IMG/VR virus record: IMGVR_UViG_3300037317_000025
Location: 1 to 64,000 of that record
Source of the DNA: a virus
Reading direction: 5' to 3' (one strand)
Length of the DNA stretch: 64,000 bases
Positions 1 through 64,000 of this stretch are shown here, one piece after another (positions within the stretch are counted from its first letter, which is position 1; each line of letters begins with the position of its first letter). The position numbers were made by a program, and so were the translations under genes. The notes under the pieces are model-generated. The model searched no databases. It saw only the letters and a list, made by a program, of their open reading frames with translations, and was not told where the DNA came from.

Positions 1-169
1 GCATTGCAAGACTGTCGCTGTTGTTCAACCAGTCCTGGCGTCCATAGACGCTGCGCTCCCACTTCACGCAGGCTTCGTAGATGCGCTCATCGGTCAGGTC
101 AACGCCTGCCGTGCTGATGAGCGCACGAACCTGCTGAATGATGTCGAAGTAGCGAGTGTCGATACTCAT
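1..169 (-). CDS. hypothetical protein (5' part; runs off the window)
   Basis: ATG at 169 overlapping the upstream stop codon; open frame MSIDTRYFDIIQQVRAL... to the window edge. Confidence 0.5.
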   Translation of the reverse strand, partial: MSIDTRYFDIIQQVRALISTAGVDLTDERIYEACVKWERSVYGRQDWLNNSDSLAM

Positions 170-429
170 AGCGGGCGCAACTCGCAATCACAATTCGGGT
201 GCGTACTTTGCGGAGGGATGGGGCCGTCCGGCATGCCGTCCACCACGCGAACAGTGGTGCCGTCGAGTGGCTGGCAGATGCGTTCGCAGGCGGGCGGGAT
301 GGCGTTGAACACCAGCACCCGTTCCTGGTCTGCCTCGTCTATGCCTCGCAGCGTGTTGCGTAGGCGGGTGCCGACTTTGCCGATGGAAGATGCGAGCCTG
401 CCGAGGGCGCGCCCGATGGCTCCAAGCAT
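166..429 (-). CDS. MuF/SPP1 gp7-like minor head protein, C-terminal Cys/His domain
   Basis: Motif C-ERI-C-QPLDG...PP..HPNCDC resembles the MuF C-terminal HPNCRC signature; AGGAG RBS before ATG 429. Confidence 0.55.
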   Translation of the reverse strand: MLGAIGRALGRLASSIGKVGTRLRNTLRGIDEADQERVLVFNAIPPACERICQPLDGTTVRVVDGMPDGPIPPQSTHPNCDCELRPL

Positions 430-463
430 ACTGTTCTCCTGTGCGTGTCTCGTGGCGACATGC

Positions 464-488
464 GCCAATATCTACAGGTATTATAGCA
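464..488 (-). promoter_or_regulatory. putative late promoter motif TGCTATAATACCYGTAGWTATTGGC, copy 1
   Basis: 25-bp motif with extended -10, also at 3082-3106 and 20511-20535. Confidence 0.65.
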
Positions 489-505
489 CAGGGAAAGAGG
501 AGAAT

Positions 506-554
506 AAAAAGAGACATCATCCGGTAGTCGCCAAACTTAGTGGATGATGCCTCT
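506..554 (-). terminator. intrinsic terminator
   Basis: AGAGGCATCATCC...GGATGATGTCTC stem followed by TTTTT on the minus strand. Confidence 0.55.
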
Positions 555-634
555 GTCTACAACCGCATAGGGAATGTCTGGGAAAACATCTTCACTTATG
601 CAGATATGTGTCTATTATAACACACCGCAACACA

Positions 635-901
635 CTACCGCAATCGCACCTCAATGTTGCCAGTCACCTTGACTGCGTAGTGCTTGCCCGCCTCGATTGC
701 GTCAGGCGGCGGTTCATCTACGTCCCGCAGCAACAGTTCGCCGTCGTCGTGTTGCGCCAGAACCAGCGCCTCTTGTCGATACAGGTTGACCGCGTGGACA
801 TACTCGTGCCGCTCGCCGTCGATCCAGACCTCGCCAAAGACGCCATAGTCGTCCTTGCCGGTAAACCAACCGTCCTTGCTGTAGAGTTTATCGAGTGACA
901 C
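635..901 (-). CDS. hypothetical protein
   Basis: 88-aa ORF directly downstream of 906..1574. Confidence 0.55.
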   Translation of the reverse strand: MSLDKLYSKDGWFTGKDDYGVFGEVWIDGERHEYVHAVNLYRQEALVLAQHDDGELLLRDVDEPPPDAIEAGKHYAVKVTGNIEVRLR

Positions 902-905
902 CCTG

Positions 906-1574
906 TTAGCCCTGTATAACCTGGTTATACACCGCGATCAGCACCACCGGCAGCGCGTTCTTCACGGCGTTGGCCTCGGTGATGGTGATGACCTTGGTAC
1001 GGGCGGGGCCGAATGCTTTGTCGAACTGGCGCTCGCTCACCCACCTGTCGGTGCTGTCCGCCAGCAGCGCCGCCTGCTCTGGCGCGTATTCCTCGACGAC
1101 TGCCGTGACCGCTTCGTTCATCAGGTCGATCCACGGCTGCTGGTCGTCCTCGGACAGTTGGCTCAGGATGCGGTCGCCTGTCACCAGCACGGGCACCACG
1201 CCCTGGCCGATGGTGGTCAACTGCTCTGCCAGCAGGTCGCTCATCTGCTGCGCGAACCGCTCTTTATCCCAGTCCAACCCACTGACCTGGGCGTCGTCTG
1301 CCAGGTCGTTGAACCAGTCGCGCACGGCACGATACAGCGGCTTCTCATCTTCGCGCAGTGGGCGCTGCCCTTCTTGCGCCTGCGGGATGGTGGCGGCGCG
1401 TTGCCGGGAGGGTTGCATGCCAGGGAGCGAAGCCGCCGCCGGCAGCATCGGTTGTGCGCCCTGAAAGAAGGGCTTGCCGCGTGCCATGCCGATAAGCAAC
1501 TGGTAGAGCAGGAGATGCACCTTAGTAGCCATGGTAGACACCATTCCCATTCTGATACCCGCGTATCTCATCAA
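906..1574 (-). CDS. putative head morphogenesis (MuF-like) protein, N-terminal part
   Basis: Directly after the portal; helical; ARTKVITITE resembles the MuF RAxxIARTE motif; start uncertain. Confidence 0.5.
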   Translation of the reverse strand: MMRYAGIRMGMVSTMATKVHLLLYQLLIGMARGKPFFQGAQPMLPAAASLPGMQPSRQRAATIPQAQEGQRPLREDEKPLYRAVRDWFNDLADDAQVSGLDWDKERFAQQMSDLLAEQLTTIGQGVVPVLVTGDRILSQLSEDDQQPWIDLMNEAVTAVVEEYAPEQAALLADSTDRWVSERQFDKAFGPARTKVITITEANAVKNALPVVLIAVYNQVIQG

Positions 1575-3057
1575 ACAACGCCCGCAGCGCCCGCGTGTCG
1601 GCGCTCACCTGGTCGCCGTCGTCGTCGTCGCCCTCAGGCGGCGCAACGGGTTGTGGTTGCGCGATGTCCAGGATGTCCAGATTGCCGATGTCCATGCCTG
1701 CCAGTTCAATCGCCTGTACCAGTGAGAACCCGGCGGCGCGGGCTTCCTTTACCACCGATAGTTGCGCCAGGAGTTTGCGGCGGGCTTCAGATTCGGCATT
1801 GTCACGGGGCGGCAGGCCGATGGCTGCGCGGGCCTCGTTGTCGCCCGCCACGCCATGCTCTATATGATACCCCAGAATTTGCTGCTGGCGGTTGCCGCTT
1901 GTGAGCTCCTCGCGTTCCGCATCAGTCAGTGGCGGCATGCCGAGCCATTCAATTGCCCGATCCACCGTGAACAACTTGCCGACCAACGGCGCAATGGCCT
2001 TGCTCTGCTCTAGCTGATACGACTGATACGCCTCCAGCAGTTGCGGTTGTGGCTCCAGTGTGACCTGCCAGAAGTCGAGGAAGCGCTGAATGCCGCTCAT
2101 CAGGCTGGCGTAGCGCGGCATAATGAGCTTGTCGTAGAAGTGGAAGTCATCCACGGCAGCGCTGGCGTAGGTGCTGGCCTGGCTGTTGAGGAGCGAGACA
2201 GGAATGCCGAACGCCACAGCGATATGGCGCTCGTTGATCGCGGTGAGTTCCGGCGCGGCGATGTCCTTCGGGTCGGTGCCGAACTGGAACGGCTGAATAC
2301 CGTACCGCATCACCATTGCCCGCCAGCTTGAGGCCACGCCGCGCACCGTCCGCGCCCACCAGTGCTCAATCTTCTTCGCCTCTTCGGGCGGCACCACCTG
2401 CGGCATACCGCCCACGCCCTGCCCGCCGACAAAAAAGGCAGTTTGCTTGACCGCGCCGCGTGAGAAGTAGGTATCCGCGAACAAATCCAGATTGAACAGC
2501 ACGCCCGCGTTGCGCAGCGCCACCTGCACGGGGCCGGGGCCGGGGCCAGTCTCAGCGGTAAAGTTCGGCTCCCACCACCAGACCATCTCCTCAGCGGGGA
2601 CACTCATCTCCTTGCCATTGATGCGGCGCTTGAACGACACCACGTTGCCCATGCTGTCCCACTGAGGCGTGATGGTGCTGGGCAGGTAGCGGCGGATGGT
2701 GGCGTTGCGCCCCACACCGTTCGTCTCGATGCGCCAGTAGGCCGTGCCGAACATGCACAGGTCGGCCTCCACCAGAAACAGCGCGTCGCGCAGCACGGCC
2801 TGCACCTGCCGATAGAGCGTCGTGTCCTTCTTGACCTCGCTCGGCCCGCGCCCGCTCCGGCGCAAAGCGAACGGCACCCGCGCCACCGCGCCTGCCCGCA
2901 GGTGGATGGCGCGGTACAGGTAGGCCACGCCCGCATACGCCTCGGCGGGCTTCAGGCTGGCTTGCCGCTGCTCGTCGTGAGGCGACTCGGTGATGCCCAG
3001 GTCGGCCAGGGTGACGGCGCGCATATACTGGTTGCGGCTCAGGCGGATACGTTTCAT
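1522..3057 (-). CDS. phage portal protein (HK97-like)
   Basis: 511 aa; YRAIHLRAGAVARVPF, DLCMFGTAYW, IAVAFGIPVSLL..STYASA portal-type motifs. Confidence 0.85.
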   Translation of the reverse strand: MKRIRLSRNQYMRAVTLADLGITESPHDEQRQASLKPAEAYAGVAYLYRAIHLRAGAVARVPFALRRSGRGPSEVKKDTTLYRQVQAVLRDALFLVEADLCMFGTAYWRIETNGVGRNATIRRYLPSTITPQWDSMGNVVSFKRRINGKEMSVPAEEMVWWWEPNFTAETGPGPGPVQVALRNAGVLFNLDLFADTYFSRGAVKQTAFFVGGQGVGGMPQVVPPEEAKKIEHWWARTVRGVASSWRAMVMRYGIQPFQFGTDPKDIAAPELTAINERHIAVAFGIPVSLLNSQASTYASAAVDDFHFYDKLIMPRYASLMSGIQRFLDFWQVTLEPQPQLLEAYQSYQLEQSKAIAPLVGKLFTVDRAIEWLGMPPLTDAEREELTSGNRQQQILGYHIEHGVAGDNEARAAIGLPPRDNAESEARRKLLAQLSVVKEARAAGFSLVQAIELAGMDIGNLDILDIAQPQPVAPPEGDDDDGDQVSADTRALRALFDEIRGYQNGNGVYHGY

Positions 3058-3081
3058 CTGGCGGGTGTCTCGTTACAATAT

Positions 3082-3106
3082 GCCAATAACTACAGGTATT
3101 ATAGCA
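3082..3106 (-). promoter_or_regulatory. putative late promoter motif, copy 2 (upstream of portal)
   Basis: TGCTATAATACCTGTAGTTATTGGC. Confidence 0.65.
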
Positions 3107-3111
3107 TACAG

Positions 3112-3136
3112 AAAAAACCACCCTGCGAAGGGTGGC
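3112..3136 (-). terminator. intrinsic terminator
   Basis: GCCACCCT-TCGC-AGGGTGGT then TTTTT on the minus strand. Confidence 0.75.
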
Positions 3137-3177
3137 TTTCTGGTATAACATCCTGGTGGTATCACCAGGGGTTTGTA

Positions 3178-3343
3178 TGGTTGGAAACTGGCAGGAGTCG
3201 AACCTGCACCTCCAGACATCTACACCCTCGTGATAGTCATTACCTCTGTCAAGGCTTTGAACTATCCGTAAAGTGGAACACAGACAGCCGTGACAGCGAA
3301 TACCTGTGTGCCTGGCATCCTGCCGTTAAGACGACAGTTTCCA
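3178..3343 (-). ncRNA. tRNA-like RNA with extended acceptor stem and ~90-nt insert replacing the anticodon loop
   Basis: TGGAAACTG/CAGTTTCCA stem + ACCA; D-arm TCGTCTTAACGGCAGGAT; CCAGGCA/TGTCTGG stem; T-arm GCAGG-TTCGACT-CCTGC. Confidence 0.65.
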
Positions 3344-3382
3344 CGTGGTTGCCGTTACAATGCCACGGACACGGGCACAATA

Positions 3383-3898
3383 TTACTTGACCTTACCCCT
3401 GGCTTCCTCACGCATTATCTCAAGGATGCGCTCCGGGCGGCTTTCGCCCTTGAGCACCCAGGTGCGCCACATGTGGTCGTATCTTGCCCCCCGGATATAC
3501 TCATCAATGGCATCATCATTGGTTGCCATTTCGACAGCAGCCTGCACCGCCTTTTCGAGGGCTTCCTGCTCGGCCTCCCATGCCCTCTTTTTCTCCTGGG
3601 AGGCTTTCAGTGCAGCTTGCGTCTCTTCGTAGACGCGCTGCCCCAGTTCTGCCGGATCACCCGGCACGAACTCGACCACCATTGTCCGCCCACTATCGAC
3701 GATCCGCGCCAGTGTGACCTCGTTGTGGCGCGGTGCCCACCCATCGGCAGGCTTGAACCACTGCATAGCGGGTTTTCCGCTATGCTTGTTGAACGGTAGC
3801 TTGGCTCTCATACCCTCGCGGGTGCGGAACCACTTTACCGCTACGAGTTGCTCTTTGCTGTAAGGTCCCTGCTGCTGATATTGCACTGCGTTCGCCAT
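3383..3898 (-). CDS. hypothetical protein
   Basis: 171-aa ORF with GAAAGGA RBS. Confidence 0.65.
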   Translation of the reverse strand: MANAVQYQQQGPYSKEQLVAVKWFRTREGMRAKLPFNKHSGKPAMQWFKPADGWAPRHNEVTLARIVDSGRTMVVEFVPGDPAELGQRVYEETQAALKASQEKKRAWEAEQEALEKAVQAAVEMATNDDAIDEYIRGARYDHMWRTWVLKGESRPERILEIMREEARGKVK

Positions 3899-3928
3899 AT
3901 CGGTGTCGTTCCTTTCTGTCGGTTAATA

Positions 3929-4174
3929 TCAGTCAAACATTCCAAGATCGTCGTAGTCGGACAACCGCTCATCACTCAGCCCGTTCACCAATTGGATAGC
4001 ACGCTCAAGGCTCAGGCCATTGTGTTCGCATTCACCAGTTTGCAGCATCTCAAGCGCACGGGCATTGTCTACACCATACACATCGGCAATATCGAGCAGT
4101 GCAAGTTCGCCGGAAAACAAGCTGGCATCCCAGAAGGCATCGCGGGCAATTTGGTCACGGTTTAGTGTAGTCAT
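3929..4174 (-). CDS. hypothetical protein
   Basis: ORF with GAAAGGA RBS immediately after promoter cassette 1. Confidence 0.6.
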   Translation of the reverse strand: MTTLNRDQIARDAFWDASLFSGELALLDIADVYGVDNARALEMLQTGECEHNGLSLERAIQLVNGLSDERLSDYDDLGMFD

Positions 4175-4185
4175 CTCTCGTGTCG

Positions 4186-4267
4186 TTCCTTTCTGTATCA
4201 TCAATTCCTTATGTTCTTATTATAGCACACTGACAACACGGTGTCAATAGGTTTGTAGGGCATTTTT
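4186..4267 (-). promoter_or_regulatory. repeated sigma70 promoter/RBS cassette 1
   Basis: TTGACA(4247-4242)-17-TATAAT(4224-4219) with TG extension; downstream GATACAGAAAGGA. Confidence 0.85.
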
Positions 4268-4475
4268 ACGACGATTCTTCCCGCGCCATCGCCAGCGCCA
4301 GCCCAACCACCGCACCGACAATACCCCACAGCAGCCAGCTTCCCGCATTCGCCTTCGCCGCCTCGACCAGCCACACGAGCAGGCCGAACAGGATCGCGCC
4401 CCAGGTCGGCACCAGCAGGCCCAGGACGGCGGCGACAAAGATGGGCGCGAACAGCCAGTAGAGAATGCGCCCCAT
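4266..4475 (-). CDS. small membrane protein
   Basis: 69 aa, almost entirely hydrophobic. Confidence 0.6.
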   Translation of the reverse strand: MGRILYWLFAPIFVAAVLGLLVPTWGAILFGLLVWLVEAAKANAGSWLLWGIVGAVVGLALAMAREESS

Positions 4476-5401
4476 CAGCCTGCCCTCCGTGCTATCGCCG
4501 CCCGCGCCTTCGCCGCCTGCGCGTGGTTCTCCGGGTCGCCCAGGTCGAACGCATCCACGCGCAACCGATAGCGCATGCCGATGCCGCTGCGGTTGTCCTC
4601 TAGCGAGAGCACGCCCGACACGAACACCGGGTCGCCTGGGTGCAGGGCGCTGGCTTCGCGTGCCAGCCCGTCGTAGGTATAGACGGTGAACAGGCTGTCG
4701 CCGCTCACGATTGTCAGGATGGCAACGTCGCGCCCGTCGCTCGTCGTGTCCTGCCGGGGCGGGTGTTTCAGCGTGCCCGACAGCGACAGCACGTTCAACG
4801 TCTGCGACTGGCGGGCCTCCTGCCAGCGCCGCTCTAGCGTGAGCCAGTCGGTATCCAGGCGCACGAACGCCGTGTCGCCCCGGCGCTCGACGGACGGCTG
4901 CGGGTGGCCGGGTTCGATCACCACCTGATCGCCTGTATAGACCGTGATGAGCTTATGCACGATCTCGCCCGACAGGTGCAACCCGTAGCGCTGTCCGTCG
5001 CTCTCAATCGACAGCGTGCAGGTGTCCTGGGTGAAGTTGATATAAGCCACCGTGCCGATCAATGGGTCGTCGGTGGTATCCTGCGCCGCCTTGCGTGCCG
5101 TTGCGGGCGGTTGACTGACATAGCGAGCGTCTATGTAGAGCGTTGCCAGGTCGTCGCCTGTCTGCGGGTGCTGCCAGAGTTCCAGCCCCACGCGCCCTTC
5201 GACATAGACGACCTGCCCCTCGCGTATCCAGTCGGCCTCGTCCATCAGGTCGTCCATCAGGTCAAGCTGATAGACCTGCTCGACAGGCGAACCAGGGTCA
5301 ACGAGCTTGACCTTGACCGCCGGGGGTCGCCCACGGGCGCGGTAGGAACGCGGCTCTCTGGCAACCTGGCCGATGAACTGGAAGTGGTTTATGTCTGCCA
5401 C
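4475..5401 (-). CDS. single-stranded DNA-binding-like protein with tandem OB folds
   Basis: N-terminal INHFQFIGQVAREP...GQVVYVEGRV and C-terminal LNVLSLSGTLKHPP...LHPGDPVFVSGVL both resemble SSB. Confidence 0.6.
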   Translation of the reverse strand: MADINHFQFIGQVAREPRSYRARGRPPAVKVKLVDPGSPVEQVYQLDLMDDLMDEADWIREGQVVYVEGRVGLELWQHPQTGDDLATLYIDARYVSQPPATARKAAQDTTDDPLIGTVAYINFTQDTCTLSIESDGQRYGLHLSGEIVHKLITVYTGDQVVIEPGHPQPSVERRGDTAFVRLDTDWLTLERRWQEARQSQTLNVLSLSGTLKHPPRQDTTSDGRDVAILTIVSGDSLFTVYTYDGLAREASALHPGDPVFVSGVLSLEDNRSGIGMRYRLRVDAFDLGDPENHAQAAKARAAIARRAG

Positions 5402-5709
5402 GCCGCCACCTCGCTCTCAGTCCATTCCCACTGACATCGTAACCTTTGCAATATCATAACCTTTGCAATAACCAAAACAAAACCCCTTAATGCACAAGGT
5501 CAACTCATGGATGGTGAGTGTGCCATCAAAAGTGCAATGTACCCATTCCGTCGTACCATCGGCATCAAAACGGATATTAGTGCACCCTATTGTTATCATA
5601 AAATTCTCAAGCTGTTTCTGTCCGCTACTCTGCATATATGGCAACGGAATAGCATGAGAGGTCGATTTCCACAGTCTCACGCCGCTACCTCGCTCTCTGT
5701 CCATTCCCA
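5399..5709. repeat. 32-bp direct repeats (5399-5430, 5678-5709) flanking an AT-rich insert
   Basis: CACGCCGCYACCTCGCTCTCWGTCCATTCCCA, 30/32 identical. Confidence 0.8.
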
Positions 5710-6153
5710 TAGACCCTGCCTGCCCGTTGCCGGGATGGGCGGGTCAAGCGGACACACGTCGGCCAGGAGCCAGGCATAGCGGCCTGATGAGTAGTCTCCG
5801 AAGGCGCGTTCTCGATCATCCAGGCACCAAACATACCCGTTGGATACATACAGGCCATTATCAAATGGTGGCTGCGCAGATGGCTCAATATCAACCGTTT
5901 CAACCACATCCATCAGGATGCACGTTGCCACGATGACACCGCGTGGCAAGGCGTAGCCCTTGAGCGCCTGTGCGAAAACGTCGTCGTGATACAACGCCAC
6001 AAGCCCACGCTCGCCACCCACCGGCCCCAGCCCCTTGCCCGCGTGGATAGCGAGCGGGCCGCGATAGCGCGTGCTCCAGCTACGGGTTTCAATACGCTTC
6101 GCCCCTATCGCCACCAGCGTGGCGTAGGGCTGGGTGAGTGTTAATGCTTTCAT
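5677..6153 (-). CDS. ASCH domain protein
   Basis: MKALTLTQPYATLVAIGAKRIETRSW..YRGPLAIHA...ATGRQGLW is a typical ASCH signature. Confidence 0.85.
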   Translation of the reverse strand: MKALTLTQPYATLVAIGAKRIETRSWSTRYRGPLAIHAGKGLGPVGGERGLVALYHDDVFAQALKGYALPRGVIVATCILMDVVETVDIEPSAQPPFDNGLYVSNGYVWCLDDRERAFGDYSSGRYAWLLADVCPLDPPIPATGRQGLWEWTESEVAA

Positions 6154-6160
6154 GTGTTCC

Positions 6161-6349
6161 TCACATTTGTAATGGTGGCTCTTCGCCTGAGATGTCGAGT
6201 TCAATCCGACGCATTTTGATAGTAACTTCCGGGTTCTTGCGTGCGTCGCACGTATACTCAAAACCGACAAACCCTTCAACCTCTTCGCCTGTGTCTGTGT
6301 TCACCAACTTCAACCCATCCTCCGGCGTATAGACGATCTTCAGTCTCAT
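6161..6349 (-). CDS. hypothetical protein
   Basis: 62-aa ORF with AGGAGG RBS. Confidence 0.55.
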   Translation of the reverse strand: MRLKIVYTPEDGLKLVNTDTGEEVEGFVGFEYTCDARKNPEVTIKMRRIELDISGEEPPLQM

Positions 6350-6370
6350 GTCAACCTCCTTCGCATACTT

Positions 6371-7177
6371 TTACATACTCGCTTTTTCTTCCAGATACCG
6401 ATCCACGCTCGCCGCCGCATACCAGCCACGCCGGGACGGGTGGCGCTCGATCTTACCACGCTTCGCCAGACTGCCCACGAACTGGCGGCTCACGCCCAGG
6501 CGCTCCTGTGCCTCGTCCGTGGGGATGTACCCGGCCTCGCACAGCGCTGCCTGCTCGCGCTCCTGGCTGGCCTTCCAGGCGGCATGCTGCCGGGCTGCGA
6601 TGTCCTCCCGGTTGGCCGCGTAGTACGCACGGTCGTGCTCGCGCTTACCTTCCAGGTGGCACGCCTTGCATTCGGGTACGCGCTTCGTTCCGCCTGCGTA
6701 GCGATCTGCCCTGACGGTGTAATAGTCGTGCTCTGGCTTCGCCTGTCCGCACTTCGAGCAGACATACCAGAACTCGCCGCCCTCCGGCTCCGGGCCGTCC
6801 GGGTGCTGGCGCAGGTCGTGAACGTCCACAATTTCGCTCGCATCGACGACGGTGCGCCCGTCGCTGTCCAGTCGCGCCACGCGAACCGTGTTGCGCTCCT
6901 GGCGCATCCAGCCGAGCACCTGGACAGGAACCTGCTCCGCGTCCGTTGCTACCAGTGCCCGCTTGCCCGTCAACGCATCGACATCGACAGCAGACTGGCT
7001 GGTGTACCTGTCCACCGCCGCCGCGTCCACCGCCCACCGTTCATACGGCGCGCTGTCCATCGGCACCTTGCGGGCACGCAGTTCGCCGCGCCCGCACATG
7101 TCCCGAACCCGCTGCTCACTGTGTCCCAGGCGCTCGGCGGCCTGGGTGACGGTGAGTTCCTCGCGTGTGGTGGTCAT
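6371..7177 (-). CDS. excisionase-like HTH DNA-binding protein with central CxxC zinc ribbon
   Basis: LTVTQAAERLG..RVRDM..RGELRA; CSKC...CKAC; second HTH YIPTDEAQERLGVSRQ. Confidence 0.65.
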   Translation of the reverse strand: MTTTREELTVTQAAERLGHSEQRVRDMCGRGELRARKVPMDSAPYERWAVDAAAVDRYTSQSAVDVDALTGKRALVATDAEQVPVQVLGWMRQERNTVRVARLDSDGRTVVDASEIVDVHDLRQHPDGPEPEGGEFWYVCSKCGQAKPEHDYYTVRADRYAGGTKRVPECKACHLEGKREHDRAYYAANREDIAARQHAAWKASQEREQAALCEAGYIPTDEAQERLGVSRQFVGSLAKRGKIERHPSRRGWYAAASVDRYLEEKASM

Positions 7178-7178
7178 C

Positions 7179-7415
7179 TTAGTATATCTCCACTCCTGGC
7201 GGCGGTTCGTCGTGGACTTCATCAATGTCTATCAGATCGCTCACCCAGGCATTCCAGTTTGCTCGAATATCGTTTGCAGATAGTATGTGTGCACCGTTTA
7301 ACGCTCCGTCAGCCACCCTAAATCGTGGGCCGTCGTTTCTCATTTCATGCACTGACACTACTATGTACCCGACCGTCCCGTCGTCCCAATCCATTCTGAT
7401 CGCTGCGTTTGTCAT
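7179..7415 (-). CDS. hypothetical protein
   Basis: ORF with GAAGGGA RBS in the early-gene array. Confidence 0.5.
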   Translation of the reverse strand: MTNAAIRMDWDDGTVGYIVVSVHEMRNDGPRFRVADGALNGAHILSANDIRANWNAWVSDLIDIDEVHDEPPPGVEIY

Positions 7416-7476
7416 CTCATCTATCCCTTCTGTATCCGGCGGGCCGACCCATTGCCGACCCGCCTGCTGCTATCAC

Positions 7477-7749
7477 CTATGCCGCCGGGCCGTTGCGGTA
7501 GCCCATCGCCTCGACCCGGTACACCTCACCAGAGAGGTGCGTGAACGTCGGCTCCGTCGCCGTGTAGAACACGATGGCGCGGTAGACCAGTTCAACGTGC
7601 TGCCGGGTGATGGTCGCCATAATCGGCGCTTTCCAGTCGCGCCGATCCTTCACTGCGTTGAATGCCGCCTGAAGCTGCTGCTCGCTGAAGCCGTGGTAGG
7701 TGAAGCCGTCCTGATGCTGAATGCCGTTGGTGTTCGCTGTGATAGTCAT
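7477..7749 (-). CDS. hypothetical protein
   Basis: ORF with GAAAGGA RBS. Confidence 0.6.
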   Translation of the reverse strand: MTITANTNGIQHQDGFTYHGFSEQQLQAAFNAVKDRRDWKAPIMATITRQHVELVYRAIVFYTATEPTFTHLSGEVYRVEAMGYRNGPAA

Positions 7750-8150
7750 CGTGTGGTTCCTTTCTGTATCTCAATCTCGAATGTAGCTGGCTTGGCTGCT
7801 GCAATCCAGGAAGCATGCGCGGAGGCGATTGTCTCAGACCACACATCCGGCGCGAAGTCCATCAATGTGCCATCTGCGGTAAGAATGCGCGATGCCTGAC
7901 AGCTTGGGTAGTGCTCACCTGTTGACATCTGCTTGAAGGTGTAGGCCGAGAAATTCGCCACGCCTGTGAAGCTATTCATTGCCATCTGTACAACGATTGC
8001 GGTTGCGCTGTATGTCGCTGCGTCCGGCCTCGGCAGTGTGCCAGCAGGAAACCCTTTGGGGCCGTTCTTGCGGATGCGGCGATTGGCGCTCGCGGGTACG
8101 TCTTTGCGGTGCCCACCGTTCTGTCGATACTCTACCTGGCTGCGTCTCAT
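7746..8150 (-). CDS. hypothetical protein
   Basis: First gene after promoter cassette 2; GAAAGGA RBS. Confidence 0.55.
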   Translation of the reverse strand: MRRSQVEYRQNGGHRKDVPASANRRIRKNGPKGFPAGTLPRPDAATYSATAIVVQMAMNSFTGVANFSAYTFKQMSTGEHYPSCQASRILTADGTLMDFAPDVWSETIASAHASWIAAAKPATFEIEIQKGTTR

Positions 8151-8157
8151 CTCGTGT

Positions 8158-8252
8158 GTCCTTTCTGTATCCTTTATTCTTATACACTTATTATAGCACA
8201 CTGGTATTGCGGTGTCAATAGGTTTACCAGTGGATTTTGCAAGGAATTTGCC
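8158..8252 (-). promoter_or_regulatory. repeated sigma70 promoter/RBS cassette 2
   Basis: TTGACA(8218-8213)-17-TATAAT(8195-8190). Confidence 0.85.
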
Positions 8253-9014
8253 GCGCCTATCGGTTATTCTTGATCGTGGCCCTGCCGCCTGTCAGGTGAC
8301 AATCGAAGTCGCTCACCAGCCCGCCCAGCGCAGCCACCGAGCGCCGCGCCAGATCAGGTAGCCACACCTCGCGCACGCGCTGCCCCTGCCAGGTGGTGAC
8401 CGCGCCCAGGTCGCCGCCCTGCCGCCGCACCCAGGCCGCGACAATCGACATATGCTGGTCGCCTGCTGTCCACTGGCGAACCACAAACCCGTCGCGCTCA
8501 GGGTCTACGATGGTGTAGTAGCGCGGGCGCTGGCCGGTGCGTGGGCATCGGCGCGGGCCGTAGTGGTGAGTCAGGTAGTAGCACTTCACAGCGGCAACCT
8601 CAACTGCTGCGGCTGCTGTGCCTCGTCCTGCTCCCGATGGTAGCACCGCACGCAGAGCACGCGGTTGTCCTCAGTGATATGGATGTCCTGATCGCCCGTC
8701 CGCCCTGGGCCGTGTCGCCGCTCGATGCCGAGCGACTTCTGGCAGCGTGTACAGCGCCAGTGTCGATCCTGTCCAGTCGGCGCGCCGTGGCTGTGGTAGG
8801 CACTCATCGGGTTGGTTCCCTGCTGCTAAAATAGCGCAGCGCCGCTTGTGTGTGGCACGACTGACACACAATGCCCACGGCCTGAGCCGCCGGGATGTCC
8901 GGCATTGAATCCCCGCATTCGATGCAATACCCTGGCTTCCATTCCGGTTGGCGCGGCGCTGGGGTGATTGTGTTGTCTCTGATGCGCTGCGCCTTTGTTC
9001 GTCGTCCGCCTGGT

Positions 9015-9338
9015 CTAAATGGCACAATCTTCCCCCTTATGGTGTTTTTGCTGATGCACCAGGTCAAGCGCTTTGTTGCTGCCGATGCCCTCCGCATAGG
9101 GATGGCAGCATACCGTTTTGTTTGCATTCGTAGCAATCCAGCACTTTGGGTAGCCATAGAACATATGCTGTGGCGCGTCCCGATCTTCCAGGTAGAGCAC
9201 CAGGATCGCCGGTTGTTCGATGCGTTCGGTTACTGTCCAGCGATACGGCCCATGTATACACAAGCCAGCCGGTGTGAGATCGCCCACCTGAAGCGGCTCC
9301 AGCAGGCGATATAAGTCAACGGGTGTCATCTTCGGCAT
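9015..9338 (-). CDS. hypothetical protein
   Basis: AAGGAGG RBS before ATG 9338 (MPKMTPVDL...). Confidence 0.5.
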   Translation of the reverse strand: MPKMTPVDLYRLLEPLQVGDLTPAGLCIHGPYRWTVTERIEQPAILVLYLEDRDAPQHMFYGYPKCWIATNANKTVCCHPYAEGIGSNKALDLVHQQKHHKGEDCAI

Positions 9339-9359
9339 TACAGCCTCCTTTTCACGAAC

Positions 9360-9467
9360 AGTCGGGTCGTTGTCGATGCCTCCGACGGATTGATAGCCAG
9401 CAGCAGCCAGGCCGAGATCGGCAAGGCCGCCGCCAGCAAAGAGGGTAAGGCAGGTTGATTGTGCCAT
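9360..9467 (-). pseudogene. N-terminal fragment of a C5-cytosine methyltransferase
   Basis: LTLFAGGGLADLGLAAAGYQSVGGID = motif I (FxGxGG); the rest of the enzyme is absent. Confidence 0.55.
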
Positions 9468-9475
9468 AGGATACC

Positions 9476-10234
9476 TCACAGAAAGCACGTCCCTAGCCCA
9501 CACTGCCGATTGACACCACGATCCTCGCGGTCAATGTCGGCTTCCGCCAATGGCACGCGGTCACGATGCAACCAGAGGCGATCATCGTCTGCGGTGTCCA
9601 GCGGGGCAGCGTGGCGCAACTCCTCGTCGAGCTCAATCGCCGCCTGCCAGTCGTCCGGGTAGTTGTCGCGCAAATAGCGCCATTGCGCGTTGCCGCGATG
9701 CGGACACATCCAGCAGCTTGACTTGGGCGGCAAGGGCAACCCGGCCTGCTGGATCACCTGTTCGCAATCCTCGCGGGTGAGCATCAACTCAAGCAGGGGA
9801 TAGCGAATAGTCACCCACTTCTCGCTATCTTTCAGCGTAGCGCGGTGTCGCTCGTCCAACGTGAAGCCGATCCATATGTCAGCCTGTTGCACCCCCTGTG
9901 CCCGCAGCCAACGATTACGAACCCGCTTTTTCCACTCCACCGAGCAGTAGGTTCGCAACTGCCCCGTGCTGGTGTGCAACGGCATAAGTACATCGCCTTT
10001 GTGCGAGTACAGGTCAACCGTGCTCAGGTCGTGCGGCGCGATGTCCACGCGCAACCCGGCGCGATCCAGAAACGGTTGCATCACTTCGTCCAGATACTCC
10101 CATGTTGACGTGGCCTCGCGTCCGGTGTCTGCGATCACGATATAATCCGGGCGCGGCAACTTGCCAAGCACCACCAGGACACACATAGCGACGGATTGCA
10201 CACCGCCGCCGTAGCTAACAACCTGTTGTGTCAT
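9476..10234 (-). CDS. PAPS-reductase-like (PP-loop) protein
   Basis: VVSYGGGVQS, IADTGRE, CSVEWK, PPKSSCWMCP motifs of phage PAPS reductase family proteins. Confidence 0.75.
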   Translation of the reverse strand: MTQQVVSYGGGVQSVAMCVLVVLGKLPRPDYIVIADTGREATSTWEYLDEVMQPFLDRAGLRVDIAPHDLSTVDLYSHKGDVLMPLHTSTGQLRTYCSVEWKKRVRNRWLRAQGVQQADIWIGFTLDERHRATLKDSEKWVTIRYPLLELMLTREDCEQVIQQAGLPLPPKSSCWMCPHRGNAQWRYLRDNYPDDWQAAIELDEELRHAAPLDTADDDRLWLHRDRVPLAEADIDREDRGVNRQCGLGTCFL

Positions 10235-10244
10235 ATCATCGCTC

Positions 10245-10565
10245 TCAAATCTCTTCTAGCAGCCGCCACACGCGCTGCCGGACGGTGTGCCAATCTTCGC
10301 AGGTGAGCCAGCGCGAGGCGACCACCTCGTCGCCGGTAAAGTAGCCAGGGTGCGGCTCGTTCTGCCGCACGTTCGCGTAGTACCACGCCAGCCACACGCT
10401 GCCCGCGCCCGTGTCGGGGCCGTGATACACCTCGACCCAGGCGGCACGGGTGCCCTGTTCTACCACCTCGCAGTGGTAGAGATTGCGGGCTTCCCAATCG
10501 CCGTCTTGCAGGACGGTAGCAAAGTCAATGTCCGGGTGGGTGGCGTTGCCGTCGCAGGATGTCAC
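10245..10565 (-). CDS. hypothetical protein
   Basis: ORF overlapping the upstream stop codon. Confidence 0.5.
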   Translation of the reverse strand: MTSCDGNATHPDIDFATVLQDGDWEARNLYHCEVVEQGTRAAWVEVYHGPDTGAGSVWLAWYYANVRQNEPHPGYFTGDEVVASRWLTCEDWHTVRQRVWRLLEEI

Positions 10566-10969
10566 CGCATCACCTCCACTTTCGCCCGCTTAATCGCCTG
10601 CCCTGCCGTCTGATAGTAGCCATCCTGTATCTGATCACCTACCACCAGATAGAACAGGTTGCCGCCACCCAACGCCCTGCCGACCTTCGCCACGTTGCTG
10701 CCGAAGCGAACCTCAAACAACAGGTGTCCGCCCGGAAGCCGCTTCGAGCGGGGCGTGATGCCGTCGATCAATGGCGTAACCGTTGGTTGCGGGCCTGTCG
10801 GCTTCGACAGGCTATTGATCTTGCCGGTCAAAACGTGGATTTCCTGAGCGGCTGCGTTGATACCACCAATCATCCGCGCTGCCGGGTGCTTCTCACCACG
10901 CCTGCCGTACTGTGCCACCAGTTCGCGCTTGCGGGCGCGGTAATGCTTCAGAAGCTCTTTATCGGTCAT
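10562..10969 (-). CDS. hypothetical protein
   Basis: 135-aa ORF after an intergenic hairpin/RBS. Confidence 0.55.
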   Translation of the reverse strand: MTDKELLKHYRARKRELVAQYGRRGEKHPAARMIGGINAAAQEIHVLTGKINSLSKPTGPQPTVTPLIDGITPRSKRLPGGHLLFEVRFGSNVAKVGRALGGGNLFYLVVGDQIQDGYYQTAGQAIKRAKVEVMR

Positions 10970-11023
10970 CTCATCTATCCCCCAGGCAGGGCCAGCGCGG
11001 GCCGACCCTGCCGCTTATCGCTA

Positions 11024-11467
11024 TTAGGAACCATACCGAGGATGAAGCGCCCACGTACAGTCGTACCCAGCAAAGAAGCTCATCGCTTCCGCGCTGCTGG
11101 GCGCTTCGCCCTTGTACCCATTGTGATCCCACACCTGCCAGCCAACAGCCACCCCGTCCACGTCCCGGCGGCGGATAACGCCGCGCTGGAACAGACGACC
11201 AAACCAGACGTTCAGCTTGCCTTGTTCGTGCTCGTCCCATTCGGTGCGCAGGCGCGGGTGTTGTGTCTCCGGCACGCGATACTGTGGCGGGATGTCCTCG
11301 CCCTCCAGCACGCGGCACTGGTCGGGGCCGCAGATAGTGATGCGATTCGGGTGCGTCTCGCGGAACACGAACCGTCCGTCCATAAGGCGCTGCGCGTGGA
11401 AGATAGCGCCGTGAAGATCGGGGAGCCACCGGCGGTCGTCAATCTGGATTACTGCGTGTACGTGCAT
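11024..11467 (-). CDS. hypothetical protein
   Basis: ORF with GAAAGGA RBS after an intergenic hairpin. Confidence 0.55.
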   Translation of the reverse strand: MHVHAVIQIDDRRWLPDLHGAIFHAQRLMDGRFVFRETHPNRITICGPDQCRVLEGEDIPPQYRVPETQHPRLRTEWDEHEQGKLNVWFGRLFQRGVIRRRDVDGVAVGWQVWDHNGYKGEAPSSAEAMSFFAGYDCTWALHPRYGS

Positions 11468-11527
11468 TGTCTCTGTCCTTTCGGTATCAGGGGCCGGGCG
11501 CGGTGCTCGGCCCCGCTTGTCGTTGTC

Positions 11528-12157
11528 TCAGTCCTCATCCTTGAACAAGTCCGGGCGTTTCCGTGTGGCAAAACCAGGGAAAGCATTCTCGCGGGTAAGC
11601 TCTTCCTGGCGCGGTGGGAACAGTTCGTCCATTTCCGTCATTACCTGCTCGCGGCTCTTGCGCGGCACTTCGACCACCCGGCCCTGCTGCTGCGCATAGG
11701 CAGCTTCCAGTTCCGCCAGTTTGCGCTGCTGATAGACAATCTTCTGTTCAATCGCCGCCTTCTGTGCCTCATAGTCGCTGGCGGTCATCTGCGGCGCTTC
11801 GGGGGCGGCACTGGCGGGCTGCTCTCGCAGGGTCACACTCTTGCAGGACAACGCCTGCTGTGCTTCGTACATCCGAACCACCAGGCGCTTCGCGGCTGCG
11901 TGGGCGCAGGGCTTGCCGTGGGCTGCCGCCTCGCACGAGCACTGGCCGTTGACGGTGTAGCTACCCTTGCCGCTCTGCGAGGGGATGGTGGCCTCGCTGA
12001 TGCTGCCGTCCGGCGCGAAGGCGACCTTCACACTGTCGATACCCTTGAGGATGCCGAAGGCGCGGTCGAGGGCGCTGCGCCAGCGTGCGGGCATCTCGTT
12101 CTGTGCGGCCTGATTGTAGACTTCCGTGAGTTGCTTGAGGCTATAGTCGAAGTACAT
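11528..12157 (-). CDS. SWIM zinc-finger protein
   Basis: YTVNGQCSCEAAAHGKPCAH = CxC...CxH SWIM motif. Confidence 0.7.
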   Translation of the reverse strand: MYFDYSLKQLTEVYNQAAQNEMPARWRSALDRAFGILKGIDSVKVAFAPDGSISEATIPSQSGKGSYTVNGQCSCEAAAHGKPCAHAAAKRLVVRMYEAQQALSCKSVTLREQPASAAPEAPQMTASDYEAQKAAIEQKIVYQQRKLAELEAAYAQQQGRVVEVPRKSREQVMTEMDELFPPRQEELTRENAFPGFATRKRPDLFKDED

Positions 12158-12164
12158 CACGTTT

Positions 12165-12258
12165 TTCCTTTCTCTATCCGAATTCACTTATGTACTTATT
12201 ATAGCACACTGACATTGCATTGTCAATAGGTTTATAAGGGAATCCGGAGGGGATTTTT
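12165..12258 (-). promoter_or_regulatory. repeated sigma70 promoter/RBS cassette 3
   Basis: TTGACA(12226-12221)-17-TATAAT(12203-12198). Confidence 0.85.
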
Positions 12259-12262
12259 AGCC

Positions 12263-12739
12263 TTACCAGAGCGATGTTTGCACGGGCACTGTGCCGACAA
12301 GCTGACCAGCTCCGTGCTTGCTGCGAGTACACGTCGCATCCTCAAGCCAGCGCTGTGCTCGCAGGTTGCGCGCCCAGATGTTGACCAGTGTCAGGATGTC
12401 CCGCTGGGCGCGGGCGTTCCGGTGTGTGATCTCGCCGCGCTCGTTGACCTTTGCACAGACCGTGTATGCGCCGACCGGGTGCTGCGTGCATTCAACGGGC
12501 GACCAGCCCTCGACCGTGGTGGTCGAGAAGACGATCTCAGGATCGTACATCAGATCGCCATTTTGTACAAATGTGTGAGCCACCGCGACAATACCGGGTG
12601 CCAGCACTTCGATTCGGAGCCGCTGGAAGCCGTCCATATCAAACTGAAGATACGCGCCGGGGAGTGCCAGATCAACGCCTTCGCGCCGTGCCAACTGCTC
12701 AATTGCCTTCTTGAACGTCTTACTTGCTGCGATTGTCAT
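12263..12739 (-). CDS. DUF6908-like hypothetical protein
   Basis: AHTFVQNGDLMYDPEIVF motif. Confidence 0.55.
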   Translation of the reverse strand: MTIAASKTFKKAIEQLARREGVDLALPGAYLQFDMDGFQRLRIEVLAPGIVAVAHTFVQNGDLMYDPEIVFSTTTVEGWSPVECTQHPVGAYTVCAKVNERGEITHRNARAQRDILTLVNIWARNLRAQRWLEDATCTRSKHGAGQLVGTVPVQTSLW

Positions 12740-12786
12740 TGTGTTTCCTTTCGTTATCCGCCAATGGCTTCGTCTTATAGTATACA

Positions 12787-12918
12787 TGGTGGAGGCGGCG
12801 GGAGTCGAACCCGCGTCCCGAACGTTGGTGCCCTGGCGGGCTGGAGCGTTTCGCGGCTGGTTCTGTGCGCCTTCCCGCTACCGCGCTCCCCGTCGCCCGG
12901 TCGATACCGAGCGCCCCC
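12787..12918 (-). ncRNA. miniature tmRNA-like RNA (tRNA-like domain only, 132 nt)
   Basis: 5' GGGGGCG-CTC-GGTATCGAC-CGGGCG ... CGTTCGGAC-like GGAC-GCGGG-TTCGACT-CCCGC-CGCCTCC-A-CCA 3'; G3.U70 pair; stemless D-loop with GG..TCGAC, as in ssrA. Confidence 0.75.
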
Positions 12919-12935
12919 TTACGGCATGCGACGCA

Positions 12936-13148
12936 TCACCGCACTTTCTCAAAGAGCGCCACACACTCCAGTGGCGTCCATTCCGGCACACCGAAGAAGT
13001 ACCAGCCGCCTCCTGCCAACGGGCGCATCTTGTCCACTTTCGCCCAGGTGCGGGTATCGCGGGGCATTGTCGTAACCTCCACAATCTTGACGTGTACCAT
13101 GTCCGTCGCCCGCTCCATCGTGCCATCCGGGGTAATCTGCTCTGCCAT
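12936..13148 (-). CDS. hypothetical protein
   Basis: First gene after cassette 4; GAAAGGA RBS. Confidence 0.5.
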   Translation of the reverse strand: MAEQITPDGTMERATDMVHVKIVEVTTMPRDTRTWAKVDKMRPLAGGGWYFFGVPEWTPLECVALFEKVR

Positions 13149-13157
13149 ATCGGTATG

Positions 13158-13250
13158 TCCTTTCTGTATCATCAATTCCTTATACACTTATTCTAGCACA
13201 CTGGTAACACGGTGTCAATAAGTATACAAAGGAATTTTGAGGCAATTTTG
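13158..13250 (-). promoter_or_regulatory. repeated sigma70 promoter/RBS cassette 4
   Basis: TTGACA(13218-13213)-17-TAGAAT(13195-13190). Confidence 0.85.
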
Positions 13251-13310
13251 TCGATACCGATGGACTATTCCGGGCGGTCGTTCGCTGCTGTGACCACCCG
13301 GAAACGCTGG

Positions 13311-13619
13311 CTACTGAGAAATAATAAACCAGTCCCGTGGGGCCACAACGCCAATATCCAGAACCTTCACCACCAGGCCGGTCGTGTCGCGTGTGTTTAC
13401 ATACCGATGATAATCACTGTTGACCGCAAGGCCGATCATCCCTGGTTGTTCCGTTCCCCAGGCCCAGAACGGACTCCGGCTCTTGTCGTGCCAGACCTGC
13501 CAGCCAGGTACGTGGTCAAAAGCGGCGGCCATAATCTCCCGGATATACACCGGTGCTTGCTCGGTCACACCAGTAACATAGCCTATCGGGGTCGTTATGC
13601 GCGGGCTTACCTGTTCCAT
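13311..13619 (-). CDS. hypothetical protein
   Basis: ORF with GAAAGGA RBS after a hairpin. Confidence 0.55.
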   Translation of the reverse strand: MEQVSPRITTPIGYVTGVTEQAPVYIREIMAAAFDHVPGWQVWHDKSRSPFWAWGTEQPGMIGLAVNSDYHRYVNTRDTTGLVVKVLDIGVVAPRDWFIISQ

Positions 13620-13680
13620 ATCGGTAGTTCCTTTCTGTCATCTGGGGCCGGATACCACACCCGGCCCCGCTTGCTTATCC

Positions 13681-13992
13681 CTAGCCGATCATCCCTGTTA
13701 CGTAGTCCAGTGCCGCCTGTGCTGTGTCGAAAGCACCCGCGTGTGTGTCGCGGTGTTCGGGCGGGTCGTAGTAGCTCAGGCTGCCGATGAGCTGCCAGTG
13801 GGTGACGTGCCAGTCGCCGTCCTCCACCAATTCGTAGTAGTCCCGGCCTGCACCGCGCTCATAGATGACCAGCACATCGCCGTCAACCTCGCAATCCAGA
13901 CCCATCTCACCAGCGGCAGCACGGGCGGTTTCCACCGGGTCGGTATCGCCCTCTTCGGGTGTATCCAATATAACCTGTGTGCGCGTTTCCAT
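13681..13992 (-). CDS. hypothetical acidic protein
   Basis: First gene after cassette 5. Confidence 0.55.
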   Translation of the reverse strand: METRTQVILDTPEEGDTDPVETARAAAGEMGLDCEVDGDVLVIYERGAGRDYYELVEDGDWHVTHWQLIGSLSYYDPPEHRDTHAGAFDTAQAALDYVTGMIG

Positions 13993-14002
13993 TGCCTCGT
14001 GT

Positions 14003-14096
14003 TTCCTTTCGGTATCACTAATTTCTTATGTTCTTATTCTAGCACACTGGTATGGTAATGTCAATAGGTTTGTGAAGGAATTTTGAGGCAATTTTG
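14003..14096 (-). promoter_or_regulatory. repeated sigma70 promoter/RBS cassette 5
   Basis: TTGACA(14064-14059)-17-TAGAAT(14041-14036). Confidence 0.85.
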
Positions 14097-14155
14097 TGGC
14101 ATATCAAAGCCCCTGGCCGGGTACCAGGGGCGCGGACGGGCGGGCGGTTGCACCA

Positions 14156-14908
14156 CTATATCCATTCGTAGCGCGAGTCGAAGTAGGCGACCGTTTGCCC
14201 GGTCGTGCTCGCGTCCGCGTGAATCCAGTAGAACTTATCACCCTTAAAGCTCATCTCGGCAAGAGCGACCCATTCGTCCAGGTCGCGCCCGCTCAGGCGA
14301 TCTTGATCCAGATAGGCACGAACAAAGCTCTCCAGTGAATCGGCCTCGACCCGGCATGCCCAGAGCCACGCCCGCCCGTGTTCGTCCCGTTCCAGGCAGC
14401 GATACGGAACGGCGGGTTCCACATATACATACGCGACGACGTGCTCATCATTGTGCAGGCTGTAGCCAGCGCAGGTGTCCAACAGCACGGCGGTCGTGTC
14501 GCTGGCAAACAACCGCAGGATGCCGTTCATCTCTTGCTGGCTGGCAACGGCGAACGATGCGGGGTCGTGGTGATACGCCGCCGCACCCTTGTCGCGCAGC
14601 CAGGTAAACCGCCGATAGGTAGCGACATCTACTCGCGTGTACCCAGGGCGCGGGCCTGTTGCCAGCGCCGTGTGACCGCTCATGTAGTTTATCAGGTGCC
14701 AGGTTTTATGGTCGTACATGCTTATTGTCGGCGCATCCGGCTCCGGGTCACTAAACATATCCACCGTGGGCGCGTCCGGCTTCGGATTGACTTCGGGCAT
14801 GAACGGGCTGTCGCTGCCCGTTGCGGGCGTGCCACTGAACAGGGGCAGGTCGTCCGTGCCGAACATAGTTCCGGCTGCCAGGGCTTGCTTTTGCTTCTTG
14901 CGTGTCAT
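14156..14908 (-). CDS. hypothetical protein
   Basis: 250-aa ORF with GAAAGGA RBS. Confidence 0.6.
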   Translation of the reverse strand: MTRKKQKQALAAGTMFGTDDLPLFSGTPATGSDSPFMPEVNPKPDAPTVDMFSDPEPDAPTISMYDHKTWHLINYMSGHTALATGPRPGYTRVDVATYRRFTWLRDKGAAAYHHDPASFAVASQQEMNGILRLFASDTTAVLLDTCAGYSLHNDEHVVAYVYVEPAVPYRCLERDEHGRAWLWACRVEADSLESFVRAYLDQDRLSGRDLDEWVALAEMSFKGDKFYWIHADASTTGQTVAYFDSRYEWI

Positions 14909-15440
14909 CTCTCGTGGTTCCTTTCTGGTATCCGAGGGCGGGCGCGGTGCCCGCCTCGCTTGTCGCTGCCGATTATTCCAACCCTACCCGCTCGCCGCCG
15001 ATCTCGCTATCATAAACCTCCCAGCGACAGCCCTGGTTGAATGCCGAAACCAGTTCGTCATAGTAGGCCGGGTCTTCCTGGTAATAACTCACCTGCGGGC
15101 ACGCCACCAGCGCCGGGTTATCGCGGTCAATCCAGCCCGTGCTATCGCGCACCACGGTGATCGCTGCGCCACCGTGCCGATAGATAGCGCGATGAAAAGC
15201 AGATGGCGGTTCGACCCAGGTGAAAGGTGCCACCTGTACCTTGCGCGGCTTGCCAGCGCTGTGGCGGGTGCGCTTCGTTGACCCCTTGACCGTTCGCTCG
15301 CTGCTGGGCAGGAATTGCCCGCCGTCGTAGTGCTCTCCGTTCTTGCCTGTGGTGCCGCCCCTGGGTGCTCGTGTAGTCATCTCTCGTGTTTCCTTTCTGG
15401 TATCCGAGGGCGGGCGCGGTGCCCGCCCTCGCTTGTCGCT
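14904..15440. repeat. near-identical ~63-bp intergenic hairpin/RBS repeats (about 14904-14967 and 15376-15440)
   Basis: GTCATCTCTCGTGKTTCCTTTCTGGTATCCGAGGGCGGGCGCGGTGCCCGCC(C)TCGCTTGTCGCT in both copies. Confidence 0.85.
14973..15380 (-). CDS. hypothetical protein
   Basis: ORF bounded by the two hairpin repeats. Confidence 0.6.
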   Translation of the reverse strand: MTTRAPRGGTTGKNGEHYDGGQFLPSSERTVKGSTKRTRHSAGKPRKVQVAPFTWVEPPSAFHRAIYRHGGAAITVVRDSTGWIDRDNPALVACPQVSYYQEDPAYYDELVSAFNQGCRWEVYDSEIGGERVGLE

Positions 15441-15447
15441 ACTTACA

Positions 15448-15630
15448 CTACCGACCGAGCAATCGGGCGTACTTCTCTGTGGCGGCCTGCATAATAGCAG
15501 ATATCAGAGCTTTCCTGTCCTGGTTCGTGTCGATACCATACACTGCGGCGCGCTGGCGAAGCTCCTCATCAGACAATTCCTTCAATCCGAACGTTTCCTG
15601 GTGGTGAGCAATCTGAATAGCTTCAAACAT
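15448..15630 (-). CDS. small helical protein (possible Rho-N/SAP-like)
   Basis: LKELSDEELRQRAAVYGI...RKALISAI; first gene after cassette 6. Confidence 0.45.
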   Translation of the reverse strand: MFEAIQIAHHQETFGLKELSDEELRQRAAVYGIDTNQDRKALISAIMQAATEKYARLLGR

Positions 15631-15639
15631 TGTCGTGTG

Positions 15640-15732
15640 TCCTTTCTGTATCATCAATTCCTTATGTATCTATTATAGCACACTGACATTATAATGTCAA
15701 TAGGTATACCAGGGAATTTTGAGGCAATTTTG
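15640..15732 (-). promoter_or_regulatory. repeated sigma70 promoter/RBS cassette 6
   Basis: TTGACA(15700-15695)-17-TATAAT(15677-15672); contains the perfect palindrome TGACATTATAATGTCA. Confidence 0.85.
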
Positions 15733-15750
15733 CCGACGCAACGCGCTATT

Positions 15751-16209
15751 TTAGAACAGCGATAATTGTTCTACCACGGGCGCGGGCGCGGCGCTGGTAC
15801 CTTTCGGGGCACTGCCAGGGTACAGGTGCTCGACCGTTGCGCCCAGCGCGTCTGCCAGGTCGTGCGCGGCAGTCGTGCGGTGGCAGGTGTGGTGATCACG
15901 GCAGCCGCACAGCAGCACCACGGGGCGCTCGGCGAGGATGGGAGCCAGCGCCGCAACGCCTGCCTGGGCATTGACCAGCTTGATCGGCCCGCCGTTCTTG
16001 TAGTTCTCGTTGCCGAGCGCCTTCAGGTGCCGGTAGCTGCCAGCGCCGACCAGCTTTGCCAGGTTGCCGCCCGCCCATTGCGGCTGGCGCGAGCGGGGAC
16101 TGAAGCGCACGTCTACCAGTATTGCGCCGAGGGCGTGGATCGTGTCGCGGAGTTGCTCTGGTTTCCAACCGCTATAGCCAATGGTGTAAATCGTGTGTGT
16201 CGTGTGCAT
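15751..16209 (-). CDS. DUF488 family protein
   Basis: IYTIGYS, LVDVRFSPRSR, YRHLKALGN, LLCGC...CHR motifs. Confidence 0.8.
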   Translation of the reverse strand: MHTTHTIYTIGYSGWKPEQLRDTIHALGAILVDVRFSPRSRQPQWAGGNLAKLVGAGSYRHLKALGNENYKNGGPIKLVNAQAGVAALAPILAERPVVLLCGCRDHHTCHRTTAAHDLADALGATVEHLYPGSAPKGTSAAPAPVVEQLSLF

Positions 16210-16265
16210 TGTCGCTATCCTTTCCTGTGGGCGACCCAGACCAGCCAGGTCGCCCGGTTCGTTGC

Positions 16266-16484
16266 TTAGTGGTAACACTTACCGTATCGTTTACTATGAC
16301 CCGCCTGCGAGGCCGTGACGTGCGCTTGCTGGCAATTCGGGCAGACAACCAGATGGGTGCGGGGCGCGGGGCGGGCGGCTTCGCGCTGGCGGTCGATCTC
16401 AATCTGTGCGAACATCGGAAGGTCAAGCAGGTTGTGCCCACCGCCGTCTACCTTCACGCCTGCCCGCTCAAACATATCATTCAT
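16266..16484 (-). CDS. hypothetical protein (CxxC)
   Basis: First gene after cassette 7. Confidence 0.45.
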   Translation of the reverse strand: MNDMFERAGVKVDGGGHNLLDLPMFAQIEIDRQREAARPAPRTHLVVCPNCQQAHVTASQAGHSKRYGKCYH

Positions 16485-16491
16485 CGTTCTG

Positions 16492-16584
16492 TCCCTTCCG
16501 TATCACTAATTTCTTATGTTCTTATTCTAGCACACTGGTATGGTAATGTCAATAGGTTTATAAGGGAATTTTGCAAGGAATTTG
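16492..16584 (-). promoter_or_regulatory. repeated sigma70 promoter/RBS cassette 7
   Basis: TTGACA(16552-16547)-17-TAGAAT(16529-16524). Confidence 0.85.
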
Positions 16585-16641
16585 CCGCCACAAAAGGCAA
16601 TTCGCGCCCCTGGTGTCAGGTTGCACCAGGGGCGCGGGCGG

Positions 16642-17505
16642 CTACATCGCTGCGTAATTCGCCTTGACCAGTTCGTCTAGTAAGGTGCTGACTGCGAGTG
16701 CCTCATCGCCAAGACCAGCGTCCTCTAACTGCTGCATATAGGCCAGCAATACCTTTGCAGTGCCGCCCTGCTTCACTTCCATGCTGGGCATTTTGCCGTT
16801 GCGGCGCAACCCGGTTGCGCGCTGCGTGCGCTTGCCCTTGCTCTCCAGTTCCGCCACTTTCTCGCGGCTATAGGCTTCCAGGTCAAACATTGCGGGCTGA
16901 TCCTGGATAGCCTGCAATTCGCCGACCATCGCCCGAAACTTGCGCAGCGGCGGCATTCCGGCGGTATCGTTCAAAATCTTCACCGCCTGAGTCTGATAGT
17001 ATTCCGACAGCCCGGTCATTGCTTCCGCGTGGCCGATAGGCAGCGCGCCGCTCGTAACCATCTTGCGCACGTCGTCAACCAGCGCCAGCAGGCCGACACG
17101 CTTCTGGACATACTCTTTACTCTTGCCCGTCGCTTCTGCAATCTCTGCCGCGCTCATGCCGAAGCGCTCAATACGCTCCTGGTACGCTGCCGCCTCTGCC
17201 ATCGGGTCAAGGTCAACCCGGTTCACGTTCTCAACCAGCATAATGGTGCTGGCCGCTTTGTCGTCCAGTTCCCGCACGATGGCCGGTATCTCTGTCCATC
17301 CGAGCACGTCCCGGCAGGCGCGGGTGCGGCGTTCGCCAGCGACAATCTCCAGACGACCGTCGGGCAGCGGACGGTACGTGGGCGGCTGTGCAAGGCCGTC
17401 GCGCTGAATGCTTGCGGCTAGTTCCTCAAGTTCCTGCTGATCGAATGCCCGACGGTCGTTGTTGCCTGCGATGACCTGTGAGAGTTTGACGTTCGTGATT
17501 TCCAT
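16642..17505 (-). CDS. ParB/Spo0J-like protein
   Basis: LEELAASI..DGLAQP, EIVAGERRTRA, LVENVNRVDLDPMAEA, followed by an HTH. Confidence 0.85.
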   Translation of the reverse strand: MEITNVKLSQVIAGNNDRRAFDQQELEELAASIQRDGLAQPPTYRPLPDGRLEIVAGERRTRACRDVLGWTEIPAIVRELDDKAASTIMLVENVNRVDLDPMAEAAAYQERIERFGMSAAEIAEATGKSKEYVQKRVGLLALVDDVRKMVTSGALPIGHAEAMTGLSEYYQTQAVKILNDTAGMPPLRKFRAMVGELQAIQDQPAMFDLEAYSREKVAELESKGKRTQRATGLRRNGKMPSMEVKQGGTAKVLLAYMQQLEDAGLGDEALAVSTLLDELVKANYAAM

Positions 17506-17514
17506 ACCAGTGTT

Positions 17515-17606
17515 TCCTTTCTGTAATCCTTTATCCTTATGTACTTATTATAGCACACTGGTATGGTGATGTCAATAGGTTTTGAGGGCAATTTGAGGCG
17601 ATTTTG
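17515..17606 (-). promoter_or_regulatory. repeated sigma70 promoter/RBS cassette 8
   Basis: TTGACA(17575-17570)-17-TATAAT(17552-17547). Confidence 0.85.
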
Positions 17607-17625
17607 CCGATTGTGCCGCGCTATC

Positions 17626-18405
17626 TCAGGTGTCGCTCGTATGTTCTTTACCCGAATCGGCGCAATCGTTCAGGTACGCCAGCGCCAGCCGTGCCATCTG
17701 CGCAACAGCGGTGGCCGGGGCGACAATCTCGCAATCCTTACGCACCCGCGCCAGGGCTTCCCGGAACAGGTCAAAATCTTGCCGATGCGCGACATACACG
17801 GTGTCTGCCTCTGCGTCGGGCAATGCCGCCAGCGCGTCGTCAACGGTCTGGGCTTGTGTTTCCAGGAACACGAACAGCAGCGCCCGTGTCTGGAATTCGA
17901 CATCGGGCGGCTTCACGCTGACAGGCTTGAGCTTCTGGTCAAGTTCGCGGGGATCAATGAACGACTCGAAGCGTGCCGAGATGTCGTCAATCTCTTGCCA
18001 GATGCGCTTGACCAGTGCCGGGTCGCTCTGGCCGACAATGCTGTTATGTGCCAGTTGCTTGGACTTTACCCGCGCTCGTGGCAGGCCGTGATAACAGAGA
18101 CACAGGATCGCCTGCATACCCGCAGCGCGAGCGGCGCGGACGCGGTGGTGGCCGCTGATGATCTCGTAGCGCTCATCGTTCCCCCGCGCAACCAGTGGTA
18201 CGCTCTCTGGCGCGCCCGCCTCTTTGATGTTGTCTGCCAACTGGTCAAACATCTTTTGCGGCATGCTTTGCGCGTTCACGTCCTGCTCGCGCAGCAGGTC
18301 GAGCGACACCCAGGCCAGCGACAGGCTCTCCGGCAGGATGTCCCGACTGATCGCCGCCAGTCGCTCGTTTATGCCCTGGTCTGCGGTGCCCATTTCTTGA
18401 GCCAT
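17626..18405 (-). CDS. ParB/sulfiredoxin N-terminal-domain protein
   Basis: NAQSM..FDQLADNI, YEIISGHHRVRAA, QLAHNSIVG. Confidence 0.7.
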   Translation of the reverse strand: MAQEMGTADQGINERLAAISRDILPESLSLAWVSLDLLREQDVNAQSMPQKMFDQLADNIKEAGAPESVPLVARGNDERYEIISGHHRVRAARAAGMQAILCLCYHGLPRARVKSKQLAHNSIVGQSDPALVKRIWQEIDDISARFESFIDPRELDQKLKPVSVKPPDVEFQTRALLFVFLETQAQTVDDALAALPDAEADTVYVAHRQDFDLFREALARVRKDCEIVAPATAVAQMARLALAYLNDCADSGKEHTSDT

Positions 18406-19796
18406 ATGCCGATTGTCTCCTCTCGTGTACGGGCGACAATTGCCGCGCTATACGATAACTTGTAGCCACCTGTCTTCTGCGGTTCACGTCGGTCTAGCTT
18501 CAGAATGCCGCGTGCGGTCTTGTTCTCCGGGTGCTCAGTGAGCATCGTGGTTTGCACGTTTTCGGGCGCACCGCAGGCGACATACCACTGCTCATGGCCG
18601 AATGCATCCTGCCAGAACCAGGCCGATACCACCGATAGCAGGGTCAACTTGTGCAGGCGGGCATAGGCTGGGTGCGGCACGCTGAAGGCAAAGGTCATAT
18701 TCGCAGCATCCTTGTTGGCATGCTGGTGTGTTCCGCCGCCAGTTATCAAAGTTTTCAGATGGGTGCCGACAATCGCCAGCAGCGCGCCGTCCAGGAACAG
18801 CCCGACATAGCGCTCGGTGCCGCTACTGTCGATTTTGTGAATGAACAGATCGCGGTAATAGTCGCCGGTTTCCTTCTTGATCTGCTGCGCAACCAGCAGG
18901 CTGTCCGGCTGCACGGTGCCGTCAAACAGCGGGTACACGCCTTTCCCGGACACCATCCGGGCGCGGTTAATCGTGGCGGGCAACGGGGCGCGATTGGCGA
19001 TAATCCAGTTGACCGCAGCCCGACGCAGGCTGCCGGGGCGATCTGCGAACACAGCCCGCCACGGGTCGCCCCAGAGCGGCGTGGGGTCTTCGCCGGGGGT
19101 GGCATAGTACATCAGCGTGTGCGCGGGGCTCCTGCCGAGCAGTTCCATCAGGCGTTCGTAGTCCGACTCGTCAAACTGCGCCGCGTCCGGTTCGTCCCAG
19201 GTGAATATCTGGTCAATGCCTTTGAACATGCGCTGATAACCCTTGCTGTAGCGCGGCGGGTTTGCCAGGATCAGCGTGTCCGGATCGTGGCGGTGGGTTT
19301 CGAGGGTGTCCCACATATCGCGGGGGTGGTAGGTAAGACCGCCGAGGGTCTGGGCAACCGCCTGCACGCGCTCGTGCAGTTGGTTCAGATAGCGATCGGC
19401 GTTGCAGAGCAGTTCGGTGCGATGATCGGCTTTGTGCTGCTTGTCGCCGTCGTACTGACACACGCGGATCGCATACAACACGGCAACCGCTTTGCGCATG
19501 GGGGTGTCAAGCCAGGCCGCGACCGCGTGGCCGATGTCGCCCGCGTGCTCGGTCAGGGCAAGCCGCCAGTCGGTGCCCTGGATCGCGTTGCCGAGGGCAG
19601 TGCTGTAGATTGAGATGTCGCCGCAGACAATGGCCGAGGGCGGGATGCCCGCCTGCACGGCAACGTGTGCCAGGGAAAAGCTGCCCGTGCAAGGGATGAC
19701 CACCAGGCGCGGCGCGGTGGCCTGGATAACGTCTGCGGTGTAGGCGCGAGTCGGGCCGCGTGGGATGCCTTTGAATAAAATATCGGGTGCCGCCAT
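18369..19796 (-). CDS. putative DNA adenine methyltransferase-like modification protein
   Basis: IPCTGSF (motif I-like), CGDIS and ILANPPRY (motif IV-like); coupled to the ParB-N gene. Confidence 0.5.
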   Translation of the reverse strand: MAAPDILFKGIPRGPTRAYTADVIQATAPRLVVIPCTGSFSLAHVAVQAGIPPSAIVCGDISIYSTALGNAIQGTDWRLALTEHAGDIGHAVAAWLDTPMRKAVAVLYAIRVCQYDGDKQHKADHRTELLCNADRYLNQLHERVQAVAQTLGGLTYHPRDMWDTLETHRHDPDTLILANPPRYSKGYQRMFKGIDQIFTWDEPDAAQFDESDYERLMELLGRSPAHTLMYYATPGEDPTPLWGDPWRAVFADRPGSLRRAAVNWIIANRAPLPATINRARMVSGKGVYPLFDGTVQPDSLLVAQQIKKETGDYYRDLFIHKIDSSGTERYVGLFLDGALLAIVGTHLKTLITGGGTHQHANKDAANMTFAFSVPHPAYARLHKLTLLSVVSAWFWQDAFGHEQWYVACGAPENVQTTMLTEHPENKTARGILKLDRREPQKTGGYKLSYSAAIVARTREETIGIWLKKWAPQTRA

Positions 19797-19841
19797 AAGG
19801 TTGTGTGGACCAGCCCGCCGGAGTTGCACCGGCTCTCTCAA

Positions 19842-20498
19842 CTAGCGTTGAGCGTCCTCCTCTAGACCAGGGCTGGATAGTGTGTCCTCGTCCTCGCTCA
19901 AGATTGGCGCAATCGCTTGCGCGTAGTCGAACGGCCTGATTTCTAGCGGTTGCCCGCCGGGGCCGCTGATCTCGTTTCGACTCGGCGCGTCCAGACCCAG
20001 CAACCGGGCGCGGCGCTCCATTGCCTTGATTGCCAGTTCCAGGTAGCGCACGTCGCCGTGCCCCCCGTGGGCAGTCTGCCGCATACGCTGCACGGCCATC
20101 TCGCCCGTGTCGCCGTCGCCTGTCAGGATGCGCTCGTAGTCGGTGCGCCCGTCCTTGCTCGCCTCCCATGCTCGCCACGCTTCGCCCGCCATCTGTTCAA
20201 GCTCCAGTAGTGTTGCGTCGTGCAGTTCGCCAATCGCCTCCTCGCGCTGCTTGCGCCACTCTTTCTTGAGTTCTGTCCAGTAATAATGGACAAGGTTGCG
20301 ATTGATCGGCTCATCGTCGGGGGTGAGGATGTTGTCCCTGAGGAATGCGTCCGTGAGCTGCGAGGCGATCTCTTCCTCGGTGTAGCGTTGCGCTTTGTAG
20401 CGCGCAACATCGCGGCGCAAACGTTCGCGCAGCGCTTTTGGAAATCGGGCTGCGAATTTTGGCACTCTGCCGGACATGTGAGCTTTCTTGCGTTCCAT
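19842..20498 (-). CDS. putative terminase small subunit
   Basis: HTH-like N-terminus; MERRARLLGLDAP..EISGPGGQP C-terminal motif; preceded by the late promoter motif. Confidence 0.55.
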   Translation of the reverse strand: MERKKAHMSGRVPKFAARFPKALRERLRRDVARYKAQRYTEEEIASQLTDAFLRDNILTPDDEPINRNLVHYYWTELKKEWRKQREEAIGELHDATLLELEQMAGEAWRAWEASKDGRTDYERILTGDGDTGEMAVQRMRQTAHGGHGDVRYLELAIKAMERRARLLGLDAPSRNEISGPGGQPLEIRPFDYAQAIAPILSEDEDTLSSPGLEEDAQR

Positions 20499-20510
20499 CG
20501 CTGCGATTAC

Positions 20511-20535
20511 GCCAATATCTACGGGTATTATAGCA
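20511..20535 (-). promoter_or_regulatory. putative late promoter motif, copy 3
   Basis: TGCTATAATACCCGTAGATATTGGC. Confidence 0.65.
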
Positions 20536-20540
20536 TAATG

Positions 20541-20566
20541 AAAAAAAAGACTGCCCGAAAGCAGCC
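20541..20566 (-). terminator. intrinsic terminator ending the CRISPR transcript
   Basis: GGCTGC-TTTCGG-GCAGTC-TTTTTTTT on the minus strand, right after the truncated trailer repeat. Confidence 0.75.
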
Positions 20567-20591
20567 ATTTGTCCTCAACTCAACTCACCTT

Positions 20592-21125
20592 ACCGCGCAT
20601 TGACCATTGCAACGCCAGTGCAGCCCAGGACATCGGCGCTCATCATCCTCTTGCACCCTGCTCAACCGCGCGTTGACCATTGCAACTTAGTCCTGGCGGC
20701 GGGTGGTACAGTTGTACCATTGCCCTTGCACCCTGCTCAACCGCGCATTGACCATTGCAACGTCGGGCTGTGACCTCATAGCGTTGCGTGTACTTGTTCT
20801 TGCACCCTGCTCAACCGCGCATTGACCATTGCAACAACAATGAAGGCGCTGCTGCAGGAGCACGACGAGCTTGCACCCTGCTCAACCGCGCATTGACCGT
20901 TGCAACGTGATGAGTTCCAGTCCTGGCTGATCCTCATTATACTTGCACCCTGCTCAACCGCGCATTGACCATTGCAACTGCTGCTGCTGATATACACAGG
21001 CTTGCCCAGGAAGCTCTTGCACCCTACTCAACCGCGTGTTGACCATTGCAACATATGTTTGACGATTGCAACGATGCTCACAACTCTCCTTGCACCCTGC
21101 TCAACCGCGCATTGACCATTGCAAC
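20592..21125 (-). CRISPR. CRISPR array: 7 full 37-bp repeats + 1 truncated trailer repeat, 7 spacers (34-38 bp)
   Basis: Repeat GTTGCAATGGTCAATGCGCGGTTGAGCAGGGTGCAAG (minus strand) at 21089-21125, 21016-21052, 20942-20978, 20870-20906, 20799-20835, 20725-20761, 20650-20686; 22-bp remnant at 20592-20613; spacers are unique. Confidence 0.97.
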
Positions 21126-22591
21126 TCGTCAAACATATGTAGTTGATACAGAGTCGAGTGTTCAGATGTGTTCTGCACATCAGTCGGGGATGGCACCCCG
21201 CGCTCACTCGTTGAGGCGTGCGCCTCTTCGCAGTTCACAGGCGTACTAGCAGACCGTTCCGCCTCCCTGCGCACGTCACTTGGGGCATTGCCCCGCGCAA
21301 CCTGCCCGTTGCACACGGGTGTCTCTGGATAGTGTTTCGCGTTCGCTCGGTTGCCAATATTCCGAGCGGCGTTGATGTCTCTATCGTGTTCAGTTCCGCA
21401 CTCACCGCACTTCCAGGCGCGGGTGCGAAGCTCAATCTTGCGCGGCGATTTCACCCCGCAGGCGCTACAGGCTTGCGTGGTGTTGGCTGCGTCCACTTCG
21501 TAGTATGCGCGACCTGCCGCTTCGGCCTTCTCTTTGATCTTCTGGCGCAACTTGCCAGGGGCGGCGCTTTGCATCGACTTGTTGAGCGAGCGCTTCAGCT
21601 TGCGCCCCCGGTGCTTGTAGCGCTTGCCATTCTTGCGCTTGGCTTTGGTCATGTGCGCAAAGTTGATGTCCTCGACGCCAATGGTGTCAGCCGTGTCCAC
21701 AATGCGCTTTGCAATGTAGTGCTGCTGGTGATCGCGCTTGCGCGTGGTCTTCTGATGGAGCTTTGCAATACGCGCCCGCCGCCGCTTCGTGCGGTTGCTG
21801 TTCGGATCGGCCTTCTTGCCCGCGCCCCTGGTTTTGCGCTTCGGTGCGACCAGGCGCTCCAGGACACGCTTGCGTTTCTCTAGCTTACGGATGCTATCAT
21901 CCTGGCTATAGGTGCGCCCATCCGACAGCGCGGCGACATCCTGCGTGTCGCCACGGTGCTTGCAGTTCAGGTCAACGCCTACCGTCTTGCCTGTCTCTGG
22001 CAACGGTTCCGGCTCTGGCACCTCGCAGCTAAACGAGATATACCAGTCGTTTTTCACGCGAGTGATATGCACCTGCTTGATAACCGCGTCGTCTGGTATG
22101 GCACGGTGCATGCGCACGCGCAAGTGTCCAAGTTTGCCCGCGCCCGCCAGTTGCCAGTAGGCATAGCGGCGGCTCTCTCCGACAATTCGCGTCCCTCGCT
22201 CGGAGCCGCGAAACGCCAGACCCAAATCAGCAGGCCGCTCCGCCCAGCGCGGATTGCCTGCCGGAAACCGCTTCGCCTTGATGTTGCGAAACATATTTTT
22301 ATAGGCAGTATCAACGCGCCCACTGATGCCAAAGTTGCCGCCCATCGTGTCAGCAGGCACATCGCGCCAGTGGACTATGGTTGCCCGCATGCGCGTGATG
22401 AACTTCCCCTGCGTGCCAGATGTGACCGTCGGCACATACCGCGCCTGCTGTTGCTTCAGCCGGTACGCATCGCGACGCTGCTGGATAAGCACGCGCTGCA
22501 CTTCCCAACACGCCTGCTGCCACGCCTCAAGCGTGCGCTGCTGGTCTGCGTTCGGATAGAGCCGGTATTTGTATGAGCGTGCTATAGTCAT
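21101..22591 (-). CDS. tnpB: CRISPR-associated TnpB-like/compact type V (Cas12-like) RNA-guided nuclease, ~496 aa
   Basis: RSYKYRLYPNADQ N-terminus; RuvC-I VGVDLN, RuvC-II IGVEDIN, Zn ribbon CSAC...CGEC, RuvC-III HDRDINAARNI; stop codon lies inside CRISPR repeat 1. Confidence 0.88.
   Translation of the reverse strand: MTIARSYKYRLYPNADQQRTLEAWQQACWEVQRVLIQQRRDAYRLKQQQARYVPTVTSGTQGKFITRMRATIVHWRDVPADTMGGNFGISGRVDTAYKNMFRNIKAKRFPAGNPRWAERPADLGLAFRGSERGTRIVGESRRYAYWQLAGAGKLGHLRVRMHRAIPDDAVIKQVHITRVKNDWYISFSCEVPEPEPLPETGKTVGVDLNCKHRGDTQDVAALSDGRTYSQDDSIRKLEKRKRVLERLVAPKRKTRGAGKKADPNSNRTKRRRARIAKLHQKTTRKRDHQQHYIAKRIVDTADTIGVEDINFAHMTKAKRKNGKRYKHRGRKLKRSLNKSMQSAAPGKLRQKIKEKAEAAGRAYYEVDAANTTQACSACGVKSPRKIELRTRAWKCGECGTEHDRDINAARNIGNRANAKHYPETPVCNGQVARGNAPSDVRREAERSASTPVNCEEAHASTSERGVPSPTDVQNTSEHSTLYQLHMFDELQWSMRG
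21126..21340 (-). ncRNA. putative omega/tracr-like scaffold RNA overlapping the effector's 3' coding tail
   Basis: Several hairpins; partial anti-repeat GCACGCCTCAAC (21221-21210); repeat-3'-like TGAGCGCGGGGTGCCA (21206-21191); boundaries uncertain. Confidence 0.5.
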
Positions 22592-22597
22592 ATAATG

Positions 22598-22636
22598 ATT
22601 ATAGCACATTGCACACATAGTTGCAAGTGCTATAAT
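22598..22636. promoter_or_regulatory. overlapping divergent sigma70 promoters forming an imperfect palindrome
   Basis: Minus: TTGCAA-17-TATAAT, 6 nt before ATG 22591; plus: TTGCAC-16-TATAAT; ATTATAGCAC...GTGCTATAAT inverted arms. Confidence 0.75.
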
Positions 22637-22672
22637 AGGGATAGCACAAACAAGATACAAGGTGAGGTTGAC

Positions 22673-22900
22673 ATGGTAAGATGGGCACTCAAGGAGATCG
22701 CAGAGCCGGAGCGCTGGTCGGCGCGGCGGTTGGCAAAAGAGTCGGGGTTGTCGTATAGTGCAGTGTATTACATCTGGGCGAATAAAACGCGCCGGGTGGA
22801 TTTCGATACGCTTGAGAAGCTCTGCCGAATACTCAAGGTCGGGCCGGGTGATTTGATTGTCTGCGACGAACCACAAAACACCACAACTCCGCATCCCTAG
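22673..22900 (+). CDS. Cro/C1-type HTH transcriptional regulator
   Basis: SARRLAKESGLSYSAVYYIWANKTRRVDFDTLEKLCRIL..GDLI; GAGGT RBS. Confidence 0.85.
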   Translation: MVRWALKEIAEPERWSARRLAKESGLSYSAVYYIWANKTRRVDFDTLEKLCRILKVGPGDLIVCDEPQNTTTPHP

Positions 22901-24113
22901 ACTGCGCCCGGATCAATCGGCCATCGCCCGCCACCCGGCGAAGCGACAAATCGTGGCGATGGGGCGGCGCTGGGGCAAGACCGTGCTGGGCGGGGCGCTG
23001 GCGCTGGCGTGCGCGGCGAACGGCGCAAAGGTTGCATGGGTTGCGCCGACCTACAAGAACAGCAGGCCGTTGTGGCGATATTGCGAACAATCAGTCGCCC
23101 ACCTGAAACGCACACCCTATGTCGAGGTCAACAAGTCCGAGCGAACCGTCACCTTCCCGCAGACCAATGGCAGCATCGCTATCTACAGTGCAGACAATGC
23201 CGATTCGGCTCGCGGCGAGTCGTTCGATCTGGTCGTCATCGACGAAGCCAGCAGGATTAGCGAGGATGCCTACCAGGCCGTCTTTGAGCCAACCGTGGCC
23301 GACCGCGACGGGATAATCCTGCTCATCAGCACACCGCTTGGCCGCAATTATTTTTGGAAACTCTGGCAACAAGGCCAACTCGCGGAGAACCACCACCGTA
23401 TCAAATCCTGGCAGGCTCCGAGCAACGCTAACCCGATGCCAGGTATTCAGCGGGCATTCCATCTGGCGAAGGAACACACGCCGGAACGCACGTTCTTGCA
23501 GGAATGGATGGCGCAATTTCTGGACGAGGCCGGGGTGTTTCGCTTTGTCTACGACCGCGCCATCGCCGCGCCGCTTGCCCAGGGCGAGGAGGGGCGCACG
23601 TATGTCTACGGCTGCGACTGGGCGGGCAACAGCGGACAGGGCGACTTCACCGCCTTTGCCGTGATGGACGCGGAACGCAAGACACTGGTGCATCTCGACA
23701 GGTTCCACGGCACGAGCTACGAACAGCAGATGAACCGCCTGCTGGGGCTGGCGCAGCGCTTCCCGCCGACGGCGATTGTGGCCGAGGTGAACTCGATGGG
23801 CGGGCCGGTGTTCGAGCAACTGGTCAACGCAGAACTGCCGATGGTGCCGTGGGTCGCCAGCAACGCCACCAAGAAGGTCGGTGTTGAGGCGCTGCAACTG
23901 GCACTGGAGCAGGGCACGATCACGCTGCTGAATGAGCCGACGCTTGTCCACGAGATGACCGCGTATGAAGCCAGCAGCACGGCGAGCGGACTGGTGCGCT
24001 ATTCTGCGCCGGAGGGCGATCACGATGACTGCGTGATGGCGGTGATGATGGCGTGGCTGGGCTGCCTGAACAGTGGGCCGATGCTGCTGAGTGAGGGCGC
24101 GGGGCGGTATTAG
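22857..24113 (+). CDS. terL: terminase large subunit
   Basis: Walker A GRRWGKT, Walker B LVVIDEA, ISTP, nuclease YGCDW...GDHDDCVMA; TTG start uncertain. Confidence 0.9.
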   Translation: MSATNHKTPQLRIPRLRPDQSAIARHPAKRQIVAMGRRWGKTVLGGALALACAANGAKVAWVAPTYKNSRPLWRYCEQSVAHLKRTPYVEVNKSERTVTFPQTNGSIAIYSADNADSARGESFDLVVIDEASRISEDAYQAVFEPTVADRDGIILLISTPLGRNYFWKLWQQGQLAENHHRIKSWQAPSNANPMPGIQRAFHLAKEHTPERTFLQEWMAQFLDEAGVFRFVYDRAIAAPLAQGEEGRTYVYGCDWAGNSGQGDFTAFAVMDAERKTLVHLDRFHGTSYEQQMNRLLGLAQRFPPTAIVAEVNSMGGPVFEQLVNAELPMVPWVASNATKKVGVEALQLALEQGTITLLNEPTLVHEMTAYEASSTASGLVRYSAPEGDHDDCVMAVMMAWLGCLNSGPMLLSEGAGRY

Positions 24114-24206
24114 ATAGCTATAATTCGGAGTTATGGCTACCTATCCGTGGGCAGCATAAAGCCCCGGCACGAAGCCGGGGCCGTCCAGCCAGCGAGAGGC
24201 GCAGCG

Positions 24207-24521
24207 CTACAACACCTCCACCGCCTGCATCAACTCGCTGCGTATGCGCTCCTTCTGGAGCACCAGCGCGGCGACGATCAGCACGCAATCTGGAATTGGC
24301 TCGCCGTCGCTTTCCAGCAAGATCGGCTCATCACTGCCAGCCAGAAACGGCATGCCATCCGAGTGAGACAGCAGCAGCGCGGAGGCGGGCACGCGGGCCG
24401 TCCACGGATTGTGCGGAATGCTATGGGCAACGCGCCATGTCAGGTGGATGGTGCCGCAATAGTCGCCGTCGCAGTGGATGTCTACGTTGTACAGCCCGGC
24501 GCGGGCGTGGTAGCTGTGCAT
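24207..24521 (-). CDS. hypothetical protein
   Basis: ORF immediately after the endolysin, with GGAGG RBS. Confidence 0.45.
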   Translation of the reverse strand: MHSYHARAGLYNVDIHCDGDYCGTIHLTWRVAHSIPHNPWTARVPASALLLSHSDGMPFLAGSDEPILLESDGEPIPDCVLIVAALVLQKERIRSELMQAVEVL

Positions 24522-24522
24522 A

Positions 24523-25428
24523 TCAGTCCCTCCCCGCCAAACTCTCATGGACAAACCCCCACTGGTCGCGCTCGCCGCCAAGCCAGAGCCAGCGCCCCCT
24601 GCCGCCGGTGGCATCGGCAACCACGCCGCGCACCTGGAATGCCTCTCCCGGCTCCAGCCACCAGCGATGGATGCTATTCGGGTCGTCGCCCAGGTGGGCA
24701 GCAAAGGCCGACTGCGTGGTCGGCCCCGTGCGGATGACCGCCTTGTCCCACGGGAACGGCCCATTGCCGATATGGTCGATCACGCGGTAGGACTTCGTGC
24801 AATCCGGCTCCGGCGTGGTGCCTGCGAAGTGCCGCTGCCAATAGTCGCGGAAGATCGGCACGAAATACTCCGGCGTAATTTGTCGCCCTGGACACGTCTT
24901 TTCGTTCGTGTAGTCCCGGTGCATCGAGATACCACCACCCCACTTCGTGTACTCAAGCTCAAACGTGCCGAGGCGCTGCTTCAGCACACACACGGCGTGC
25001 GCCACGTTGCGGGCCACCGCGTCCGGCCAGGGCACCTTGTCGTAATAGCCGATGACCTCAATGCCGATGGAATAACCCCACTTGCCACCCTGCTGATAAC
25101 TGTTGCCGTGCCCTGCGTGGATGCCCTCGTAATACATCGGGGTCATCACCCAGATGTAGGTTTCGTCGATGAACAGGTGCGGGCCGCGATCCCAATGGAG
25201 ATGGTCGCGGTAGTAGCACATAATCCCATCGAGTCGGTCTTTGCGCTGCTCATAGGTGCCCTGCCAGTCGTTCAACGGGTTGCGGTCGATGGGCGCGTCG
25301 GCGGTGTCGGGCACCGCCGTGTGGTGCAAGACAACGAAATCAGGCGGCACCGGGCCGAAGTCGTAGTCGGTCACGTAATCGGCAAAGGCGCTGGACAGAA
25401 AGCCAGTGCCTTCGTACAAGAAAGGCAT
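24523..25428 (-). CDS. endolysin, N-acetylmuramoyl-L-alanine amidase (Amidase_2) with C-terminal SH3-like domain
   Basis: VVLHHT, GPHLFI, IHAG..N..SIGIE, MHRD..KTCPG. Confidence 0.85.
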   Translation of the reverse strand: MPFLYEGTGFLSSAFADYVTDYDFGPVPPDFVVLHHTAVPDTADAPIDRNPLNDWQGTYEQRKDRLDGIMCYYRDHLHWDRGPHLFIDETYIWVMTPMYYEGIHAGHGNSYQQGGKWGYSIGIEVIGYYDKVPWPDAVARNVAHAVCVLKQRLGTFELEYTKWGGGISMHRDYTNEKTCPGRQITPEYFVPIFRDYWQRHFAGTTPEPDCTKSYRVIDHIGNGPFPWDKAVIRTGPTTQSAFAAHLGDDPNSIHRWWLEPGEAFQVRGVVADATGGRGRWLWLGGERDQWGFVHESLAGRD

Positions 25429-25608
25429 TAGCGCACTCCATTTCTCGGATCAACAAAGGCTGTCGTGTGGTCTTGCTCTTCAGTACGCTCCACTTGCTCG
25501 TCGGTGAGCTTGCGCAACATAACCGTCAACGTCTCACGCACAGCAGACACATTGCCTGCATCAAGCTCGCGGATACTACTGAGGACCAGACCGCGAAACT
25601 CCTGAATA

Positions 25609-26202
25609 TCATTCGTTGTCAACATTAGCACCCCCATCTCCAGGCATACCGCCCGTATCCCACCAGTGGTCAACGTCACGTGCTGAAATACCACGATAGC
25701 GCGCCAGTTGTTCTTGCGCTTCGGCAAGGTCGCGCTCCAGCGTGGCACGGTCGGTTGTGCGCTTCGGATCACGGCCCATCGCGTAGGCCAGCAACTCCGA
25801 GCCGATCTGCTCCTGCCGTTCGCGGATGCGAGCAAGCTCTTGCTCGATGCGCTGGATGCCGCCATGCATCTCGGCGCGTAATGTCATATGGAAACCTTGC
25901 AATGTCGCGTCCCGGTGCGACATTTCTTCCAGATATTCCATCACTTTGCTCACGGTAGCCGATACCGACTGCACCGCGCCGCTCACCTGCTGCATCGCCA
26001 GCGAACTCTCGTGCAACGCGGCGACGACCTGATCGTCGTGCTGGCGCTCGTATTCTGCCTTTTTGCTGCGTTGCTCTTGTCGATACTCTCTAGTATCCTC
26101 CTGTTGCTTTCGCCACCAATCCCAGAACTTTGTCGCCAGGAAGGTGCCGAGCGCCAACAGGATATACCAGACGGCATCAGGCAAACTTGCCGGTGTGTCC
26201 AC
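25609..26202 (-). CDS. single-TM coiled-coil protein (possible holin/lysis accessory)
   Basis: TM segment AVWYILLALGTFLA followed by coiled coil; upstream of the endolysin. Confidence 0.5.
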   Translation of the reverse strand: MDTPASLPDAVWYILLALGTFLATKFWDWWRKQQEDTREYRQEQRSKKAEYERQHDDQVVAALHESSLAMQQVSGAVQSVSATVSKVMEYLEEMSHRDATLQGFHMTLRAEMHGGIQRIEQELARIRERQEQIGSELLAYAMGRDPKRTTDRATLERDLAEAQEQLARYRGISARDVDHWWDTGGMPGDGGANVDNE

Positions 26203-26393
26203 TTCGTATCCGTTCTCAACATGCGCAAACCGCTTCGGGTTGCGCCTGCTAAAAGTATAGCACGAACCACCAACGATTACCTGACGCCGTGTGCGCCATT
26301 TTAAGCCGCCTGTTTCTACCAACCCGATACATACCGCTACTCACACCCCTATCGCCGCGCATTTGCCCGCACACGTGTCTTTTCGCGGATGAT

Positions 26394-27002
26394 CTACTCA
26401 TCTGCGAACACCGCTTCGGGCGCAGGCGGGCGTGCCGAGCGAGCATTTTCCATCGGCAGCGGCGGTGTCTTGCGGTCGATCTCGCGCAGCAGGTCGCGCC
26501 AATCAACGTAGATGCTGGTCGCGCCGTGCTCCGGGTGCGTGGCCTGCCAGGTCATCCCCTGGGCTGTAAGTGTCCACTGGAGGTCGGCAAGCGCACGGGC
26601 GAGCTTGTCGCGCTTTCGTTCTCGGCGGAGATGCGCGGCCAGCACCGCACTCACCTCACGATTCTCGCGGGCCTCGTCGCTATCGGGGTGAAAGAACTCC
26701 GTCAGCCAGACATGCACGCGGTCCGGGGCGGTGTGTTTTGCGGCCAGCCGTCGTGCCGCGCGCTCGACCTCGGCGCGGCGCTCGCCGGTCAGGATACGTG
26801 CCTTGTCGAGCAACTTGTCAATCTGCTGCTTCAGTGCATCGTCGCGGCGGTCTTTACTGCGCTGAGCCAGGGCGATAAAGTCCTGCTGGCTGGCGGCCTC
26901 CAGGTCGGCGGCTTCCGGTCGGCTGCCTACTTCGCGCTCCTGCCGCCACAGTTCGTGCAGGCGGGCGGTGTATCTTGGTCGCCAGTCGTTATGGGTGGTC
27001 AT
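26394..27002 (-). CDS. hypothetical protein
   Basis: 202-aa ORF coupled to the methyltransferase. Confidence 0.55.
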   Translation of the reverse strand: MTTHNDWRPRYTARLHELWRQEREVGSRPEAADLEAASQQDFIALAQRSKDRRDDALKQQIDKLLDKARILTGERRAEVERAARRLAAKHTAPDRVHVWLTEFFHPDSDEARENREVSAVLAAHLRRERKRDKLARALADLQWTLTAQGMTWQATHPEHGATSIYVDWRDLLREIDRKTPPLPMENARSARPPAPEAVFADE

Positions 27003-28312
27003 GCGATCTCCATTTCTCGCTGTATCACTGCGGTTCGCTCCTGCTGCAAGTGTTCGTAATCGCCCAACTCGATGCCGATGCTATCACGGCCCAGGCGCTC
27101 GGCCACGCGCAAGGTTGTGCCACTTCCGGCGAATGGGTCGAGCACCACACTGCGACCCGCGCCCTCGTTCTCGCAGCGGCAGGTGGGCTGCCAGCCGGTT
27201 GTCTGCTTGCCGCCGAACAGGAACTCGCGGTAGTAGCCACCGAGCACCTGCTTCGCCTCGACAGCAAGGGCGATCATCTCCTCCGCGTTCGCCCCACTGC
27301 CGGTCATCGTCTCGATAGCTTTCCCTGCGTCTGCCAGCCCGACCGCCCGAATAGCCTGCAAGTGGGCATCGGTCAACCCCCGCTCCTGCCAAAGCGCCTG
27401 CGCTCGTCGAGCCTGCGGGCGTTCCAGGTTCAGTGTCGCATCTCCCATCACCCGCTTCCACGGTGCGCCGCAGTGCTCGCACGCCTGCGGGCTGCTCCCA
27501 GCCAGGATGCACCGGCGCGGCAGTTCCTCCGGGAACACGGCGAAGTGAGCGCCGGAGTAGGGCCGGGTCGGAATACGCCACACATCGCGGGCGTTGCGGG
27601 TGGGCTGTGGCTCCCACGGCTCATCGTTGCCTCGCCCGCCAGCGACCAGGCGTGCAGGACGCTTGAACCCGTTGCCGCTGCCGTGGTCGCTCACCGATGG
27701 CTCTGCAATCGCCTGCTGGTCGTAGTAATAGCGCTGCTGCTTCGCCAGTAAGAAGATGTGCTCGTGCGATACCGTCAGCCGATCCTGCACACTGGCGGGC
27801 ATCGGGTTGGGCTTGTGCCAGATGACATCGTTGCGCAAATACCAGCCATCCGCTTGCAGGGCCAGGGCCACGCGGGAGGGAATGAGCAGCAGTTGTTTGC
27901 GTTCGGACCCTGATTTGCCCTTGCCTGGTGTGTCAGCACTGATATGTTGCCATTTCGTCTGTGGTGCTGGCGTTATGTTTCCTCGTGCCCCGCCATAGCT
28001 ATCCCCCAGGTTCAACCACACCGTCCCGTCGTCGCGCAACAGGACGCGCACCAGGCGGAACACATGCACCAGATGGGCAACGTAGGCGAGCGGGTCGCTT
28101 TCGTCGCCCAGGCAGCACACCATCGCCGGGATAACCACCGGCGGCAGCCCTGGCATCGGTGTGTATTCAATCTCCGGCCACGCGGTTGCGGTTACGCCCT
28201 GGTATGCACGAAGGCCGAAGTAGGGCGGCGAGGTGACGCAGCACTGCACGCTGCGCGGTGGCAGGGTTGGCAACAGGGCGGTGCAATCGCCGTGATGGGT
28301 CGTGATGGTCAT
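26999..28312 (-). CDS. DNA N4-cytosine/N6-adenine methyltransferase (beta class)
   Basis: VTSPPY near the N-terminus, HFAVFP, VLDPFAGSGTT. Confidence 0.9.
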   Translation of the reverse strand: MTITTHHGDCTALLPTLPPRSVQCCVTSPPYFGLRAYQGVTATAWPEIEYTPMPGLPPVVIPAMVCCLGDESDPLAYVAHLVHVFRLVRVLLRDDGTVWLNLGDSYGGARGNITPAPQTKWQHISADTPGKGKSGSERKQLLLIPSRVALALQADGWYLRNDVIWHKPNPMPASVQDRLTVSHEHIFLLAKQQRYYYDQQAIAEPSVSDHGSGNGFKRPARLVAGGRGNDEPWEPQPTRNARDVWRIPTRPYSGAHFAVFPEELPRRCILAGSSPQACEHCGAPWKRVMGDATLNLERPQARRAQALWQERGLTDAHLQAIRAVGLADAGKAIETMTGSGANAEEMIALAVEAKQVLGGYYREFLFGGKQTTGWQPTCRCENEGAGRSVVLDPFAGSGTTLRVAERLGRDSIGIELGDYEHLQQERTAVIQREMEIA

Positions 28313-29670
28313 CAGTATCCCTCCGCAGCACTATACTTTGCCAGGTTCTCGAACCGGGTGCTCTCCTTGCGGAACCGCAGCAAACACTGCCCGGTTGGGC
28401 CGTTGCGGTTCTTGGCGACGATCACGCGGGCAATGCCTTGCTCTTCGGTCTGCGGGTCGTAGAGTTCGTCGCGGTAGACGAACAGCACAATGTTGGCATC
28501 CTGCTCAAGACTTCCCGAATCTCGAAGATCGGCAAGCTGCGGCACCTTGCTCACGCGCTTCTCGACTTCGCGGTTCAACTGGCTCAGGCACAACACCGGG
28601 ACGCCCAACGCACCCGCCAGGATTTTCAAATTGCGGCTGATCTTGCCGATCTCTGCCGCAAGCGTGCCCGTCATCGCATCCTGCACCATCAGGCCGATGT
28701 AGTCCACGACAATCAGGTCAAGCGGGCGCTGCGCGTACAGGCGCTTGCACTTCGTTCGCAGTTCGCTGATGCTGATTGCGCCGGTGTCCTCAATCGCTAT
28801 TGGCATATCTCGCAGGCGGGCCAGCGTCTCAATCGCCGTGCCGTCATGCGCCTTGACCAGATTGCCGACGGCGCTGGTATCAACCTGCAATTCCATCGCC
28901 ATGAGCCTGACCAGTACCTCGTCGCGGGTCATTTCCAGGGTGACCATGCCGACGGTTTGTCCTGCTTTTGCCGCGTTCAAGGCGATGCCCTGGGCCAGTG
29001 CCGACTTACCGTGCCCTGGCCTGCCTGCCAGCAGCACCAGGTTACCAGGACGCATGCCACCGTCCAGAAGTTTGTCCAGGTCGTAGAACCCGGTCGGCAC
29101 GAAGCGGTCTGGTTCGTCGCTGGTGAGCTGGTCGTAGTAGTCCTCGACGACTTTCGGCATCAGCACAAAGTCCTGACCCACCTGCCGCTGCGTGACCTCG
29201 AACAGCAGGTGCTCGGCTTTCTCGCTGATGTCCTCGAACGCCTCCCGCTCGTTGTAGCCCAGCGCCGAGATGCGCCCACCGACCTCGACCATTCGGCGCA
29301 ACAGGTGCGCCTTCTCGACCGTGCGGGCGTAGTATTCGACATGCACCGCAGCTGGTACGTCGGCGATCAGTTCAGAGAGAAACAGGATGCCCCCGACCAG
29401 CTCCAGCCGTTCGCGTTCGCGCAACTTGCTGGCGACGGTGCTCAAGTCGGGCGGCGTGTTGTTCTCATAGCAGGCGAACACGGCTTCGTAGACCCAGGCG
29501 TGCTTCTCCAGGTAGAACATGTCTGCGGTGAGCCAGGGCGCAATCACGATAATAGCATCACGCTCCAACAGCAGCGAGCCAAGCACGGCGCGCTCGGCGG
29601 GAATGTCGGCGGGCAACTGGCGCTCGGTAGGGTCATGCCGGTAGCCGTTGGTGTAGTCGGTGGTGGTCAT
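28312..29670 (-). CDS. dnaB: replicative DNA helicase
   Basis: AERAVLGSLL, AGRPGHGKS, VVDYIGL, LSQLNR, DLRDSGSLEQDA, AKNRNGP. Confidence 0.95.
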   Translation of the reverse strand: MTTTDYTNGYRHDPTERQLPADIPAERAVLGSLLLERDAIIVIAPWLTADMFYLEKHAWVYEAVFACYENNTPPDLSTVASKLRERERLELVGGILFLSELIADVPAAVHVEYYARTVEKAHLLRRMVEVGGRISALGYNEREAFEDISEKAEHLLFEVTQRQVGQDFVLMPKVVEDYYDQLTSDEPDRFVPTGFYDLDKLLDGGMRPGNLVLLAGRPGHGKSALAQGIALNAAKAGQTVGMVTLEMTRDEVLVRLMAMELQVDTSAVGNLVKAHDGTAIETLARLRDMPIAIEDTGAISISELRTKCKRLYAQRPLDLIVVDYIGLMVQDAMTGTLAAEIGKISRNLKILAGALGVPVLCLSQLNREVEKRVSKVPQLADLRDSGSLEQDANIVLFVYRDELYDPQTEEQGIARVIVAKNRNGPTGQCLLRFRKESTRFENLAKYSAAEGY

Positions 29671-30476
29671 CGCTTACCTCGCTTTCGGCGGCAGTCACCT
29701 GCCACCAGCAGCACCTCGCCGTCGTCACCGATGGCCTTGCCGCGAATACGGCTGGCAAGTCGTGGCTGATCCAGGTCGTCAAGCCGCATGTTGCTGGTGA
29801 AGAACGTCGCCCGGTTGTGCAGGTAGCGCTGGTTCACGATGCGGAACAGCGTTTCCTCTGACCAGTCGGTCAGCATCTCTGTGCCGACATCATCCAACAC
29901 CAGGAAGTCAGCGCCCTTGAGCGCGTTCAGGCGTTGCTCGGATGAGCCATCCTTGAAGCCGGTGCGAATAAACGCCAGCAGTTCCGGCAGCGAGGCGTAG
30001 CTAACCGTCCACTCCTGGTACGCAAGGGCGTTCGCTACGGCTGCGGCCAGGTGAGATTTACCCGACCCATACGGGCCTGCCAGATAACACCAATCGCCGG
30101 GTTGCTGCACATACTCACTCAGCAGGTGGTGAACATGTCGCAGAGCGGCGCGTTGCTGTTCCGGTGTGAACTGGCCGTCGTCCCATTCCACATTGCCCGA
30201 CAACGAGCGCTCCGTGTCGAAGTTCTCCAGGGTGCAACTTGCGAGCGCCCCGGCTTCCTCGCGGAAGTGGTCGAGCAACTGCGCTGTACGCTTGCGGCGT
30301 TGTTCATTGCGCCTGCACTCGCATGGCATGCTGACATCGTTGCGCACAAGCCAGCCAGCACCACCACACACATCGCAGGCAGGCTGCTCAGACCTGAAGG
30401 TAGGATGGATAACTCTTGGACTCGTCGCCTTCTTCGACGGCTGCGTCCGGGTGTCGTGATCGGTTTCTGCGGCCAT
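29667..30476 (-). CDS. DnaC/IstB-like AAA+ helicase loader
   Basis: CDVC...CEC Zn motif, GPYGSGKSHLA, LVLDDVG, RY..TFFTSN, RLASR. Confidence 0.85.
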   Translation of the reverse strand: MAAETDHDTRTQPSKKATSPRVIHPTFRSEQPACDVCGGAGWLVRNDVSMPCECRRNEQRRKRTAQLLDHFREEAGALASCTLENFDTERSLSGNVEWDDGQFTPEQQRAALRHVHHLLSEYVQQPGDWCYLAGPYGSGKSHLAAAVANALAYQEWTVSYASLPELLAFIRTGFKDGSSEQRLNALKGADFLVLDDVGTEMLTDWSEETLFRIVNQRYLHNRATFFTSNMRLDDLDQPRLASRIRGKAIGDDGEVLLVAGDCRRKRGKR

Positions 30477-31425
30477 TGCGTGGCTCCTTTCGTGATGACT
30501 TCGTGTTGCTCTTCGGCTTCGGCGGTTCCAACTTCTCTGGCTGACGGTAACAATCCAGCATCCATTCCACGTTCGTCGGGTTCCTGCCCTGGGTCATGTA
30601 GCGCTGAAGCGTTGACCGCCAACGGTGCAGGTTCTCTTCGGTATCACCGATGGCAACGACAATCGCCTGCCGTTGCACCTGGTTCGGTGAGCGTCCAGTT
30701 ATCTCCCTGCACGCCCGCACCGCCGGGTGCGCGGACGAGCGCGGGTGCCCTGGCTGTGCATTGTGATTTTTGTCACGAGCGGCGGCGGGCATAGATTCTT
30801 TTTCGTCCGCCTCGCCTGATAGGGTTGGTGTGAGCGGTTCGGTCTGCGGTTGTGATTCCGGGGCAGGCAGTGTGTCGGGTTGTGGGTCGTCAGCAACAAA
30901 CGTCGGTGGTGTGTCCGGCGCGGCGGGCGCGCAAGCGTCCCTCTCCGTAGGAGAGTCATGGTAGTCTCTGTGTAATCTCTGTTCTTCTATGATCTGCTCA
31001 TTTTGCCCAGATCGTGATCTGCTCATTTTGCCCAGATCGATCTGCTCATTTTGCCCAGATCGTGATCTGCTCATTTTGCCCAGATCGGCTATGATGCGGT
31101 TTAATGCCTCATAATCAATGCTGTACCACTTGGTATGTTTCCAGTTCGATGCCTCTGGCTTGCAGGTTCGGACAACGCCAGATACCTCCAGTGACTTGAT
31201 GATTCGTCGCAGGGTGCTTTCATCCCAAAAGTCGAATTGCTTGTGCCATTCGGCATACGTGTTGTACACCCAGGCATTACCCTGGTCGTCAATGTGTTTG
31301 CTGGTCTTCAGCCAGTAATGCAATTGTTGCAAGAACATTGCTGGCCTATCACCAATAGCCCTGGCAAGGGTTGGTAAAACCAGCAATGGTGACTCATCAA
31401 TAAGCCCAGTAGATAAGCGGGTCAC
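30388..31425 (-). CDS. phage replication initiator protein
   Basis: LIDESPLLVLPTLA..FLQQLHYW..WVYNTY.EW..F; internal iterons; upstream of the loader and helicase. Confidence 0.8.
   Translation of the reverse strand: MTRLSTGLIDESPLLVLPTLARAIGDRPAMFLQQLHYWLKTSKHIDDQGNAWVYNTYAEWHKQFDFWDESTLRRIIKSLEVSGVVRTCKPEASNWKHTKWYSIDYEALNRIIADLGKMSRSRSGQNEQIDLGKMSRSRSGQNEQIIEEQRLHRDYHDSPTERDACAPAAPDTPPTFVADDPQPDTLPAPESQPQTEPLTPTLSGEADEKESMPAAARDKNHNAQPGHPRSSAHPAVRACREITGRSPNQVQRQAIVVAIGDTEENLHRWRSTLQRYMTQGRNPTNVEWMLDCYRQPEKLEPPKPKSNTKSSRKEPRNGRRNRSRHPDAAVEEGDESKSYPSYLQV
30991..31086. repeat. four 23-bp iterons GATCTGCTCATTTTGCCCAGATC (putative origin)
   Basis: Perfect copies at 30991, 31016, 31039 and 31064 inside the initiator gene. 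Confidence 0.9.
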
Positions 31426-31437
31426 GGCTGCACCTCC

Positions 31438-31818
31438 TCACTCAACATCTCGATACTCCTCTAATTCTTGCCGGAGATCATCCGGCAACTGATACATATC
31501 ACTCAACCACACCTCATTGGCAACGCGATACACCAGCGACCGCAGGCGTGCGTTCTCCTGCCACACGTCCGGGCCGTCGTCCGTCGTGCGCGGGCCAGTG
31601 CCGATGTGGTCATCCAACGCCTGCCGCAGCGCGCCCATCGCGTGCGGTACGTCGCCCTGAATATCGACAGCGCAGCGATAGCGATCCGCCGCGTGTACCA
31701 CCGCCTGCATTGCCCGCACCTCGTAGATGAGTGTTAGCAGCATCGCCGCCGTCTCGCGGTTGAGCAGGGCGTTCGCTCGCCGCTCGTAGCCGTTGAGTTG
31801 TGTGTTGGGGATTGGCAT
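31438..31818 (-). CDS. hypothetical protein
   Basis: 126-aa ORF, GGAGG RBS. Confidence 0.55.
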   Translation of the reverse strand: MPIPNTQLNGYERRANALLNRETAAMLLTLIYEVRAMQAVVHAADRYRCAVDIQGDVPHAMGALRQALDDHIGTGPRTTDDGPDVWQENARLRSLVYRVANEVWLSDMYQLPDDLRQELEEYRDVE

Positions 31819-31830
31819 TATGCACCCTCC

Positions 31831-31872
31831 AAAAATACCCAGGTACGTGTAACTCCCAATTACACGTACCTG
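31831..31872 (-). terminator. 13-bp perfect inverted repeat; possible terminator or operator
   Basis: CAGGTACGTGTAA-7nt-TTACACGTACCTG; TTTTT a few nt downstream on the minus strand. Confidence 0.5.
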
Positions 31873-31881
31873 TCTTTATGA

Positions 31882-32889
31882 CTAAAACGGCGGGTTCAGG
31901 TCGTCGCCGTCCGCGCCCACCGCCACCGGCTCGTTCCTGGCCTGCTTGCGCTCGCGGATTTTCTGGAAGTCCACGCCCTGCCCGCCAACCATCTCGCGCA
32001 GCTTCTCGGTGGGCACGTTGTCGAATGCATCGCGCTTCACCCGCTTGCGCTCGCAGAGCACGGTGATCAAGTCCTCGCGCTCATGATCCATCTCTGGCGG
32101 TTCCATCGGCGCGTCATCATCCTCTTCCGGCCCGTCGTAGCTGGCCCCGTCCAGTATCTCGCCTGTGTCCTCGTCCACCACGGGCTGCGCGGCGTGGGCG
32201 GCATTGCTGCGCTGGCGCTCGGTGAATACCCACCGCGTTGCCTGGCCGGGTTGCAGGCGGACGTTGAGGATGCCCTTCTCTGCCTTGCGCTTCTTGCCCT
32301 GGTTGTCGGTGGTTGTCACTTCTTCCAGGGTGCGATACAACTCAAGCGGCATATAGCTCAGGTCGCTGCGCACCAGATACAGGGCGTTCAACTGCTCGTC
32401 GAGCCGCAGCGCGTCGTACAGGCTGGTGCTATGCACGACCACCAGTCCGAACACTTCCAGGTCGGTCACGAACACGCCCAGGCGAGTGGTGTTCTTACAC
32501 TGGCACCCACCGTTACCGCCCCTGTCACACGGTTTCGGTTCATAGCTGTAGGCGGGTGGGGCGCTCTTCTCGATCAGGTGCTTGACTTGCTGCTCGCCGT
32601 CGCACCGGCGCAACAGTAACCCGCCCTGTGCAGTCGAGCGCCATTCCTCCAGATAGGGGTCGAAGTTCTGCCGCACCTCCGGGTAGGGCAGCGACACGCG
32701 AATGTAGTTTGGCTTGTCGCCGTAGAGTTCGTAGAACCGCTCAACCAGCGCGGGATCGTCGCTGTCGAAGCGGAAGTGGTCATCCAGGTCTTTGCCGAAC
32801 TTGCCGTTCAGTTTCTCGCTGCCCTTGCGCAGATGCCCGATAGTCGGGATGCGCACGCGGTTGCGGTCGGTAATTCCTTTAATCGGCAT
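31882..32889 (-). CDS. Gp3-like recombination protein
   Basis: MPIKGI...IGHLRKG..DLDDHFRF...RRCDGE...C.C...RL; acidic C-terminal tail. Confidence 0.55.
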   Translation of the reverse strand: MPIKGITDRNRVRIPTIGHLRKGSEKLNGKFGKDLDDHFRFDSDDPALVERFYELYGDKPNYIRVSLPYPEVRQNFDPYLEEWRSTAQGGLLLRRCDGEQQVKHLIEKSAPPAYSYEPKPCDRGGNGGCQCKNTTRLGVFVTDLEVFGLVVVHSTSLYDALRLDEQLNALYLVRSDLSYMPLELYRTLEEVTTTDNQGKKRKAEKGILNVRLQPGQATRWVFTERQRSNAAHAAQPVVDEDTGEILDGASYDGPEEDDDAPMEPPEMDHEREDLITVLCERKRVKRDAFDNVPTEKLREMVGGQGVDFQKIRERKQARNEPVAVGADGDDLNPPF

Positions 32890-32985
32890 ATCATTCCTCT
32901 TTCGTGGTATACTGGCTGTAGTCGTCAGCCAGCCAGATAGTCATCGGTCGCCCTGCCTCGCCTCGCGCAGCAGGGCGCTTTTTCT

Positions 32986-33372
32986 TTAGTCCTGCTTCAT
33001 TAGCCGAATACTCACGCTCGGCTCGCCTTCGCTCCTGAACTCTTTCAGCGCGTCCAGGTCGTGCGCCTTGAACCACCGTTCCAATCCGTTCGTGTCCCAG
33101 GATGTGCGCGGCTTGCTCCAGACCGCGTGCCAGCGCTCGCCCTTCACGCTCTCGCCCAGCGCCGCCACCGCCTGCTTCACGCGGGCCTCGGCGGTCTTGA
33201 GCGTCTCCTGGATTTCTTCCATATCTTCCAGGTGTTGCGCTTCTAATACTGCCAGTCGCGTGCGCTGCTCTGGCGTGAGGATCGCATCGCGGGCCGTCTG
33301 GTAATCCGCCTCCGCCAGTTCAGCGCGGAAGCGGATGTCCTCGTAGTGCCGCATCAGTTCTTGGATGTTCAC
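32986..33372 (-). CDS. hypothetical coiled-coil protein
   Basis: ORF in the recombination cluster. Confidence 0.5.
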   Translation of the reverse strand: MNIQELMRHYEDIRFRAELAEADYQTARDAILTPEQRTRLAVLEAQHLEDMEEIQETLKTAEARVKQAVAALGESVKGERWHAVWSKPRTSWDTNGLERWFKAHDLDALKEFRSEGEPSVSIRLMKQD

Positions 33373-33565
33373 GCCGTCACCACCCCTCTCTGCGCGTCCC
33401 ACTGAGCCGCGAACGCTTGCAGGTTCTCATACTCGTTGATCGCCCGCTGTATCGCCTGACTCGCGGGTACACCGTTGTTGTGCATCTCGGCAGCCAGGGC
33501 CAGCACTTCCTTCTCGCGCTCGGACAGCCCGGCGTAACCGAGCGATTGGTCGTTGTAGTATCCCA

Positions 33566-33985
33566 TTACGCCAGTACCTCCATAGCCTCAATCGGCTCAT
33601 ACAGTCGCGCCTGCTCCAGCGCAATCTCGTCAACAACCGTCCGCAGCGTCGCCGCGCCGTCCCACCACGAGCGGGCCACGCCGACCGGCATACCGTCGTG
33701 CCACATCAGCCATTCCTGGCCGTCGCGGGTGATCGCTGTGCCTTCCGGCAGCGTGGCGCTCATCAACTGGCCGTAGACCTGGCCGATGTGGGTAAGGGTG
33801 GTGTAGATATGGCGTTCGCGCAACGCCCACAGGTGGTTGTGGGCGGTCTGGATCAGCGCGTCGTCATCCAGCGCGGCGAGCAACTGGCCGAGGGTGCCGT
33901 TGCGGTATGCGGTCTTGATCTCGGTGTACGCCAGGGGCTTCGTGCTGCCCTCGGTGTACAAATGCGGTAAAATAGTAGTGGTCAT
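33566..33985 (-). CDS. hypothetical protein
   Basis: First gene of the leftward operon; GGAGGT RBS. Confidence 0.55.
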   Translation of the reverse strand: MTTTILPHLYTEGSTKPLAYTEIKTAYRNGTLGQLLAALDDDALIQTAHNHLWALRERHIYTTLTHIGQVYGQLMSATLPEGTAITRDGQEWLMWHDGMPVGVARSWWDGAATLRTVVDEIALEQARLYEPIEAMEVLA

Positions 33986-34180
33986 CAGTTACCTCCGATA
34001 ACTGTTGGCTAATGCCCGTGGGTGCTGATGACACCTGCGGGCTTTGGTTTGTTCAGATAGATGCATTATAGCATGGCGGTTGCTTGTTGTCAAGTATAGG
34101 TTTACAGAGGTATTGACACGCTGTCGAATTGAATGTATACTAGGATAAAGGGCAGGGTAATATCTGGAAGGAATAAACAA

Positions 34181-34417
34181 ATGAAACCATTTGTCAATAA
34201 GATACGACAGGCGCGATTGAATCATCAGGCTCGCCTGGGACGCATAGTCACCATTACAGAAGTTGCTCAGGATATTGGTGTCAGTCGGCAGGCGTTGGCT
34301 CAATTCGAGAATGGTCGCACGACTCCATCGCTGGACACAGCGTTCAAGTTGTGCGACTACTATGGTATCCCATTGAGCGAACTGATTGAATACGAACCCG
34401 AACCCGTAGCCGCCTAG
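34181..34417 (+). CDS. XRE-family HTH regulator
   Basis: TITEVAQDIGVSRQALAQFENGRTTPSLDTAFKLCDYYG. Confidence 0.85.
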   Translation: MKPFVNKIRQARLNHQARLGRIVTITEVAQDIGVSRQALAQFENGRTTPSLDTAFKLCDYYGIPLSELIEYEPEPVAA

Positions 34418-34593
34418 CTTTTTTCGATCCATACTCTTGCCCTGTCTCACTGCGCCCGGATAGACACGAATATCTTGGCATTATACCACCTGAAACCCGC
34501 CAGGTTCTACGCGCCAGATAGCAGGCCATGGGCGTTGTATGCCTTCTGCAAGGCGTAGAACCTGGCGGAAAATTGATAGAAAGGCGAATATAC

Positions 34594-35007
34594 ATGCAGA
34601 CAACCGATGAACTGATGGCCGACGCGCTGGCTCAGTTGCAAGAGCACACCGGCACGCTCACGCAGGCCCAGGCAGCGCTTGAGCGGCGGGTGGCTGGACA
34701 CGAGCGGCGGCTGGCGGCGCTGGAGCAGGTGCTCGCCTCGCTGCGGGCGCGGGTGGCCGAACTGGAATCGCGGACGGGCTGGATCGCCTGCACTGAACGG
34801 ATGCCGCCTGCGGGCGAGCGGGTGCTGGTGTGGGACTGGGTGGCGCGGGATGCGTGGCTGGGTTGGGTCGCTGATGGTGGCTGGTTGGTGATAGGGGATA
34901 GCGACGACGGACGGCCTATGGACGGCGATTCGTTTGTGTCGCACTGGATGCCGCTGCCGGGGGAGCCGCAAGCAGGAGTCGAGGATGCAGCGAACACTGC
35001 GCAGTAA
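34594..35007 (+). CDS. DUF551-like protein
   Basis: WIACTERMP...VSHWMPLPGEP. Confidence 0.7.
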   Translation: MQTTDELMADALAQLQEHTGTLTQAQAALERRVAGHERRLAALEQVLASLRARVAELESRTGWIACTERMPPAGERVLVWDWVARDAWLGWVADGGWLVIGDSDDGRPMDGDSFVSHWMPLPGEPQAGVEDAANTAQ

Positions 35008-37132
35008 GCGATTGCGGGCGGTGCTCTGGTATGCCGCCGATGGGAAATGCCAGGTATGCGGGTGTGACCTGGGTGATGATTGGCACGCGGATCATATCGT
35101 GCCGTGGTCGGTATCAAAACGAACGAATGTCCACGAGATGCAGGCGCTCTGCCGCTCGTGCAATTTGAAGAAGGGAAAAAACATGCAATGTTCAATGGTT
35201 GACGTGATTGACTTGTCGGAGGCAAGGCCGGGGCAGCGAGAGGCGTTTAGCGTGTTGTGCGAGCGTGTGCGGCAGGGCGAAGCAACTACTGCTATTGTGT
35301 TGCCCACTCGATATGGTAAAAGTGATGTGATGCGCCTCGCGTCAATCCAGTTGCTATCAGAGGGAATCATCAGTAAGGCATTCATCCTCTCGCCACAAGA
35401 GACATTGCGCAAACAGGTAGTGACCAGGAGAAAGATCGATGAAATGAATCGCCGCTATAAAGTGATGTTCAAGCCGGGAATGCGAACACTCGCAACCTGG
35501 CCTGGCGACAAAAGCCTCCACAGGAAAATAACCCCCAATGATGAATCTATTGTCTCGACCACTATTCAACTTATGAATTCCTGGAGAGATGCGCAGCAGG
35601 GTATTGTTGACTACTTTGAGAGCCTGAAGAATAGAACGGGCAAGAATGCACTGGTGTGCATTGATGAGGCACACACCGTATCGTCTGGCAATGAATGGGG
35701 CAAGACAATCGCAGTCATCAAGGATTATGTGCATGTCGCCCTCTTTACGGCCACCCCTGTGCGTGAAACGGGTACACTCTATGGGTTTCGCTACGAGACC
35801 GCCAAAGAAGAGGAGATTACTCAGTGTGTAACCCGCCCCGGAAAAACAGAAGACACTGTTATCGTTGACCTGTATTCTGGCACCCGATCAGAAATACGCC
35901 TCATTCCAGACCACGAAACCACGTTCGCTGATGCATGGGCGGAAACCCCTTCCCCGCTTTGCGAGGTGTCGAGATTGCCAGTAGATGTAGACATGGAAAA
36001 GATAGAGGCTGCTAATGTGGAATCTGGAGTTAAGTTGTCTGAGCTTTCAGAGACAGAAGCACGCCGAGTCTTGCGAGTGACTAGCCGTGACACGATGGTT
36101 ATTCACGAGGTGTGCCGCCAGATGATCGCCGCATTGCAATTGTTCCGTCAGCGTGATGAGCGGTGTGCGGCCATGGTCTTTTGTGGGAACGACACAGGGG
36201 ACGACGATAGCCAGACAAATGAGCACGCAAAGCGTATCCAGAAGGTTATCGCTGCAATGGATTCGTCATTGAACGTCTTGATTGCAACCTCGAAATCCGG
36301 CAGCGATAACCTGGATGATTTTGCGAACGAAGAAAAGAATAAGGGCGATGTGATTATCGTCAAGCAGATGGGTGGTGCTGGCCTTGATGTGGGTCGCGTG
36401 AAGGTTGTTGCCGACCTGTCTTCTGTTCGTACCTATGGCGCATGTATCCAGCGATGGCTACGGGGAGCAACTATCTTTTCTCCTATCCGGCATATGGTAC
36501 TGGTCACACTTGATGACATCCTCTCTCGCGCCAATTTTGAAAAGGTCGTTGGTGATGTAGGAGGGCAAACGGTTACGAGTTTGCAGGAGCTTTTGAGCAG
36601 CTATGAGAAGGAGCGGGTAGGGAGCGAGAAACCCACCTATGTGCCGATAAGTGCCAGGCATAGCGACTTTGAGGACAATGCACGAAATCAGACCGAAGCA
36701 AGCCGGCTGGATTCTGTGCAAGCGTTGTGTAAGGTGTTCGCTCCGCACGAGACGCGCTCTTATAGTCAGATTTCAAACCTGATGGATAGTCTTGGCATGC
36801 AGATCGTGGTCAAGGAGCCGCTCGCCGGTGCTCATCAGAATACCGATGAGACGGTGCGGCAATACCAGGAGAGTATCATCAATATTCTCGATGGGATTAA
36901 ACCGAGCTTGCAACGCGAGGTCATCACGAATCCCCACAAGTTCCCAGATGTTGATGCTGGTACAGTGACTAGCCGCCTCTATGTTTATGTGTTCAGGATG
37001 GCAGGCATTACCGGCAAGGCATCGGTGCGCAAGGTTGAGAATATTGAAGACTTGCGCCGCCTGAAGCGGGCCGCGTTGATGGTGGAGCAAGATCATCGCA
37101 AGGGAGAGGTGACAGCATGCACGGTTTTGTAG
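34985..37132 (+). CDS. HNH endonuclease fused to an SF2 (DEAH-like) helicase
   Basis: CQVC..HADHIVPW..N..QALCRSCN; then LPTRYGKS, IDEAH, TATP, QRWLRG. Confidence 0.75.
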   Translation: MQRTLRSKRLRAVLWYAADGKCQVCGCDLGDDWHADHIVPWSVSKRTNVHEMQALCRSCNLKKGKNMQCSMVDVIDLSEARPGQREAFSVLCERVRQGEATTAIVLPTRYGKSDVMRLASIQLLSEGIISKAFILSPQETLRKQVVTRRKIDEMNRRYKVMFKPGMRTLATWPGDKSLHRKITPNDESIVSTTIQLMNSWRDAQQGIVDYFESLKNRTGKNALVCIDEAHTVSSGNEWGKTIAVIKDYVHVALFTATPVRETGTLYGFRYETAKEEEITQCVTRPGKTEDTVIVDLYSGTRSEIRLIPDHETTFADAWAETPSPLCEVSRLPVDVDMEKIEAANVESGVKLSELSETEARRVLRVTSRDTMVIHEVCRQMIAALQLFRQRDERCAAMVFCGNDTGDDDSQTNEHAKRIQKVIAAMDSSLNVLIATSKSGSDNLDDFANEEKNKGDVIIVKQMGGAGLDVGRVKVVADLSSVRTYGACIQRWLRGATIFSPIRHMVLVTLDDILSRANFEKVVGDVGGQTVTSLQELLSSYEKERVGSEKPTYVPISARHSDFEDNARNQTEASRLDSVQALCKVFAPHETRSYSQISNLMDSLGMQIVVKEPLAGAHQNTDETVRQYQESIINILDGIKPSLQREVITNPHKFPDVDAGTVTSRLYVYVFRMAGITGKASVRKVENIEDLRRLKRAALMVEQDHRKGEVTACTVL

Positions 37133-37788
37133 CAACACCTGATGCCGCTGAGCAGGAGCGTCGCCAGTCGCTTTATGGGCACCTGGAGCACAAAGAGGTT
37201 GGTAGTCCTGAGTGGTGCTGGCAGATGCTTGAAAAACTCAAGAACCTGTGGAACCGAAAATCACGCTCTGCCGAAGAGCTTCAGCGCACGATGGATGAAT
37301 TGTTTCCTAGCAAGCCCTGGTTGGTTATCCCGAGTCAGGAACCGTATGGCACATCAGAGGCGATGCTAAAGGCGAATGGGATCGACCCGGATGAGTTTAT
37401 CGAGCGGGTGCAGACCATCAGGGAGCGAGTGCAGCAAGCGGAGACGGGCGACAGCTTGCCTAGTGGCGGTGACTATACGAGCGAGGAGGGAAAGCAGAGA
37501 GCATTGGGTAATTTACCCAATGCTCAAACAACAAGAGCAGAACGCAATGGTATAAGCCGTAAAACCCAACAGAAACTCGACCGCCTCGCCCGTGATCACC
37601 CCGACCTGCACGAGCAAGTGCAAGAGGGCGAATTGTCGGTCAACCGCGCCGCTATTTTGGCAGGGTTTACACAACCCACCATGACCGTCCCGAAAGAGGA
37701 CATCCCCGCCCTGGCGCGGGCGCTGCGCAACCGGCTCACTGATGACCAGATAGTTGAACTGATTGACCATCTCAAAGGTGCCGCATGA
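37117..37788 (+). CDS. hypothetical protein
   Basis: 223-aa ORF overlapping the helicase stop. Confidence 0.55.
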   Translation: MHGFVATPDAAEQERRQSLYGHLEHKEVGSPEWCWQMLEKLKNLWNRKSRSAEELQRTMDELFPSKPWLVIPSQEPYGTSEAMLKANGIDPDEFIERVQTIRERVQQAETGDSLPSGGDYTSEEGKQRALGNLPNAQTTRAERNGISRKTQQKLDRLARDHPDLHEQVQEGELSVNRAAILAGFTQPTMTVPKEDIPALARALRNRLTDDQIVELIDHLKGAA

Positions 37789-38087
37789 CCCACCCTATCA
37801 CCTACACAAAGCCCGCCACCTACGCGGGCATCATATGGCGCGAGGCGATCATGCTGCTGCCGAATACTGATGGCTACCTGTGCCCACGGCTGCACCTGCG
37901 CCAATCGCGCAAAGGCAGCGCAACCTGGGATATTGTCGAGTATTGGATTGATAGCAAGGGACGCAGCCATTACGACACGCTGGCGAGCAACCTGCCGCTG
38001 CGTGAGGCAAAGAGCGAAGCCGCCCGCCTGTTGCGCAGCGCTGAACTGGACAACGACGGTCGTGTTGTGGAATGGAGAGAGGTATGA
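37785..38087 (+). CDS. hypothetical protein
   Basis: ATGA-coupled ORF. Confidence 0.5.
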   Translation: MTHPITYTKPATYAGIIWREAIMLLPNTDGYLCPRLHLRQSRKGSATWDIVEYWIDSKGRSHYDTLASNLPLREAKSEAARLLRSAELDNDGRVVEWREV

Positions 38088-38349
38088 CCATTGCAGACCT
38101 CGCCGCCCATGCTCGCCACAAGGCGGCAACCGTGGGTTTTACACACCTGGATCGTGCCGATGCCGACCACTCGTTGGACTATGCCTGGGAGGTGTTGCGC
38201 GAAGAAGGGTATCGCGTGCGTCCCGTCTGGTACGGTGTACCAGACACCGAGCAAGACTGGTTCGTTGCCGCGCCCGATGGCACGGTTGTCACCCTGAGCG
38301 GCGAAGAACTGATTCACTTTGCCGATGCTATACCAGAGAAGGATATACC

Positions 38350-38895
38350 ATGACCCACCAGCTCACCTACCTACCCAGCGCCCAGCAGCGCCAGGTACTC
38401 ACCAGCCAGGGCAGCGCCGAATGGTACACGCCCGCGTGGTGCATTGCCCTGGTGCGGCAGGTGCTTGGCGAGATCGACCTTGACCCCGCCAGCAGCGAGC
38501 AGGCCAACGCCACCGTGCAGGCGCAGCGCTACTACACCGCAGCCGACAACGGCTTGCTCAAGCCCTGGCACGGGCGCGTGTTCCTGAACCCGCCCTACAA
38601 CGGCAGCGCCGCGCAGTGGTCGCGGCGGTTGGCAGCCGAATACGAACGCGGCACGGTGCAGGCAGCGATCCTGCTCGTGTTCGCCAAGCTGGGCTACCAG
38701 TGGTTCACCGACCTGTTTGATCGCTACCCGACCTGCCTGGTGCGCGAGCGCATCTCGTTCGTGAGCGCCGACCGAACTGACACCAGTCAGGCGAAGCACG
38801 CATCCGCCTTTGTGTATTTCGGCCCGGACAGCGAACGGTTCCGCGCCGTGTTCGCAGGCGTTGGCAGAGTTATAGAGCCGGAGGATACACCGTGA
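38350..38895 (+). CDS. phage DNA N6-adenine methyltransferase (Dam-like)
   Basis: EWYTP, IDLDPAS, WHGRVFLNPPY, RISF. Confidence 0.85.
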   Translation: MTHQLTYLPSAQQRQVLTSQGSAEWYTPAWCIALVRQVLGEIDLDPASSEQANATVQAQRYYTAADNGLLKPWHGRVFLNPPYNGSAAQWSRRLAAEYERGTVQAAILLVFAKLGYQWFTDLFDRYPTCLVRERISFVSADRTDTSQAKHASAFVYFGPDSERFRAVFAGVGRVIEPEDTP

Positions 38896-39944
38896 AACCA
38901 TACCACACTGATAATCACGTCACGCTCTACCACGGCGACGCGCTTGACGTGTTGCGCACGTTGCCCGATGAGAGTGTGCATGCGGTGGTGACCGACCCGC
39001 CGTACTACAAAGTCAAAGAAGATGACTGGGATAGGCAGTGGACAAAGCGTGCGCATTATCTGGACTGGTTGCGCACAATTGTTGCAGAGTGGCAGCGGGT
39101 GTTGGTGCCAAATGGTTGCGTGTACTGTTTTGCGTCGCCGGATATGTCCACACACGTTGAGTTGCTAATTGCTGAGTATTTTGCCGTACTAAACAACATC
39201 AGATGGTACAAGCGCGATGGGTGGCACCAGAAAGCGCAAACCGATGCACTGCGGTCGTACCTGTCGCCCTGGGAGGCGTGCATTTTTGCTGAGCAGTACG
39301 GGAGTGATGGTATAGCACTCGGAGAAAGTCAGTATGCAAGCAAGTGCGATGCGTTGCGCGGGTTTGTGTTTGAGCCGTTGCGCGAATACCTGTCTGGTGA
39401 ATTCAAGAAAATGGGGTGGCGCGGCGACGATTTGAATCGTATATGTGGTACTGCTTCGATGGCAGCACGCCACTATATAGCGCGTTCACAATGGTGTCTA
39501 CCAACAAAAGAGCATTACAACTCGTTACAACGGGCAGCAAACGGGCAAGCACTCCGCTGCGAGTATGAAGCACTCCGCTGCGAGTATGAAGACCTCCGCT
39601 GCGAGTATGAAGACCTCCGCCGCGAGTATGAAGACCTCCGCCGCCCGTTTCAAGCGATGGCTCGCCACCGTGAGGACATGTGGCATTATCGCACAGTTGT
39701 ACCGTATCCAGGCAAGCACCCGGCACAAAAACCGCTTGCAATGATGATGGATATTATCGAGACAAGCACGCGAGTCGATGCGGTTATCCTGGATTGTTTT
39801 GCAGGCTCCGGCACAACCCTGGTTGCCGCTCGTGACCTGGGGCGGCGGGCTATCGGCATTGAGATGGACGCGGGGTACTGCGAGACGATTGTGGGCAGGC
39901 TCGCACAACAAGCACTGCCGCTGTTCGGAGAGGAGGAGGCGTGA
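38892..39944 (+). CDS. DNA N6/N4 methyltransferase (beta class)
   Basis: VTDPPY, KHPAQKP, LDCFAGSGTT. Confidence 0.9.
   Translation: MKPYHTDNHVTLYHGDALDVLRTLPDESVHAVVTDPPYYKVKEDDWDRQWTKRAHYLDWLRTIVAEWQRVLVPNGCVYCFASPDMSTHVELLIAEYFAVLNNIRWYKRDGWHQKAQTDALRSYLSPWEACIFAEQYGSDGIALGESQYASKCDALRGFVFEPLREYLSGEFKKMGWRGDDLNRICGTASMAARHYIARSQWCLPTKEHYNSLQRAANGQALRCEYEALRCEYEDLRCEYEDLRREYEDLRRPFQAMARHREDMWHYRTVVPYPGKHPAQKPLAMMMDIIETSTRVDAVILDCFAGSGTTLVAARDLGRRAIGIEMDAGYCETIVGRLAQQALPLFGEEEA
39552..39644 (+). repeat. in-frame 21-bp tandem repeat (~4.4 copies; C/R-EYE-A/D-LR)
   Basis: CTCCGCTGCGAGTATGAAGAC-like units. Confidence 0.85.
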
Positions 39945-40090
39945 TGCTGGTATTGTCGCTCTTTCCTGGCATCGGTTTGCTGGACATGGCCTTTGAAGCG
40001 CACGGCTTTTGTGTCGTGCGCGGCCCGGACAGCGAACGATTCCGCACCGTGTTCGCAAGTGTTGGCAGAGTTATAGAGCCGGAGGATTGA
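39944..40090 (+). pseudogene. chimeric fragment: C5-MTase motif I fused to a duplicated Dam 3' end
   Basis: MLVLSLFPGIGLLDMAF then GPDSERFRTVFASVGRVIEPED; 40021-40087 is 63/67 identical to 38820-38886. Confidence 0.65.
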
Positions 40091-40093
40091 ACG

Positions 40094-40882
40094 ATGCCAA
40101 CGCCATTCACGCCGGAAGAGGATGCCCACCTGATTGCTACCTACAGCACACACACGGCCAGGGAGCAGGCCGCCCACCTGGAACGCAACTACGAGAGCGT
40201 TGTGCAGCGCCGCGCTCGCCTGGTGGCAGCAGGCAGGATCGACCCGCGCACCCGTGCGTATATGCCGCGATGGACAGCGCAGGACGACCAGGAGGTAATC
40301 GACATGGTTGAAACGGGCAAGCACCCGCGTGAGGTTGCCCGCAAACTTGGACGCACGGAGACAGCCGTCAAAATCCGCGCCAAGCGGCACCTTGGTGGGA
40401 TGACCTGGCTCAAAAACGCCTGGTATGCACCGATGTCGGCGCGGGACGTGGCGCGGGTGTTCGGGTTGTCATGCAGCAAGCGTGTTGTCATCTGGGTTGA
40501 GCGCGACTGGCTCAAGGCGCGAAAACAGGGACGCAAACAGGCGGGCACCTGGCGCGTCTCGCAGGATGCTATTCTGGACTTCCTGGCGTGTCGGGAGGGC
40601 TGGATGTCCTGGGAGCCAGAGCACATCACCGACCCCGACATCCGGGCCGAGGCGCTGCGCCTGCGTGCCGAAGCGGACGGCCACTGGGTGCGACTGACAC
40701 AATGGGCATGCCGGCGCGGGTATGCCAAAAGCACACCAGATAACTGGATAGAGAAGGGCTTGCTATCGGGTATCAAGTGGGGCGTCTGGTATGTCTGGAG
40801 CGCCGACCTGGAAGCGTTCGTGCCGCCGGGTGAATTGCCGTATCAGCACCGCAACGCGCAACGACAAAAGGAGGCCGCGTGA
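40094..40882 (+). CDS. multi-HTH/Myb-like DNA-binding protein
   Basis: FTPEED..L, WTAQDD..V, EVARKLGRTETAV; excisionase-like HTHs. Confidence 0.6.
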   Translation: MPTPFTPEEDAHLIATYSTHTAREQAAHLERNYESVVQRRARLVAAGRIDPRTRAYMPRWTAQDDQEVIDMVETGKHPREVARKLGRTETAVKIRAKRHLGGMTWLKNAWYAPMSARDVARVFGLSCSKRVVIWVERDWLKARKQGRKQAGTWRVSQDAILDFLACREGWMSWEPEHITDPDIRAEALRLRAEADGHWVRLTQWACRRGYAKSTPDNWIEKGLLSGIKWGVWYVWSADLEAFVPPGELPYQHRNAQRQKEAA

Positions 40883-41458
40883 AACCCAAACGCAACCACA
40901 CGGGCACGCCACACAAGAGCAGCCTGATTGACCGCTGTCAGACCCCGGCGTATGCGCTCGACCCCCCTGCTGCCCTATCTGCCACCGCCAGACGAGCAGA
41001 CGGTCATCTGGGAGCCAGCCGCAGGCGAGGCGTACCTGGCCGGGGCGCTCTATGACCACGGTTACGCGGTGGCACAGTCGGATGTGTTGACCGGGCAGAA
41101 CTTCTTCCGCTACGAACCGTCGGTAGACTGGACGGTGCTCGTCACCAATCCGCCCTATAGTATCAAATATGACTGGCTAGCACGCTGCTACGCGCTCGGC
41201 AAGCCCTTCGCTCTGCTGATGCCCGTCGAGATGATCGCCGCCAGCACCGCGCAACGCCTGTTCAAACAGCACGGCATTGAGATACTGATGCCCGACAAGC
41301 GCATCAACTTCAAAATGCCGAACGCGGGCTGGAGCGGCAAGGGTGCGCAGTTCCCGACCTGTTGGTACACGTTCGGTCTGGGCATCGGCGCACCGCTCGC
41401 GTTTGTGACCCTGCATCGCCGCGCCGAGGGACAAACCACCATGTTCGACGCGGCCTGA
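40879..41458 (+). pseudogene. small adenine methyltransferase with apparent frameshift in a C6 tract
   Basis: GTG 40879 (AGGAGG RBS) frame reads ...DRCQTPAYALDP and continues in another frame as LLPYL..IWEPAAGE..TNPPYS; C6 at 40962-40967. Confidence 0.6.
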
Positions 41459-41687
41459 TTGAAACTTTCGCGCCCCAAAGTTACATTTGCCCACCAGGAT
41501 TGAAAGGAGCGTTACATTCCACCCTGTTCGACGCGGCGTAACTTTTACGCAATCTTTACCAACGACACACGCACGTATATTCGTGCATCCATACACCTCC
41601 ATGCTATAATAACCGAATACCTGAAACCCTTATCAACAATCGAAGGAGCCTCGACTATGCCCGATGTTTACGATCCAACGAACGATC

Positions 41688-42410
41688 CTATTCTTCAGGA
41701 TATTCGTCGTCTGGAAGTTGCTTTTCATACTGCCGCGCAATCGTTAATAGCACGCCGCGTATTGCAGGCAGCGCATCGTCAGGAACTTGCAGCAGCGATT
41801 GCAGCACCGGACGGAACTCCTCATGCTGGAGCATCCACGCCGCGTGCTCACTCGTCCTTTCTGTATCCACTGGCGCGCCCGCCAGAGCGAGCAATCCGGG
41901 AAAATCCGTCTTCATGCCACGACTGAGCTTCCAGAGCTGACTGGCAGACGGTATCTTGCCCGCCAGGATACCGTGTATATCATACACGTCCAACCCGGAT
42001 GCAGCGGCGACCTGCTCCGCTGTCCACGATGCCTGCTGCATCCGTTTCTGGAGCCAGGTTGTCAGCGTATCGCTGTCCGTCGGCAGCGTCGGATTCTCGT
42101 CCTCTAAAATATCCCGCTCTTCGTCCAGGTATAACCGGGCAAAGTGCTCCAGGTCGCCGCCCAGCACCCGCATGAGCTTGTAGGCGTGGCTCAGGTAAAT
42201 CTCACTGAACTGCCTGCCCTCGCCCGCAGGCACGCCCTCCCAGGTTTGCAGCGTGCGCTCAGACACGCCGCACGCCTTCGCCACCTGCTTCTGTGTCATC
42301 CCGGTTCGCCCGCGCAAACTCTTGAGATACGCCGCAATGCGCGGGTTGTAGTCGAGCGGTTGTCGCCCGCCGGTATGCGGTTTCTTGCTTTCTCCATTAC
42401 CATCTGTCAT
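41688..42410 (-). CDS. CI-like repressor with two XRE HTH domains
   Basis: GMTQKQVAKACGVSERTLQTWE; WTAEQVAAASGL...GKIPS. Confidence 0.75.
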   Translation of the reverse strand: MTDGNGESKKPHTGGRQPLDYNPRIAAYLKSLRGRTGMTQKQVAKACGVSERTLQTWEGVPAGEGRQFSEIYLSHAYKLMRVLGGDLEHFARLYLDEERDILEDENPTLPTDSDTLTTWLQKRMQQASWTAEQVAAASGLDVYDIHGILAGKIPSASQLWKLSRGMKTDFPGLLALAGAPVDTERTSEHAAWMLQHEEFRPVLQSLLQVPDDALPAIRGVLLTIARQYEKQLPDDEYPEE

Positions 42411-42505
42411 CTGGTTTTGCTCTCCTTAACTCTTTCCCTCTTGACACAATCTATATGGCGGGTATAATAACCATATGCGCACAATCCTGCGCATATGGAG
42501 GTTTT

Positions 42506-42739
42506 ATGGAATGGACACATCTTCGCCAGACTTTGACACATCTGGCACCGAATGACCGCCAGCGTGCCGCGTTCCTCGGTGGCGTTGGCTTCCGCACAGT
42601 GCAACACTGGCGGCGTGGGCAGCGCATTCCAAAGCTGCTACAGCTTGCGTCCCGTCACCCCGCGCTGGCCCGTGCCATCTGCGCTGATCTTTTGTATGCG
42701 CACGATCCTGCGCATAGTATACCACCATCCGAGGAGTGA
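42506..42739 (+). CDS. Cro-like small regulator
   Basis: Divergent from the repressor; AAFLGGVGFRTVQHWRRGQRIP; GGAGG RBS. Confidence 0.55.
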   Translation: MEWTHLRQTLTHLAPNDRQRAAFLGGVGFRTVQHWRRGQRIPKLLQLASRHPALARAICADLLYAHDPAHSIPPSEE

Positions 42740-43009
42740 ACGATGCACTATAGCACAAAAAATACCTGGGAGCGCCATGGGCAATTCGCCTATTGCGCAA
42801 CCTTCCACCGTGGCACCACGCTGGTGTTGAATCTGAATACCGGACGGGCGGGCATCTGGTATGAAGATCGGTTGATCGGGGAAGCACGAACACTGCACGA
42901 AGCCCGCGTGATTGTTGATCGCTACCTTGCGTTCATCCCCTGCGAGACGTAATGGTTTGCGTATCACCTGTATACTACCGCAAGTCGGAAAGGATACCAA
43001 CGAATACCA

Positions 43010-43324
43010 ATGGATACCATTTTGCCGTACCTATCGACCGTGCTCACCTGCACGTTGTATAGCCTGTTCCTGGCCGGGATCAAGCGGACACGATGGAACT
43101 ACGAACCGGACTTCACCTGGCTCACCGTGGTGGGTGGAAACGCCATCCTGGGCTTCCATCTCTGGTGGTTACTCGGATGGGACGTGTTTGTGGTGGTGCT
43201 CCTGGTGAACATTGCAGGCGGGTTGCCAGTCATTAGCTGGCAATTGGTAGAGTTGATCCAGCGTTTGCACCAGCTACGACAACACAAGGAGGGGATCAAT
43301 GCCAAGGTTGAGGCGCGGCGGTAG
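43010..43324 (+). CDS. membrane protein
   Basis: Three hydrophobic segments. Confidence 0.55.
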   Translation: MDTILPYLSTVLTCTLYSLFLAGIKRTRWNYEPDFTWLTVVGGNAILGFHLWWLLGWDVFVVVLLVNIAGGLPVISWQLVELIQRLHQLRQHKEGINAKVEARR

Positions 43325-43652
43325 AGACTACATTACCCAGACCCAGGACGATCTACGACTGCTCTCGGCGTTCGTCTCGGCACTCAAGTCGTACTTGCCG
43401 CAAGCGCGTAGCGCCATCGCGCTGAACCCGAAGCTGGCCGCGCAGATACTTGAACAAATCCAGCAGCAGACGGACGAAGAAGAGGCGACGGTTGAGCGCC
43501 TGATCGGACGCCTGGGTGATCTGGAAACGATGCTGCAACGGGCTGACGCGGCAAACGAGACAGAGCAACGCCTGGAGCGATTGGAGCAACGAGTAGACGC
43601 ACTGGAGCAGCCTGCTGTAGTGCCGATAAGGGGGAAGGTAGATAATGGATGA
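43299..43652 (+). CDS. coiled-coil hypothetical protein
   Basis: 117-aa ORF with AGGAGG RBS. Confidence 0.5.
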   Translation: MPRLRRGGRDYITQTQDDLRLLSAFVSALKSYLPQARSAIALNPKLAAQILEQIQQQTDEEEATVERLIGRLGDLETMLQRADAANETEQRLERLEQRVDALEQPAVVPIRGKVDNG

Positions 43653-43847
43653 CGAACGTATGACCATGAAATATGTCAACGCCATTGGCGTCATCGGACA
43701 GGTTTTTAGTTTGCACGAGGCGCGGCAAATCCAGAACTTGCCCTCAGATGACCTGTACGCGCAACTGGAGCAACGCGGTTGGTACTGGAACGGACAGACC
43801 TGGGCGCTGGTGACACAGGCGCGGGTTGTTGGCGAGGAGGTAGAGGC

Positions 43848-44609
43848 GTGACCACCATCACTTTCGACATTGAAACGCTGAAGTTTTTCAACGACACCGC
43901 CATCAAACGGATGCCGCGTGAAGCGCAGTTCATGGCACTGGAGTTCGGTTGCGCCGTCGCCTTCATCGACGACGAGCGCCGAGACTACGAAGGGCAGATG
44001 GGCGCGATTGATCTGTGGAACGATCTCATGCAGGCCGATACCATTGTCACCTTCAACGGCCTGTCGTTCGACCTGCCACTCGTGGCCTTCGAGTATGCCC
44101 GCGCCACGGGCGGCTACCCTGGCTGGCCGCCCGCTACGCAGATCGACCTGCTGGACATTCCGAAGCAGGCCACCGGGCGCTGGTACAAGCTCGAAGAACT
44201 GGCCCAGGCGAACCTGGGTCGCGGCAAGACGGCGGACGGGTTCAAAGCCGCTGAATGGCTGCGCTCTGGCGATCCAGTGCAGATGCGCCAGGCGCTCGAC
44301 TACTGCGCCGAGGACGTGCGGTTGACCGCCGCCCTGTGGAGGCTCTGCCTGGACGAACTGCTGATACTGCCACCGCAGCCTGCGAAAAAGAAGTACGACG
44401 GCTACTTGCTCGCCATCGACCCGCACGACGGCCAATGGACACAACTGCACCCGCAGTGGACACGAGCAGGCGCGCAGTGGGTGTTGATACACTCGGATCG
44501 GCGGACAATGAGCGGTGTGGGTGAACCACCGAAGGCGGCGTATGATGATTGGATTGTGTGTCGCATTGCCGATAATGGCACCTGGACACGCGACTACGGA
44601 GAGGACTAA
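43848..44609 (+). CDS. RNase H-like DEDD 3'-5' exonuclease
   Basis: TFDIET, VTFNGLSFDLP, IDLL, DYCAEDV. Confidence 0.75.
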   Translation: MTTITFDIETLKFFNDTAIKRMPREAQFMALEFGCAVAFIDDERRDYEGQMGAIDLWNDLMQADTIVTFNGLSFDLPLVAFEYARATGGYPGWPPATQIDLLDIPKQATGRWYKLEELAQANLGRGKTADGFKAAEWLRSGDPVQMRQALDYCAEDVRLTAALWRLCLDELLILPPQPAKKKYDGYLLAIDPHDGQWTQLHPQWTRAGAQWVLIHSDRRTMSGVGEPPKAAYDDWIVCRIADNGTWTRDYGED

Positions 44610-45170
44610 ATGACACACTCGTTCACCCACGGCGACCGCGTGCGGCTCATCGCAGACACACCCTACAGTGGGCACTGGGCAACCGTTGAGGATATAGCGG
44701 TCGCAAACGGCACCCGTCGCTACTATGTGCGGTTTGATGCGCCGCACCTGAACGGCGATCCCGTGGAGGGCGTATGGGCGGACGAGTACCAACTGGAAAG
44801 GCTGACGGATGGAGCACGTTAAAACATCAATCACCCTCACCCTGAGCGGTGAGGAAACGGACGCATTGGCTCGCGCCATGCAGTTATTTGGCAGCGAACT
44901 GCCGATCAAGCAGGCGCAGATACGTATTGACGCCGAAACCGAAGAAGAAGCCGACTGGCTACACGAGCGCCTGGACACCATCATCGGCACCTGCGACGAC
45001 TCCATTGATGTGACGGCGACGGTTAAGCAAACACTGAAGCGGGACCGCATGACCGAAGTCGAATCGAAGCCCACGCCGATGGACACGCTCTGGCGCGACG
45101 ACGACAGTGAGCACGCCGAACCGCGCATTACGCGGATGGTACCGAACGAACGCGCACAGGAGGCGGGTTG

Positions 45171-46025
45171 ATGTCGGACTATGCAGGACAGGTGCTCGTG
45201 GACGCCGACGGGCTTGACGACTACCTGTGCGCTATCGGTCAGGTGTCGCTGCTCACTGCCGATCAGGAGATCGCCCTGGCGCAATGCATCGAGCAGGGCG
45301 ACCAGGACGCCCGTGATCATCTGGCAAACGCGAACCTGCGCCTGGTCGTGAGTGTTGCCAAACGGTACATCAGAACCGCCAACAAGTTGACCCTGGGCGA
45401 TCTGATCCAGGAAGGAAACATCGGTCTGTTGCGGGCCGTGGACAAGTTCGACTGGCGCAAGGGAAACCGCTTCTCAACCTACGCAACCTGGTGGATCAGG
45501 CAGGCGATCACCCGCGCCATAGCAGACCACAACACAACGATCCGTATACCTGTTCATATGCGCGAGCAAATCATAAAAATAAAAAAGGACTACTCGAATG
45601 AACTTGACTCGCCGGAGAAGATCGCCGCTGTCGCGGGTTGTGATTTGCCACGGGCACAGCGTATATCTGATGCGCTGCACATTCAACCGTATTCGCTGGA
45701 TATGGCGGCATACGATGACAGCAAGAAAAGTCCTTCCATTGGCGACCTGATTGCAGACACGTCTAACATCGAAGAGCACGTTGAACGCAACCTGGTATGC
45801 GAGCGAATACAACATGCCCTGGATGCCCTGCGCCGATACACACATGATGGCAAACGCAAGGCGCGCATTCTGGAGTTGCGCTTCGGATTGGATACCGGGC
45901 AGCAACAGACACTCGAACAGGTCGGGCGCGTGTTCGGTATTACCCGCGAACGCGCCCGCCAATTGGAAAGGGCGGCGCTGTCTGAAGTGAAGGAACTTTT
46001 GCCTGATTTAGAAGGAGTGTTTTGA
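45171..46025 (+). CDS. sigma-70 family (RpoD-like) RNA polymerase sigma factor
   Basis: [65 protein letters not shown]. Confidence 0.92.
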
Positions 46026-46173
46026 TGGTTTCTATAGGGCACATGTCTATCGTCCCCAACCCTGGCACCGAAGCCGATCTGTTGCCAGAAACACAACTGG
46101 TGTTCCTCCTGGCGTTGGGCAAATACTTATTCGGGCCGTTTGAACCAACCGACAATCGAGAGGACACGGAACC

Positions 46174-46671
46174 ATGCGAATCCTTGGCATTGACCCAGGC
46201 AACCCGACAGGCGTCGTAATCCTGGATACGGAGCAGCAGAAGGTGGTGTATCACGAGACGTTTAGCGGGCGCACCACCACAGCGTTGCTTACGATTGCCC
46301 AACAACTCGAAACGGTATTCCGTAACCTGACCTATGATGTAGTGGCCGTCGAGAAGCCGCACGGCACCTACCACAACGCCTTGCGCTCGCTCAGTGAATA
46401 TGTCGGCGTGTGCCGCTATCTGGCGCACACCTACGGCAACAAGCCGCTTTATAAGGTGTCGCCCGCCGAGGGTAGGCAAACACTCACGGGTAAAGGTAAT
46501 GCCACAGCAGATGAGATGATCGACCATGCTCACTGGCGCTATGGGGCGGTTGTCGATGAACACGTCGCCCACGCGATTGGCTATGCCTTATGCGCCGAGT
46601 CGATGCTGTTGGAAGATATTCGCAAACAGCAGGCAAAGGCGAACAAGCGCAGAAAGAAGGTGTCCGCGTGA
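46174..46671 (+). CDS. ruvC: RuvC-like Holliday junction resolvase
   Basis: MRILGIDPG, VAVEKP, TGKGNA; C-terminal acidic residues look altered (EHVAHA). Confidence 0.7.
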   Translation: MRILGIDPGNPTGVVILDTEQQKVVYHETFSGRTTTALLTIAQQLETVFRNLTYDVVAVEKPHGTYHNALRSLSEYVGVCRYLAHTYGNKPLYKVSPAEGRQTLTGKGNATADEMIDHAHWRYGAVVDEHVAHAIGYALCAESMLLEDIRKQQAKANKRRKKVSA

Positions 46672-46745
46672 CCTGCCCTGATTGTTACTGGTCTGCCTAT
46701 TGTCGCCAGTTCGACCGATGTCATACTACAGGAGAACCGATACCC

Positions 46746-47402
46746 ATGACCATAGACGACCTGCTCACCCGTGTGCGCACGGGAACCAGCACGGAGAACG
46801 ATGCCCTGATGCTGCAATCGCTGCTGGCGCGTCCTGGATGCATCCTGTCCGCCGGGGAGATCGCCGACCTCTGCATGAGTGGCACGCCGATGATCGACCC
46901 CTACGTGTCCACGAAGGAGAGCCGCCTGAACGGTCGGCGGGTGCCCTCGTTCGGGCAGGACGAAGTGGGTTGCTCGATCCGTCCTGCCGACGAATGGCAG
47001 GTGTGTCAGCCGAACCTGGGACAGTTCACCATCGACGTATGCGAGGATGGAGCCAGCAAGGTACTGGTGCCGCACACCGGCCCATACGTTGACATTCCAC
47101 CCAACTCGTTCGTGCTGGCGCGCAGCATCGAACGCTTCATCATGCCGCCGGATGTGATTGCGCTGTCCGTTGGCAAGTCCACCTATCTGCGCGTCGGCAT
47201 CGATGCCCGCATATCGCCACTGGAGCCGGGTTGGGAAGGGCATCTTACGTTCGAGATCGCCAACCTAACCCCGTACCCCAGTAGGGTGTATGCAGGCGCG
47301 GGTATCACCCAACTTCTTTTCTTGCGCCTGGCGCGGGACGCCCGTCCGTATGTCGGACGCTACCAGGTTCAGCCCGCCGAGATTATACAGGCGAAGGTAT
47401 AA
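46746..47402 (+). CDS. dcd: dCTP deaminase-like protein
   Basis: IPPNSFVLARSIE.F.MP, GKSTYLRVGI, PLEPGWEGHLTFEI, GITQLLF. Confidence 0.8.
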   Translation: MTIDDLLTRVRTGTSTENDALMLQSLLARPGCILSAGEIADLCMSGTPMIDPYVSTKESRLNGRRVPSFGQDEVGCSIRPADEWQVCQPNLGQFTIDVCEDGASKVLVPHTGPYVDIPPNSFVLARSIERFIMPPDVIALSVGKSTYLRVGIDARISPLEPGWEGHLTFEIANLTPYPSRVYAGAGITQLLFLRLARDARPYVGRYQVQPAEIIQAKV

Positions 47403-47620
47403 GGAGCCGCCGTGTCTCACCTTGTTACCAGCAACGAATCACAGGCGATCAACGAAATCATCACCGTGTTAGCCGAAGCGCTCATTGCGCGCCGTGAACA
47501 GCGCAACCGCACGGCGACCTTGCTGGCCGAACTCGCCAGTCAACAGGACGCGACGGGGTGGCACGCCTGCCGTTCTGGATTGCGCGACGAGATCAGAGAA
47601 TTACTAGAGGAGGTTATATC

Positions 47621-48634
47621 ATGAGTAGTTTGCAGGTTTCTGTTGCCCTGATAGACCAGGTATTACCACACCCGAACGCGGACAGGCTGGAGATTGCCCA
47701 TGTCCTGGGCTGGCAGTGTGTGGTGCCAAAGGGCAAACACAAGGAAGGCGAGAAAGTCGTCTACTTCCCGCCTGACACCGTGCTACCGGAAGACGTATCG
47801 GACAGGTTCGGTGTGACGAAGTATCTGAGCAAGGGGCGCATCCGCTGCGCGAAACTCCGGGGCGAACCATCCTTCGGCCTGGTCGTTGAGCCTGATGCTG
47901 ATTGGCAGGTGGGCGCGAACGTAGCAGACGCCTATGGTGCTACGAAGTACGAGCCGCCCGTCCAGGTCACTGCCGGGGATGCGGCTCCCGATCACCCTCT
48001 CTTTGTGAGGTACACCGACATTGAGAACATGCGCAACTTTCCCGACATACTCGTTCCTGGTGAGCCCGTGGTCGTAACCGAGAAGATTCACGGCACGCAA
48101 TGCCGGGTCGGGATGATCGAGGGTGTAAAAATGGCAGGCAGCAAGGGACTGCGCCGGAAAGAGCCAGAGAGTTACGTCAGCAGCACCTACTGGTATCCCT
48201 GGACGCTGTCAGGGGTGCAAGGGATGTTGGCATGGTTGAACAGCCAGCATCGGCAGGTCATCCTGTTTGGGGAGGTGTTTGGCAAGAAGATGCAGAGCCT
48301 CGCCTACGGGCAGCAGGGGCTTGCGTTCCGTGCCTTCGATCTGCTGGCCAATGGGCAGTACATGGACTATCTGGACTTTCGCACGCTCTGCGAGGAGTAT
48401 GGGGTGCCAATGGTGCCGGTGTTACACGAAGGCAGTTTCTCGCTCCAGTCTGTTCGCCACGCCAGTGGCGGCAAGACGACGCTGATGGACGATAACGCAC
48501 ATATCCGTGAGGGCGTGGTGGTGAAGCCATTCAAAGAGCGCACCCACCCCGCTATCGGGCGCGTTATTTTGAAATATGTGAGCGACGAGTACCTGTTTGG
48601 TGCTGTTGCCGATGATGAGGTAAATGAACTATGA
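47621..48634 (+). CDS. RNA ligase (DRB0094/Rnl2-like)
   Basis: PHPNADRLE..V.GWQCVV, VTEKIHG (motif I), FGEVFG, FDL, REGVVVKP. Confidence 0.85.
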   Translation: MSSLQVSVALIDQVLPHPNADRLEIAHVLGWQCVVPKGKHKEGEKVVYFPPDTVLPEDVSDRFGVTKYLSKGRIRCAKLRGEPSFGLVVEPDADWQVGANVADAYGATKYEPPVQVTAGDAAPDHPLFVRYTDIENMRNFPDILVPGEPVVVTEKIHGTQCRVGMIEGVKMAGSKGLRRKEPESYVSSTYWYPWTLSGVQGMLAWLNSQHRQVILFGEVFGKKMQSLAYGQQGLAFRAFDLLANGQYMDYLDFRTLCEEYGVPMVPVLHEGSFSLQSVRHASGGKTTLMDDNAHIREGVVVKPFKERTHPAIGRVILKYVSDEYLFGAVADDEVNEL

Positions 48635-49752
48635 AACTCTCAGCCCTACAAGAAAACCTGAAGCACGCCCTGGCTACGGTGTCGCACGCCGTTGCCAGTA
48701 AAAGCCCGCTACCCGTCCTGTCAAACGTGCTGCTCCAGGCAGACGAGCACGGCCTGCACGTCGCTGCTACCGACCTGGAAATCGGCATGCGCCGCACCGT
48801 CCCGGCACAGGTTGAAGTCCACGGTAGCACCACCCTGCCCGCAAAACTATCCTCCGACGTGATCAATGGCCTGCCCAACGACAAGGTAACGCTCACCCTG
48901 GACACGGATACACAGACAGTCAAAGTGGAATGCGCCCGCTCAACCAGCAATATTCACGGGATTGCCGCTGAGGACTACCCGAAGCTGCCAGAAATGGCAA
49001 ACCAGCAGGGCAGCGTCACCTTGCCCGCGCCAACCCTGAAGCGAGCGATTGAGCAGGTGGCGTTTGCCGCAGCGAAGGACGAATCGCGCCCGGTGCTGGC
49101 TGGTGTGCTGGTGCGACTGAATGGCGACTGCATGACCCTGGCTGCCGCTGACGGGTTCCGGTTGGCGGTTAAGAAGATTGTCCTGCCCGAAGTGGTTACG
49201 GATGATCAGGTTGAGGTCATCATTCCCGCTCGCGCCCTGGACAACCTGGCACGGGTGCTGGGTGACGGCGACGTGACGCTCACCTGGAACGCCTTCACCC
49301 TACAGGCCACAACCGACGCAGCCGTGCTCTACAGCCGCCTGATCGACGGCAAATTCCCCGACTTCGAGCGTATCATCCCGCAGCAGCACACGACCCGCAG
49401 CGTGCTCGACGTGAAGGCGTTCCAACGAGCGCTGAAGCTGGCAACCCTGTTCGCCAGCGCCAGCCAGAATATTGTCAAGATCACGGTTGAACCCGGCAGT
49501 GACGAACCGGGTAAGCTGGTGCTTTCAGCGAACGCCGCCGAGGTGGGCGACAACGCCGGTGAAGTTGAGGCGATGGTCGAAGGCGACGGCGGGCAGATCG
49601 CGGTCAACTGCAAGTTCCTGGCCGACGCGCTGGCGGCGATGGGCACCGCGCAGGTGACGTTTGAACAACAGACCGCGCAGAACCCCGGCGTGCTTAAGCC
49701 GGTGGGCGAGGATGATTATGTGCATGTCGTTATGCCGATGACGATTCGGTAG
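48631..49752 (+). CDS. dnaN: DNA polymerase III beta sliding clamp
   Basis: LPVLSNVLL, ATDLEI, DESRPVLAGV, AADGFRLA, SRLIDGKFPDF, VVMPM. Confidence 0.95.
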   Translation: MKLSALQENLKHALATVSHAVASKSPLPVLSNVLLQADEHGLHVAATDLEIGMRRTVPAQVEVHGSTTLPAKLSSDVINGLPNDKVTLTLDTDTQTVKVECARSTSNIHGIAAEDYPKLPEMANQQGSVTLPAPTLKRAIEQVAFAAAKDESRPVLAGVLVRLNGDCMTLAAADGFRLAVKKIVLPEVVTDDQVEVIIPARALDNLARVLGDGDVTLTWNAFTLQATTDAAVLYSRLIDGKFPDFERIIPQQHTTRSVLDVKAFQRALKLATLFASASQNIVKITVEPGSDEPGKLVLSANAAEVGDNAGEVEAMVEGDGGQIAVNCKFLADALAAMGTAQVTFEQQTAQNPGVLKPVGEDDYVHVVMPMTIR

Positions 49753-49775
49753 CGACGGCACGTAAGGTAACACAA

Positions 49776-49810
49776 AGCCCCTGGTGCGATGCCCGGGGTT
49801 TTACTTTTTT
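49776..49810 (+). terminator. intrinsic terminator
   Basis: GCCCCTGG...CCCGGGGT followed by T-runs. Confidence 0.55.
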
Positions 49811-49928
49811 TGCCCTACTAAACTGCCGCTCCTGCGCCGCTTTAAAGAAATTGTCCTGCGTTCACTTGACAACCTCTTGACAAAACCGTATGATACGAAC
49901 AGCGTTCTATCAATAAAGGGGAGGGTTT

Positions 49929-50903
49929 ATGTTGGTACACGGCTTGAATGTCGGCCACGGATTTACCAAGTACGTGATATTGAACAAAGACGGGAGCGAG
50001 CACTGTTCGCTGGTGTTCCCATCGGCAATTGCCCACGCTGCGCCAGAACTGGCGGGCGCGATTGACAACGCGACGGTTACGGAACACGACGGGCAACAGT
50101 TCTGGACAGGTGAAGATGTGGAGATCGGATCGCCATTGACCGACCTGTCTGTCGGGCGACTCGAAGATGGCCGCTTTATCCCCGTGCTGGTACGCAGTGC
50201 ATTGCAACGTGCCAGCCTGAACGGTGCTGGTCCAGGCGTGTGCGTGACCGGGTTACCTGCGAACCAGGCCGAGGATATGGGCAAAGCCCAGGCGCTCGGT
50301 GCCCGCTTGCGCGAAGGCTCGGACAAGTTCACAGAGATTCGGGTGATCGCAGAGCCGCTCGGCTTGCTCTATTCCGCCCTACTCAACAGCACGGGGGCGG
50401 TCGTTGGCGATGAGGCGCTGGCGTCCGGGCGCGTGGGCGTCGTGGATATGGGGCATCTCACAATAGACGTGAGTGAGGTGCTGTGCAGGCGTCCGGTGAG
50501 TGGGTCACTGGACACCTGGGACATCGGCACAAGCAATCCACTAAGCGCATTGCGAAGCCTCCTCAGCAACTTCTCGCAGCGCAACCTGACGCTGCACGAA
50601 GCCGATCAAGCCATCCGCGAGAAAGCACTGAGGATACGTGGGCAACGGGTGACGTTGCCGGACGGATGGGACACGCCCCTATTGCGGCACGGCGAAACGG
50701 TGGCCGCCCGCCTGACCGAACGTTGGAGAAATGGCGCTCACCTGGACATTATTTTGATCGGCGGTGGCGGGGCGGAATTACCGCAACTAACCGACGCAAT
50801 CCAGCGCAAGTTTCCGCACGCTACCGTGGTCGCAGAGCCGCAAATGGCCGTTGCACGTGGCTATGCGTATCTGGCGCAGCGCATAGCAAAGGCGGGCAAA
50901 TGA
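49929..50903 (+). CDS. ParM/StbA-like actin ATPase
   Basis: GLNVGHGFTK, VTGLP, IAEPLG, VVDMGHLTID, IGGGG, AVARGY; TTGACA-17-TATGAT promoter upstream. Confidence 0.85.
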   Translation: MLVHGLNVGHGFTKYVILNKDGSEHCSLVFPSAIAHAAPELAGAIDNATVTEHDGQQFWTGEDVEIGSPLTDLSVGRLEDGRFIPVLVRSALQRASLNGAGPGVCVTGLPANQAEDMGKAQALGARLREGSDKFTEIRVIAEPLGLLYSALLNSTGAVVGDEALASGRVGVVDMGHLTIDVSEVLCRRPVSGSLDTWDIGTSNPLSALRSLLSNFSQRNLTLHEADQAIREKALRIRGQRVTLPDGWDTPLLRHGETVAARLTERWRNGAHLDIILIGGGGAELPQLTDAIQRKFPHATVVAEPQMAVARGYAYLAQRIAKAGK

Positions 50904-51205
50904 CAAAGGGGACGGTCTATGTGCGCATGACCGAGGCAATGCGTGCTGACCTGGAAAAGCACGGGCAATTGTCGGACGTGGTGCGCGGGGTGTTGCTGCT
51001 GGGCCTGCGCCAGATAGGTGAGGACATCTCGCCGCATCAGGGCGATCTGTACAACTCGCTCGCAGACTCCACGCTTTCCGACGCATTGCGCCGGGAACTG
51101 ACAACCCTGGCACAAACACCGCAACCGCAACCGCAGCAGGCACCGCCGCCCGCGCCCGCGAGCGACGACGGTGACGATTTTTGGGACGTAGGAATTAGCG
51201 TATAA
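50900..51205 (+). CDS. putative ParR-like adaptor (ribbon-helix-helix)
   Basis: ATGA-coupled to the ParM gene; TVYVRMTEAMRADL..LSDVVR N-terminus; acidic tail. Confidence 0.5.
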   Translation: MTKGTVYVRMTEAMRADLEKHGQLSDVVRGVLLLGLRQIGEDISPHQGDLYNSLADSTLSDALRRELTTLAQTPQPQPQQAPPPAPASDDGDDFWDVGISV

Positions 51206-51317
51206 TGGGCAGCGAATAATCAGGGCAACCCCTGGTGTGGTCGGACACACCAGGCGCGAGGAACACCACAGGACTGTTCCCGGTTGCCCAGCACACAGCA
51301 TACCACAGGAGGCAATC

Positions 51318-51932
51318 ATGAAGCATACACAGGCGCAGGAACGCGCCATCTACTTCTTTCGCGCTCTGGCCGAGCGCACGGGCGCGAACTGGACGGACGC
51401 AAACAGCCAGGACGTAGCCGACTGGATCACGATTATGGAACGCGAGATCGCCAGCAAGGTGGCACGTTCCATCGCACATAGTTTAACGCAGTCGCTCACC
51501 AATTTGTCACACGGCGGCGGCGATCTCCCTACGTTTAGCGACGCCGCACGACAGCAACCGGCGCAGAGTGACACACTTGACGAACTGCGTTCGATGCTGT
51601 TAGAACGCGACGGAACGCCTGCTGAGCCGGAACCTGAACCGCCTGCACAGCCTGCTGCTGTCACACAGCCGTTGCCCGTCCAACAGCAGACGCAGCGCTG
51701 GGACGTGCGCAGCACGAACGACATGCATCGCCTGGTGCAAGAAGTAACAGAAGCCCGTCGCGCCCTGCGCGAATATCGGGAAGGTGAACAACCGAACCCG
51801 AATGTCGAGCGCGGCCTGACTCGACTGGTAGAAGTTGCCGAGCGGGAACTGCACGACTACCAGCAGGCACGCGAAGCCCTGCTCGGTAGCACCTACGCCA
51901 CGAACTATGCACAGGAGGCGCAACGTGGATGA
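51318..51932 (+). CDS. hypothetical protein
   Basis: AGGAGG RBS; first gene of the membrane cluster. Confidence 0.55.
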   Translation: MKHTQAQERAIYFFRALAERTGANWTDANSQDVADWITIMEREIASKVARSIAHSLTQSLTNLSHGGGDLPTFSDAARQQPAQSDTLDELRSMLLERDGTPAEPEPEPPAQPAAVTQPLPVQQQTQRWDVRSTNDMHRLVQEVTEARRALREYREGEQPNPNVERGLTRLVEVAERELHDYQQAREALLGSTYATNYAQEAQRG

Positions 51933-53103
51933 TTACCGCTACTATGAGCTTGCAGAGCGCTATCGGCTCTATGTGGCCTCGCGTCGCATGCTGACGGTAC
52001 GCGACCTGCTGATCTTGTTTGTGTTGCTGTTCCTATTGTTGCAACACGGGAACAGTTTCCTGGCAAGTGTTCGCCCTGTGTTCGTTGGCATCCCCGCGCT
52101 GAATACGGCAAATCTGGCCGGGTTGTTCGCTGTTCCTGGGGGCGGTGTTCAGCGCGATATAACAGTCAAAGTAGACGGCGAGCCAGTCGGAACAGGAACA
52201 CCGCCAACCGCAGGCGACTACACCCTCAAGGCTGCGCCCAGCCTCACGCCGGAGCAGATCGACACCATCCTGGCCGACGCAGGCTCGCCTGCCGAGGGCA
52301 CCGGGCGCATCTGGCACGAGGAAGGAGTGAAGCGCGGCATTGACCCGGCGTTCGCCATCGCGTTCTTTATCCACGAGAGCAGCGCCGCCACGAACCCCGC
52401 TTGGGCCGGATGGAAGCCCGACGGCACCCACACGCATAATGTGGGCAATATCATCTGCGCGGGCTATCCAACCTGTTACGGACGTTTCCGTGATTATCCC
52501 TCGTGGCAGGCAGGTATTGCCGACTGGTATCGCCTGATTGATGACGAATATATTCAGGAGCGCGGCACCACCACCGTGGCGGAGATTATCCCGGTCTATG
52601 CACCTGCCTTCGAGAACGACGTTGATCTGTATGTCAAAACGGTTGAACGACTGGTCGATGGGTGGCGCGGTGGTGGTGAGCGACCTACTGGTTCGCCGCT
52701 CGGCGTTGCGCCTGTCGTGCTCACACAGGGCTACGCCGTGGGCACCCACGCGCCCGCTGCGACGTGGGGCGCAATTGACCTGGCCGTCGCGGGCGGGCCG
52801 GGTGCCACGCACGGGCAACCGATCTATGCGACCCACGCCGGAACCGTCACTATCACGCCCGATTCCTGGCCGGGTGGCAATCATGTCTGGGTGATGGGTG
52901 AAACCTACAGGACAGGCTACGCACACCTGGCGAGCTTTGTGGTGCAGGATGGGCAGGCGGTGCAGGCAGGCGCACAGATCGGCACCGTCGGCAGCACCGG
53001 CAAATCAAGCGGCCCGCACCTGGATTATCAAGTCTGGCAACGGCAGGGCGGGCAGTGGGTGAATGTCAACCCGTTGGATTATGGCGCACTGGAGGTAAGA
53101 TGA
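51925..53103 (+). CDS. membrane-anchored peptidoglycan hydrolase (glucosaminidase-like + M23 peptidase)
   Basis: TM LLILFVLLFLLL; GIDPAFAIAFFIHES; HAG, YAHL, GSTGKSSGPHLDY. Confidence 0.8.
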   Translation: MDDYRYYELAERYRLYVASRRMLTVRDLLILFVLLFLLLQHGNSFLASVRPVFVGIPALNTANLAGLFAVPGGGVQRDITVKVDGEPVGTGTPPTAGDYTLKAAPSLTPEQIDTILADAGSPAEGTGRIWHEEGVKRGIDPAFAIAFFIHESSAATNPAWAGWKPDGTHTHNVGNIICAGYPTCYGRFRDYPSWQAGIADWYRLIDDEYIQERGTTTVAEIIPVYAPAFENDVDLYVKTVERLVDGWRGGGERPTGSPLGVAPVVLTQGYAVGTHAPAATWGAIDLAVAGGPGATHGQPIYATHAGTVTITPDSWPGGNHVWVMGETYRTGYAHLASFVVQDGQAVQAGAQIGTVGSTGKSSGPHLDYQVWQRQGGQWVNVNPLDYGALEVR

Positions 53104-53900
53104 TGCAGGATTTTGAACTGGCCCGTGCCGAACAGCAGCAGTCGCGACACTACGCCCTGTTCGCGGGTACATTGGCACTGTCACTGGTGGGCTTGATCGC
53201 AATGGCGATGTCGGCCCTGCACTGGTGGCGGGTGCAATCGCACCTGACCAGCGACCCCATGATGGCAGCAACCTTCACAGCGATTATGGTGATTGCGCCG
53301 CCAGTGCTCACCGCGTTTGTCATCCCCTGGTCACCCGGCGGGATGCTACTCCAGAAGATCAACGCGCAGACCTGGGGCTTCTGGGTCATTGTGGCCTGCG
53401 CCGTGTTCCTGGTGCTCTATTCGTATGATACCCAGGTGCGCTGGTGGTCGGCACAACCCACTGTAGCCGAGGCAGGGGTCGCATGGCAGCAGGCACTTGT
53501 GGGGGTGGTTGGCTATATTATTATCCCCGCGCTGCTCTGGACACCCGTCACCTCTGGAGAACTGGTAGAACGCATTCAGCAAGATCGCCTGGTGCGCAAC
53601 CTCAAGCTGCAACTGAACGGCGAGGAAGCCATCCTGCGGGCGCGGCTCTTGCAAATCCAGCAGTACACACTTCACCAGGGAGCGCAGATGTTGGCCGAAC
53701 AGCAGCCTGACGTGCGGGTGGTGCTCAACGAACTGGTGTCGGGAATTGACGCGAATATGGCGGAGCTTGGCGGGAGTGTGCATCGCATGAGCGGCGTGAT
53801 GCTGCCGTACAAGAATATTGGCGACAATGACAGCACCCGCGCTTATCTGGACTATGTGGCCGAGGCGCTGGCGGGTCGGCGGAATCTTCTTGACCAATAG
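53100..53900 (+). CDS. multi-TM membrane protein
   Basis: About four hydrophobic segments then a helical domain. Confidence 0.6.
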   Translation: MMQDFELARAEQQQSRHYALFAGTLALSLVGLIAMAMSALHWWRVQSHLTSDPMMAATFTAIMVIAPPVLTAFVIPWSPGGMLLQKINAQTWGFWVIVACAVFLVLYSYDTQVRWWSAQPTVAEAGVAWQQALVGVVGYIIIPALLWTPVTSGELVERIQQDRLVRNLKLQLNGEEAILRARLLQIQQYTLHQGAQMLAEQQPDVRVVLNELVSGIDANMAELGGSVHRMSGVMLPYKNIGDNDSTRAYLDYVAEALAGRRNLLDQ

Positions 53901-53930
53901 TGGTATAATCACGAGAAACGAGGTGAATAG

Positions 53931-54401
53931 ATGACGGTTCGTTTTGCAAGCAGTGTACCAATTGATCGGCGGCGACTGGACACATTTCGGAAGCCGTTCC
54001 GTATCCTGTTCGGGGCCGTATTCCTGGGCTATACTGGCTATGCAGTGGCTTTATGGGTCCACGAGTTCACCGCGCCTGTGGTTGGTCCCGCAGTCGTGTT
54101 CTCGATACCGATAACCTACATGCTCGGTTTTTTGGCGGCACTGTTGATTATGGTGGCGGAATGGTATCTTGCCGAGTCGCGCTGGTACTGGTACGCCATC
54201 CCGTTTATCCCCGATGTCTGGTTCACCTACGATCTCACCGAGTCGTGGGTACGACTGTTTGTCGATGTTCACATGGCGGGGGAACCAGTGGGGATAATAC
54301 AGGGCGTGACAGTCGGGGTTTCGCTGCTCATTGCTGTTGTGTCGGCACGATTTGGAGAGATTTTATTATTCGGAAAACGCAGGAAGGATGGGCATCCATG
54401 A
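53931..54401 (+). CDS. multi-TM membrane protein
   Basis: Three to four hydrophobic segments. Confidence 0.6.
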   Translation: MTVRFASSVPIDRRRLDTFRKPFRILFGAVFLGYTGYAVALWVHEFTAPVVGPAVVFSIPITYMLGFLAALLIMVAEWYLAESRWYWYAIPFIPDVWFTYDLTESWVRLFVDVHMAGEPVGIIQGVTVGVSLLIAVVSARFGEILLFGKRRKDGHP

Positions 54402-55534
54402 CAGACCTTGAGGCATTCATCGGGGTAACGCTTTCGATCCTGGGGTTCCTGGCCCTGATCGTGGGGTATGGTCGCTTGCTTGACTGGTGGAATATCCGAC
54501 GCGGCATCGATCCCATAACCGGCGAACCCTTGCACGTACAAACACCGCCGAAGGATGTCTCGCCATCTGCTCCTGCCTCCACTCCTGTTCGTGTAACTTC
54601 GCCCACACCCACCGCGCCACCCATTGAACACATCACACCACTTGCCATTGCCCGCAGTGACAACATCCTGATTGTCGGCGGCAAGGGCAGTGGTAAGACC
54701 ACGCTCCTGCACGCGCTGTTGGCGTTGCGCGCAGGCGATCATCTGGTATTCGACCCGCACAACTACCCCGGCAAATGGCAGCATCAGGTGGTCGGTGGTG
54801 GCGGTGAGTATGAGGAGATACGCCAGTATCTTGATGAAGCGTCCCGCGAACTCAAACGCCGCCAGCAGCAACTTAACGAGGGGATAGTGACCGAAGGGCA
54901 ATTCCCGCACCTGACGCTGGTGGCCGACGAATGGCGGGCGATTGTCCAGGAGCTTGACGGAGCCGGGAAAGAGATCGCCCGGTTGCTGACGCAGGGGCGC
55001 AAATTCGGTATCGCGTTCCTCGCGGTGTCACACAACGACACCGTGGCCTCGCTGGGGGTGGCGGGCGATAAAGAAGCGACGATGGCCTCGTTCGACTGGA
55101 TCATCTACACGGGGGCGTTCGCGGCAAAACGGTGGCAACAGCGCGGGATTGACACGCCGAGCTTTACCACACCAACGGGCACCACCTCGCCGCTCTGGGT
55201 CGTGGCCCACAACACCGGCTCTGCGACTGACCACCTGCTCGATATGCGCAACCTGGACAAGTCACAACACAACGCACAGCCTCAGCAACAGGCCATTCTC
55301 CTGCCGTCGGTTGCCCTGGAATATACCGCACCTCCGCAGCCTGGCGCGCCAATCTGGACAGAGCACCACATCAAAGTAGCGCAATGGCTCGCGCAGGAGC
55401 CAGAGATCAGCAACCGTGAGATCGCCCGCCGCCTCTGGAATAGCAAAAGCGGTGGTGGTAACCTGGCAATGCAGGCGGGCGAGATTCGCCGCCAGGTCGA
55501 GGCGGCGATAACCGAACCGATCAGCCAGCCCTGA
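54398..55534 (+). CDS. membrane-anchored FtsK/HerA/VirD4-like P-loop ATPase with C-terminal HTH
   Basis: N-terminal TM; GGKGSGKT; LKRRQ; LVADE; QGRKFGI; ISNREIARRL. Confidence 0.7.
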   Translation: MTDLEAFIGVTLSILGFLALIVGYGRLLDWWNIRRGIDPITGEPLHVQTPPKDVSPSAPASTPVRVTSPTPTAPPIEHITPLAIARSDNILIVGGKGSGKTTLLHALLALRAGDHLVFDPHNYPGKWQHQVVGGGGEYEEIRQYLDEASRELKRRQQQLNEGIVTEGQFPHLTLVADEWRAIVQELDGAGKEIARLLTQGRKFGIAFLAVSHNDTVASLGVAGDKEATMASFDWIIYTGAFAAKRWQQRGIDTPSFTTPTGTTSPLWVVAHNTGSATDHLLDMRNLDKSQHNAQPQQQAILLPSVALEYTAPPQPGAPIWTEHHIKVAQWLAQEPEISNREIARRLWNSKSGGGNLAMQAGEIRRQVEAAITEPISQP

Positions 55535-55538
55535 CCGC

Positions 55539-58500
55539 CTATGCCTCCGTAATCCAGGCCGTGTTTAGCTCGCCATTGGTCCCGGTGGACACATTCAGGC
55601 TCTTCTCCCAGGTCACACCATTGTCGCGTGAGTAATAGACGAAGCCAATACGTTGACCAAAATCACTGCCATCGGCTTCGCAAAGCACGGCCAGAAGGTC
55701 GTATGACCATTGCCGATCATGAGTGACAGTGAATGAGGTGATAGCGAAGTCAGTAATAGGTTTGCCCTCTGGTAGTGGCTCAGTAGGCGATTGTGCATGC
55801 AGGTTAAAGATCAACTCCGGCGTGCCCGCGCCATACTGATTGCACTGATAAACTTTGTTATCACGGCAGAGGTAGACTCGGTTGCTCTCGGCGCAGCCTG
55901 GTTGCGCCCAGACGACATCACTATAACTCGTGAACGATAAAGTATTCACGCTACCATCACTGTCAATGCGCACCCATTCGCCGTTCGGTCTTTCGTAGCT
56001 CGTACCATCACCCCTCTGCGCCAGCCAGCGCCAATCTGATGTATGAAACATCGACATAGGAACCACCGCGCTAGACGGACTCAGTGCGCCCTCGTTTATA
56101 ACCCCGTTCTCAACCGTGGAATAACTGGGGGCACCGTCTGAACCCGCATCTCGGACAATAAAACGCCCGATATTGTTTACCGTCGTGCTGTGATGCTCCT
56201 GATGTTCGATAAAACCGTGCCGCAATCGTTGGATTGTGCCTAACGCCAGATTTGTACCGTGCTCGATACCTATCTGGTTATCAGGGTTGTCGTTATATGA
56301 ACTGATGACATACTGACGTGTAGTGCCATGTTTTGTACTATGACCCAACCCTGGGTTGATCCCATTTAACGGCTGCAAGGTCGCGCCGGTCTGCGTCGTT
56401 AAAACTGGTTCAGACATGTCGATAGCATACAGCACACGATTGACGACCCATGTGCCCCATTCGCTCGTCACATAGAAACTGTCTTCGCCGCCGTCGCTAT
56501 GAGTGATGTATTGCCATGCATTGTTTTCGCTCACAAAAAGCCCGGTCTGTAGCGCTACATTCGTTGCAGTCATGAATACTCTGACAGGAGGCGCAGGCGG
56601 CATGGCAACCCATAATGCGCCGTAGCCAATTTGATAACTTTTTATTGTATCAATCTGATACATGTCACTGAGTGTCAGGAGCTTTGAGGTTAGTTCGCCA
56701 GCGATATAGATAACATCCGGCAAAAGCCCATCGCGCACCAGTCCGAACAAGCTGTTAAGTAGAGGCACGTTCAATTCGGATGCGGTAAAGATGTTGGACG
56801 CGTCGCCTGTCAGTACAAACAAGCGTTCTGGGGCACGCCTCTCCGCAACGACAAAACCAGGCGTGGTCAGCAGGGGGGTGATCTCCCCCAGTCCCGTAGG
56901 CGGCGATGCGACACCTGACCAGTCGGTTGACGCTGCTTCACTGTCATCGAAACGCGCAATATCGGCAGGAGGCAATTCGCTCGTGCCCAAAAACGTCGTC
57001 AGGTGCAGACCAAAGCCGCTGGCTAATACCCGTGCACGTACGTCAGGAGGGGCGGCAACGGTGCACGCTTGTTCCCAGGTTTGTCCTCTCGAATAGCTGT
57101 GCAGCACCCCGCCAGACGTGGCAACGCGCACATACGACGGGTTGTTGTAGCCTGTTTCAACACCCATTCCATAATTGCCGCTGCCAAGATCAATCGTCTT
57201 CCAGGTTACGCCACCATCGGTGCTATGGTAAGCCCAGATACTCCCATCGGTTACCCATATATCCTCTGGCACCCCTTCAGTCACCCAGATGACTGACCTG
57301 TCGGGAGGCACGGCGGGCAGCGTTCCAACGTATACCGGGTCGGCGTCGTAGTCCTCCCAACGAAAGACCTTGCCATCACTCCAGAATGAAAGCAATGGCC
57401 CCGTATTGTTGTAGGCTGGAACTGCAATACACCTCTCCCCGGCTCGTGTGAAGCTCTTCCATCCACTCTGATCGACCAGAATGCGCCAGCCGTTTGACCA
57501 ACACGCCGTAGACAGCACCCGCGTCCACACCTGCACGTCCGGCGCGTCGGTGGCCCTGGTGAGTGTGTCGGTGTGGGGCGGTGCGGTGTCGTCTGTCACG
57601 GTCAGGGTGATCTCTACGCCTTCCAGGGTATCCAGGACAATGGTCGTCTGGGCTGCCTGTACCACCGTGTTCAACGGCGTCGCTCCGCTCACTGACCACG
57701 CATAGCTCACAAGTTCCCCATCCGGGTCGTAACTGCTGCTGGCATCGACATATACATCGTAGATGGTCTGCGGTTGGCCGGAGATAAGCACTCGCTCTGC
57801 GACAATCAGCATAGCAAAATCGCAGATGGGTGCAAGAGTATCGAGGTAGCCGGTGATCTTGCTATCACCTATCGCGCATGTCAGGGTGCTGCGCACGCCG
57901 TCGGTGCGCACGGCGGTAATCATCGCAGGCTCGGACGCCAGCCCCAACTTGCCGACCGTCAATGCCGCCGCCAGACCGGGCAACCAGCCCATATCGGCGG
58001 GCACCTCTACCTCAACGGTGACTTCCTCGCGGCACGCTTGCTCACCGTACCACTGCGCCATCGCGTCCACCTGGGCCTGTGTCTGCCAGTATTCGCACGA
58101 CTCGGAGTCATTGATACCGACCTCGATATCCGGCGCAACCCAGGTGCTCTCCACCGCCACGCCATTCTCAACCTCGCCGCCGGTGCAGGTGAAGCGCTTG
58201 ACAATGCGCTCGCGTCCCGTTGCGACATAATCGGCCTTGTTCCAGCGATAGGCGTTGCTCGCCGTGTTGCTGATCGCAATACTCGGACTGGCGGGAGGGA
58301 TGGTACTGAAGCGCTCAATCTTGACCTGTCCACTGGCGGGCAGGCACCAGCCGACCGCGCCTACCATCGTAAGCAATGCCCGGTAGATGCTCGTCAGGCT
58401 CTCGTCTGCGGTATGGCAAATCGGCTCGATGGTGCCCACGTTGAACACCGTGCCAGGGTCGTAGATGCTGGCGATCTCAGTATCGGCAATGCCTGCCCGG

Positions 58501-58892
58501 TTAAGCACCTGTCGGATCGCCGTCGGCCAGGGCGTGTTGTCAAACAGTAACCCTTCAGCGCTGCCGCACTCCTCGCCCTCTGCCTGGTCGATGCGTGAGA
58601 GAATATCATACGCCTGCACCGTGCGATCAACGGGCGGCACGCCATAGTTGCGCTGCCCGACAATGCCCTGGTAGAACACGCCGCGCTTGCCGTTGACTTT
58701 ATACTCAACGGTGATCGGCATGCCCGCCACGTCCTGCGGCAACAGGTCACGGATGGGCGCGTCGCAGGTGCTCCGGGTGCCGTCAATTGCCACACTGCGG
58801 GCGGGTAATTCGGACAACGGGTAGCGTTGTCCGTTGACCATAGCAAACAGTTCTTTGTAGTGCCGATAGCGAACCGTCGGATCAATCTGCAT
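55539..58892 (-). CDS. tail/baseplate hub-like protein with PKD-like and beta-propeller regions
   Basis: 1117 aa downstream of the tape measure; DASSSYDPDG..SYAW; Asp-box STDGGVTW, SRDNGVTW. Confidence 0.7.
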   Translation of the reverse strand: MQIDPTVRYRHYKELFAMVNGQRYPLSELPARSVAIDGTRSTCDAPIRDLLPQDVAGMPITVEYKVNGKRGVFYQGIVGQRNYGVPPVDRTVQAYDILSRIDQAEGEECGSAEGLLFDNTPWPTAIRQVLNRAGIADTEIASIYDPGTVFNVGTIEPICHTADESLTSIYRALLTMVGAVGWCLPASGQVKIERFSTIPPASPSIAISNTASNAYRWNKADYVATGRERIVKRFTCTGGEVENGVAVESTWVAPDIEVGINDSESCEYWQTQAQVDAMAQWYGEQACREEVTVEVEVPADMGWLPGLAAALTVGKLGLASEPAMITAVRTDGVRSTLTCAIGDSKITGYLDTLAPICDFAMLIVAERVLISGQPQTIYDVYVDASSSYDPDGELVSYAWSVSGATPLNTVVQAAQTTIVLDTLEGVEITLTVTDDTAPPHTDTLTRATDAPDVQVWTRVLSTACWSNGWRILVDQSGWKSFTRAGERCIAVPAYNNTGPLLSFWSDGKVFRWEDYDADPVYVGTLPAVPPDRSVIWVTEGVPEDIWVTDGSIWAYHSTDGGVTWKTIDLGSGNYGMGVETGYNNPSYVRVATSGGVLHSYSRGQTWEQACTVAAPPDVRARVLASGFGLHLTTFLGTSELPPADIARFDDSEAASTDWSGVASPPTGLGEITPLLTTPGFVVAERRAPERLFVLTGDASNIFTASELNVPLLNSLFGLVRDGLLPDVIYIAGELTSKLLTLSDMYQIDTIKSYQIGYGALWVAMPPAPPVRVFMTATNVALQTGLFVSENNAWQYITHSDGGEDSFYVTSEWGTWVVNRVLYAIDMSEPVLTTQTGATLQPLNGINPGLGHSTKHGTTRQYVISSYNDNPDNQIGIEHGTNLALGTIQRLRHGFIEHQEHHSTTVNNIGRFIVRDAGSDGAPSYSTVENGVINEGALSPSSAVVPMSMFHTSDWRWLAQRGDGTSYERPNGEWVRIDSDGSVNTLSFTSYSDVVWAQPGCAESNRVYLCRDNKVYQCNQYGAGTPELIFNLHAQSPTEPLPEGKPITDFAITSFTVTHDRQWSYDLLAVLCEADGSDFGQRIGFVYYSRDNGVTWEKSLNVSTGTNGELNTAWITEA

Positions 58893-58894
58893 GG

Positions 58895-59251
58895 TTACAC
58901 CTTCAGAAATTCAGCCTGCACGGTATGCGTGCCGTCCATATACGCCCCGGCCTTACCCTTGAATACCATCGACCACGACCCAGAGAGGTAGTTGTCTGTG
59001 GTATTGCCAAACGTCTGCGGCGTGCCGCGCTTGCTCACCAGTGCGCCGAAGTCGGAAGCGTTCTGCGTGATGACCTCGCAGGCGAACGAGACGGGCGTGG
59101 TGCCGTGATAATGGCGTGTGACCTCGTTGCTCTCCGGGTGGTACTGATCGTCGAACTGATCCTCGCCCACTGGCACGAAGTCCAATCCATTGTCCTCGCG
59201 GCGCAACAGGCATTCCACGCCGCCGAATGTCAGAAAGCCTGGTGCGGGCAT
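58895..59251 (-). CDS. putative tail protein
   Basis: Position between tape measure and hub genes. Confidence 0.5.
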   Translation of the reverse strand: MPAPGFLTFGGVECLLRREDNGLDFVPVGEDQFDDQYHPESNEVTRHYHGTTPVSFACEVITQNASDFGALVSKRGTPQTFGNTTDNYLSGSWSMVFKGKAGAYMDGTHTVQAEFLKV

Positions 59252-59262
59252 GATGGTTCCTC

Positions 59263-60021
59263 CTACCAGTTCGTTTCAACGAAGTCTACAGCGCCAATGC
59301 GCAACACGGCGCTACTGTCAACACTTGCGCGATGCATCGCCATTCGTAACGTTGGAGTCGTGATAGTATGGATGGCTTCAGCCATGAAAATCTCGGAACC
59401 GCTATAGTGGCTTTTGTCGTAACTTGCCATAACATGGGCGTGAGACATGGCACTCCCTGTCTTGCGCGCTGCCACGCGCAACCAGAGCGGCATCTGTAGC
59501 GGCACTGACAGATAGAACGGTTCGCCGTACACGAGTGAGCCGCCAATGGTTGCCCCGCCCAACAGATACCACTGATCCAAACGGCTATCGAACTGCAACC
59601 GCGCCTGAATTTCATTCGCGCCCGACGCCATAGCGAACGTGTAGGCCACATCAACCGTATGCCGATCTCGCCACCAGAGCGGCCCGAACTGCCAGGTGAG
59701 ACGGTAGCCGTCGGTAATGTCCGAGAAGTCAACATCAGTTGTGCGGGTGTATTCCCAGGACAGATCGGCATTCGAGCCGATATTCCAGGCTCCTGCCGAC
59801 ACATTCACATCATCACTGGCACTTGCGTCAGACCAATCGGACGGGTGTCCTGCTTCTATGCCCTCGCTGTCATAAGCACTGCCGTGATCGCTCACCTGAT
59901 AGCGCGTGCGGTCATAGAGCCGCTGGTTCGTGCGGCGCTGCGTGGCCCCGCGCCGTTTGATGCGCCATTCCATCGACTCGTTCAATTCGTCTATGAGCGG
60001 AAAAAACGGGTTGCGTGTCAC
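59263..60021 (-). CDS. putative tail protein
   Basis: Coupled to the tape measure; beta-rich. Confidence 0.5.
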   Translation of the reverse strand: MTRNPFFPLIDELNESMEWRIKRRGATQRRTNQRLYDRTRYQVSDHGSAYDSEGIEAGHPSDWSDASASDDVNVSAGAWNIGSNADLSWEYTRTTDVDFSDITDGYRLTWQFGPLWWRDRHTVDVAYTFAMASGANEIQARLQFDSRLDQWYLLGGATIGGSLVYGEPFYLSVPLQMPLWLRVAARKTGSAMSHAHVMASYDKSHYSGSEIFMAEAIHTITTPTLRMAMHRASVDSSAVLRIGAVDFVETNW

Positions 60022-63000
60022 AACTGCGTCCTCCTTGTGGCTCGAACTTCATCAATCCAACTGCCGACCTGCTCCTGCACCACACGCGGGATGGTTGCCA
60101 GCAGGCGTTGTTCGCGCTCTGGTGTGTCCACCACCGGGTTGTGAATGTTGACCTGGATGGTCACGCCTTCGCCACGCACGGGCGCGGCCTGCTGCGGGAT
60201 CGGGGCGCGTTCCTGAGCGGGCGCGTAGACCTGCACCGGCGGCGCGCTCACGCCCACATGTACCTCTGGCACCAGCACGCCGGGGGCGCTGCGCTGGGCT
60301 TCCAGACTGCGTAGCATATTGTTCGGTATCACCACACCGGGGCGGGTGAACATCACCAGTTCTTGCCCGTATTCGCCCACGCGCAACAGGTCGTAAGCCC
60401 CGAACGACCCACCTTGCGCGTAGGGGATCGGGTCTTGCCCCGGCCCGGTTGGTCGCGGGGTACGCTCGCCCCATTGGTCTGGCGTCGCTTCAGTCAGCCA
60501 CTTCAACGCCTGTTGTGCGCGCATCGAGATTTCCGCCAGTCGTGCGACATACTGCTCATAACTCAACAGCCCTGCATCGAAATCGGCACGCACCTGGTCG
60601 ATCTGGCGTTGTGCGTCCGCATCCAGGCTTGCAGCCTGTCGCGCATCGTTCGCCAGTTCCGTGGCGATATACGCCTTTTGCGCCTCATCCATATCGGCAT
60701 AGTGGTCATTCAATGCGCCCATCTGATCGGCGTAGCGTTGGCTGGCGGCTGTCATCGCCTCTTCGTGCCGAGTCTGCGCCGCCTCAAGGTCGGCCTGGTG
60801 TTGCTCGTCGGCTGCCGTCACTTGCTGGGTGTACCACTCGTTCTGGAGCGCGGTGATGGTCTCGTAATAGGTGCGATAGCTCGCCGTGCGCTTCTGGTTG
60901 GCATCCTGGTCAATTGCCACCAGTTTGTCGGTGTGCTGTTGTTCTTCTTCCTGGATACTGGCGTTGCGCTCATCGACAATTGCCAGCACCTTGTCGCTCT
61001 CGACCGGCCCCGACACGCTCAGGCCAAGCTCTGCCGTAACCTCACCGGGCACCGCCTGCAACGCGGCGATGTACTGCTCTTCGGTCAGGCGACCCTGCAC
61101 ACGAGCTTCCGCCAGGTCGCGGGTGCGGGCTTCGGTCATCTCCTGTTGTGCCAGGGTGAGCCGCACGGCCTCCTGTCGCGCCTGACTGAACCCGGCAATC
61201 ACGGCGCTGGTGTTTTGTCCGCCGGACGCGGCCCACTGGTCAAGCCCCTGAATCGCGTCGGCAAACATCAGGTCGGAGATACTGGCTTGCACACCGAACG
61301 CCTGCCGAATACCGGCGGTCATCTGATTCAGTGCCTCGCCGGAAATGCCGTTCATCAGCGCCAGAGCTGTTGCGCGGTCTACCAGCATGCGCCCCAGGTG
61401 CGCCGACTGTTCGCGCTCCTGTTCGACATACGCCTGTGCCTGCTGCGCTTCCTGCTCAACCAGCGCCTTCTGTTCTTCATCGACATAGCACGCCCACGCG
61501 CCCTGCGCCTGAATGGTGCGGCGTTTCTCGTTGAACTCTTCCAGGCGATCCCGACTGCCGCCCAGGAAGTCCACGTCGGCTGATACACTCTCTGCAAACG
61601 CGCTACGACTCGCGTCGGCGGCTTCATCGGCGGCGCTGCGCAGCGAGGACAAATACTTCTCATCTATCGCAATCAGCGCATCGGTGTGCCGCTCGCGTTC
61701 GTCTGCGATGGCCGACAGGCGATCCTGCTCAATCTTCAGCAGGTCGTCGTCAAGCGTCTGCCGCTCATCCCGCAGCTTCTCAGAGAGTTGTTCGTCAATC
61801 TCCGCCAGCTTGTCCGCGTGGGCCTGGTTCGCCTCGGTGATCGCCACCTGGTATTCCGCGTCGGCTTCCTGGCGGGCGCGTCCGAAGTCAATCGCATTGG
61901 ACAGCGCGTCCTCGCGGAAGGCTTGCTCCTGCTCGGCTCGGCGCTCGGCTTCAAGTGCGGCCTGACGGTCGGCCTCGGCTTTGGCGAGCGCGGCGGCTTC
62001 GGACGCCTGTGATGCTGTTGCTTCGTTCAGGATGCCCTGTGCTAGATTCTCTACCTCGCCGAGACGAATGCGGGCGTTTTCGGTGGCAATACGTTGCGCT
62101 TCTGCCTGACTCTGGTGGATACCGTGGGCACGAGAAGCCTGGTCAAGATCGGCGCGGGTTGCTGATTCGGTGCTGGCTTGCAGCTGCTCCAGTTGTTCGA
62201 TCTCGCCGCGCATTCGCTCCTGGACTTCTGGCGAGGCGTTTGCGTAGGCTTGTTGTGCCCGTGCCGCCACATCCCAGGCATCAGAATTGCTCACCAGCCT
62301 ACCCGCGAAATCGTCCAGGGTTCGTTGATGTTCCTGGTATTTGTAGATCGTTGCCCCGACCGCAGCCGCAGAAACCGCTAATGCGCCATAGGTTGCAAGT
62401 AGTGCCTGATTTGCAGCTACCCAGGCATAGGTTGCGGCTACCCCGCCGCGAATGGCGTGTGTTGTCGCAATAACTCCTTCAGCAACCGCAAGGCCGATAG
62501 TACCATAACTGGCTGCGCGATAGGCAGTCCAGGCAACAGCAGCGCCGCCGAGTGCAGGCACCAACCCCTCACTGATAATAGTGGCTGTTGTCTCGGCTGT
62601 ACTACCAACCGTTACCAGGACACTCGCTGTGGTTTCGCCCCATTCCTGAATACCTGCTTTCACCTCGGCAGTTTGCAGGGCGTCTACCATCTCTTGCAGT
62701 TTGACCTGTCCTGCCTCGATTGTTGGGCCGAAGAAATCCGCCAGGGAGTAGCTTGATAGCTCGCTCATACTGGAGAGCAGGCCACTAATCGTGCCACCCA
62801 TCGACGCAGCAGCGCCGCCGAAGTCGCGCTCAAATCCCTCGACGATTGCCGGGATAACATCCTCGGCCAGCAAGCGCCCCTCGTTCTGCATCTGCACAAT
62901 TTCAGACGTGGAGACGTTCAGGGCTTCCGCCAGGTAGCGACGCACCGGCACGCCCCACTCGGACAACTGGCGCATCTCCTCGCCCGTGGCGCGTCCGACT

Positions 63001-63479
63001 GCCTTGATTTGACCGAGCGGCGTGATAATATTCTCCAACACATGACTGGGCCTGCCTGCGGCTGCCAGGTAGTCCAGCGTGGCTGCGGTGAGGCGTTGTG
63101 TACTGATAACGCCTGCCTGCTGTGCGACGGCCACGCTCGTGGTCTGGGTGGACAAAAAGCCGTATGCCTGAGCGAGCGATACGGCGTTCGTGATGTCCTG
63201 TGATTCATAGGGGGACTGGATGGCAAGGCGCTTTGTCCAGTCGTAGAGGTGTTGGGCGTAAACCGTGGCCTCGTCGGTGGCGGCAGCAAGGTCACGGTAT
63301 TGCCCCGTCGCCACCATCTCAGAGCCAACCAGTGACCGCAGGCTCAACTGCGAGAGTTCCGCCTGCGCCGCCGTGTCTACGGCAGTCTGGAAGGCATTGG
63401 TTACTGATTCAAGTCCAGTGGTGACGACCTCGACACCACTAATACCAAGAGCGACATCTAATGCTGCTGCGTTTATCAT
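60018..63479 (-). CDS. tail tape measure protein
   Basis: LGQIKAVGRATGEEMRQL.E.GVP TMP motif; long Ala/Glu-rich helices; YAQGG..VGEYGQELV. Confidence 0.88.
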   Translation of the reverse strand: MINAAALDVALGISGVEVVTTGLESVTNAFQTAVDTAAQAELSQLSLRSLVGSEMVATGQYRDLAAATDEATVYAQHLYDWTKRLAIQSPYESQDITNAVSLAQAYGFLSTQTTSVAVAQQAGVISTQRLTAATLDYLAAAGRPSHVLENIITPLGQIKAVGRATGEEMRQLSEWGVPVRRYLAEALNVSTSEIVQMQNEGRLLAEDVIPAIVEGFERDFGGAAASMGGTISGLLSSMSELSSYSLADFFGPTIEAGQVKLQEMVDALQTAEVKAGIQEWGETTASVLVTVGSTAETTATIISEGLVPALGGAAVAWTAYRAASYGTIGLAVAEGVIATTHAIRGGVAATYAWVAANQALLATYGALAVSAAAVGATIYKYQEHQRTLDDFAGRLVSNSDAWDVAARAQQAYANASPEVQERMRGEIEQLEQLQASTESATRADLDQASRAHGIHQSQAEAQRIATENARIRLGEVENLAQGILNEATASQASEAAALAKAEADRQAALEAERRAEQEQAFREDALSNAIDFGRARQEADAEYQVAITEANQAHADKLAEIDEQLSEKLRDERQTLDDDLLKIEQDRLSAIADERERHTDALIAIDEKYLSSLRSAADEAADASRSAFAESVSADVDFLGGSRDRLEEFNEKRRTIQAQGAWACYVDEEQKALVEQEAQQAQAYVEQEREQSAHLGRMLVDRATALALMNGISGEALNQMTAGIRQAFGVQASISDLMFADAIQGLDQWAASGGQNTSAVIAGFSQARQEAVRLTLAQQEMTEARTRDLAEARVQGRLTEEQYIAALQAVPGEVTAELGLSVSGPVESDKVLAIVDERNASIQEEEQQHTDKLVAIDQDANQKRTASYRTYYETITALQNEWYTQQVTAADEQHQADLEAAQTRHEEAMTAASQRYADQMGALNDHYADMDEAQKAYIATELANDARQAASLDADAQRQIDQVRADFDAGLLSYEQYVARLAEISMRAQQALKWLTEATPDQWGERTPRPTGPGQDPIPYAQGGSFGAYDLLRVGEYGQELVMFTRPGVVIPNNMLRSLEAQRSAPGVLVPEVHVGVSAPPVQVYAPAQERAPIPQQAAPVRGEGVTIQVNIHNPVVDTPEREQRLLATIPRVVQEQVGSWIDEVRATRRTQL

Positions 63480-63524
63480 CCGTGCCCCACTATGCTACAA
63501 TACACCGCAGAAGGAGGTGTTACT

Positions 63525-63878
63525 GTGAATCCACTGCTTATTACTGTCATCTTGCTCACTGGTGTCATCATCGTGCTTGCCGTGCGTGCCACAATGCGCT
63601 CGCAGACCCCGGCGGCAAAAGAGTCAACTGTCTGGCATCAACGCCTGGTGCATCGCTTCGCCATTTTCGGACTTCTGATTATTGGCACCGGGTTTGCTAT
63701 CCCGATTCTGTCAATGCCCTGGACAACCATAGCGGCCCTGGGGACGTGGCTCGGTTTCAGTGTGGCTACCGTACCAGGAGAAGTAACCTGGCCTCGTACC
63801 ATCAGCTATACCCTGCAACTGATTGTCACTGCTGCACTGATGTTTGCTGCAATTATCTGGCTTAACGCCTCAGTGTGA
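63525..63878 (+). CDS. membrane protein inserted antisense in the tail operon (moron-like)
   Basis: Several TM segments; AAGGAGGT RBS; TATGCTACAAT upstream. Confidence 0.55.
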   Translation: MNPLLITVILLTGVIIVLAVRATMRSQTPAAKESTVWHQRLVHRFAIFGLLIIGTGFAIPILSMPWTTIAALGTWLGFSVATVPGEVTWPRTISYTLQLIVTAALMFAAIIWLNASV

Positions 63879-64000
63879 CCTGACCTCCGGCTTATTCGCC
63901 AGCGCCCAGAGCTTCGCTCGTCCGCGCTGTATCCAGATCGGCCCGTCCTTGCGCGTCATATCCAGCAACCCGGCGATGTCGGTTTGATAGACGTGGCGCG

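Follow-up and report, generated by a model that had tools for sequence, protein, structure and literature searches.

A probable tag-less mini-tmRNA of a tailed phage with a structurally conserved two-hairpin middle

Almost all bacteria carry out trans-translation, which is being explored as a target for antibiotics, and phages encoding RNAs that could subvert or prevent it offer natural probes of the pathway. The idea of a phage tmRNA stripped of its message is not new: the form found in mycobacteriophage DS6A was described in 2009/2014 and is designated ‘TLD only’ (tRNA-like domain only) by Hudson, Lau and Williams (2014) (PMC4131195). According to these authors, a similar molecule strongly inhibits tmRNA whether it is chargeable or not, perhaps by titrating SmpB (PMC4131195), and the 2025 tmRNA database paper, in which the viruses surveyed were those of RefSeq only, likewise cites inhibition of endogenous tmRNA by the DS6A form in E. 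coli (PMC11915505). CDS-less tmRNAs are also described from organelles: those of jakobid and oomycete mitochondria co-occur with nuclear SmpB, and a role in dealing with incomplete mRNAs has been suggested for them; two such genes of ~65 bp are found in Mallomonadaceae plastids (PMC11915505).

The RNA analysed here is encoded on the minus strand (the preliminary description gave no strand) of the window, which covers the first 64 kb of an IMG/VR virus contig (75,346 bp; ~71% complete according to CheckV). It is very probably a tag-less mini-tmRNA of a phage. Its kind is known already from DS6A, and the RNA itself is a new, longer and structurally conserved variant. The contig comes from a tailed phage and encodes a portal, a tape-measure protein, a DnaB helicase, a sliding clamp, a DNA methyltransferase and a TnpB-like transposase. 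A 597-aa protein encoded at 21101-22894 (-) matches the PHROG ‘transposase’ family phrog_506 (5e-74). The features of the locus are collected in Table 1.

Table 1. Elements of the mini-tmRNA and of its promoter unit (window positions; RNA nucleotide p is window position 12919-p)
Feature	Position	Strand	Basis or remark
Promoter TTGACA-17-(TG)TAGAAT	13190..13218	(-)	11/12 hexamer matches, TG extension; sigma-70-type
70-aa ORF, first gene of the promoter unit	12936..13148	(-)	RBS AAAGGAC
Mini-tmRNA gene, whole RNA, CCA encoded	12787..12918	(-)	Rfam RF00023 56.9 bits, model 1-374; R1 141.9 bits
Acceptor stem 5' strand GGGGGCG, RNA 1-7	12912..12918	(-)	
P2 helix 5' strand CCGGGCG, RNA 19-25	12894..12900	(-)	pairs with RNA 95-101
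Hairpin A, RNA 30-76	12843..12889	(-)	folding and covariation
Hairpin B GCCC-GCCA-GGGC, RNA 78-89	12830..12841	(-)	folding; helix 6 covariation
P2 helix 3' strand CGUUCGG, RNA 95-101	12818..12824	(-)	
T-arm GCGGG-UUCGACU-CCCGC, RNA 105-121	12798..12814	(-)	Rfam alignment; 100% paired
Acceptor stem 3' strand CGCCUCC, RNA 122-128	12791..12797	(-)	pairs with RNA 1-7; includes U70
158-aa DUF6908 protein gene, downstream	12263..12739	(-)	Pfam PF21849 4.9e-18; phrog_9098
Next promoter TTGACA-17-TATAAT, end of unit	12198..12226	(-)	consensus match

A scan with tmRNA models and a search for homologues had been named in the preliminary description as checks on its assignment. The scan bears the assignment out: the RF00023 match spans the model from end to end (E 1.1e-19 in the 64-kb window), its score is above the gathering score of 47, and it is the sole match to this model across the 75-kb record. 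In the Rfam alignment 292 internal model positions are reduced to 53 nt. The tmRNA model wins the Rfam clan competition at this place, the tmRNA_permuted model scoring 31.2 bits (cut-off 47) and matching only the T-arm part, and the gene has the standard order and not the two-piece (permuted) one. Organellar CDS-less tmRNAs (RF02544), compared here via Rfam clan competition alone, have likewise lost the mRNA-like domain and kept the alanyl TLD, but they are mostly permuted, unlike the window RNA. When the RNA was scanned by itself against Rfam with permissive settings, nothing besides tmRNA and no known motif in the insert was returned, and ARAGORN did not detect the gene. BLAST matches of the RNA are limited to the 3' 32-45 nt that are generic to tRNAs and tmRNAs; for the flanks, BLAST against deposited phages gave no match.

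Both halves of the TLD are present in the RNA. Within the acceptor stem G3 pairs with U126, which corresponds to tRNA position 70 and completes the alanine identity pair G3.U70; the stem is followed by the discriminator A and the encoded CCA (RNA 129-132). The D-loop analogue CUCGGUAUCGA (RNA 8-18) is of the GG..UCGAC type and has no D-stem, and its columns as well as those of the T-arm GGGUUCGAnUCCC have posterior probabilities near 1 in the Rfam alignment. The 5' and 3' halves are joined by the covarying P2 helix (7 bp + 2 bp). Thus the termini with G3.U70, the stemless D-loop, the helix 2a-like pairing and the T-arm are all found as they had been described.

The acceptor stem, the D-loop analogue, the T-arm and the base of P2 are common to this RNA and the standard one-piece bacterial tmRNA (RF00023). 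The latter, however, is ~350-430 nt long against 132 nt, and the window RNA differs from it by the absence of PK1-PK4 (the interior folds as two nested hairpins), of the resume codon and tag ORF and of the stop in the helix 5 loop. The only stop triplet in any frame of the RNA is UAG at nt 39-41, and no stop triplet is present 3' of it, so that there is no normal resume-to-stop frame. The middle, previously given as ~75 nt, is indeed a short structured link between the P2 strands, but its length is 69 nt. The full-span RF00023 match and the lack of a tag frame support the conclusion that the RNA is derived from tmRNA and has kept the alanyl tRNA-like domain intact while the mRNA-like domain is missing.

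Relatives of the RNA with a middle of similar size are scarce. A pattern scan for tmRNA ends separated by 65-95 nt yielded 11 further viral contigs; the equal pattern with a gap of 95-125 nt gave 4, whereas the 35-65-nt gap pattern gave at least 119 matches in IMG/VR (80 unique sequences). The short form thus outnumbers the extended class about tenfold. True examples of the extended type were also found in bacterial bins (Saprospiraceae, Anaerolineae/Chloroflexota, CPR groups and others). Scans of viral and metagenome collections with the loop motif and the subtype added only three RNAs, L163, L164 and L165, all from metagenomes. The Thermaceae matches of the genome scan, as well as L016, L018, L019, L027 and L033, were rejected as false positives formed by tandem tRNA ends.

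The closest relatives of the window RNA are L012 and L164. Both share its loop motif and its internal loop, while the sequences of their stems differ and yet stay complementary; three fully compensatory pairs distinguish L012 from the window RNA. The covariance model R1, built on these three sequences, retrieves 27 related RNAs of 106-140 nt, which is the outcome of the homologue search mentioned above. In their alignment, which was fitted to R1 and therefore leans towards the structure, 92.7% of cells are paired compared with 46-57% for slid partners, and none of 500 shuffles reaches the observed pairing. Compensatory changes occur in all seven helices including the three interior ones: in helix 2 (P2; 91% paired) 6 of 7 pairs covary, in helices 4 and 5 (hairpin A; 88.8% and 84.3% paired) every pair shows two-sided changes, and in helix 6 (hairpin B; 86.5% paired) 4 of 4 pairs covary. 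The pairs G1-C72, G2-C71 and G3.U70 are invariant in all 27 extended RNAs. Independent folding with the tRNA-like ends alone constrained produced P2, hairpin A and hairpin B in most of the RNAs. The 69-nt middle is structurally conserved, with covariation.

Hairpin A consists of an outer helix (GGAGCG/CGCUCC) and an inner helix (GCGG/CCGC) separated by the loop-E-like internal loop CGGUA/GAAA, and is closed by an 18-nt terminal loop (GAAGGCGCACAGAACCAG) with the conserved motif AAGGCGCACAG. Hairpin B is missing from L012. In the closest relatives, and also in one environmental variant of the RNA, the internal loop has the form AGUA/GAA, which is the consensus of the loop-E (bulged-G) motif. 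A pseudoknot formed by the loop motif GGCGC was considered and rejected, as inspection by eye revealed no consistent partner across the relatives and the nested hairpin covaries. The loop motif also resembles the region of the PK1 3' strand (GGAGCACAC) of full-length Chloroflexota tmRNAs; homology was not accepted, the likeness being one of resemblance alone.

The internal loop houses the single stop triplet, and the RNA might be taken for a tmRNA with a micro-tag, i.e. with a short frame that ends at this stop and would add 1-4 residues without a degron before normal termination. Putative frames of this kind can be written as GCG-CGG-UAG in the window RNA, GCU-GGC-GAG-UAA in L012 and GGU-UAG-UAG in L164, so that within nt 33-43 all three closest relatives have a stop preceded by a Gly or Ala codon, and tags of two residues (Ala-Ala) exist in real tmRNAs (PMC11915505). 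Nevertheless, this reading is very improbable. The triplet belongs to the conserved (A/G)GUA/GAA loop, and its position in this loop-E-like element allows its conservation to be read as structural. The putative resume codon is located in a covarying helix, 8 nt after P2 and without an A-rich upstream element, and the more distant relatives (L006, L011 and the CPR RNAs) lack a stop at the corresponding position.

The short mini-tmRNAs of uncultured phages are TLD-only molecules of 78-80 nt which score 55-72 bits in Rfam. Their ends, the invariant U70 and an A-rich + GCCGCA-type motif that follows P2 are as in the window RNA, but hairpins A and B are absent. The existence of this form implies that the conserved insert is not needed for the basic design. 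What the rarer class adds to the short form is ~50 extra structurally conserved nucleotides.

The DS6A element (83 nt; JN698994 28478-28560, L174 979-1061; tmRNA Website tmID 11587) is found by R1 with 49 bits. Like the window RNA, it is phage-borne and combines a tRNA-like domain with G3.U70 and P2 without a tag frame. It has ~20 nt inside P2 with one small hairpin (GAAAACCGCACGCGGUAC), in contrast to the 69-nt two-hairpin module of the window RNA, and its Rfam score is below the gathering score while that of the window RNA is above. Accordingly, the window RNA shares with DS6A a phage-borne TLD with P2 and no tag frame, and exceeds the format of little more than a TLD (65-85 nt, one small hairpin in P2). 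The DS6A tmRNA is unannotated in GenBank record JN698994 and, together with its low score, this means that routine pipelines would miss it. Standard annotation in general misses mini-tmRNA genes, ARAGORN having found none.

The gene occupies the second place of a promoter unit. According to the preliminary description it closely follows promoter cassette 4 and the first gene of that cassette, and the arrangement is confirmed: the stop codon of the 70-aa ORF, which has no PHROG or Pfam match, is separated from G1 of the mini-tmRNA by 17 nt. The DUF6908 gene starts 47 nt past the CCA, and no terminator-like site was found within the unit, from its promoter to the next one. The sequence TTGACA-N14-TGnTAnAAT occurs in the window in 9 exact matches versus 0 expected by chance. 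Eight of the nine carry CAGTGTGCTA[T/G]AAT and belong to near-identical cassettes (4219-17575, (-)); the ninth is at 34065-34093 (-). The eight-promoter array, to which the promoter of the mini-tmRNA unit belongs, heads short operons of small unknown genes over ~4.2-17.6 kb. In this context the most likely source of the RNA is a polycistronic transcript that is strong and probably early, from which we infer its release by tRNA-type processing.

Such a placement bears on the possibility that the RNA is a non-functional relic, either a decayed captured ssrA gene or an attachment-site fragment, which the preliminary description had named as the outcome that would overturn its proposal. Integration of phages and islands into ssrA is frequent, and such elements bear the 3' end of this gene (PMC9004378); the 3' 32-40 nt of the window RNA do match many phage records in BLAST. 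We consider a relic highly improbable. The gene lies in a strongly promoted operon, its 5' and 3' halves are both intact and contiguous, its interior helices covary among the 27 RNAs and U70 is invariant (113/113, see below). No tyrosine or serine recombinase (integrase) is encoded in the 75-kb record, which together with the presence of both TLD halves makes an attachment-site remnant very unlikely.

Environmental variants of the RNA point in the same direction. The public runs listed for this stretch are tidal-flat metagenomes, with no RNA run among them. Contigs of four tidal-flat runs, all of them DNA contigs, were compared with the window, and whole-RNA copies of ~90% identity (12-13 differences over 12786-12921) were found in three of the four runs. 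These copies are conserved in other genomic contexts: the flanks are unrelated, and divergence from the window begins exactly at the two ends of the RNA. Of the differences listed, C73U and C95U are both opposite G and give G.U pairs, A94C affects an unpaired position, and G37A turns the internal-loop GGUA into AGUA, as in the relatives; G100A is also among them. Differences that are compatible with G.U pairing or confined to loops, combined with unrelated flanks, indicate a maintained modular gene rather than a decaying fragment.

Position 70, which was left free in the search patterns, is U in all 113 non-redundant mini-tmRNA matches, while the neighbouring acceptor pairs covary freely. This invariance implies purifying selection on the identity pair for AlaRS and argues that the RNAs are charged with alanine and, as is established for tRNA and tmRNA, delivered by EF-Tu. 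Because of the invariant U70, a charged tag-less competitor of the host tmRNA is favoured here over a passive SmpB sponge, although we hold this preference with no better than even confidence; the same invariance argues that a passive sponge would not be the whole story. In the favoured scheme RNase P and 3' processing would release the mini-tmRNA from the operon transcript, and host AlaRS would charge it with alanine. It would then become a rival of the host tmRNA for SmpB, EF-Tu and ribosomes stalled on non-stop mRNAs. Since the mini-tmRNA offers no message, a nascent chain transferred to it would gain at most one alanine and no degradation tag, and the net effect would be that host trans-translation tagging is diverted or blocked in early infection.

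Several observations stand against the charged competitor. The inhibition, as cited in the two papers, refers to the short TLD-only form in E. coli and is independent of chargeability, which fits a sponge better; by the same accounts an RNA of ~80 nt suffices for it, and the conserved extra ~50 nt are thereby left unexplained. Moreover, the extended architecture is the sole tmRNA-like RNA in six CPR genomes without SmpB (see below). The SmpB decoy suggested in the preliminary description has a published precedent in the TLD-only form, as cited in PMC4131195 and PMC11915505. With the alanine identity pair under strict selection across the family, the choice between sponge and charged competitor becomes a one-mutation question.

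The phage record contains no SmpB gene, and none of the four proteins flanking the window RNA has a homologue near any other mini-tmRNA. In an all-against-all comparison of ORFs within 3 kb of ~150 mini-tmRNAs only clusters from one phage lineage were obtained, and none of them included the window.

Productive rescue without a tag, also raised in the preliminary description, overlaps with the charged-competitor reading and differs from it in the outcome alone. The charged RNA with SmpB would accept the nascent chain, and the ribosome would be freed independently of a stop codon, either by drop-off of the peptidyl-tRNA followed by Pth or by ArfB-type hydrolysis on the empty A site; the gain would be free ribosomes without tagging and degradation of proteins. 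To our knowledge, none of the CDS-less tmRNAs has a demonstrated release mechanism. The invariant U70 and the frequently encoded CCA among the 113 matches are in accord with such a role, and the presence of full tmRNAs in many phages implies that rescue capacity is useful to them; CDS-less tmRNAs have moreover been kept along with SmpB in jakobid and oomycete mitochondria (PMC11915505). On the other hand, the single experiment reported for a TLD-only form showed inhibition and not rescue, and no ArfB- or Pth-like gene adjoins the RNA in the window (PHROG/Pfam). Productive rescue is therefore regarded as rather unlikely.

After its own subtype, the best matches of R1 are CPR RNAs of 133-136 nt in which the elements follow the same order as in the window RNA. 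One of them, L032 (73.9 bits) from a WWE3-type CPR bacterium, is 133 nt long and, as in the window RNA, its P2 is followed first by hairpin A, which has two tiers, an A-rich loop of 17-19 nt and a 3' RAAA bulge, and then by hairpin B. Unlike the phage RNA, it is chromosomal and the only tmRNA of the cell, in genomes without detectable SmpB. The AGUA/GAA loop and the CACAG loop motif are lacking in the CPR RNAs, L032 included, so that the homology of the insert is architectural only. The species of L032, ‘9FT-COMBO-53-11 sp001772805’, has been flagged as possibly devoid of a tag frame (PMC11915505).

A survey of 81 genomes sampled from the class of G004, with SmpB detected as PF01668, gave the following partition. 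SmpB is present in each of the 64 genomes that contain a full-length tmRNA, where it is often encoded beside the tmRNA gene, and none of the six genomes whose only match is a mini-tmRNA of 133-137 nt has it (G004, G006, G007, G008, G043 and G053, comprising loci L032, L017, L039, L031 and relatives). The genomes without a tmRNA match are divided into six SmpB-negative and five SmpB-positive ones, and a further search of five of these six SmpB-negative genomes with R1 revealed no mini-tmRNA in any of the five. This CPR lineage may have uncoupled a tmRNA relic from SmpB, which, if upheld in complete genomes, would be a rare case of tmRNA/SmpB uncoupling.

Since the CPR mini-tmRNAs occur without canonical SmpB, SmpB binding need not be the only role of the extended form. 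Taken to its end, this would make the architecture of TLD, P2 and hairpins A and B self-sufficient, the hairpin module doing the job of SmpB or of the message in rescue; alternatively, the RNA would be an anticodon-less carrier delivering alanine off the ribosome, e.g. for aminoacylation of cell wall or lipids. If true, phages such as this one would deploy a version with a loop-E-like module that binds a protein or the ribosome, and would thereby take over stalled ribosomes, beyond soaking up SmpB. The partition of SmpB in the survey and the rank of the CPR RNAs among the R1 matches favour this idea. The bins, however, are small, possibly incomplete and closely related, so that the mini-only, SmpB-less state of this one lineage probably reflects a single loss event; a divergent SmpB could have escaped PF01668; the two loop motifs of the phage RNA are not shared; and no candidate partner enzyme is encoded nearby. 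An SmpB-independent role, whether in rescue or in alanine delivery, is consequently thought to be improbable.

In other bacterial bins the mini-tmRNA is not the only one. Bins of Chloroflexota, Saprospiraceae, Berkelbacteria and Uhrbacteria contain a normal tmRNA of 386-427 nt and a mini-tmRNA on another contig; these accessory RNAs are 82-146 nt long (G001-G003 with L014, L023 and L036; G005 with L013; G009 with L034; G010 with L015; G045, G058 and G084), and bins of other CPR groups are among those that hold them. Some of them adjoin HNH endonuclease or PcfJ-like genes, which suggests that the mini-tmRNA is an accessory gene there, located on mobile elements or prophages.

Other RNA elements were encountered near mini-tmRNA genes. 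In the viral contig L160 an 81-nt TLD-only mini-tmRNA lies inside an array of ~20 tRNA genes (9630-11609, (-)); in contrast, the window contains no canonical tRNA gene. It does contain a second tRNA-like RNA at 3178-3343 (-), with the acceptor stem GGAAACUG/CAGUUUCC, a good T-arm and an encoded CCA, in which ~90 nt stand in place of the anticodon loop and no G3.U70 is present; its Rfam tRNA score of 19.8 bits is below the cut-off and ARAGORN misses it. In the viral contig L124 six type II hammerhead ribozyme matches (40-55 bits, ~400-600 nt apart; 9828-12349, (+)) are situated upstream of its 102-nt mini-tmRNA.

Follow-up and report, generated by a model that had tools for sequence, protein, structure and literature searches.

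The window analysed here, 64,000 nucleotides from positions 1 to 64,000 of the virus record IMGVR_UViG_3300037317_000025 (75,346 bases), belongs to a phage from tidal-flat sediment and carries a cassette in which the gene for a TnpB-like nuclease runs directly into a short CRISPR array. We consider it probable (roughly 0.7) that gene and array form a miniature type V-like CRISPR system of the transposon-to-CRISPR-intermediate (TranC/Cas12n-like) kind, self-contained and carried by the phage. New here are a spacer directed against the effectors of a sister allele, the presence or absence of the cassette among sibling phages, and a QLxLF-type motif found throughout the effector clade. The cassette has the look of a weapon used by phages against competing phages. 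Its features, together with one distant gene discussed below, are as follows.

20536..22879, minus strand: accessory cassette, comprising the terminator, array, effector, divergent promoters and most of the HTH gene
20549..20566, minus strand: intrinsic terminator closing the effector-array unit (7-bp stem, then T8)
20577..21125, minus strand: CRISPR array of seven full 37-nt repeats, one degenerate distal repeat and seven spacers (repeat search)
20762..20798, minus strand: spacer 5, matching the sister-allele effector gene of sibling phages (translated match and contigs)
21053..21088, minus strand: spacer 1, whose 3' 20 nt duplicate the leader/repeat-1 junction (21119-21140) in inverted orientation
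21101..22591, minus strand: effector gene, 496 aa, TnpB fold, RuvC and zinc finger intact (ORF, profiles, structure model)
21104..21331, minus strand: coding region of the disordered C-terminal tail (residues 421-496), ending in the motif QLHMFD, and presumed tracr/omega-like scaffold
21229..21249, minus strand: best candidate anti-repeat in the window, without statistical support (MFE fold of tail plus repeat 1)
22598..22626, minus strand: promoter of the effector-array unit (TTGCAA, 17 nt, TG, TATAAT), ending 6 nt before the ATG
22673..22900, plus strand: divergent Cro/C1-type HTH gene (Pfam HTH_26, E 4.7e-14; PHROG transcriptional repressor/regulator families)
48631..49752, plus strand: phage DnaN sliding clamp (three DNA_pol3_beta domains), hypothetical docking partner of the effector tail

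The initial annotation, made from the letters of the DNA, had described a protein of about 496 amino acids with TnpB architecture, and the open reading frame at 22591..21101 confirms this. The protein begins MTIARSYKYRLYP, and its RuvC residues D207, E307 and D405 as well as its zinc-finger cysteines C375, C378, C395 and C398 are (nearly) invariant in the clade alignment. The NCBIfam profile guided_TnpB matched over its full length with 205 bits, above the cut-off; the scores for IS200_TnpB (141.5 bits, cut-off 425) and IS607_TnpB (79.4, cut-off 350) fell short. Structure prediction, which had been proposed as a check, gave a TnpB-type fold: the AlphaFold model (pLDDT 81.6) found its best Foldseek match in ISDra2 TnpB (8h1j, TM 0.82 on the target). 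The insertions that had been noted are present but small rather than long, amounting, relative to ISDra2-type TnpB, to ~6 aa after RuvC-I, ~5 aa, and a Lys/Arg-rich segment of ~16 aa after RuvC-II that has low pLDDT. Across residues 428-496 the pLDDT is below 50. The effector, which is present as a single copy, had also been called active; its catalytic residues are indeed intact, but the word overstates the case. Its stop codon (21101-21103) lies within repeat 1 (21089-21125), as stated earlier, and repeat 1 supplies the last seven codons of the gene (LQWSMRG).

Effector and array are bracketed by one strong promoter and one terminator, both on the minus strand. The gene call for the related protein P0012 reads through the same promoter and starts MCAMCYNYYM, and the effector mRNA is probably leaderless. 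On the opposite strand, the HTH protein is probably a regulator acting on two overlapping promoters. The claim that cas1, cas2 and tnpA are lacking could be extended to the whole record, since Cas1, Cas2 and Y1 TnpA were found nowhere in its 75,346 bases. ARAGORN detected no tRNA or tmRNA in the window.

For the array, seven spacers and 37-bp repeats had been reported, and we found seven full repeats (20650-21125) together with a degenerate eighth copy (20577-20613) that keeps just its first 22 nt in the minus-strand sense. The eight copies are spaced 71-75 nt apart and the spacers are 34-38 nt long. Variants occur at repeat positions 8, 15 and 16, in addition to a C27U change, with which the predicted repeat fold would retain a wobble pair; no other change affects the 3' half. 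We assign the minus orientation because the degenerate repeat lies at the array end away from the gene, the terminator (20566-20549) and the promoter (22626-22598) are both on the minus strand, and the array of a related phage, described below as L164, lies on the strand of its gene. Of the three lines of evidence put forward before for this orientation, the truncated distal repeat and the terminator hold, but the hairpin is a weak argument: the fold is not better than that of shuffled sequence (z -1.5), a hairpin pair is lost in one of the three variant repeats, and the L164 repeat is unstructured.

At the leader end, spacer 1 and the leader can form a stem of 15 bp plus 6 bp that encloses repeat 1 (fold z -2.7). 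One contig from run X2 omits exactly the spacer-1 unit (joint 21051->21126). An Rfam match to miR-190 was rejected as a chance result caused by the leader/spacer-1 inverted repeat. In runs X2, X3 and X6 parts of the array have little or no contig cover, and joints with short sides occur within the array; because repeats break assemblies, these are not read as signs of spacer turnover. The candidate anti-repeat within the tail-coding region pairs with repeat positions 17-34 in the MFE fold, with a local helix score of 26 compared with 23.4 +/- 3.3 for shuffled sequence, and a search of both cassette strands in the window yielded no anti-repeat above shuffled controls.

Whether the nuclease gene belongs with the array can be judged from two clade loci, the window and L164, for which the linkage was read at the DNA level. 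L164 is a 43%-identical effector in a distant second phage (an 83-kb virus, 49% GC), and its own 37-nt mini-array starts 17 nt past the effector stop codon on the same strand, although the repeat differs in sequence from that of the window. Within the L164 tail-coding region (~6445-6489) lies an anti-repeat with a duplex energy of -31.9 compared with -20.9 +/- 2.5 for shuffles, and a second follows just after the stop codon (6535-6566; helix score 33 compared with 20.9 +/- 3.2). A hairpin in the tail-coding region is kept in both loci, with compensatory changes. Neither TnpA nor Cas1 was found in the L164 phage record. Since a relative only 43% identical has the same layout and an anti-repeat, the link between nuclease and array is, by sequence comparison, not a matter of chance, and the protein is a CRISPR-associated TnpB-like nuclease. 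This agrees with the initial annotation, which had taken the effector to belong with the array rather than to be the neighbor of an orphan one.

The clade to which both effectors belong is small: a search of 1.84 billion representatives gave ~13 of its clusters (50% identity), set off by a gap in score from 277 to 236 bits. A phylogeny had been called for earlier; in a quick IQ-TREE tree the effector falls outside the ordinary TnpBs, from which its clade is parted by a long branch with 100% support, and the array-bearing members from the window and L164 fall in different sub-branches of the clade. No clade members were found in 169 Chloroflexia and 401 Chloroflexota genomes, with ~10 candidates scored per genome. 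When the clade alignment, P0012 and a clade-specific sub-alignment were used as queries against IMG/VR and against metagenome and genome collections, just L164 or ordinary TnpBs were returned.

Throughout the clade the C-terminus carries a QLxLF-type motif, QLHMFD in the window, which resembles a sliding-clamp-binding motif. Hypothetically, this motif could dock the effector on the phage's DnaN; the L164 phage also encodes a DnaN, 41% identical. A complex prediction with effector residues 440-496 and the phage DnaN scored 0.03, which speaks neither for nor against binding. If the likeness to a clamp-binding motif is real, an RNA-guided nuclease would be tied to the replisome.

A target was found for one of the seven spacers. 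Spacer 5 translates to NKYTQRYEVTAR, which agrees with P0015 and P0023 in all 12 residues and with P0012 and P0018 in 11 of 12. Its protospacer is present in the same metagenomes, and in 4/4 runs it has additional depth and is bordered by loose ends on either side; this evidence comes from contig assemblies and from loose ends 30 letters long, in four runs that probably belong to one sampling campaign. The flanks of the protospacer translate to PSQDQYGLYP and NEAWRAVPA, matching P0015, and the 5' flank reads ...TATCCT (n=1). The sister allele occupies the same locus in sibling phages. Because the target lies in a REC insertion that is missing from the window's own effector gene, the phage would spare itself. 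The spacer search that had been suggested thus gave a target and its flank for spacer 5, but comparison of the whole array with GenBank phages returned chance-level matches only, and spacers 4 and 5 had no exact match in IMG/VR. The spacers matched none of 257 fetched loci and, apart from a partial match of spacer 1, nothing in the phage's own 75 kb. Use against competing elements or the host had been envisaged: spacer 5 points to the former, but no host target was found for any spacer.

The 2.34-kb cassette itself is present or absent among sibling phages. Joints without the cassette run 20535->22880 in run X6, with 22 letters between, and 20477->22880 in run X1; their sides are short (28-40 nt). 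Across the X6 junction the TerL N-terminus reads intact again (MRTTIPQLRIPRLRPDQ).

In the reading that we prefer, a leaderless transcript would start at the 22626-22598 promoter, encode the TnpB-sized RuvC nuclease, cross the tail-coding region, where it presumably doubles as a tracr/omega-like scaffold, and then span the seven-spacer array, stopping at the 20566-20549 terminator. Scaffold RNA and repeat-spacer units would be loaded into the nuclease and direct it to cleave DNA matching a spacer. Its targets would be competing phages, with spacer 5 directed against the diverged sister effector allele. The divergent HTH protein would probably control the overlapping promoters, and new spacers might be acquired through host adaptation proteins or by some other route.

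The same observations bear on an account that we regard as possible but clearly less probable, in which the system acts as RNA-guided homing or allelic drive: it would cut the other allele, and repair would copy the cassette from a co-infecting genome, so that the cassette would spread through sibling phages rather than merely kill rivals. Spacer 5 aims at the rival allele of the very same locus, the sequence around the target shows homology to the window in the promoter, the first 33 codons, the terS-like gene and terL, and some sibling phages have the cassette while others lack it, all of which favors homing. Meers et al. are said to have reported in 2023 that TnpB aids transposon retention by cutting the empty site. 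However, the X6 empty-site junction, compared by eye, is matched by no spacer, six of the seven spacers lack a target that we could find, and plain exclusion fits the same data. A related idea, no stronger than homing and offered tentatively, is that the cassette mediates RNA-guided allelic exclusion or homing between sibling phages while the QLxLF tail tethers the effector to the phage or host clamp, so that it would act on replicating rival DNA.

The two remaining accounts separate the nuclease from the array. Phage-borne mini-arrays that rely on host Cas proteins are known, and the array could be one of these, exploiting type I or III proteins of the host next to a functionally unrelated TnpB-like transposon gene that is domesticated or in decay. 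The 3' ends of the repeats (GGTGCAAG in the window, ATTGAAAG in L164) resemble the 8-nt Cas6-type handles of host type I/III arrays, and both the lack of Cas1 and Cas2 and the lack of a significant anti-repeat in the window would be in keeping with this. We nevertheless judge it improbable: L164 shares the adjacency, strand and spacing despite its different repeat and has a near-full-length anti-repeat within its effector tail, a single promoter and a single terminator serve both gene and array, the catalytic residues are kept across the clade, and an exact match to the 26-nt repeat core is absent from all 185,579 species-representative genomes and from the viral collections. It is far less probable still that an ordinary IS200/IS605 or IS607 TnpB with its omega RNA was inserted by chance beside an array. 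The guided_TnpB score and the TnpB fold agree with such an origin, but TnpA was found in neither phage record, the gene is single-copy, its 141 bits against IS200_TnpB are under the 425-bit cut-off, and the clade is rare rather than multi-copy. Moreover, the cassette borders inferred from the sibling phages take in more than the TnpB gene: the array and the HTH gene also lie between them.

Independent TnpB lineages with CRISPR arrays reveal how type V systems arise from transposons. With a spacer against a rival allele and a cassette that comes and goes, phage CRISPR warfare or RNA-guided homing becomes testable with natural sequences, and the ~420-aa core with its dispensable-looking tail is of interest as a compact genome editor.

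Among known systems, the effector is like ISDra2-type TnpB (IS200/IS605) in fold, size, domain order and catalytic residues. There the guide-RNA scaffold overlaps the 3' end of the gene, as is presumed here. In contrast to ISDra2-type TnpB, the window effector has no TnpA or recognizable IS ends, is accompanied by a multi-spacer array instead of a single flank-derived guide, and sits within a phage cassette with an HTH gene. The phage nucleases Cas12j (CasPhi) and Cas12l (CasLambda) are also single effectors with a short array and no adaptation module, and are thought to act on competing elements; however, they are 700-800 aa long, use crRNA only, and are remote structural matches to our model (8dc2, TM 0.42; 7odf, E 3.7e-5).

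Cas12n (V-N, formerly V-U4), a TnpB-like nuclease of monomer size, is assigned to an early stage of the path from TnpB to Cas12 and has a disordered C-terminal tail and a tracrRNA that overlaps the ORF (PMC12216341). The window clade shares the disordered tail, and the L164 anti-repeat lies within the tail-coding region in the manner of an ORF-overlapping tracrRNA. In the HMM comparisons proposed at the outset, the clade profile scored 119 bits with Cas12n, aligned over the full length, and 114 bits with ISDra2 TnpB, which is no preference for Cas12n. Unlike Cas12n, the effector has no REC extension or WED expansion, and its model superposes best on ISDra2 TnpB; RdCas12n (PDB 9j09) has ~75 extra N-terminal residues, phmmer pairing query residue 160 with its residue 235. 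The single protospacer flank, TATCCT (n=1, weak), differs from the A-rich AAN PAM of Cas12n, and the setting is phages here and actinobacteria there.

The initial annotation had suggested a possibly undescribed intermediate lineage, but this kind of system is already published as TranC and Cas12n, phage TranC9 included. Several TranC clades have been described, among them the 414-aa TranC9; CauTranC9 comes from a Caudoviricetes genome and has a 38-bp repeat and phage-targeting spacers (bioRxiv 10.64898/2026.03.27.714800). The window system resembles TranC in being a TnpB-derived, TnpB-sized RuvC nuclease beside a short array without adaptation genes, and CauTranC9 in particular in its core (~420 compared with 414 aa), its repeat (37 compared with 38 bp) and its phage setting. 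At the sequence level, where the comparison covers LaTranC (PDB 9jfq), the relationship is distant (E 7e-10 with a single sequence; 71 bits with the profile, in the C-terminal half only). The window clade has an unstructured tail, whereas no TranC subtype of the preprint has one like that of Cas12n (bioRxiv 10.64898/2026.03.27.714800). The window clade combines a TnpB-sized core with a Cas12n-style tail over a presumed RNA scaffold, in phages.

A repeat search found one repeat family in eight copies spaced 71-75 nt apart and, together with the ORF search, confirmed the initial annotation of a 496-aa TnpB-like gene on a seven-spacer array of 37-nt repeats. Read on the minus strand, the array has seven full 37-nt repeats, which start with GTTGCAAT and end with GGGTGCAAG, seven spacers of 34-38 nt, and a distal eighth copy (20577-20613) that keeps its first 22 nt and is otherwise degenerate. 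The effector stop codon (21101-21103) does fall inside repeat 1, as had been claimed, and the last seven residues are encoded by the repeat. The features of the locus are as follows.

22591..21101, minus strand: effector ORF, 496 aa
22626-22598, minus strand: effector promoter, strong (TTGCAA, 17 nt, TG, TATAAT)
20566-20549, minus strand: terminator 3' of the array
22673-22900, divergent from the effector: Cro/C1-type HTH gene, read from an overlapping mirror promoter
22857-24113: large terminase gene, flanking phage gene

Because one minus-strand promoter precedes the gene and a terminator follows the array, gene and array look like one transcription unit. The promoter ends six bases upstream of the ATG, suggesting a leaderless mRNA. 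The mirror promoter of the HTH gene, identified by eye, overlaps the effector promoter in one imperfect palindrome at 22598-22636 (ATTATAGCAC ... GTGCTATAAT); RNA polymerase should be unable to bind both at once. The terS-like gene is preceded by a comparable extended -10 box (20527-20540). The repeat hairpin, previously offered as evidence of orientation, proved weak (z -1.5), and one repeat variant disrupts a pair.

Over its 3' part (21053-21071), spacer 1 repeats the leader/repeat-1 junction (21119-21140) in inverted orientation, giving a ~21-bp stem with repeat 1 and the effector stop codon inside it. A contig from X2, one of four tidal-flat metagenome runs placed on the locus, skips exactly the repeat 1-spacer 1 unit (21051 to 21126). 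A processing site, an attenuator and an aberrant acquisition are all possibilities for the inverted copy.

All three TnpB/Cas12f modules of Pfam were found in the effector, which matches the NCBIfam guided_TnpB subfamily model end to end (205 bits, cut-off 100) and scores far under the cut-offs of the IS200_TnpB, IS607_TnpB, c2c8 and Cas12f2 models. An AlphaFold model (28 relatives in the alignment; mean pLDDT 81.6) is confident for residues 1-420 and disordered for 428-496. The top Foldseek match was ISDra2 TnpB (8h1j, TM 0.82 on the target), followed by ISFba1 TnpB, Cas12f and LaTranC. Profile scores of the clade (the effector and its relatives) against RdCas12n (9j09) and ISDra2 TnpB were 119 and 114 bits, placing it about equally distant from both. 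Across the clade alignment, the D/E/D residues of RuvC are conserved, as are all four cysteines of the zinc finger. Insertions relative to ISDra2-type TnpB are present, as the initial annotation held, but are only small; the largest, a Lys/Arg-rich loop that follows RuvC-II, was modelled with low confidence.

A word-indexed search returned 27 relatives at 37-53% identity, after which scores fall from 236 to 135 bits, and an exhaustive search of 1.84 billion representatives gave ~13 clusters at 277-696 bits, the next score being 236 bits. In a quick maximum-likelihood tree, 32 clade members lie behind a long branch (100% SH-aLRT) apart from the nearest ordinary TnpBs. Searches of 169 Chloroflexia genomes and of a sample of 401 Chloroflexota genomes turned up no clade member; one member annotated from a Herpetosiphonaceae MAG is the sole host hint.

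Gene-array linkage was read at the DNA level in two clade loci, that of the window and L164, which comes from an 83-kb virus of 49% GC whose effector (P0125) is 43% identical to the window's. Its mini-array begins 17 nt past the effector stop codon, on the same strand as the gene, and consists of a 37-nt repeat with two spacers, then decaying repeats. The repeat sequence is unlike the window's, with a common GTTGC.A start and the ends ATTGAAAG in L164 and GGTGCAAG in the window. The L164 promoter is likewise positioned for a leaderless start, and neither Cas1 nor TnpA was found in that phage record. Since the two proteins fall in different sub-branches of the tree, the array association is probably old within the clade. 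The link between nuclease and array is not chance.

The tail-coding region of L164 contains a near-full-length anti-repeat (about 6445-6489), with a duplex of -31.9 kcal/mol versus -20.9 +/- 2.5 for shuffled repeats, and a second anti-repeat (6535-6566) lies between stop codon and array (helix score 33 versus 20.9 +/- 3.2). In the window, the best candidate by minimum-free-energy folding (21249-21229) pairs with repeat positions 17-34 and, in this GC-rich DNA, is no better than shuffled sequence; neither cassette strand yielded a better one. The repeat variants are confined to the 5' half except for C27U, which would still allow wobble pairing in the predicted fold. Both this distribution and the loss of the 3' half in the distal degenerate repeat would fit, indirectly, a tracr-dependent crRNA. 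A short tail-region hairpin with compensatory changes is common to both loci, a weak comparison of two sequences only.

Contigs of the four runs (X1, X2, X3 and X6) gave extra depth over spacer 5 (20762-20798) in 4/4 runs, and the matching contigs continue into non-repeat sequence at both ends. In the crRNA sense spacer 5 translates to NKYTQRYEVTAR, identical at 12/12 residues to clade members P0015 and P0023 and at 11/12 to P0012 and P0018, which together form a well-supported sister sub-clade; a target in a competing element, as anticipated, is thus at hand. The protospacer flanks translate to PSQDQYGLYP and NEAWRAVPA, matching P0015, and the protospacer lies within a REC insertion absent from the window's gene. 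Its 5' flank reads ...TATCCT. The 3' flank, GTTGCA, equals the repeat's first six bases, extending the match 6 nt into the repeat; this may be a coincidence (about 1 in 4,000) or may hint at a route of spacer capture without Cas1-Cas2. The other six spacers had no target in the collections searched, and the phage's own record held no spacer match save a partial self-match of spacer 1.

Some contigs match the window over the promoter and the first 33 effector codons, then read WCIKQRRWAE as in P0012 and P0015. This switch is marked by a loose contig end at 22493, a depth peak at 22491-22607 and a contig joining 20798 to 22494; the P0012 gene call runs through the -10 box common to the window. 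On this evidence, the sister allele occupies the same locus in sibling phages. Across the four runs, depth over the effector's first ~100 nt is five- to ten-fold above the rest of the gene, and at a loose end at 22581 a third context has upstream sequence reading MTSI..ARSYKY. Several alleles or loci in the same community have this effector 5' segment.

Other contigs bypass the cassette. One from X6 joins 20535 to 22880 with 22 letters between, restoring an intact TerL start, MRTTIPQLRIPRLRPDQ; one from X1 runs from the terS-like side at 20477 straight to 22880. These joints and the restored start suggest that the entire 2.34-kb unit, which comprises terminator, array, effector, promoters and HTH gene, is missing from some sibling phages; the case is good but not airtight, the joint sides being short (28-40 nt). 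The cassette borders are unlike those expected from an IS200/IS605 element with tnpB alone.

The virus record, of which the window covers the first 64 kb, is linear, 75,346 bases and ~71% complete; as stated initially, no Cas1, Cas2 or Y1 TnpA was found in it. Nearby phage genes encode an amidase, DnaB, DnaC-like proteins, methyltransferases and ParB-like proteins. Accessory genes at 18369-19841 (-), 16642-17505 (-), 17626-18405 (-) and 34934-37132 (+) comprise a DAM-like methylase-phage GNAT-like domain fusion, two ParB-like proteins and an HNH endonuclease-ResIII/SNF2-type helicase fusion. ARAGORN found no tRNA or tmRNA across the window, including 3178-3343 and 12787-12918.

After the disordered tail, full-tail clade members end in Q-[LMI]-x-[LMF]-[FLW]-D, for example QLSLFD, QLELFE, QLSLDL, QMSFFD and, in the window, QLHMFD (21104-21150). 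The motif was found in about 15 clade members (among them P0002, P0009, P0012, P0013, P0015-P0018, P0022, P0023, P0123, P0125 and P0126) versus 0/93 and 1/136 outgroup TnpBs. Bacterial sliding-clamp-binding motifs read QL[SD]LF, typically at a disordered C-terminus, and by sequence the clade motif resembles them. Both effector-bearing phages encode their own DnaN, the two clamps being 41% identical.

48631-49752, plus strand: DnaN sliding clamp of the window's phage, all three domains
L260:763-1854, minus strand: DnaN sliding clamp of the L164 phage, all three domains
47558-48634: RNA ligase gene, preceding the window's clamp gene

The motif could also have been conserved because this dual-coding stretch is constrained at the RNA level.

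We favor, at a probability of roughly 0.7, a TranC/Cas12n-like miniature type V system acting against competing phages: a single regulated transcript would give nuclease, scaffold RNA and crRNAs, and the nuclease would cut spacer-matching DNA. Because spacer 5 matches a rival allele whose locus has homologous flanks, RNA-guided homing, in which the cut rival allele is repaired by copying of the cassette, is a possible though distinctly less probable account; homing is the ancestral TnpB logic. That host type I/III proteins use the array, with the TnpB gene merely an unrelated neighbour, is unlikely, and the second gene-array locus, L164, counts against it.

The favored type V system has described counterparts. 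TranC are TnpB lineages in transition to Cas12 via a split omega RNA (PMC13565253). A 2026 preprint (bioRxiv 10.64898/2026.03.27.714800) describes several TranC clades and states that an unstructured tail like that of Cas12n is absent from all of its TranC subtypes. One of these clades is CauTranC9, a 414-aa protein encoded in a Caudoviricetes genome; its repeat is 38 bp long and its spacers target phages. The defining traits of Cas12n are a disordered C-terminal tail, a tracrRNA that overlaps the ORF, expanded REC and WED domains, and an A-rich PAM (PMC12216341). The clade studied here has a Cas12n-style tail and a bare TnpB core, and its one known protospacer, in contrast to the A-rich PAM of Cas12n, has no A-rich flank. 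Given these three traits, we file it among the known TranC/Cas12n kind: it probably works like Cas12n and TranC and is not itself a Cas12n.

Follow-up and report, generated by a model that had tools for sequence, protein, structure and literature searches.

A phage-borne CRISPR array whose first spacer probably derives from a sibling allele of its own effector gene

Introduction

The portogloboviruses SPV1 and SPV2 carry mini-CRISPR arrays that take part in interviral conflict (Medvedeva et al. 2019, PMC6858448). The spacers of such virus-borne arrays match regions that adjoin the array in close relatives, and the orthologous locus of the carrier is mutated or deleted (PMC6858448). A second point of reference, on the side of the effector, is Cas12n, which constitutes type V-N (formerly V-U4) and is exemplified by RdCas12n (PDB 9J09; PMC12216341).

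We analysed a stretch of 64,000 nt, termed the window, from an IMG/VR phage record of 75 kb in which genes for TerL, a ParB-like protein, an endolysin and a methyltransferase are present. An array is located here directly behind a TnpB-derived effector gene, and the original prediction, made from the letters alone, had described its first spacer as an inverted copy of the junction between leader and repeat. Pairing at the head of an array has been discussed for type II-A systems, in which a stem-loop formed by leader RNA and the first repeat reportedly prioritises the newest spacer. We considered whether the pairing at this locus is a purpose-built RNA element or the trace of the DNA from which spacer 1 was taken.

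Results

A Cas12n-like effector in a variable cassette

The array and its effector gene are flanked by elements of the following kinds:

22595 to 22900, plus strand: divergent gene of the variable cassette, Cro/C1-type HTH (Pfam HTH_26, E 1e-13)
22598 to 22626, minus strand: promoter-like site of the effector-array operon, TTGCAA, 17 nt, TG-TATAAT (10/12 consensus, extended -10)
21101 to 22591, minus strand: TnpB-derived, Cas12n-like effector, 496 aa by translation (MTIARSYKYRLYP...)
20549 to 20566, minus strand: intrinsic terminator of the effector-array transcript (GGCTGCTTTCGGGCAGTC then T8)

The promoter-like site lies immediately upstream of the effector ATG at 22591, and the joints of Logan contigs that lack the cassette end at 22880. 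The effector exceeds the cutoff of the NCBIfam model guided_TnpB (3.3e-60) and stays under that of c2c8, or V-U2 (3.4e-32; 112 bits vs a cutoff of 350); its Pfam matches are OrfB_IS605 and Cas12f1-like_TNB. In the clade alignment the RuvC triad (D207, E307 and D405) and the zinc-finger cysteines (C375, C378, C395 and C398) are invariant or nearly so, which gives the protein the D-E-D triad and CCCC finger of the TnpB/Cas12 core. Among solved CRISPR effectors its best match is RdCas12n (9J09, E 1.8e-25), over residues 261-519 only and with TnpB structures scoring as high; the match to LaTranC (PDB 9JFQ) is weak (E about 1e-9).

The closest relatives of the clade are metagenomic proteins with 37-55% identity. 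Viral scans with the effector, P0012 and TerL gave no close relatives, and a viral scan with the clade alignment found only one related locus, L090 (37-39% identity). No relative was recovered by a genome-contig scan with P0016, and a metagenome scan returned only generic TnpBs of at most 32% identity. The phage record holds neither Cas1 nor a second CRISPR array. When we searched for an anti-repeat, the best duplex between repeat and tail was located at -121 here and at -122 in L090, in neither case significant against shuffled repeats (18/100 and 6/100, respectively, equalled it).

An array probably read from the effector promoter

The array consists of eight 37-nt repeats and seven spacers of 34-38 nt, all given here on the minus strand:

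21089 to 21125, minus strand: repeat 1, consensus sequence
21053 to 21088, minus strand: spacer 1, 36 nt, probably copied in antisense from a sibling effector allele, 3' coding end
21016 to 21052, minus strand: repeat 2, three changes from consensus; its first GT completes the 15-bp arm described below
20979 to 21015, minus strand: spacer 2, weak, non-significant resemblance to a P0002/P0003-type allele
20942 to 20978, minus strand: repeat 3
20907 to 20941, minus strand: spacer 3, no target found
20870 to 20906, minus strand: repeat 4, one change
20836 to 20869, minus strand: spacer 4, no significant target
20799 to 20835, minus strand: repeat 5
20762 to 20798, minus strand: spacer 5, match to another sibling effector allele (P0015/P0023 type), coding strand
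20725 to 20761, minus strand: repeat 6
20687 to 20724, minus strand: spacer 6, no target found
20650 to 20686, minus strand: repeat 7, one change
20614 to 20649, minus strand: spacer 7, no target found
20577 to 20613, minus strand: repeat 8, terminal, distal half degenerate

The effector stop codon (21103-21101) falls inside repeat 1. The array repeat is absent from the viral contigs and genome contigs searched, and comparison of the array with GenBank phages yielded chance-level matches only (E 0.6). A sibling target could be demonstrated for two of the seven spacers (1 and 5), and the spacers of the array, which adjoins the effector, are unique and in these two cases match foreign DNA. Spacer 2 shares 7 of 12 residues, with a run of 6, with the P0002/P0003-type allele (p about 0.03 before correction); the protein-level resemblance of spacers 2 and 4 to sibling alleles is within chance. 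Spacer 7 has partial gapped similarity to the phage's own 32104-32126.

The two ends of the repeat are almost symmetrical, so that the orientation of the array cannot be read from the repeat sequence alone. Promoter and terminator, at 22626 to 22598 and 20566 to 20549, share the minus strand, which indicates that the array is read on that strand. The element at 21016-21052 had been singled out as the most divergent full repeat, and it does carry more changes than any other full repeat. That repeat 1 is consensus whereas repeat 2 carries the three changes is not expected from simple integration at the leader end, since such integration duplicates the first repeat; recombination between arrays may be involved.

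The leader and spacer 1 are complementary

The leader contributes one arm of the inverted repeat:

21126 to 21140, minus strand: leader arm, coding for H-M-F-D-E of the C-terminal QLHMFDE motif

A repeat search recovered the inverted repeat just as it had been described. The arms, 21051-21065 and 21126-21140, are complementary at 15 of 15 positions with 60 nt between them, and TTGCAA extends the match past a 1-nt bulge; in a BLAST comparison of the genome with itself, 21051-21071 and 21119-21140 match at 95%. The six additional base pairs are palindromic, and TTGCAA also forms the first letters of every array repeat. Thirteen nucleotides of the 15-bp arm belong to spacer 1, and the other two are the GT of repeat 2. 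In 200 first-order Markov copies of the window, inverted repeats of 15 perfect bp around a loop of at most 100 nt had a mean count of about 0.015 per 64 kb, against two such loci in the window itself. Folding of the minus-strand RNA predicts the 15-bp stem, a bulged G and 7 further pairs in both the MFE and the centroid structure (z about -3.2), with the effector stop codon within the loop. The stem of about 21 bp between leader and spacer 1, proposed to enclose repeat 1 and the stop codon, is accordingly reproduced by the fold. Sibling alleles P0122 and P0157 have the same residues at the leader arm.

Spacer 1 corresponds to the end of a sibling gene

With its flanks, the plus strand of spacer 1 encodes HMFDDCNDAHNSP, for which the P0122 counterpart is HMFDGCNDARNSP; positions 21050-21094, read on the plus strand in frame 2, translate to HMFDDCNDAHNSPC. 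Over 149 residues P0122 and the window's effector are 96% identical, and P0122 has the C-terminal end ...EHSTLYQLHMFDGCNDARNSPAKSNKKRVAKKSRTNQRL, and P0157, from the same 90% cluster, ends ...HMLDDCNDQRAIE. After ...LYQLHM(F/L)D, these two metagenomic proteins, 96% identical to the C-terminus of the effector, go on with GCNDARNSP... and DCND..., where the window's allele has repeat 1, and the spacer-1 match falls exactly at this homologous position of the sibling gene end. The continuation in P0122 is coding, with 27 further codons that include the clade's tail motif RNSxxxxxKKRV. Spacer 1 scores 9 identities against the clade proteins, a number reached by 0 of 300 random 36-mers, and its translation differs from the sibling proteins at 2 of 13 residues. 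The protospacer match over the full length of spacer 1 was deduced from contig-mapping tables together with sibling protein sequences; the sibling-specific part of the spacer is absent from the viral contigs searched.

A tidal-flat contig from run X4 (depth 2.9) has the whole of spacer 1, 36 nt, fused in inverted orientation to the end of the sibling gene. The joint connects 21052 to 21140 on opposite strands, with 14 shared letters and 38 letters on its short side. The X4 piece of depth 2.9 begins at 21140 and runs upward, and carries at 21164-69 the letters TTCACC, which encode the NGEE that P0122 and P0157 have in common. In the bin 20977-21083 the depth is 0.87, which equals 2.9 x 32/107; it follows that X4 holds the spacer-1 sequence only as joined, inverted, to the sibling gene end. 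Spacer 2, repeat 2 and repeats 3-4 have little or no cover in X4.

We consider it likely that the inverted repeat is the footprint of the source of spacer 1, and not a purpose-built RNA element. The 36 nt of spacer 1 would have been copied, in antisense orientation, from a sibling effector allele at its 3' end, and this sibling is about 96% identical up to ...QLHMFD and then has [D/G]CNDA[H/R]NSP... in place of repeat 1. The protospacer would straddle the homology breakpoint between the sibling and the phage's own gene, so that the last 13 nt of spacer 1 would be the reverse complement of the phage's own leader, here the gene end. Two coincidences would lengthen the match: the sibling flank AC is the same as the repeat end, and the sibling codons TGC AAC resemble the repeat start GTTGCAA. 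Because the PAM-proximal 23 nt of spacer 1 are sibling-specific, the phage would not be expected to cut itself. The original judgement that self-cleavage is unlikely holds provided that transcription of the array follows the minus strand, to which promoter and terminator point, for the self-match is then PAM-distal. Of the two origins first entertained for unit 1, acquisition from a sibling CRISPR locus with the same leader is essentially upheld in modified form; the source itself is better described as the gene end of a sibling effector allele, as represented by P0122, P0157 and the X4 contig. On this model the pairing of leader and spacer 1 in the precursor RNA would be incidental, and a stable stem of 21-22 bp, as predicted, could still have a secondary effect on processing.

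Spacer 5 matches a second sibling allele

Spacer 5 translates to NKYTQRYEVTAR, identical at 12/12 residues to P0015 and P0023. It has loose ends at 20756 and 20798 in X1-X4, and the joints 20798 to 22494 and 21983 to 20756 place its protospacer in a sibling gene from the same samples, which has 22494-22611 in common with this locus. Spacer 5 would target an allele-specific part of this other sibling effector gene. The protospacers of spacers 1 and 5 are both found in sibling alleles of the adjoining effector gene in the same tidal-flat runs, and the phage's own sequence differs at the sites that these spacers match. Some of the array's spacers are therefore directed against rival alleles of the cassette to which the array itself belongs. 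How these sequences relate to one another, that sibling alleles exist, and that they occur together in the same samples are direct observations. The variable cassette comprises the HTH regulator, the divergent promoter, the Cas12n-like TnpB-derived effector, the eight-repeat array and the terminator, and related phages from these tidal-flat communities have other alleles of it, or none.

In gene-sense orientation the 5' flanks of the protospacers are ...TATCCT (spacer 5) and ...NGCNG (spacer 1), and these two show no obvious common 5' PAM. The flanks in the opposite orientation are CTAC (spacer 1) and CCAC (spacer 5). The 5'-AAN PAM of Cas12n (PMC12216341) was not seen, although two protospacers make for a weak test.

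Alternative explanations for unit 1

The other origin first entertained is that unit 1 is a selected structural or regulatory RNA, which would insulate the mRNA from the array, provide a double-stranded cleavage site (for RNase III, for example) or tune the first crRNA. Both the MFE and the centroid fold are dominated by the stem (15 bp, a bulge, then 6-7 bp), which at about 21-22 bp is roughly as long as a minimal RNase III substrate; moreover, the self-match is at the 3' end of the spacer, which is normally trimmed off type V guides. We nevertheless regard this explanation as unlikely, as comparison with other alleles lends it no support. In the X3 variant, repeat 1 is followed by 19 nt unlike spacer 1, and the X2 contig appears to lack unit 1 (joint 21051 to 21126). 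L090, the one related locus compared, shows no complementarity between leader and spacers, and its spacers do not match clade proteins. Pairing thus varies among alleles, and spacer 1 is not fixed across homologous arrays, a point on which the original prediction had proposed a check. The leader arm is constrained by its coding of the QLHMFDE motif and hence did not evolve to pair, and the sibling protospacer fully accounts for the spacer-1 sequence.

Partial self-targeting could serve autoregulation, in that a plus-strand crRNA 1 would bind the phage's own gene end without cutting and damp expression of effector and array. Plus-strand reading of the array would give spacer 1 a 13-nt seed match to the phage's own gene end, beside CTAC; both known protospacers have CYAC on that side vs CAAC at the repeat end, and the near symmetry of the repeat ends leaves room for this orientation. 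The minus-strand promoter and terminator make it very improbable, however, and a search upstream of repeat 8 found no plus-strand promoter. In addition, the degenerate repeat is distal on the minus strand, the site matched by spacer 1 is at the 3' end of the gene and not at a promoter, as would suit an autoregulatory RNA, and the PAM inference comes from two protospacers.

We give slightly less credence still to a rearrangement in which a tail of the ancestral gene was inverted and trapped between repeats when the array joined the gene at GTTGCAA microhomology. The array does begin exactly where the sibling alleles continue, at the common TTGCAA, and the difference between repeats 1 and 2 is not predicted by simple integration. 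The fragment is nevertheless 36 nt long, within the 34-38 nt of the other spacers, and precisely bounded by full repeats, and spacer 5 is an ordinary spacer from a sibling allele in the same array.

Least probable of all is an error of assembly, or else an inversion or foldback confined to the end of the array: no single Logan contig runs through the leader, repeat 1 and spacer 1, since repeat 1 exceeds the assembler's word, and X4 has an opposite-strand joint at the repeat, yet X1 contigs match 20950-21117 and 21097-22522 with zero differences, and independent JGI proteins show the sibling gene end. For the X4 joint itself, an inversion or foldback of the phage's own array was ruled out by the depth arithmetic and the sibling-specific letters; TTCACC, together with little or no cover of spacer 2 and repeats 2-4, identifies another allele.

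Discussion

The inverted repeat between leader and spacer 1 is best explained by the origin of spacer 1 in a sibling effector gene, and what seemed an odd RNA structure becomes a readable record of conflict between phages. A transposon-derived CRISPR nuclease borne by a phage, with spacers against other versions of its own gene in competitors, extends the published pattern of virus-borne arrays to a virus that brings its own miniature effector. From the sequence we infer that array and effector are active and would cut or block co-infecting rivals. The two natural protospacers with their flanks provide concrete targets for tests of activity and PAM in an uncharacterised clade of compact Cas12-like proteins. 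The case also advises caution, as self-complementarity between spacer and leader can arise merely from spacers taken from homologous loci.

A broader reading, which we put forward tentatively and with considerable doubt, is that the cassette brings about RNA-guided homing, or the replacement of alleles, between phages that co-infect. The array would programme the nuclease to cut rival cassette alleles at allele-specific sites, and recombinational repair would convert the rival locus to this allele, with shared flanks as homology arms, on one side the promoter and some 100 nt from the start of the gene, on the other the gene downstream. TnpB-assisted transposon retention and the homing endonucleases of T-even phages would be analogues. 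There is a sharp mosaic breakpoint at 22494, the common 5' segment is roughly 10-fold deeper, and the presence of the cassette is polymorphic, all of which is consistent with frequent recombination at the site.

Pairing of leader RNA with array RNA close to repeat 1 is predicted both here and in type II-A systems; the type II-A leader reportedly pairs with the repeat, in a conserved manner, whereas the leader at this locus pairs with a spacer, in a way that differs from allele to allele. The TranC systems, the transposon-CRISPR intermediates represented by LaTranC, likewise have a TnpB-sized effector joined directly to an array and a tail that probably encodes scaffold RNA, although the sequence similarity is weak. 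With Cas12n the effector shares its miniature, TnpB-like form with RuvC and a CCCC zinc finger, and a disordered C-terminal tail, the DNA for which has been proposed to overlap a putative tracrRNA (PMC12216341); it differs in that the similarity is confined to the C-terminal half, the AAN PAM is missing at the two protospacers, and the carrier is a phage. Cas12r of the Thermus Lalka phages is also a phage-borne compact Cas12 with spacers that match competing mobile elements (bioRxiv 10.64898/2026.04.20.719267). Those elements are integrative and compete for attachment sites; the targets identified here are sibling alleles of the same cassette. The locus resembles those of SPV1 and SPV2 in its use of spacers (PMC6858448): the viral genome that bears the array lacks adaptation genes, the spacers match close relatives of the same population beside the array locus, and the carrier's own locus is altered and not self-targeted. 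SPV1 and SPV2 have one or two spacers and depend on a host effector, whereas this phage has seven behind its own TnpB-derived effector, and the neighbour under attack would be the rival's effector gene itself.

The effector gene and its array

The whole virus record is 75,346 bp long (completeness 71%, CheckV), and the phage genes near the array encode a large terminase (22857-24113), a ParB-like protein, an endolysin-like protein and a methyltransferase. The effector, a TnpB-derived, Cas12n-like protein, matches the NCBIfam model guided_TnpB above cutoff (3.3e-60) and c2c8 below cutoff, with Pfam matches to OrfB_IS605 and Cas12f1-like_TNB. Its top match among solved CRISPR effectors is 9J09, which is RdCas12n (PMC12216341). 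Its clade (~27 metagenomic relatives, 37-55% identity) conserves the D-E-D triad of RuvC as well as a CCCC zinc finger. Effector, promoter, array, terminator and an HTH gene form what we call the cassette, of which the HTH gene is probably the regulator.

22626 to 22598, minus strand: promoter-like site (TTGCAA, 17 nt, TG-TATAAT)
22591-21101, minus strand: effector ORF by translation, 496 aa, beginning MTIARSYKYRLYP
22595-22900, plus strand: Cro/C1-type HTH gene (Pfam HTH_26, 1e-13), divergent from the effector promoter
12787-12918, minus strand: very short tmRNA-like gene (Rfam tmRNA, 56.9 bits, above gathering score), covering model positions 1-374 within just 132 nt

The array comprises eight 37-nt repeats and seven spacers of 34-38 nt, and the effector stop codon lies inside repeat 1. 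Repeat 8, which closes the array, has a degenerate distal half; beyond it comes a minus-strand intrinsic terminator, and no plus-strand promoter was found at the far end of the array. For these reasons, together with the position of the effector promoter, the array is read as one operon with the effector, on the minus strand; the repeat ends are almost symmetrical, so that orientation is not settled by the repeat sequence alone. Neither Cas1 nor a second array was found in the virus record.

An anti-repeat for a tracrRNA would be expected in the gene tail, where the best repeat duplex in the window was non-significant. It lies ~122 nt before repeat 1, as does a candidate anti-repeat (CGATCACATACATC) in the gene tail of L090 (5446-5475), an IMG/VR phage locus and the sole in-clade locus compared. 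The L090 ORF ends ...QMSFFDHV and is followed 16 nt on by an array of three repeats (5568-5786, 2-3 spacers), whose repeat ends ATTGAAAG, like many type I/III repeats.

The C-terminus of the clade carries a conserved QLxLF(D/E) or QLSLDL peptide (last columns of the clade alignment; window 21126-21155, minus strand), which reads LYQLHMFDE in the effector and QLSLFDD, QLELFE or QLSLDL in relatives. By its sequence, this peptide looks like a bacterial beta-sliding-clamp-binding motif. Clamp binding is known for IS transposases (PMC3971601, PMC4549789); a literature search found no report of it for TnpB or Cas12.

An inverted repeat at the start of the array

The original prediction described an inverted repeat joining leader and spacer 1, and its coordinates and pairing were borne out: 21051-21065 matches 21126-21140 at 15/15 positions, followed by a one-base bulge and TTGCAA. 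Markov copies of the window give an expectation of 0.015 such inverted repeats per 64 kb. ACATATGT is a palindrome, as is TTGCAA, which opens every repeat, and 2 of the 15 pairs are supplied by the GT at the start of repeat 2. The stem envisaged around repeat 1 and the effector stop codon is likewise predicted by both RNA folds, which place these elements in its loop. Repeat 2 (21016-21052) is indeed divergent, with three changes, whereas repeat 1 is the consensus, a pattern that suggests recombination between arrays rather than one simple integration.

The leader arm encodes H-M-F-D-E, within the C-terminal QLxLF(D/E) motif common to the clade, and is therefore constrained by coding. We interpret the inverted repeat as the outcome of taking a spacer, in opposite orientation, from a homologous locus. 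The predicted stem may exert a secondary influence on processing; such a role found no comparative support among the alleles examined (those of metagenomes X2 and X3, and L090), and L090 has no leader-spacer complementarity.

Two further observations concern pairing. A local hairpin is possible at 21119-21146, where TTGACGA, at the very end of the leader (7 nt), and TGGTCAA, nt 8-14 of repeat 1, flank GTTGCAA; the start of the repeat comes close to the junction of leader and repeat in reverse complement. Other perfect inverted repeats beyond chance are 34497-34512/34553-34568 (16 bp, 40-nt loop) and 17353-17366/17446-17459 (14 bp, 79-nt loop).

A sibling effector gene as the putative source of spacer 1

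Among metagenomic relatives of the effector, P0122 is a 176-aa fragment with 96% identity over 149 residues (query, the C-terminal 139 residues of the effector). It tracks the effector through ...EHSTLYQLHMFD and then goes on as GCNDARNSPAKSNKKRVAKKSRTNQRL; P0157, which belongs to its cluster, has the ending ...HMLDDCNDQRAIE. Because plus-strand frame 2 across the spacer 1 region (21050-21094) reads HMFDDCNDAHNSPC and fits these tails, spacer 1 appears to have been copied, in antisense, from the 3′ end of a sibling allele's coding sequence. Compared with clade proteins, it gives 9 identities, a value reached by 0/300 random 36-mers of the window. The spacer straddles the end of homology between the two alleles, and a TTGCAA common to both marks the junction. 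The extra tail of P0122 contains an RNSxxxxxKKRV motif, as do P0002, P0003, P0013 and P0017, and thus the sibling would have the fuller C-terminus, in place of which the effector allele has repeat 1. The earlier proposal that spacer 1 came from a sibling locus therefore stands in that a sibling allele supplies the sequence; the source is amended to the 3′ coding end of its effector gene.

Contigs of four tidal-flat metagenomes (X1-X4) were compared with 19800-23000. Those of X1, probably the source sample, reproduce 20950-21117 and 21097-22522 with zero differences. In X4, a contig of depth 2.9 joins 21052 to 21140 on opposite strands (14 letters fit both sides; short side 38). The piece that starts at 21140 and runs upward, also at depth 2.9, has TTCACC at 21164-69, which on the gene strand is GGTGAA (G-E) and yields the NGEE of P0122 and P0157, where the effector allele has NTSE. 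The bin 20977-21083 has depth 0.87, equal to 2.9 x 32/107, its sole cover being 21052-21083, and coverage is low or absent over spacer 2, repeat 2 and repeats 3-4. Given the joint depth, the sibling letters and the bin depth, spacer-1 sequence in X4 would occur solely joined, inverted, to the sibling gene end. The joint thus appears to be the full-length protospacer, the sibling being known from contig joints and protein sequences. A foldback of the phage's own DNA is ruled out by the sibling letters and the depth arithmetic.

Spacer 1 did not prove to be fixed across homologous arrays, as had been considered. In X3, a 460-nt NGEE-type contig fits as far as the end of repeat 1, after which come 19 nt unlike spacer 1; in X2, a contig at depth 23 connects 21051 with 21126 and appears to be without unit 1.

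Other spacers and mosaic cassettes

Spacer 5 translates as NKYTQRYEVTAR, an exact match to residues in P0015 and P0023 and an 11/12 match to P0012 and P0018; these residues fall in an insertion absent from the effector allele. In X1-X4 the spacer-5 sequence occurs in a different context: loose contig ends lie at 20756 and at 20798, and their translation runs on into the NEVWRAVPA of P0015. Two joints, 20798 to 22494 and 21983 to 20756, put it within a sibling effector gene. That sibling has the promoter and first 42 residues in common with the effector, up to a sharp mosaic breakpoint at 22494; P0012-type alleles have these parts in common with it too and beyond them fall to ~45% identity. The loose end at 22494 reads WCIKQRR, matching P0012, and contig depth over 22475-22581 is ~10x that of the gene body.

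The whole cassette (20478-22879) is apparently present or absent among related phages, since contigs join 20477 to 22880 in X1 (depth ~39, the same as the cassette-bearing form) or 20535 to 22880 in X4, with 22 other letters between.

The likeness of spacers 2 and 4 to other alleles was not above chance in the random 36-mer comparison, and no target was found for spacers 3, 6 and 7. Over its 5′ part plus the final 3 nt of repeat 7 (20631-20652), spacer 7 resembles the phage's own 32104-32126 at 22/23 positions with a one-base gap; this could be chance, or else the remnant of a target in a relative's homologous gene.

Predicted targets and comparison with known virus-borne arrays

Spacers 1 and 5 together indicate that the array targets sibling cassettes. 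On the minus-strand reading, the PAM-proximal portion of the spacer 1 guide would consist of the 23 sibling-specific nt, with the 13 nt that match the phage itself lying distally, so the phage's own locus would not be a target; the original view that self-cleavage is unlikely holds if the array is read on this strand. No clear 5′ PAM common to both protospacers was found in gene-sense orientation (n=2). The repeat-side flanks (20756-20761; 21051-21052) read GTNG, being GTAG for spacer 1 and GTGG for spacer 5, and resemble GTTG at the start of the repeat (two cases); the plus-strand equivalents are CYAC for the flanks and CAAC for the end of the repeat. This likeness may have been left by spacer acquisition or reflect a PAM, or it may point to the opposite array orientation.

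In known virus-borne arrays (PMC6858448), spacers match regions near the array in close relatives; in the carrier, the orthologous locus bears mutations or has been deleted. The present array is similar in that its spacers match the array neighbourhood of close relatives. It differs in that the phage brings its own TnpB-derived effector, and in that the neighbour matched is the rival's effector gene itself.

Follow-up and report, generated by a model that had tools for sequence, protein, structure and literature searches.

The effector gene and the adjoining array

The stretch of DNA analysed here (the window, 64,000 nucleotides) is part of a 75-kb IMG/VR record of a GC-rich phage. Its minus strand carries an effector ORF of 496 amino acids (21101-22591; protein P0002), which matches the NF040570 (guided_TnpB) profile, and a CRISPR array of eight 37-nt repeats and seven spacers (20577-21125, minus strand). 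The two features overlap, with the effector stop codon (21103-21101) falling within repeat 1. Within 20400-22750, only one promoter-like site was found, a sigma-70-like promoter just upstream of the effector start codon (22598-22626, minus strand; TTGCAA-17-TATAAT with TG). At the other end, an intrinsic terminator composed of a 7-bp stem and a subsequent U8 stretch (20541-20566, minus strand) closes the effector-array unit, such that promoter and terminator bracket the gene and the array as a single unit. These two signals, together with the position of the degenerate repeat (20577-20613) at the array end most distant from the effector, support cotranscription of gene and array from the minus strand. 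The neighbours of the effector are a divergent Cro/C1-type HTH gene, the gene of the terminase large subunit and a phage methylase-like gene. Among the neighbouring genes examined, none near the effector was tnpA, cas1, cas2 or cas4, and neither transposon ends nor an accompanying tnpA were seen around it.

The effector scored 205.1 bits against NF040570 (cut-off 100), with amino acids 7-415 aligned to the full profile (positions 1-389 of 389). Based on the profile, the alignment and a pLDDT of ~90, the TnpB-fold core comprises approximately amino acids 1-416 (21344-22591, minus strand). Among 27 clade members, the acidic RuvC residues D207, E307 and D405, as well as the CxxC...CxxC zinc finger (C375/C378/C395/C398), are invariant or nearly so. 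In the AlphaFold2 model, amino acids 1-426 reached a pLDDT of ~90 and amino acids 427-496 a pLDDT of ~30, and this tail is predicted to be disordered. An earlier note on this DNA, made from the sequence alone, had described about 80 codons that are not RuvC-like after DRDINAARNI; we counted 84, and the NF040570 match ends at around amino acid 415 of 496.

The top Foldseek match of the predicted structure was ISDra2 TnpB (8h1j, TM 0.82); ISFba1 TnpB was also matched, followed by Cas12f and LaTranC. At the sequence level, the best natural PDB match was RdCas12n (9J09, 93.6 bits), limited to the RuvC half (amino acids 160-418), while the similarity to LaTranC (PDB) was weak (41 bits). Profiles of named families were matched below their curated cut-offs, namely the IS200/IS605 TnpB profile NF038281 (141.5 bits, cut-off 425), the C2c8 (V-U2) profile NF038192 (112.8 bits, cut-off 350, with only amino acids 152-381 aligned) and the Cas12f2 profile NF049972 (65.4 bits, cut-off 450). 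The PADLOC profile for Cas12u2 showed partial likeness in the RuvC half (149 bits), and the one for Cas12u4, a profile without a curated cut-off, aligned into the tail up to amino acid 463 (143.5 bits). Judged by these comparisons, the effector is a phage-borne, TnpB-fold, CRISPR-associated putative nuclease.

The clade to which the effector belongs is small and well separated, with about 15 cluster representatives at E <= 1e-49 and the next matches at 1e-40; about 25 members besides those of the window and L084 are known at the protein level. Profile scans of metagenome and genome contigs with the clade alignment (A1) returned only distant TnpBs with 25-31% identity, and protein-seeded scans of viral contigs returned only the contig of locus L084 (see below) or nothing. 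A scan of viral contigs with the window repeat gave no match, and a search with the tail-end sequence of a relative gave 21-nt matches to two phage genes that are unrelated, which is about chance level. No clade member was present in 401 genomes of the phylum and 169 genomes of the class of the Chloroflexia MAG behind locus L166.

Hairpins and a probable anti-repeat in the coding tail

The other clade locus that we compared as DNA, L084, lies on an 83-kb phage contig and encodes a TnpB-like effector with 39% protein identity to that of the window, beside its own mini-array of 37-nt repeats. The coding tail of L084 follows the same hairpin plan as the tail of the window (21118-21343, minus strand), the proposed tracr/omega-like scaffold, which contains at least five hairpins followed by an anti-repeat. 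The hairpins that the earlier note had seen in the tail were indeed present, and three of them have comparative support. The first, CCCGU-GUGCA-ACGGG (21305-21319, minus strand), corresponds to CCUAC-GUUCA-GUGGG in L084 (4318-4332), with equal stem and loop lengths and three base pairs that differ yet remain paired. In the second, GAGGC-GCAC-GCCUC (21213-21226, minus strand), two pairs were changed on both sides relative to the L084 counterpart GUGGU-UCA-ACCAC (4414-4426). The third, GAUGUG-CAGAA-CACAUC (21164-21182, minus strand), aligns with GGUGGUG-AGAAA-CACCGCC of L084 (4428-4446) at both the protein and the RNA level, and is the best-supported RNA helix in the tail. A further hairpin, GGGGC-AAU-GCCCC (21282-21294, minus strand), with an outer GUUGC/GUGAC stem at about 21301-21275, comes from fold prediction only and is plausibly homologous to a two-tier hairpin of L084 (4347-4376). 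The hairpin GGGG-UGCCAU-CCCC (21186-21199, minus strand) was found in the window only and is absent from L084. As a whole, the fold of the tail was not unusually stable (z = -1.43), and a search of Rfam gave no relevant family, its sole match being a sub-threshold hit to mir-190 caused by the inverted repeat.

Metagenome contigs from a tidal flat provided close strain variants of the window; the counts given here refer to the best-supported variants listed, beyond which there are 61 more. In two other haplotypes, the hairpin at 21182-21164 reads UUUGCCG-CAGAA-CGGUGAA and UUCAUCG-CAGAA-CGGUGAA. Across the three haplotypes the pairing is thus kept with both arms rewritten, the CAGAA loop unchanged and four amino acids replaced, and because G.U wobble pairs are used, it holds only on the minus-strand RNA. 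The reconstruction is validated by one of the haplotypes so obtained, whose translation is identical to the independent protein P0125. In the minus-strand RNA, the variant 21188 G>A replaces a G-C pair of the hairpin at 21186-21199 by a G.U pair. The loop of this hairpin contains 21194 C>T and that of the hairpin at 21213-21226 contains 21218 G>T, and a variant at 21147 affects the bulged A of the anti-repeat. All listed tail variants therefore sit in loops or in the bulge, or are compensated or retained as G.U pairs. Among the best-supported variants listed, the core carries 20 synonymous and 4 non-synonymous changes and the tail 2 synonymous and 2 non-synonymous changes plus the four-residue block, with the tail reading frame open in all haplotypes.

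The tail of each locus is also complementary to its repeat. In L084, positions 4446-4489 of the coding tail form a 28-bp, nearly full-length complement to the locus's own repeat (-31.9 kcal/mol compared to -20.3 ± 2.5 for shuffled sequences, none of 500 being equal), starting directly 3' of the hairpin homologous to window 21182-21164. At the same position in the window we found the anti-repeat ACUCUGU-A-UCAACU-ACAUAUGUU-UGAC-GA-GUUGCAAU (21118-21154, minus strand), which pairs colinearly with repeat positions 1-33 through 29 base pairs (-29.0 kcal/mol; shuffles -17.8 ± 3.6, P = 0.0045). Its last 8 nt (GUUGCAAU) are nearly palindromic and identical to the first 8 nt of repeat 1; without these shared nucleotides, binding drops to -20.1 kcal/mol and is not significant (P = 0.09). 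Moreover, by energy alone 15% of phage windows bind the repeat equally well. Given the shared 8 nt and this background, the case for the anti-repeat rests on positional homology and co-variation. The L084 repeat differs from the window repeat at 20 of 37 positions, and of the 24 repeat positions that are paired in both loci, 11 were changed on both sides of the pair and 5 on one side. Non-cognate combinations of anti-repeat and repeat (-17.6 and -19.9 kcal/mol) were 10-14 kcal/mol weaker than the cognate ones (-29.0 and -31.9 kcal/mol). As DNA was available for two loci, the co-variation comprises one two-locus comparison together with the strain variants. In both loci, 4-5 nt (GCAAG or AAAG) are left unpaired before the spacer. 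The 'VRNS' peptide found in the tails of many relatives is, in L084, the translated 3' end of the anti-repeat, which can pair with GUUGCG, the conserved start of the repeat.

Other candidate segments were discarded. One anti-repeat candidate at 21244-21227 ('MFE') reached -23.7 kcal/mol, a value equalled in about 1% of phage windows, but its cross-locus controls were as strong. A second, guide-proximal anti-repeat was sought in both scaffolds, and nothing exceeded the cross-controls. Local alignment of the tail with the repeat in sense orientation was best at 21311-21287 (score 19, P = 0.043), which we do not regard as meaningful.

The earlier note had proposed an omega- or tracr-type scaffold with an anti-repeat in this tail, along with co-folding of tail and repeat and co-variation across loci as ways to check it. 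In outline, this proposal is supported by the L084 anti-repeat, by the 11 of 24 shared anti-repeat:repeat pairs that are altered on both sides in a compensatory manner between the two loci and by the compensatory strain variants in the tail hairpin; in detail, it is 21154-21118 that pairs with repeat positions 1-33, and not the segment originally named. The letters quoted for that segment (GCACGCCTCAAC, minus strand 21221-21210) and for a supposedly repeat-like one (TGAGCGCGGGGTGCCA, minus strand 21206-21191) were exact, and about 11 pairs between the former and the repeat can be drawn. However, this pairing is at chance level (-15.8 kcal/mol compared to -15.7 ± 2.9 for shuffles, P = 0.48), with 2588 of 10553 phage windows (25%) matching its binding to the repeat 3' end, and 21221-21210 constitutes one arm and the loop of the GAGGC-GCAC-GCCUC hairpin that is conserved in L084 with compensatory changes. 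The resemblance of 21206-21191 to the repeat is likewise at chance (local alignment score 13, shuffle mean 14.0, P = 0.71; equalled in 964 of 1174 phage windows of 215 nt, or 82%), and the hairpin holding it is the one absent from L084. As for the cis guide suggested after GGGGTGCCA, we saw no sign of it in that stretch, which is taken up by a hairpin that is conserved and by the anti-repeat at 21154-21118, the homologue of that in L084. A model with the anti-repeat at 21221-21210, a retained omega-RNA 3' end at 21206-21191 and a cis guide behind it is therefore very improbable.

Fusion to repeat 1 and the matches of the spacers

In the window the anti-repeat runs directly into repeat 1, and in L084 the two are separated by 78 nt. 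When folded alone, the window anti-repeat folds back on repeat 1 around a loop of 11 nt, with spacer 1 next in line, and this is predicted to create an omega-RNA-like single-guide layout in cis. Repeat 1 and spacer 1 can fold back in this way because the anti-repeat is fused to repeat 1 via the palindrome GUUGCAA(Y) that the two have in common. In antisense orientation, spacer 1 itself (21053-21088, minus strand) copies the tail end and the anti-repeat of a close relative and, in part, also the tail end of the window effector; the plus strand of this spacer translates to MFDDCNDAHNS, compared to MFDGCNDARNS in P0125. Owing to this inverted copy of the tail end, a competing stem arises once spacer 1 is included in the fold, in which spacer 1 forms 21 bp with 21140-21119 and encloses repeat 1. 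Array variants that are devoid of the first repeat-spacer unit (joint 21051>21126) also exist in metagenome contigs.

The earlier note had suggested that the locus represents a snapshot of an ancestral omega RNA splitting into tracrRNA and crRNA. The comparison with relatives argues against this. P0125, whose protein is 95% identical, continues after QLHMFD with GCNDARNS... and so has extra coding sequence at the fusion site. Considering this extra sequence and the 78-nt gap in L084, the fusion looks like a secondary deletion between the GUUGCAA at the end of the anti-repeat and that of repeat 1, and not like an ancestral state.

At least one spacer matches effector genes of the same clade. 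Spacer 1 probably matches a rival version of the same effector cassette, with a P0125-type tail end. Another spacer (20762-20798, minus strand) encodes, in crRNA sense, NKYTQRYEVTAR; these 12 residues recur without mismatch in five effector proteins of the sister sub-clade. Metagenome contigs from the same samples carry this protospacer (20798-20762), and the flanks continue a P0016-like effector coding sequence; the single protospacer flank that was read, for comparison with the A-rich 5' PAM of Cas12n, is ...GTATCCT. A third spacer has only six residues in common with the start of the P0003/P0004 tail (P about 0.06). Comparison of the window spacers with the phage collection gave chance-level matches only, and the L084 spacers did not match the effectors of the clade. 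The N-terminus of P0013 is identical to that of the window effector before the two proteins diverge, which suggests that related phages exchange cassettes. Taken at the level of sequence, these matches suggest that the system may be used in conflict between related phages, against rival effector cassettes, and the spacer matching the sister-clade effectors hints at cassettes acting as weapons between related phages that are aimed at each other's cassettes.

The coding tail as a probable guide-RNA scaffold

We consider it likely, with a rough probability of 0.7, that the 3' coding tail (~21343-21118, minus strand) of this phage TnpB-fold nuclease gene, comprising roughly its last 75 codons, doubles as a tracrRNA- or omega-RNA-like scaffold. 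A single transcript would start at the promoter (22626-22598) and run through the gene and the eight-repeat array to the terminator (20566-20541). The tail RNA would fold into at least five hairpins and end in the anti-repeat at 21154-21118, which would pair with nearly the entire 37-nt repeat and leave GCAAG unpaired beside the spacer. Repeat 1 and spacer 1 would fold back in cis as a single guide, with repeats 2-8 pairing in trans. We infer that the tail gives rise to a stable RNA that is processed and that the effector binds the scaffold:crRNA duplex and cuts matching DNA via its intact RuvC site.

The tail may also act as protein, given that many relatives end in a QLxLF-like motif that resembles clamp-binding motifs; QL[SD]LF and QLxLxL represent the beta-clamp-binding consensus. 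The pattern Q-[LM]-x-[LF]-[FD]-[DEL] lies 0-8 residues from the stop codon in approximately 12 of 16 relatives with long tails; its spacing from upstream motifs varies, its substitutions are conservative, and the window has QLHMFD. One could thus envision a tail that functions only as protein, consisting of a disordered linker and a docking motif, with the region upstream of the array being a CRISPR leader and the RNA features being incidental, and the frame that stays open in all haplotypes would fit such a scenario. However, amino-acid replacements are freely accepted in the tail while the RNA pairing is kept, and the co-variation of anti-repeat and repeat between the two loci would be left unexplained. 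Furthermore, the QLHMFD codons of the window lie within the anti-repeat, and P0003 and P0125, the relatives closest to the window effector, carry the motif internally and not at the C-terminus. We therefore deem a protein-only role of the tail quite unlikely.

Alternatively, the effector could work with crRNA alone, in which case the complementarity between tail and repeat would be a by-product of array rearrangement at the palindromic GUUGCAA ends or a cis-regulator of array read-through or processing. The 8 nt that the anti-repeat has in common with repeat 1, the inverted tail-end copy in spacer 1 with its 21-bp stem enclosing repeat 1 and the array variants lacking the first repeat-spacer unit (joint 21051>21126) would all be compatible with such an origin. 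Yet the anti-repeat of L084 is independent and unfused, located 78 nt from repeat 1, and it complements a repeat with 20 of 37 positions different from those of the window repeat; the upstream hairpins are conserved as well; and the TnpB-fold enzymes investigated to date work with a long scaffold RNA, either an omega RNA or a tracrRNA (PMC10097598, PMC12216341). Hence, this explanation, too, has only a slim chance of being correct.

The scaffold reading can be extended to a more elaborate scenario, in which the same ~230 nt would serve two purposes, as a tracr scaffold including the anti-repeat and, once translated, as a disordered tail ending in a beta-clamp docking motif, a natural single guide in cis would operate beside crRNAs in trans, and the system would be used mainly against alleles of rival effector/tracr cassettes. 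That all of this holds together is rather doubtful.

The proposed scaffold has precedents. The 3' end of the tnpB gene itself gives rise to the omega RNA of TnpB (PMC10097598, PMC8612924), and the tracrRNA of Cas12n overlaps the disordered C-terminal tail of the effector ORF (PMC12216341). In Cas12n guide RNAs, stem-loops and a stem of anti-repeat and repeat precede a few unpaired bases, after which the guide begins (PMC12216341; bioRxiv 10.64898/2026.03.27.714800). TnpB-like effectors with arrays are known as TranC, and type V systems are proposed to have originated when the reRNA was split into tracrRNA and crRNA (Jin et al., Cell 2025, doi 10.1016/j.cell.2025.09.004). A 2026 survey covered several TranC clades, and the novel subtypes of that survey are reported to lack an unstructured tracr-bearing tail. 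Because Cas12n, TnpB and TranC set these precedents, the window and L084 represent a new clade showing an already known arrangement.

Like Cas12n (type V-N, formerly V-U4 / C2c9; RdCas12n 9J09), the window locus combines a scaffold in the 3' end of the ORF, here a predicted RNA, with a tail predicted to be disordered and the same predicted order of guide elements, including 4-5 unpaired nt before the spacer. Unlike in Cas12n, the N-terminal half of the window effector has no Cas12n match, its predicted fold is nearest to plain TnpB, and its core of ~415 amino acids shows no sign of expanded REC/WED domains; the locus also differs by residing on a phage and by the fusion of the anti-repeat to repeat 1, with the stop codon within the repeat. 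With TnpB and its omega RNA or reRNA (ISDra2, 8H1J / 8EXA), the window effector shares the predicted fold, a full-length guided_TnpB match and a proposed scaffold in the gene's 3' end, and the predicted fold-back of anti-repeat and repeat 1, with spacer 1 behind it, would resemble an uninterrupted omega RNA whose guide is at the 3' end. In contrast to TnpB, the window locus would draw its guides from an array of several spacers, the IS200/IS605 TnpB cut-off is not reached and no tnpA was seen around the effector. The resemblance to TranC (LaTranC PDB 9JFO/9JFQ) lies in a TnpB-like effector beside a short array, the lack of adaptation genes and the proposed split guide, and phage-borne examples such as CauTranC9 are known, but the sequence likeness to LaTranC, the sole TranC reference compared, is weak (41 bits) and the clade of the window probably has a tracr-bearing tail. 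Lastly, type V-U2 (C2c8) shows partial similarity in the RuvC half, with a score well short of the curated 350-bit cut-off.

If the scaffold reading is correct, the clade would be another independent lineage with a helper RNA embedded in the coding tail of the effector, and would support a repeated origin of type V systems from TnpB through splitting of the omega RNA. It would also provide a concrete guide-RNA design, composed of the scaffold (~21340-21118), a repeat and a spacer, for a phage nuclease that is very compact, its core spanning ~415 amino acids.

A spacer matching sister sub-clade effectors and a possible shared 5' end of effector cassettes

When read in the crRNA sense, the array spacer at 20762-20798 translates to NKYTQRYEVTAR, for which we observed an exact 12-aa match in the sister sub-clade effectors P0013, P0016, P0019, P0020 and P0024. 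The corresponding protospacer was found within a P0016-like gene on co-occurring metagenome contigs, where its 5' flank reads ...GTATCCT. With this spacer, the phage seems to be aiming at a rival allele of its own cassette.

The N-terminus of P0013 is identical to that of the window protein over approximately 33 aa, and this identity extends to an upstream in-frame peptide (window 22479-22632); afterwards, the sequences diverge. Metagenome depth rises more than 10-fold across 22479-22555. These observations suggest that one promoter and 5' end are common to different effector cassettes in related phages.

Spacer 1 and the start of the array

Spacer 1 (21053-21088) is an antisense copy of the tail end and anti-repeat of a close relative, such that its plus strand encodes MFDDCNDAHNS versus MFDGCNDARNS in the related effector P0125. 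It also pairs with the tail end in the window itself (21119-21140), and the resulting 21-bp stem encloses repeat 1. The spacer may have been acquired from a sibling phage, or it may have been left behind when the GUUGCAA palindrome underwent rearrangement. A 21-nt exact match to the complement of spacer 1 was common to two related phage contigs (L250, 4862-4882, and L251, 10550-10570), where it sits in an unrelated gene; in a collection this large, such a match is expected at about this level by chance. In contigs from two runs, position 21051 was joined to 21126; array variants without the first repeat-spacer unit therefore co-exist with the window's array.

Separately, frame 1 of the spacer at 20979-21015, in the crRNA sense, reads ASWASLCISAAA and has WASLCI in common with the tail start of P0003 and P0004, closest relatives of the window effector, a protein-level match of only six residues (roughly P=0.06).

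C-terminal motif of the long-tailed effectors

Among the 16 clade proteins with a long tail, approximately 12 carry Q-[LM]-x-[LF]-[FD]-[DEL] at the C-terminus, 0-8 residues from the stop (for example QLSLFD, QLELFE, QMSFFD and QLSLDL). Such C-termini occur in P0010, P0014, P0017, P0018, P0124, P0127 and the A2 sub-clade, and the window effector carries QLHMFD (codons at 21126-21146). This ending is similar to bacterial beta-clamp-binding motifs. It may genuinely serve for docking of an RNA-guided nuclease, or else be a by-product of RNA or DNA constraints.

Repeat-like sequences outside the array

At L084, the second phage locus of the clade, the stretch between anti-repeat and repeat 1 (4517-4552) has a repeat-like start, GUUGCGGGACAAAUG..., includes a U6 run and codes for a QMSFFDHV C-terminus. 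This stretch might represent a degenerate 'repeat 0', or else pair with the anti-repeat 3' end in a hairpin.

A search for the repeat core CGCGGTTGAGCAGGG, permitting at most one mismatch (0.02 matches expected by chance), revealed an exact 15-nt copy at 31755-31769 (plus strand), 10 kb off the array. This copy falls within a minus-strand ORF (31438-31818, 126 aa; no Pfam match), whose mRNA would offer a perfect 15-nt complement to the crRNA repeat.
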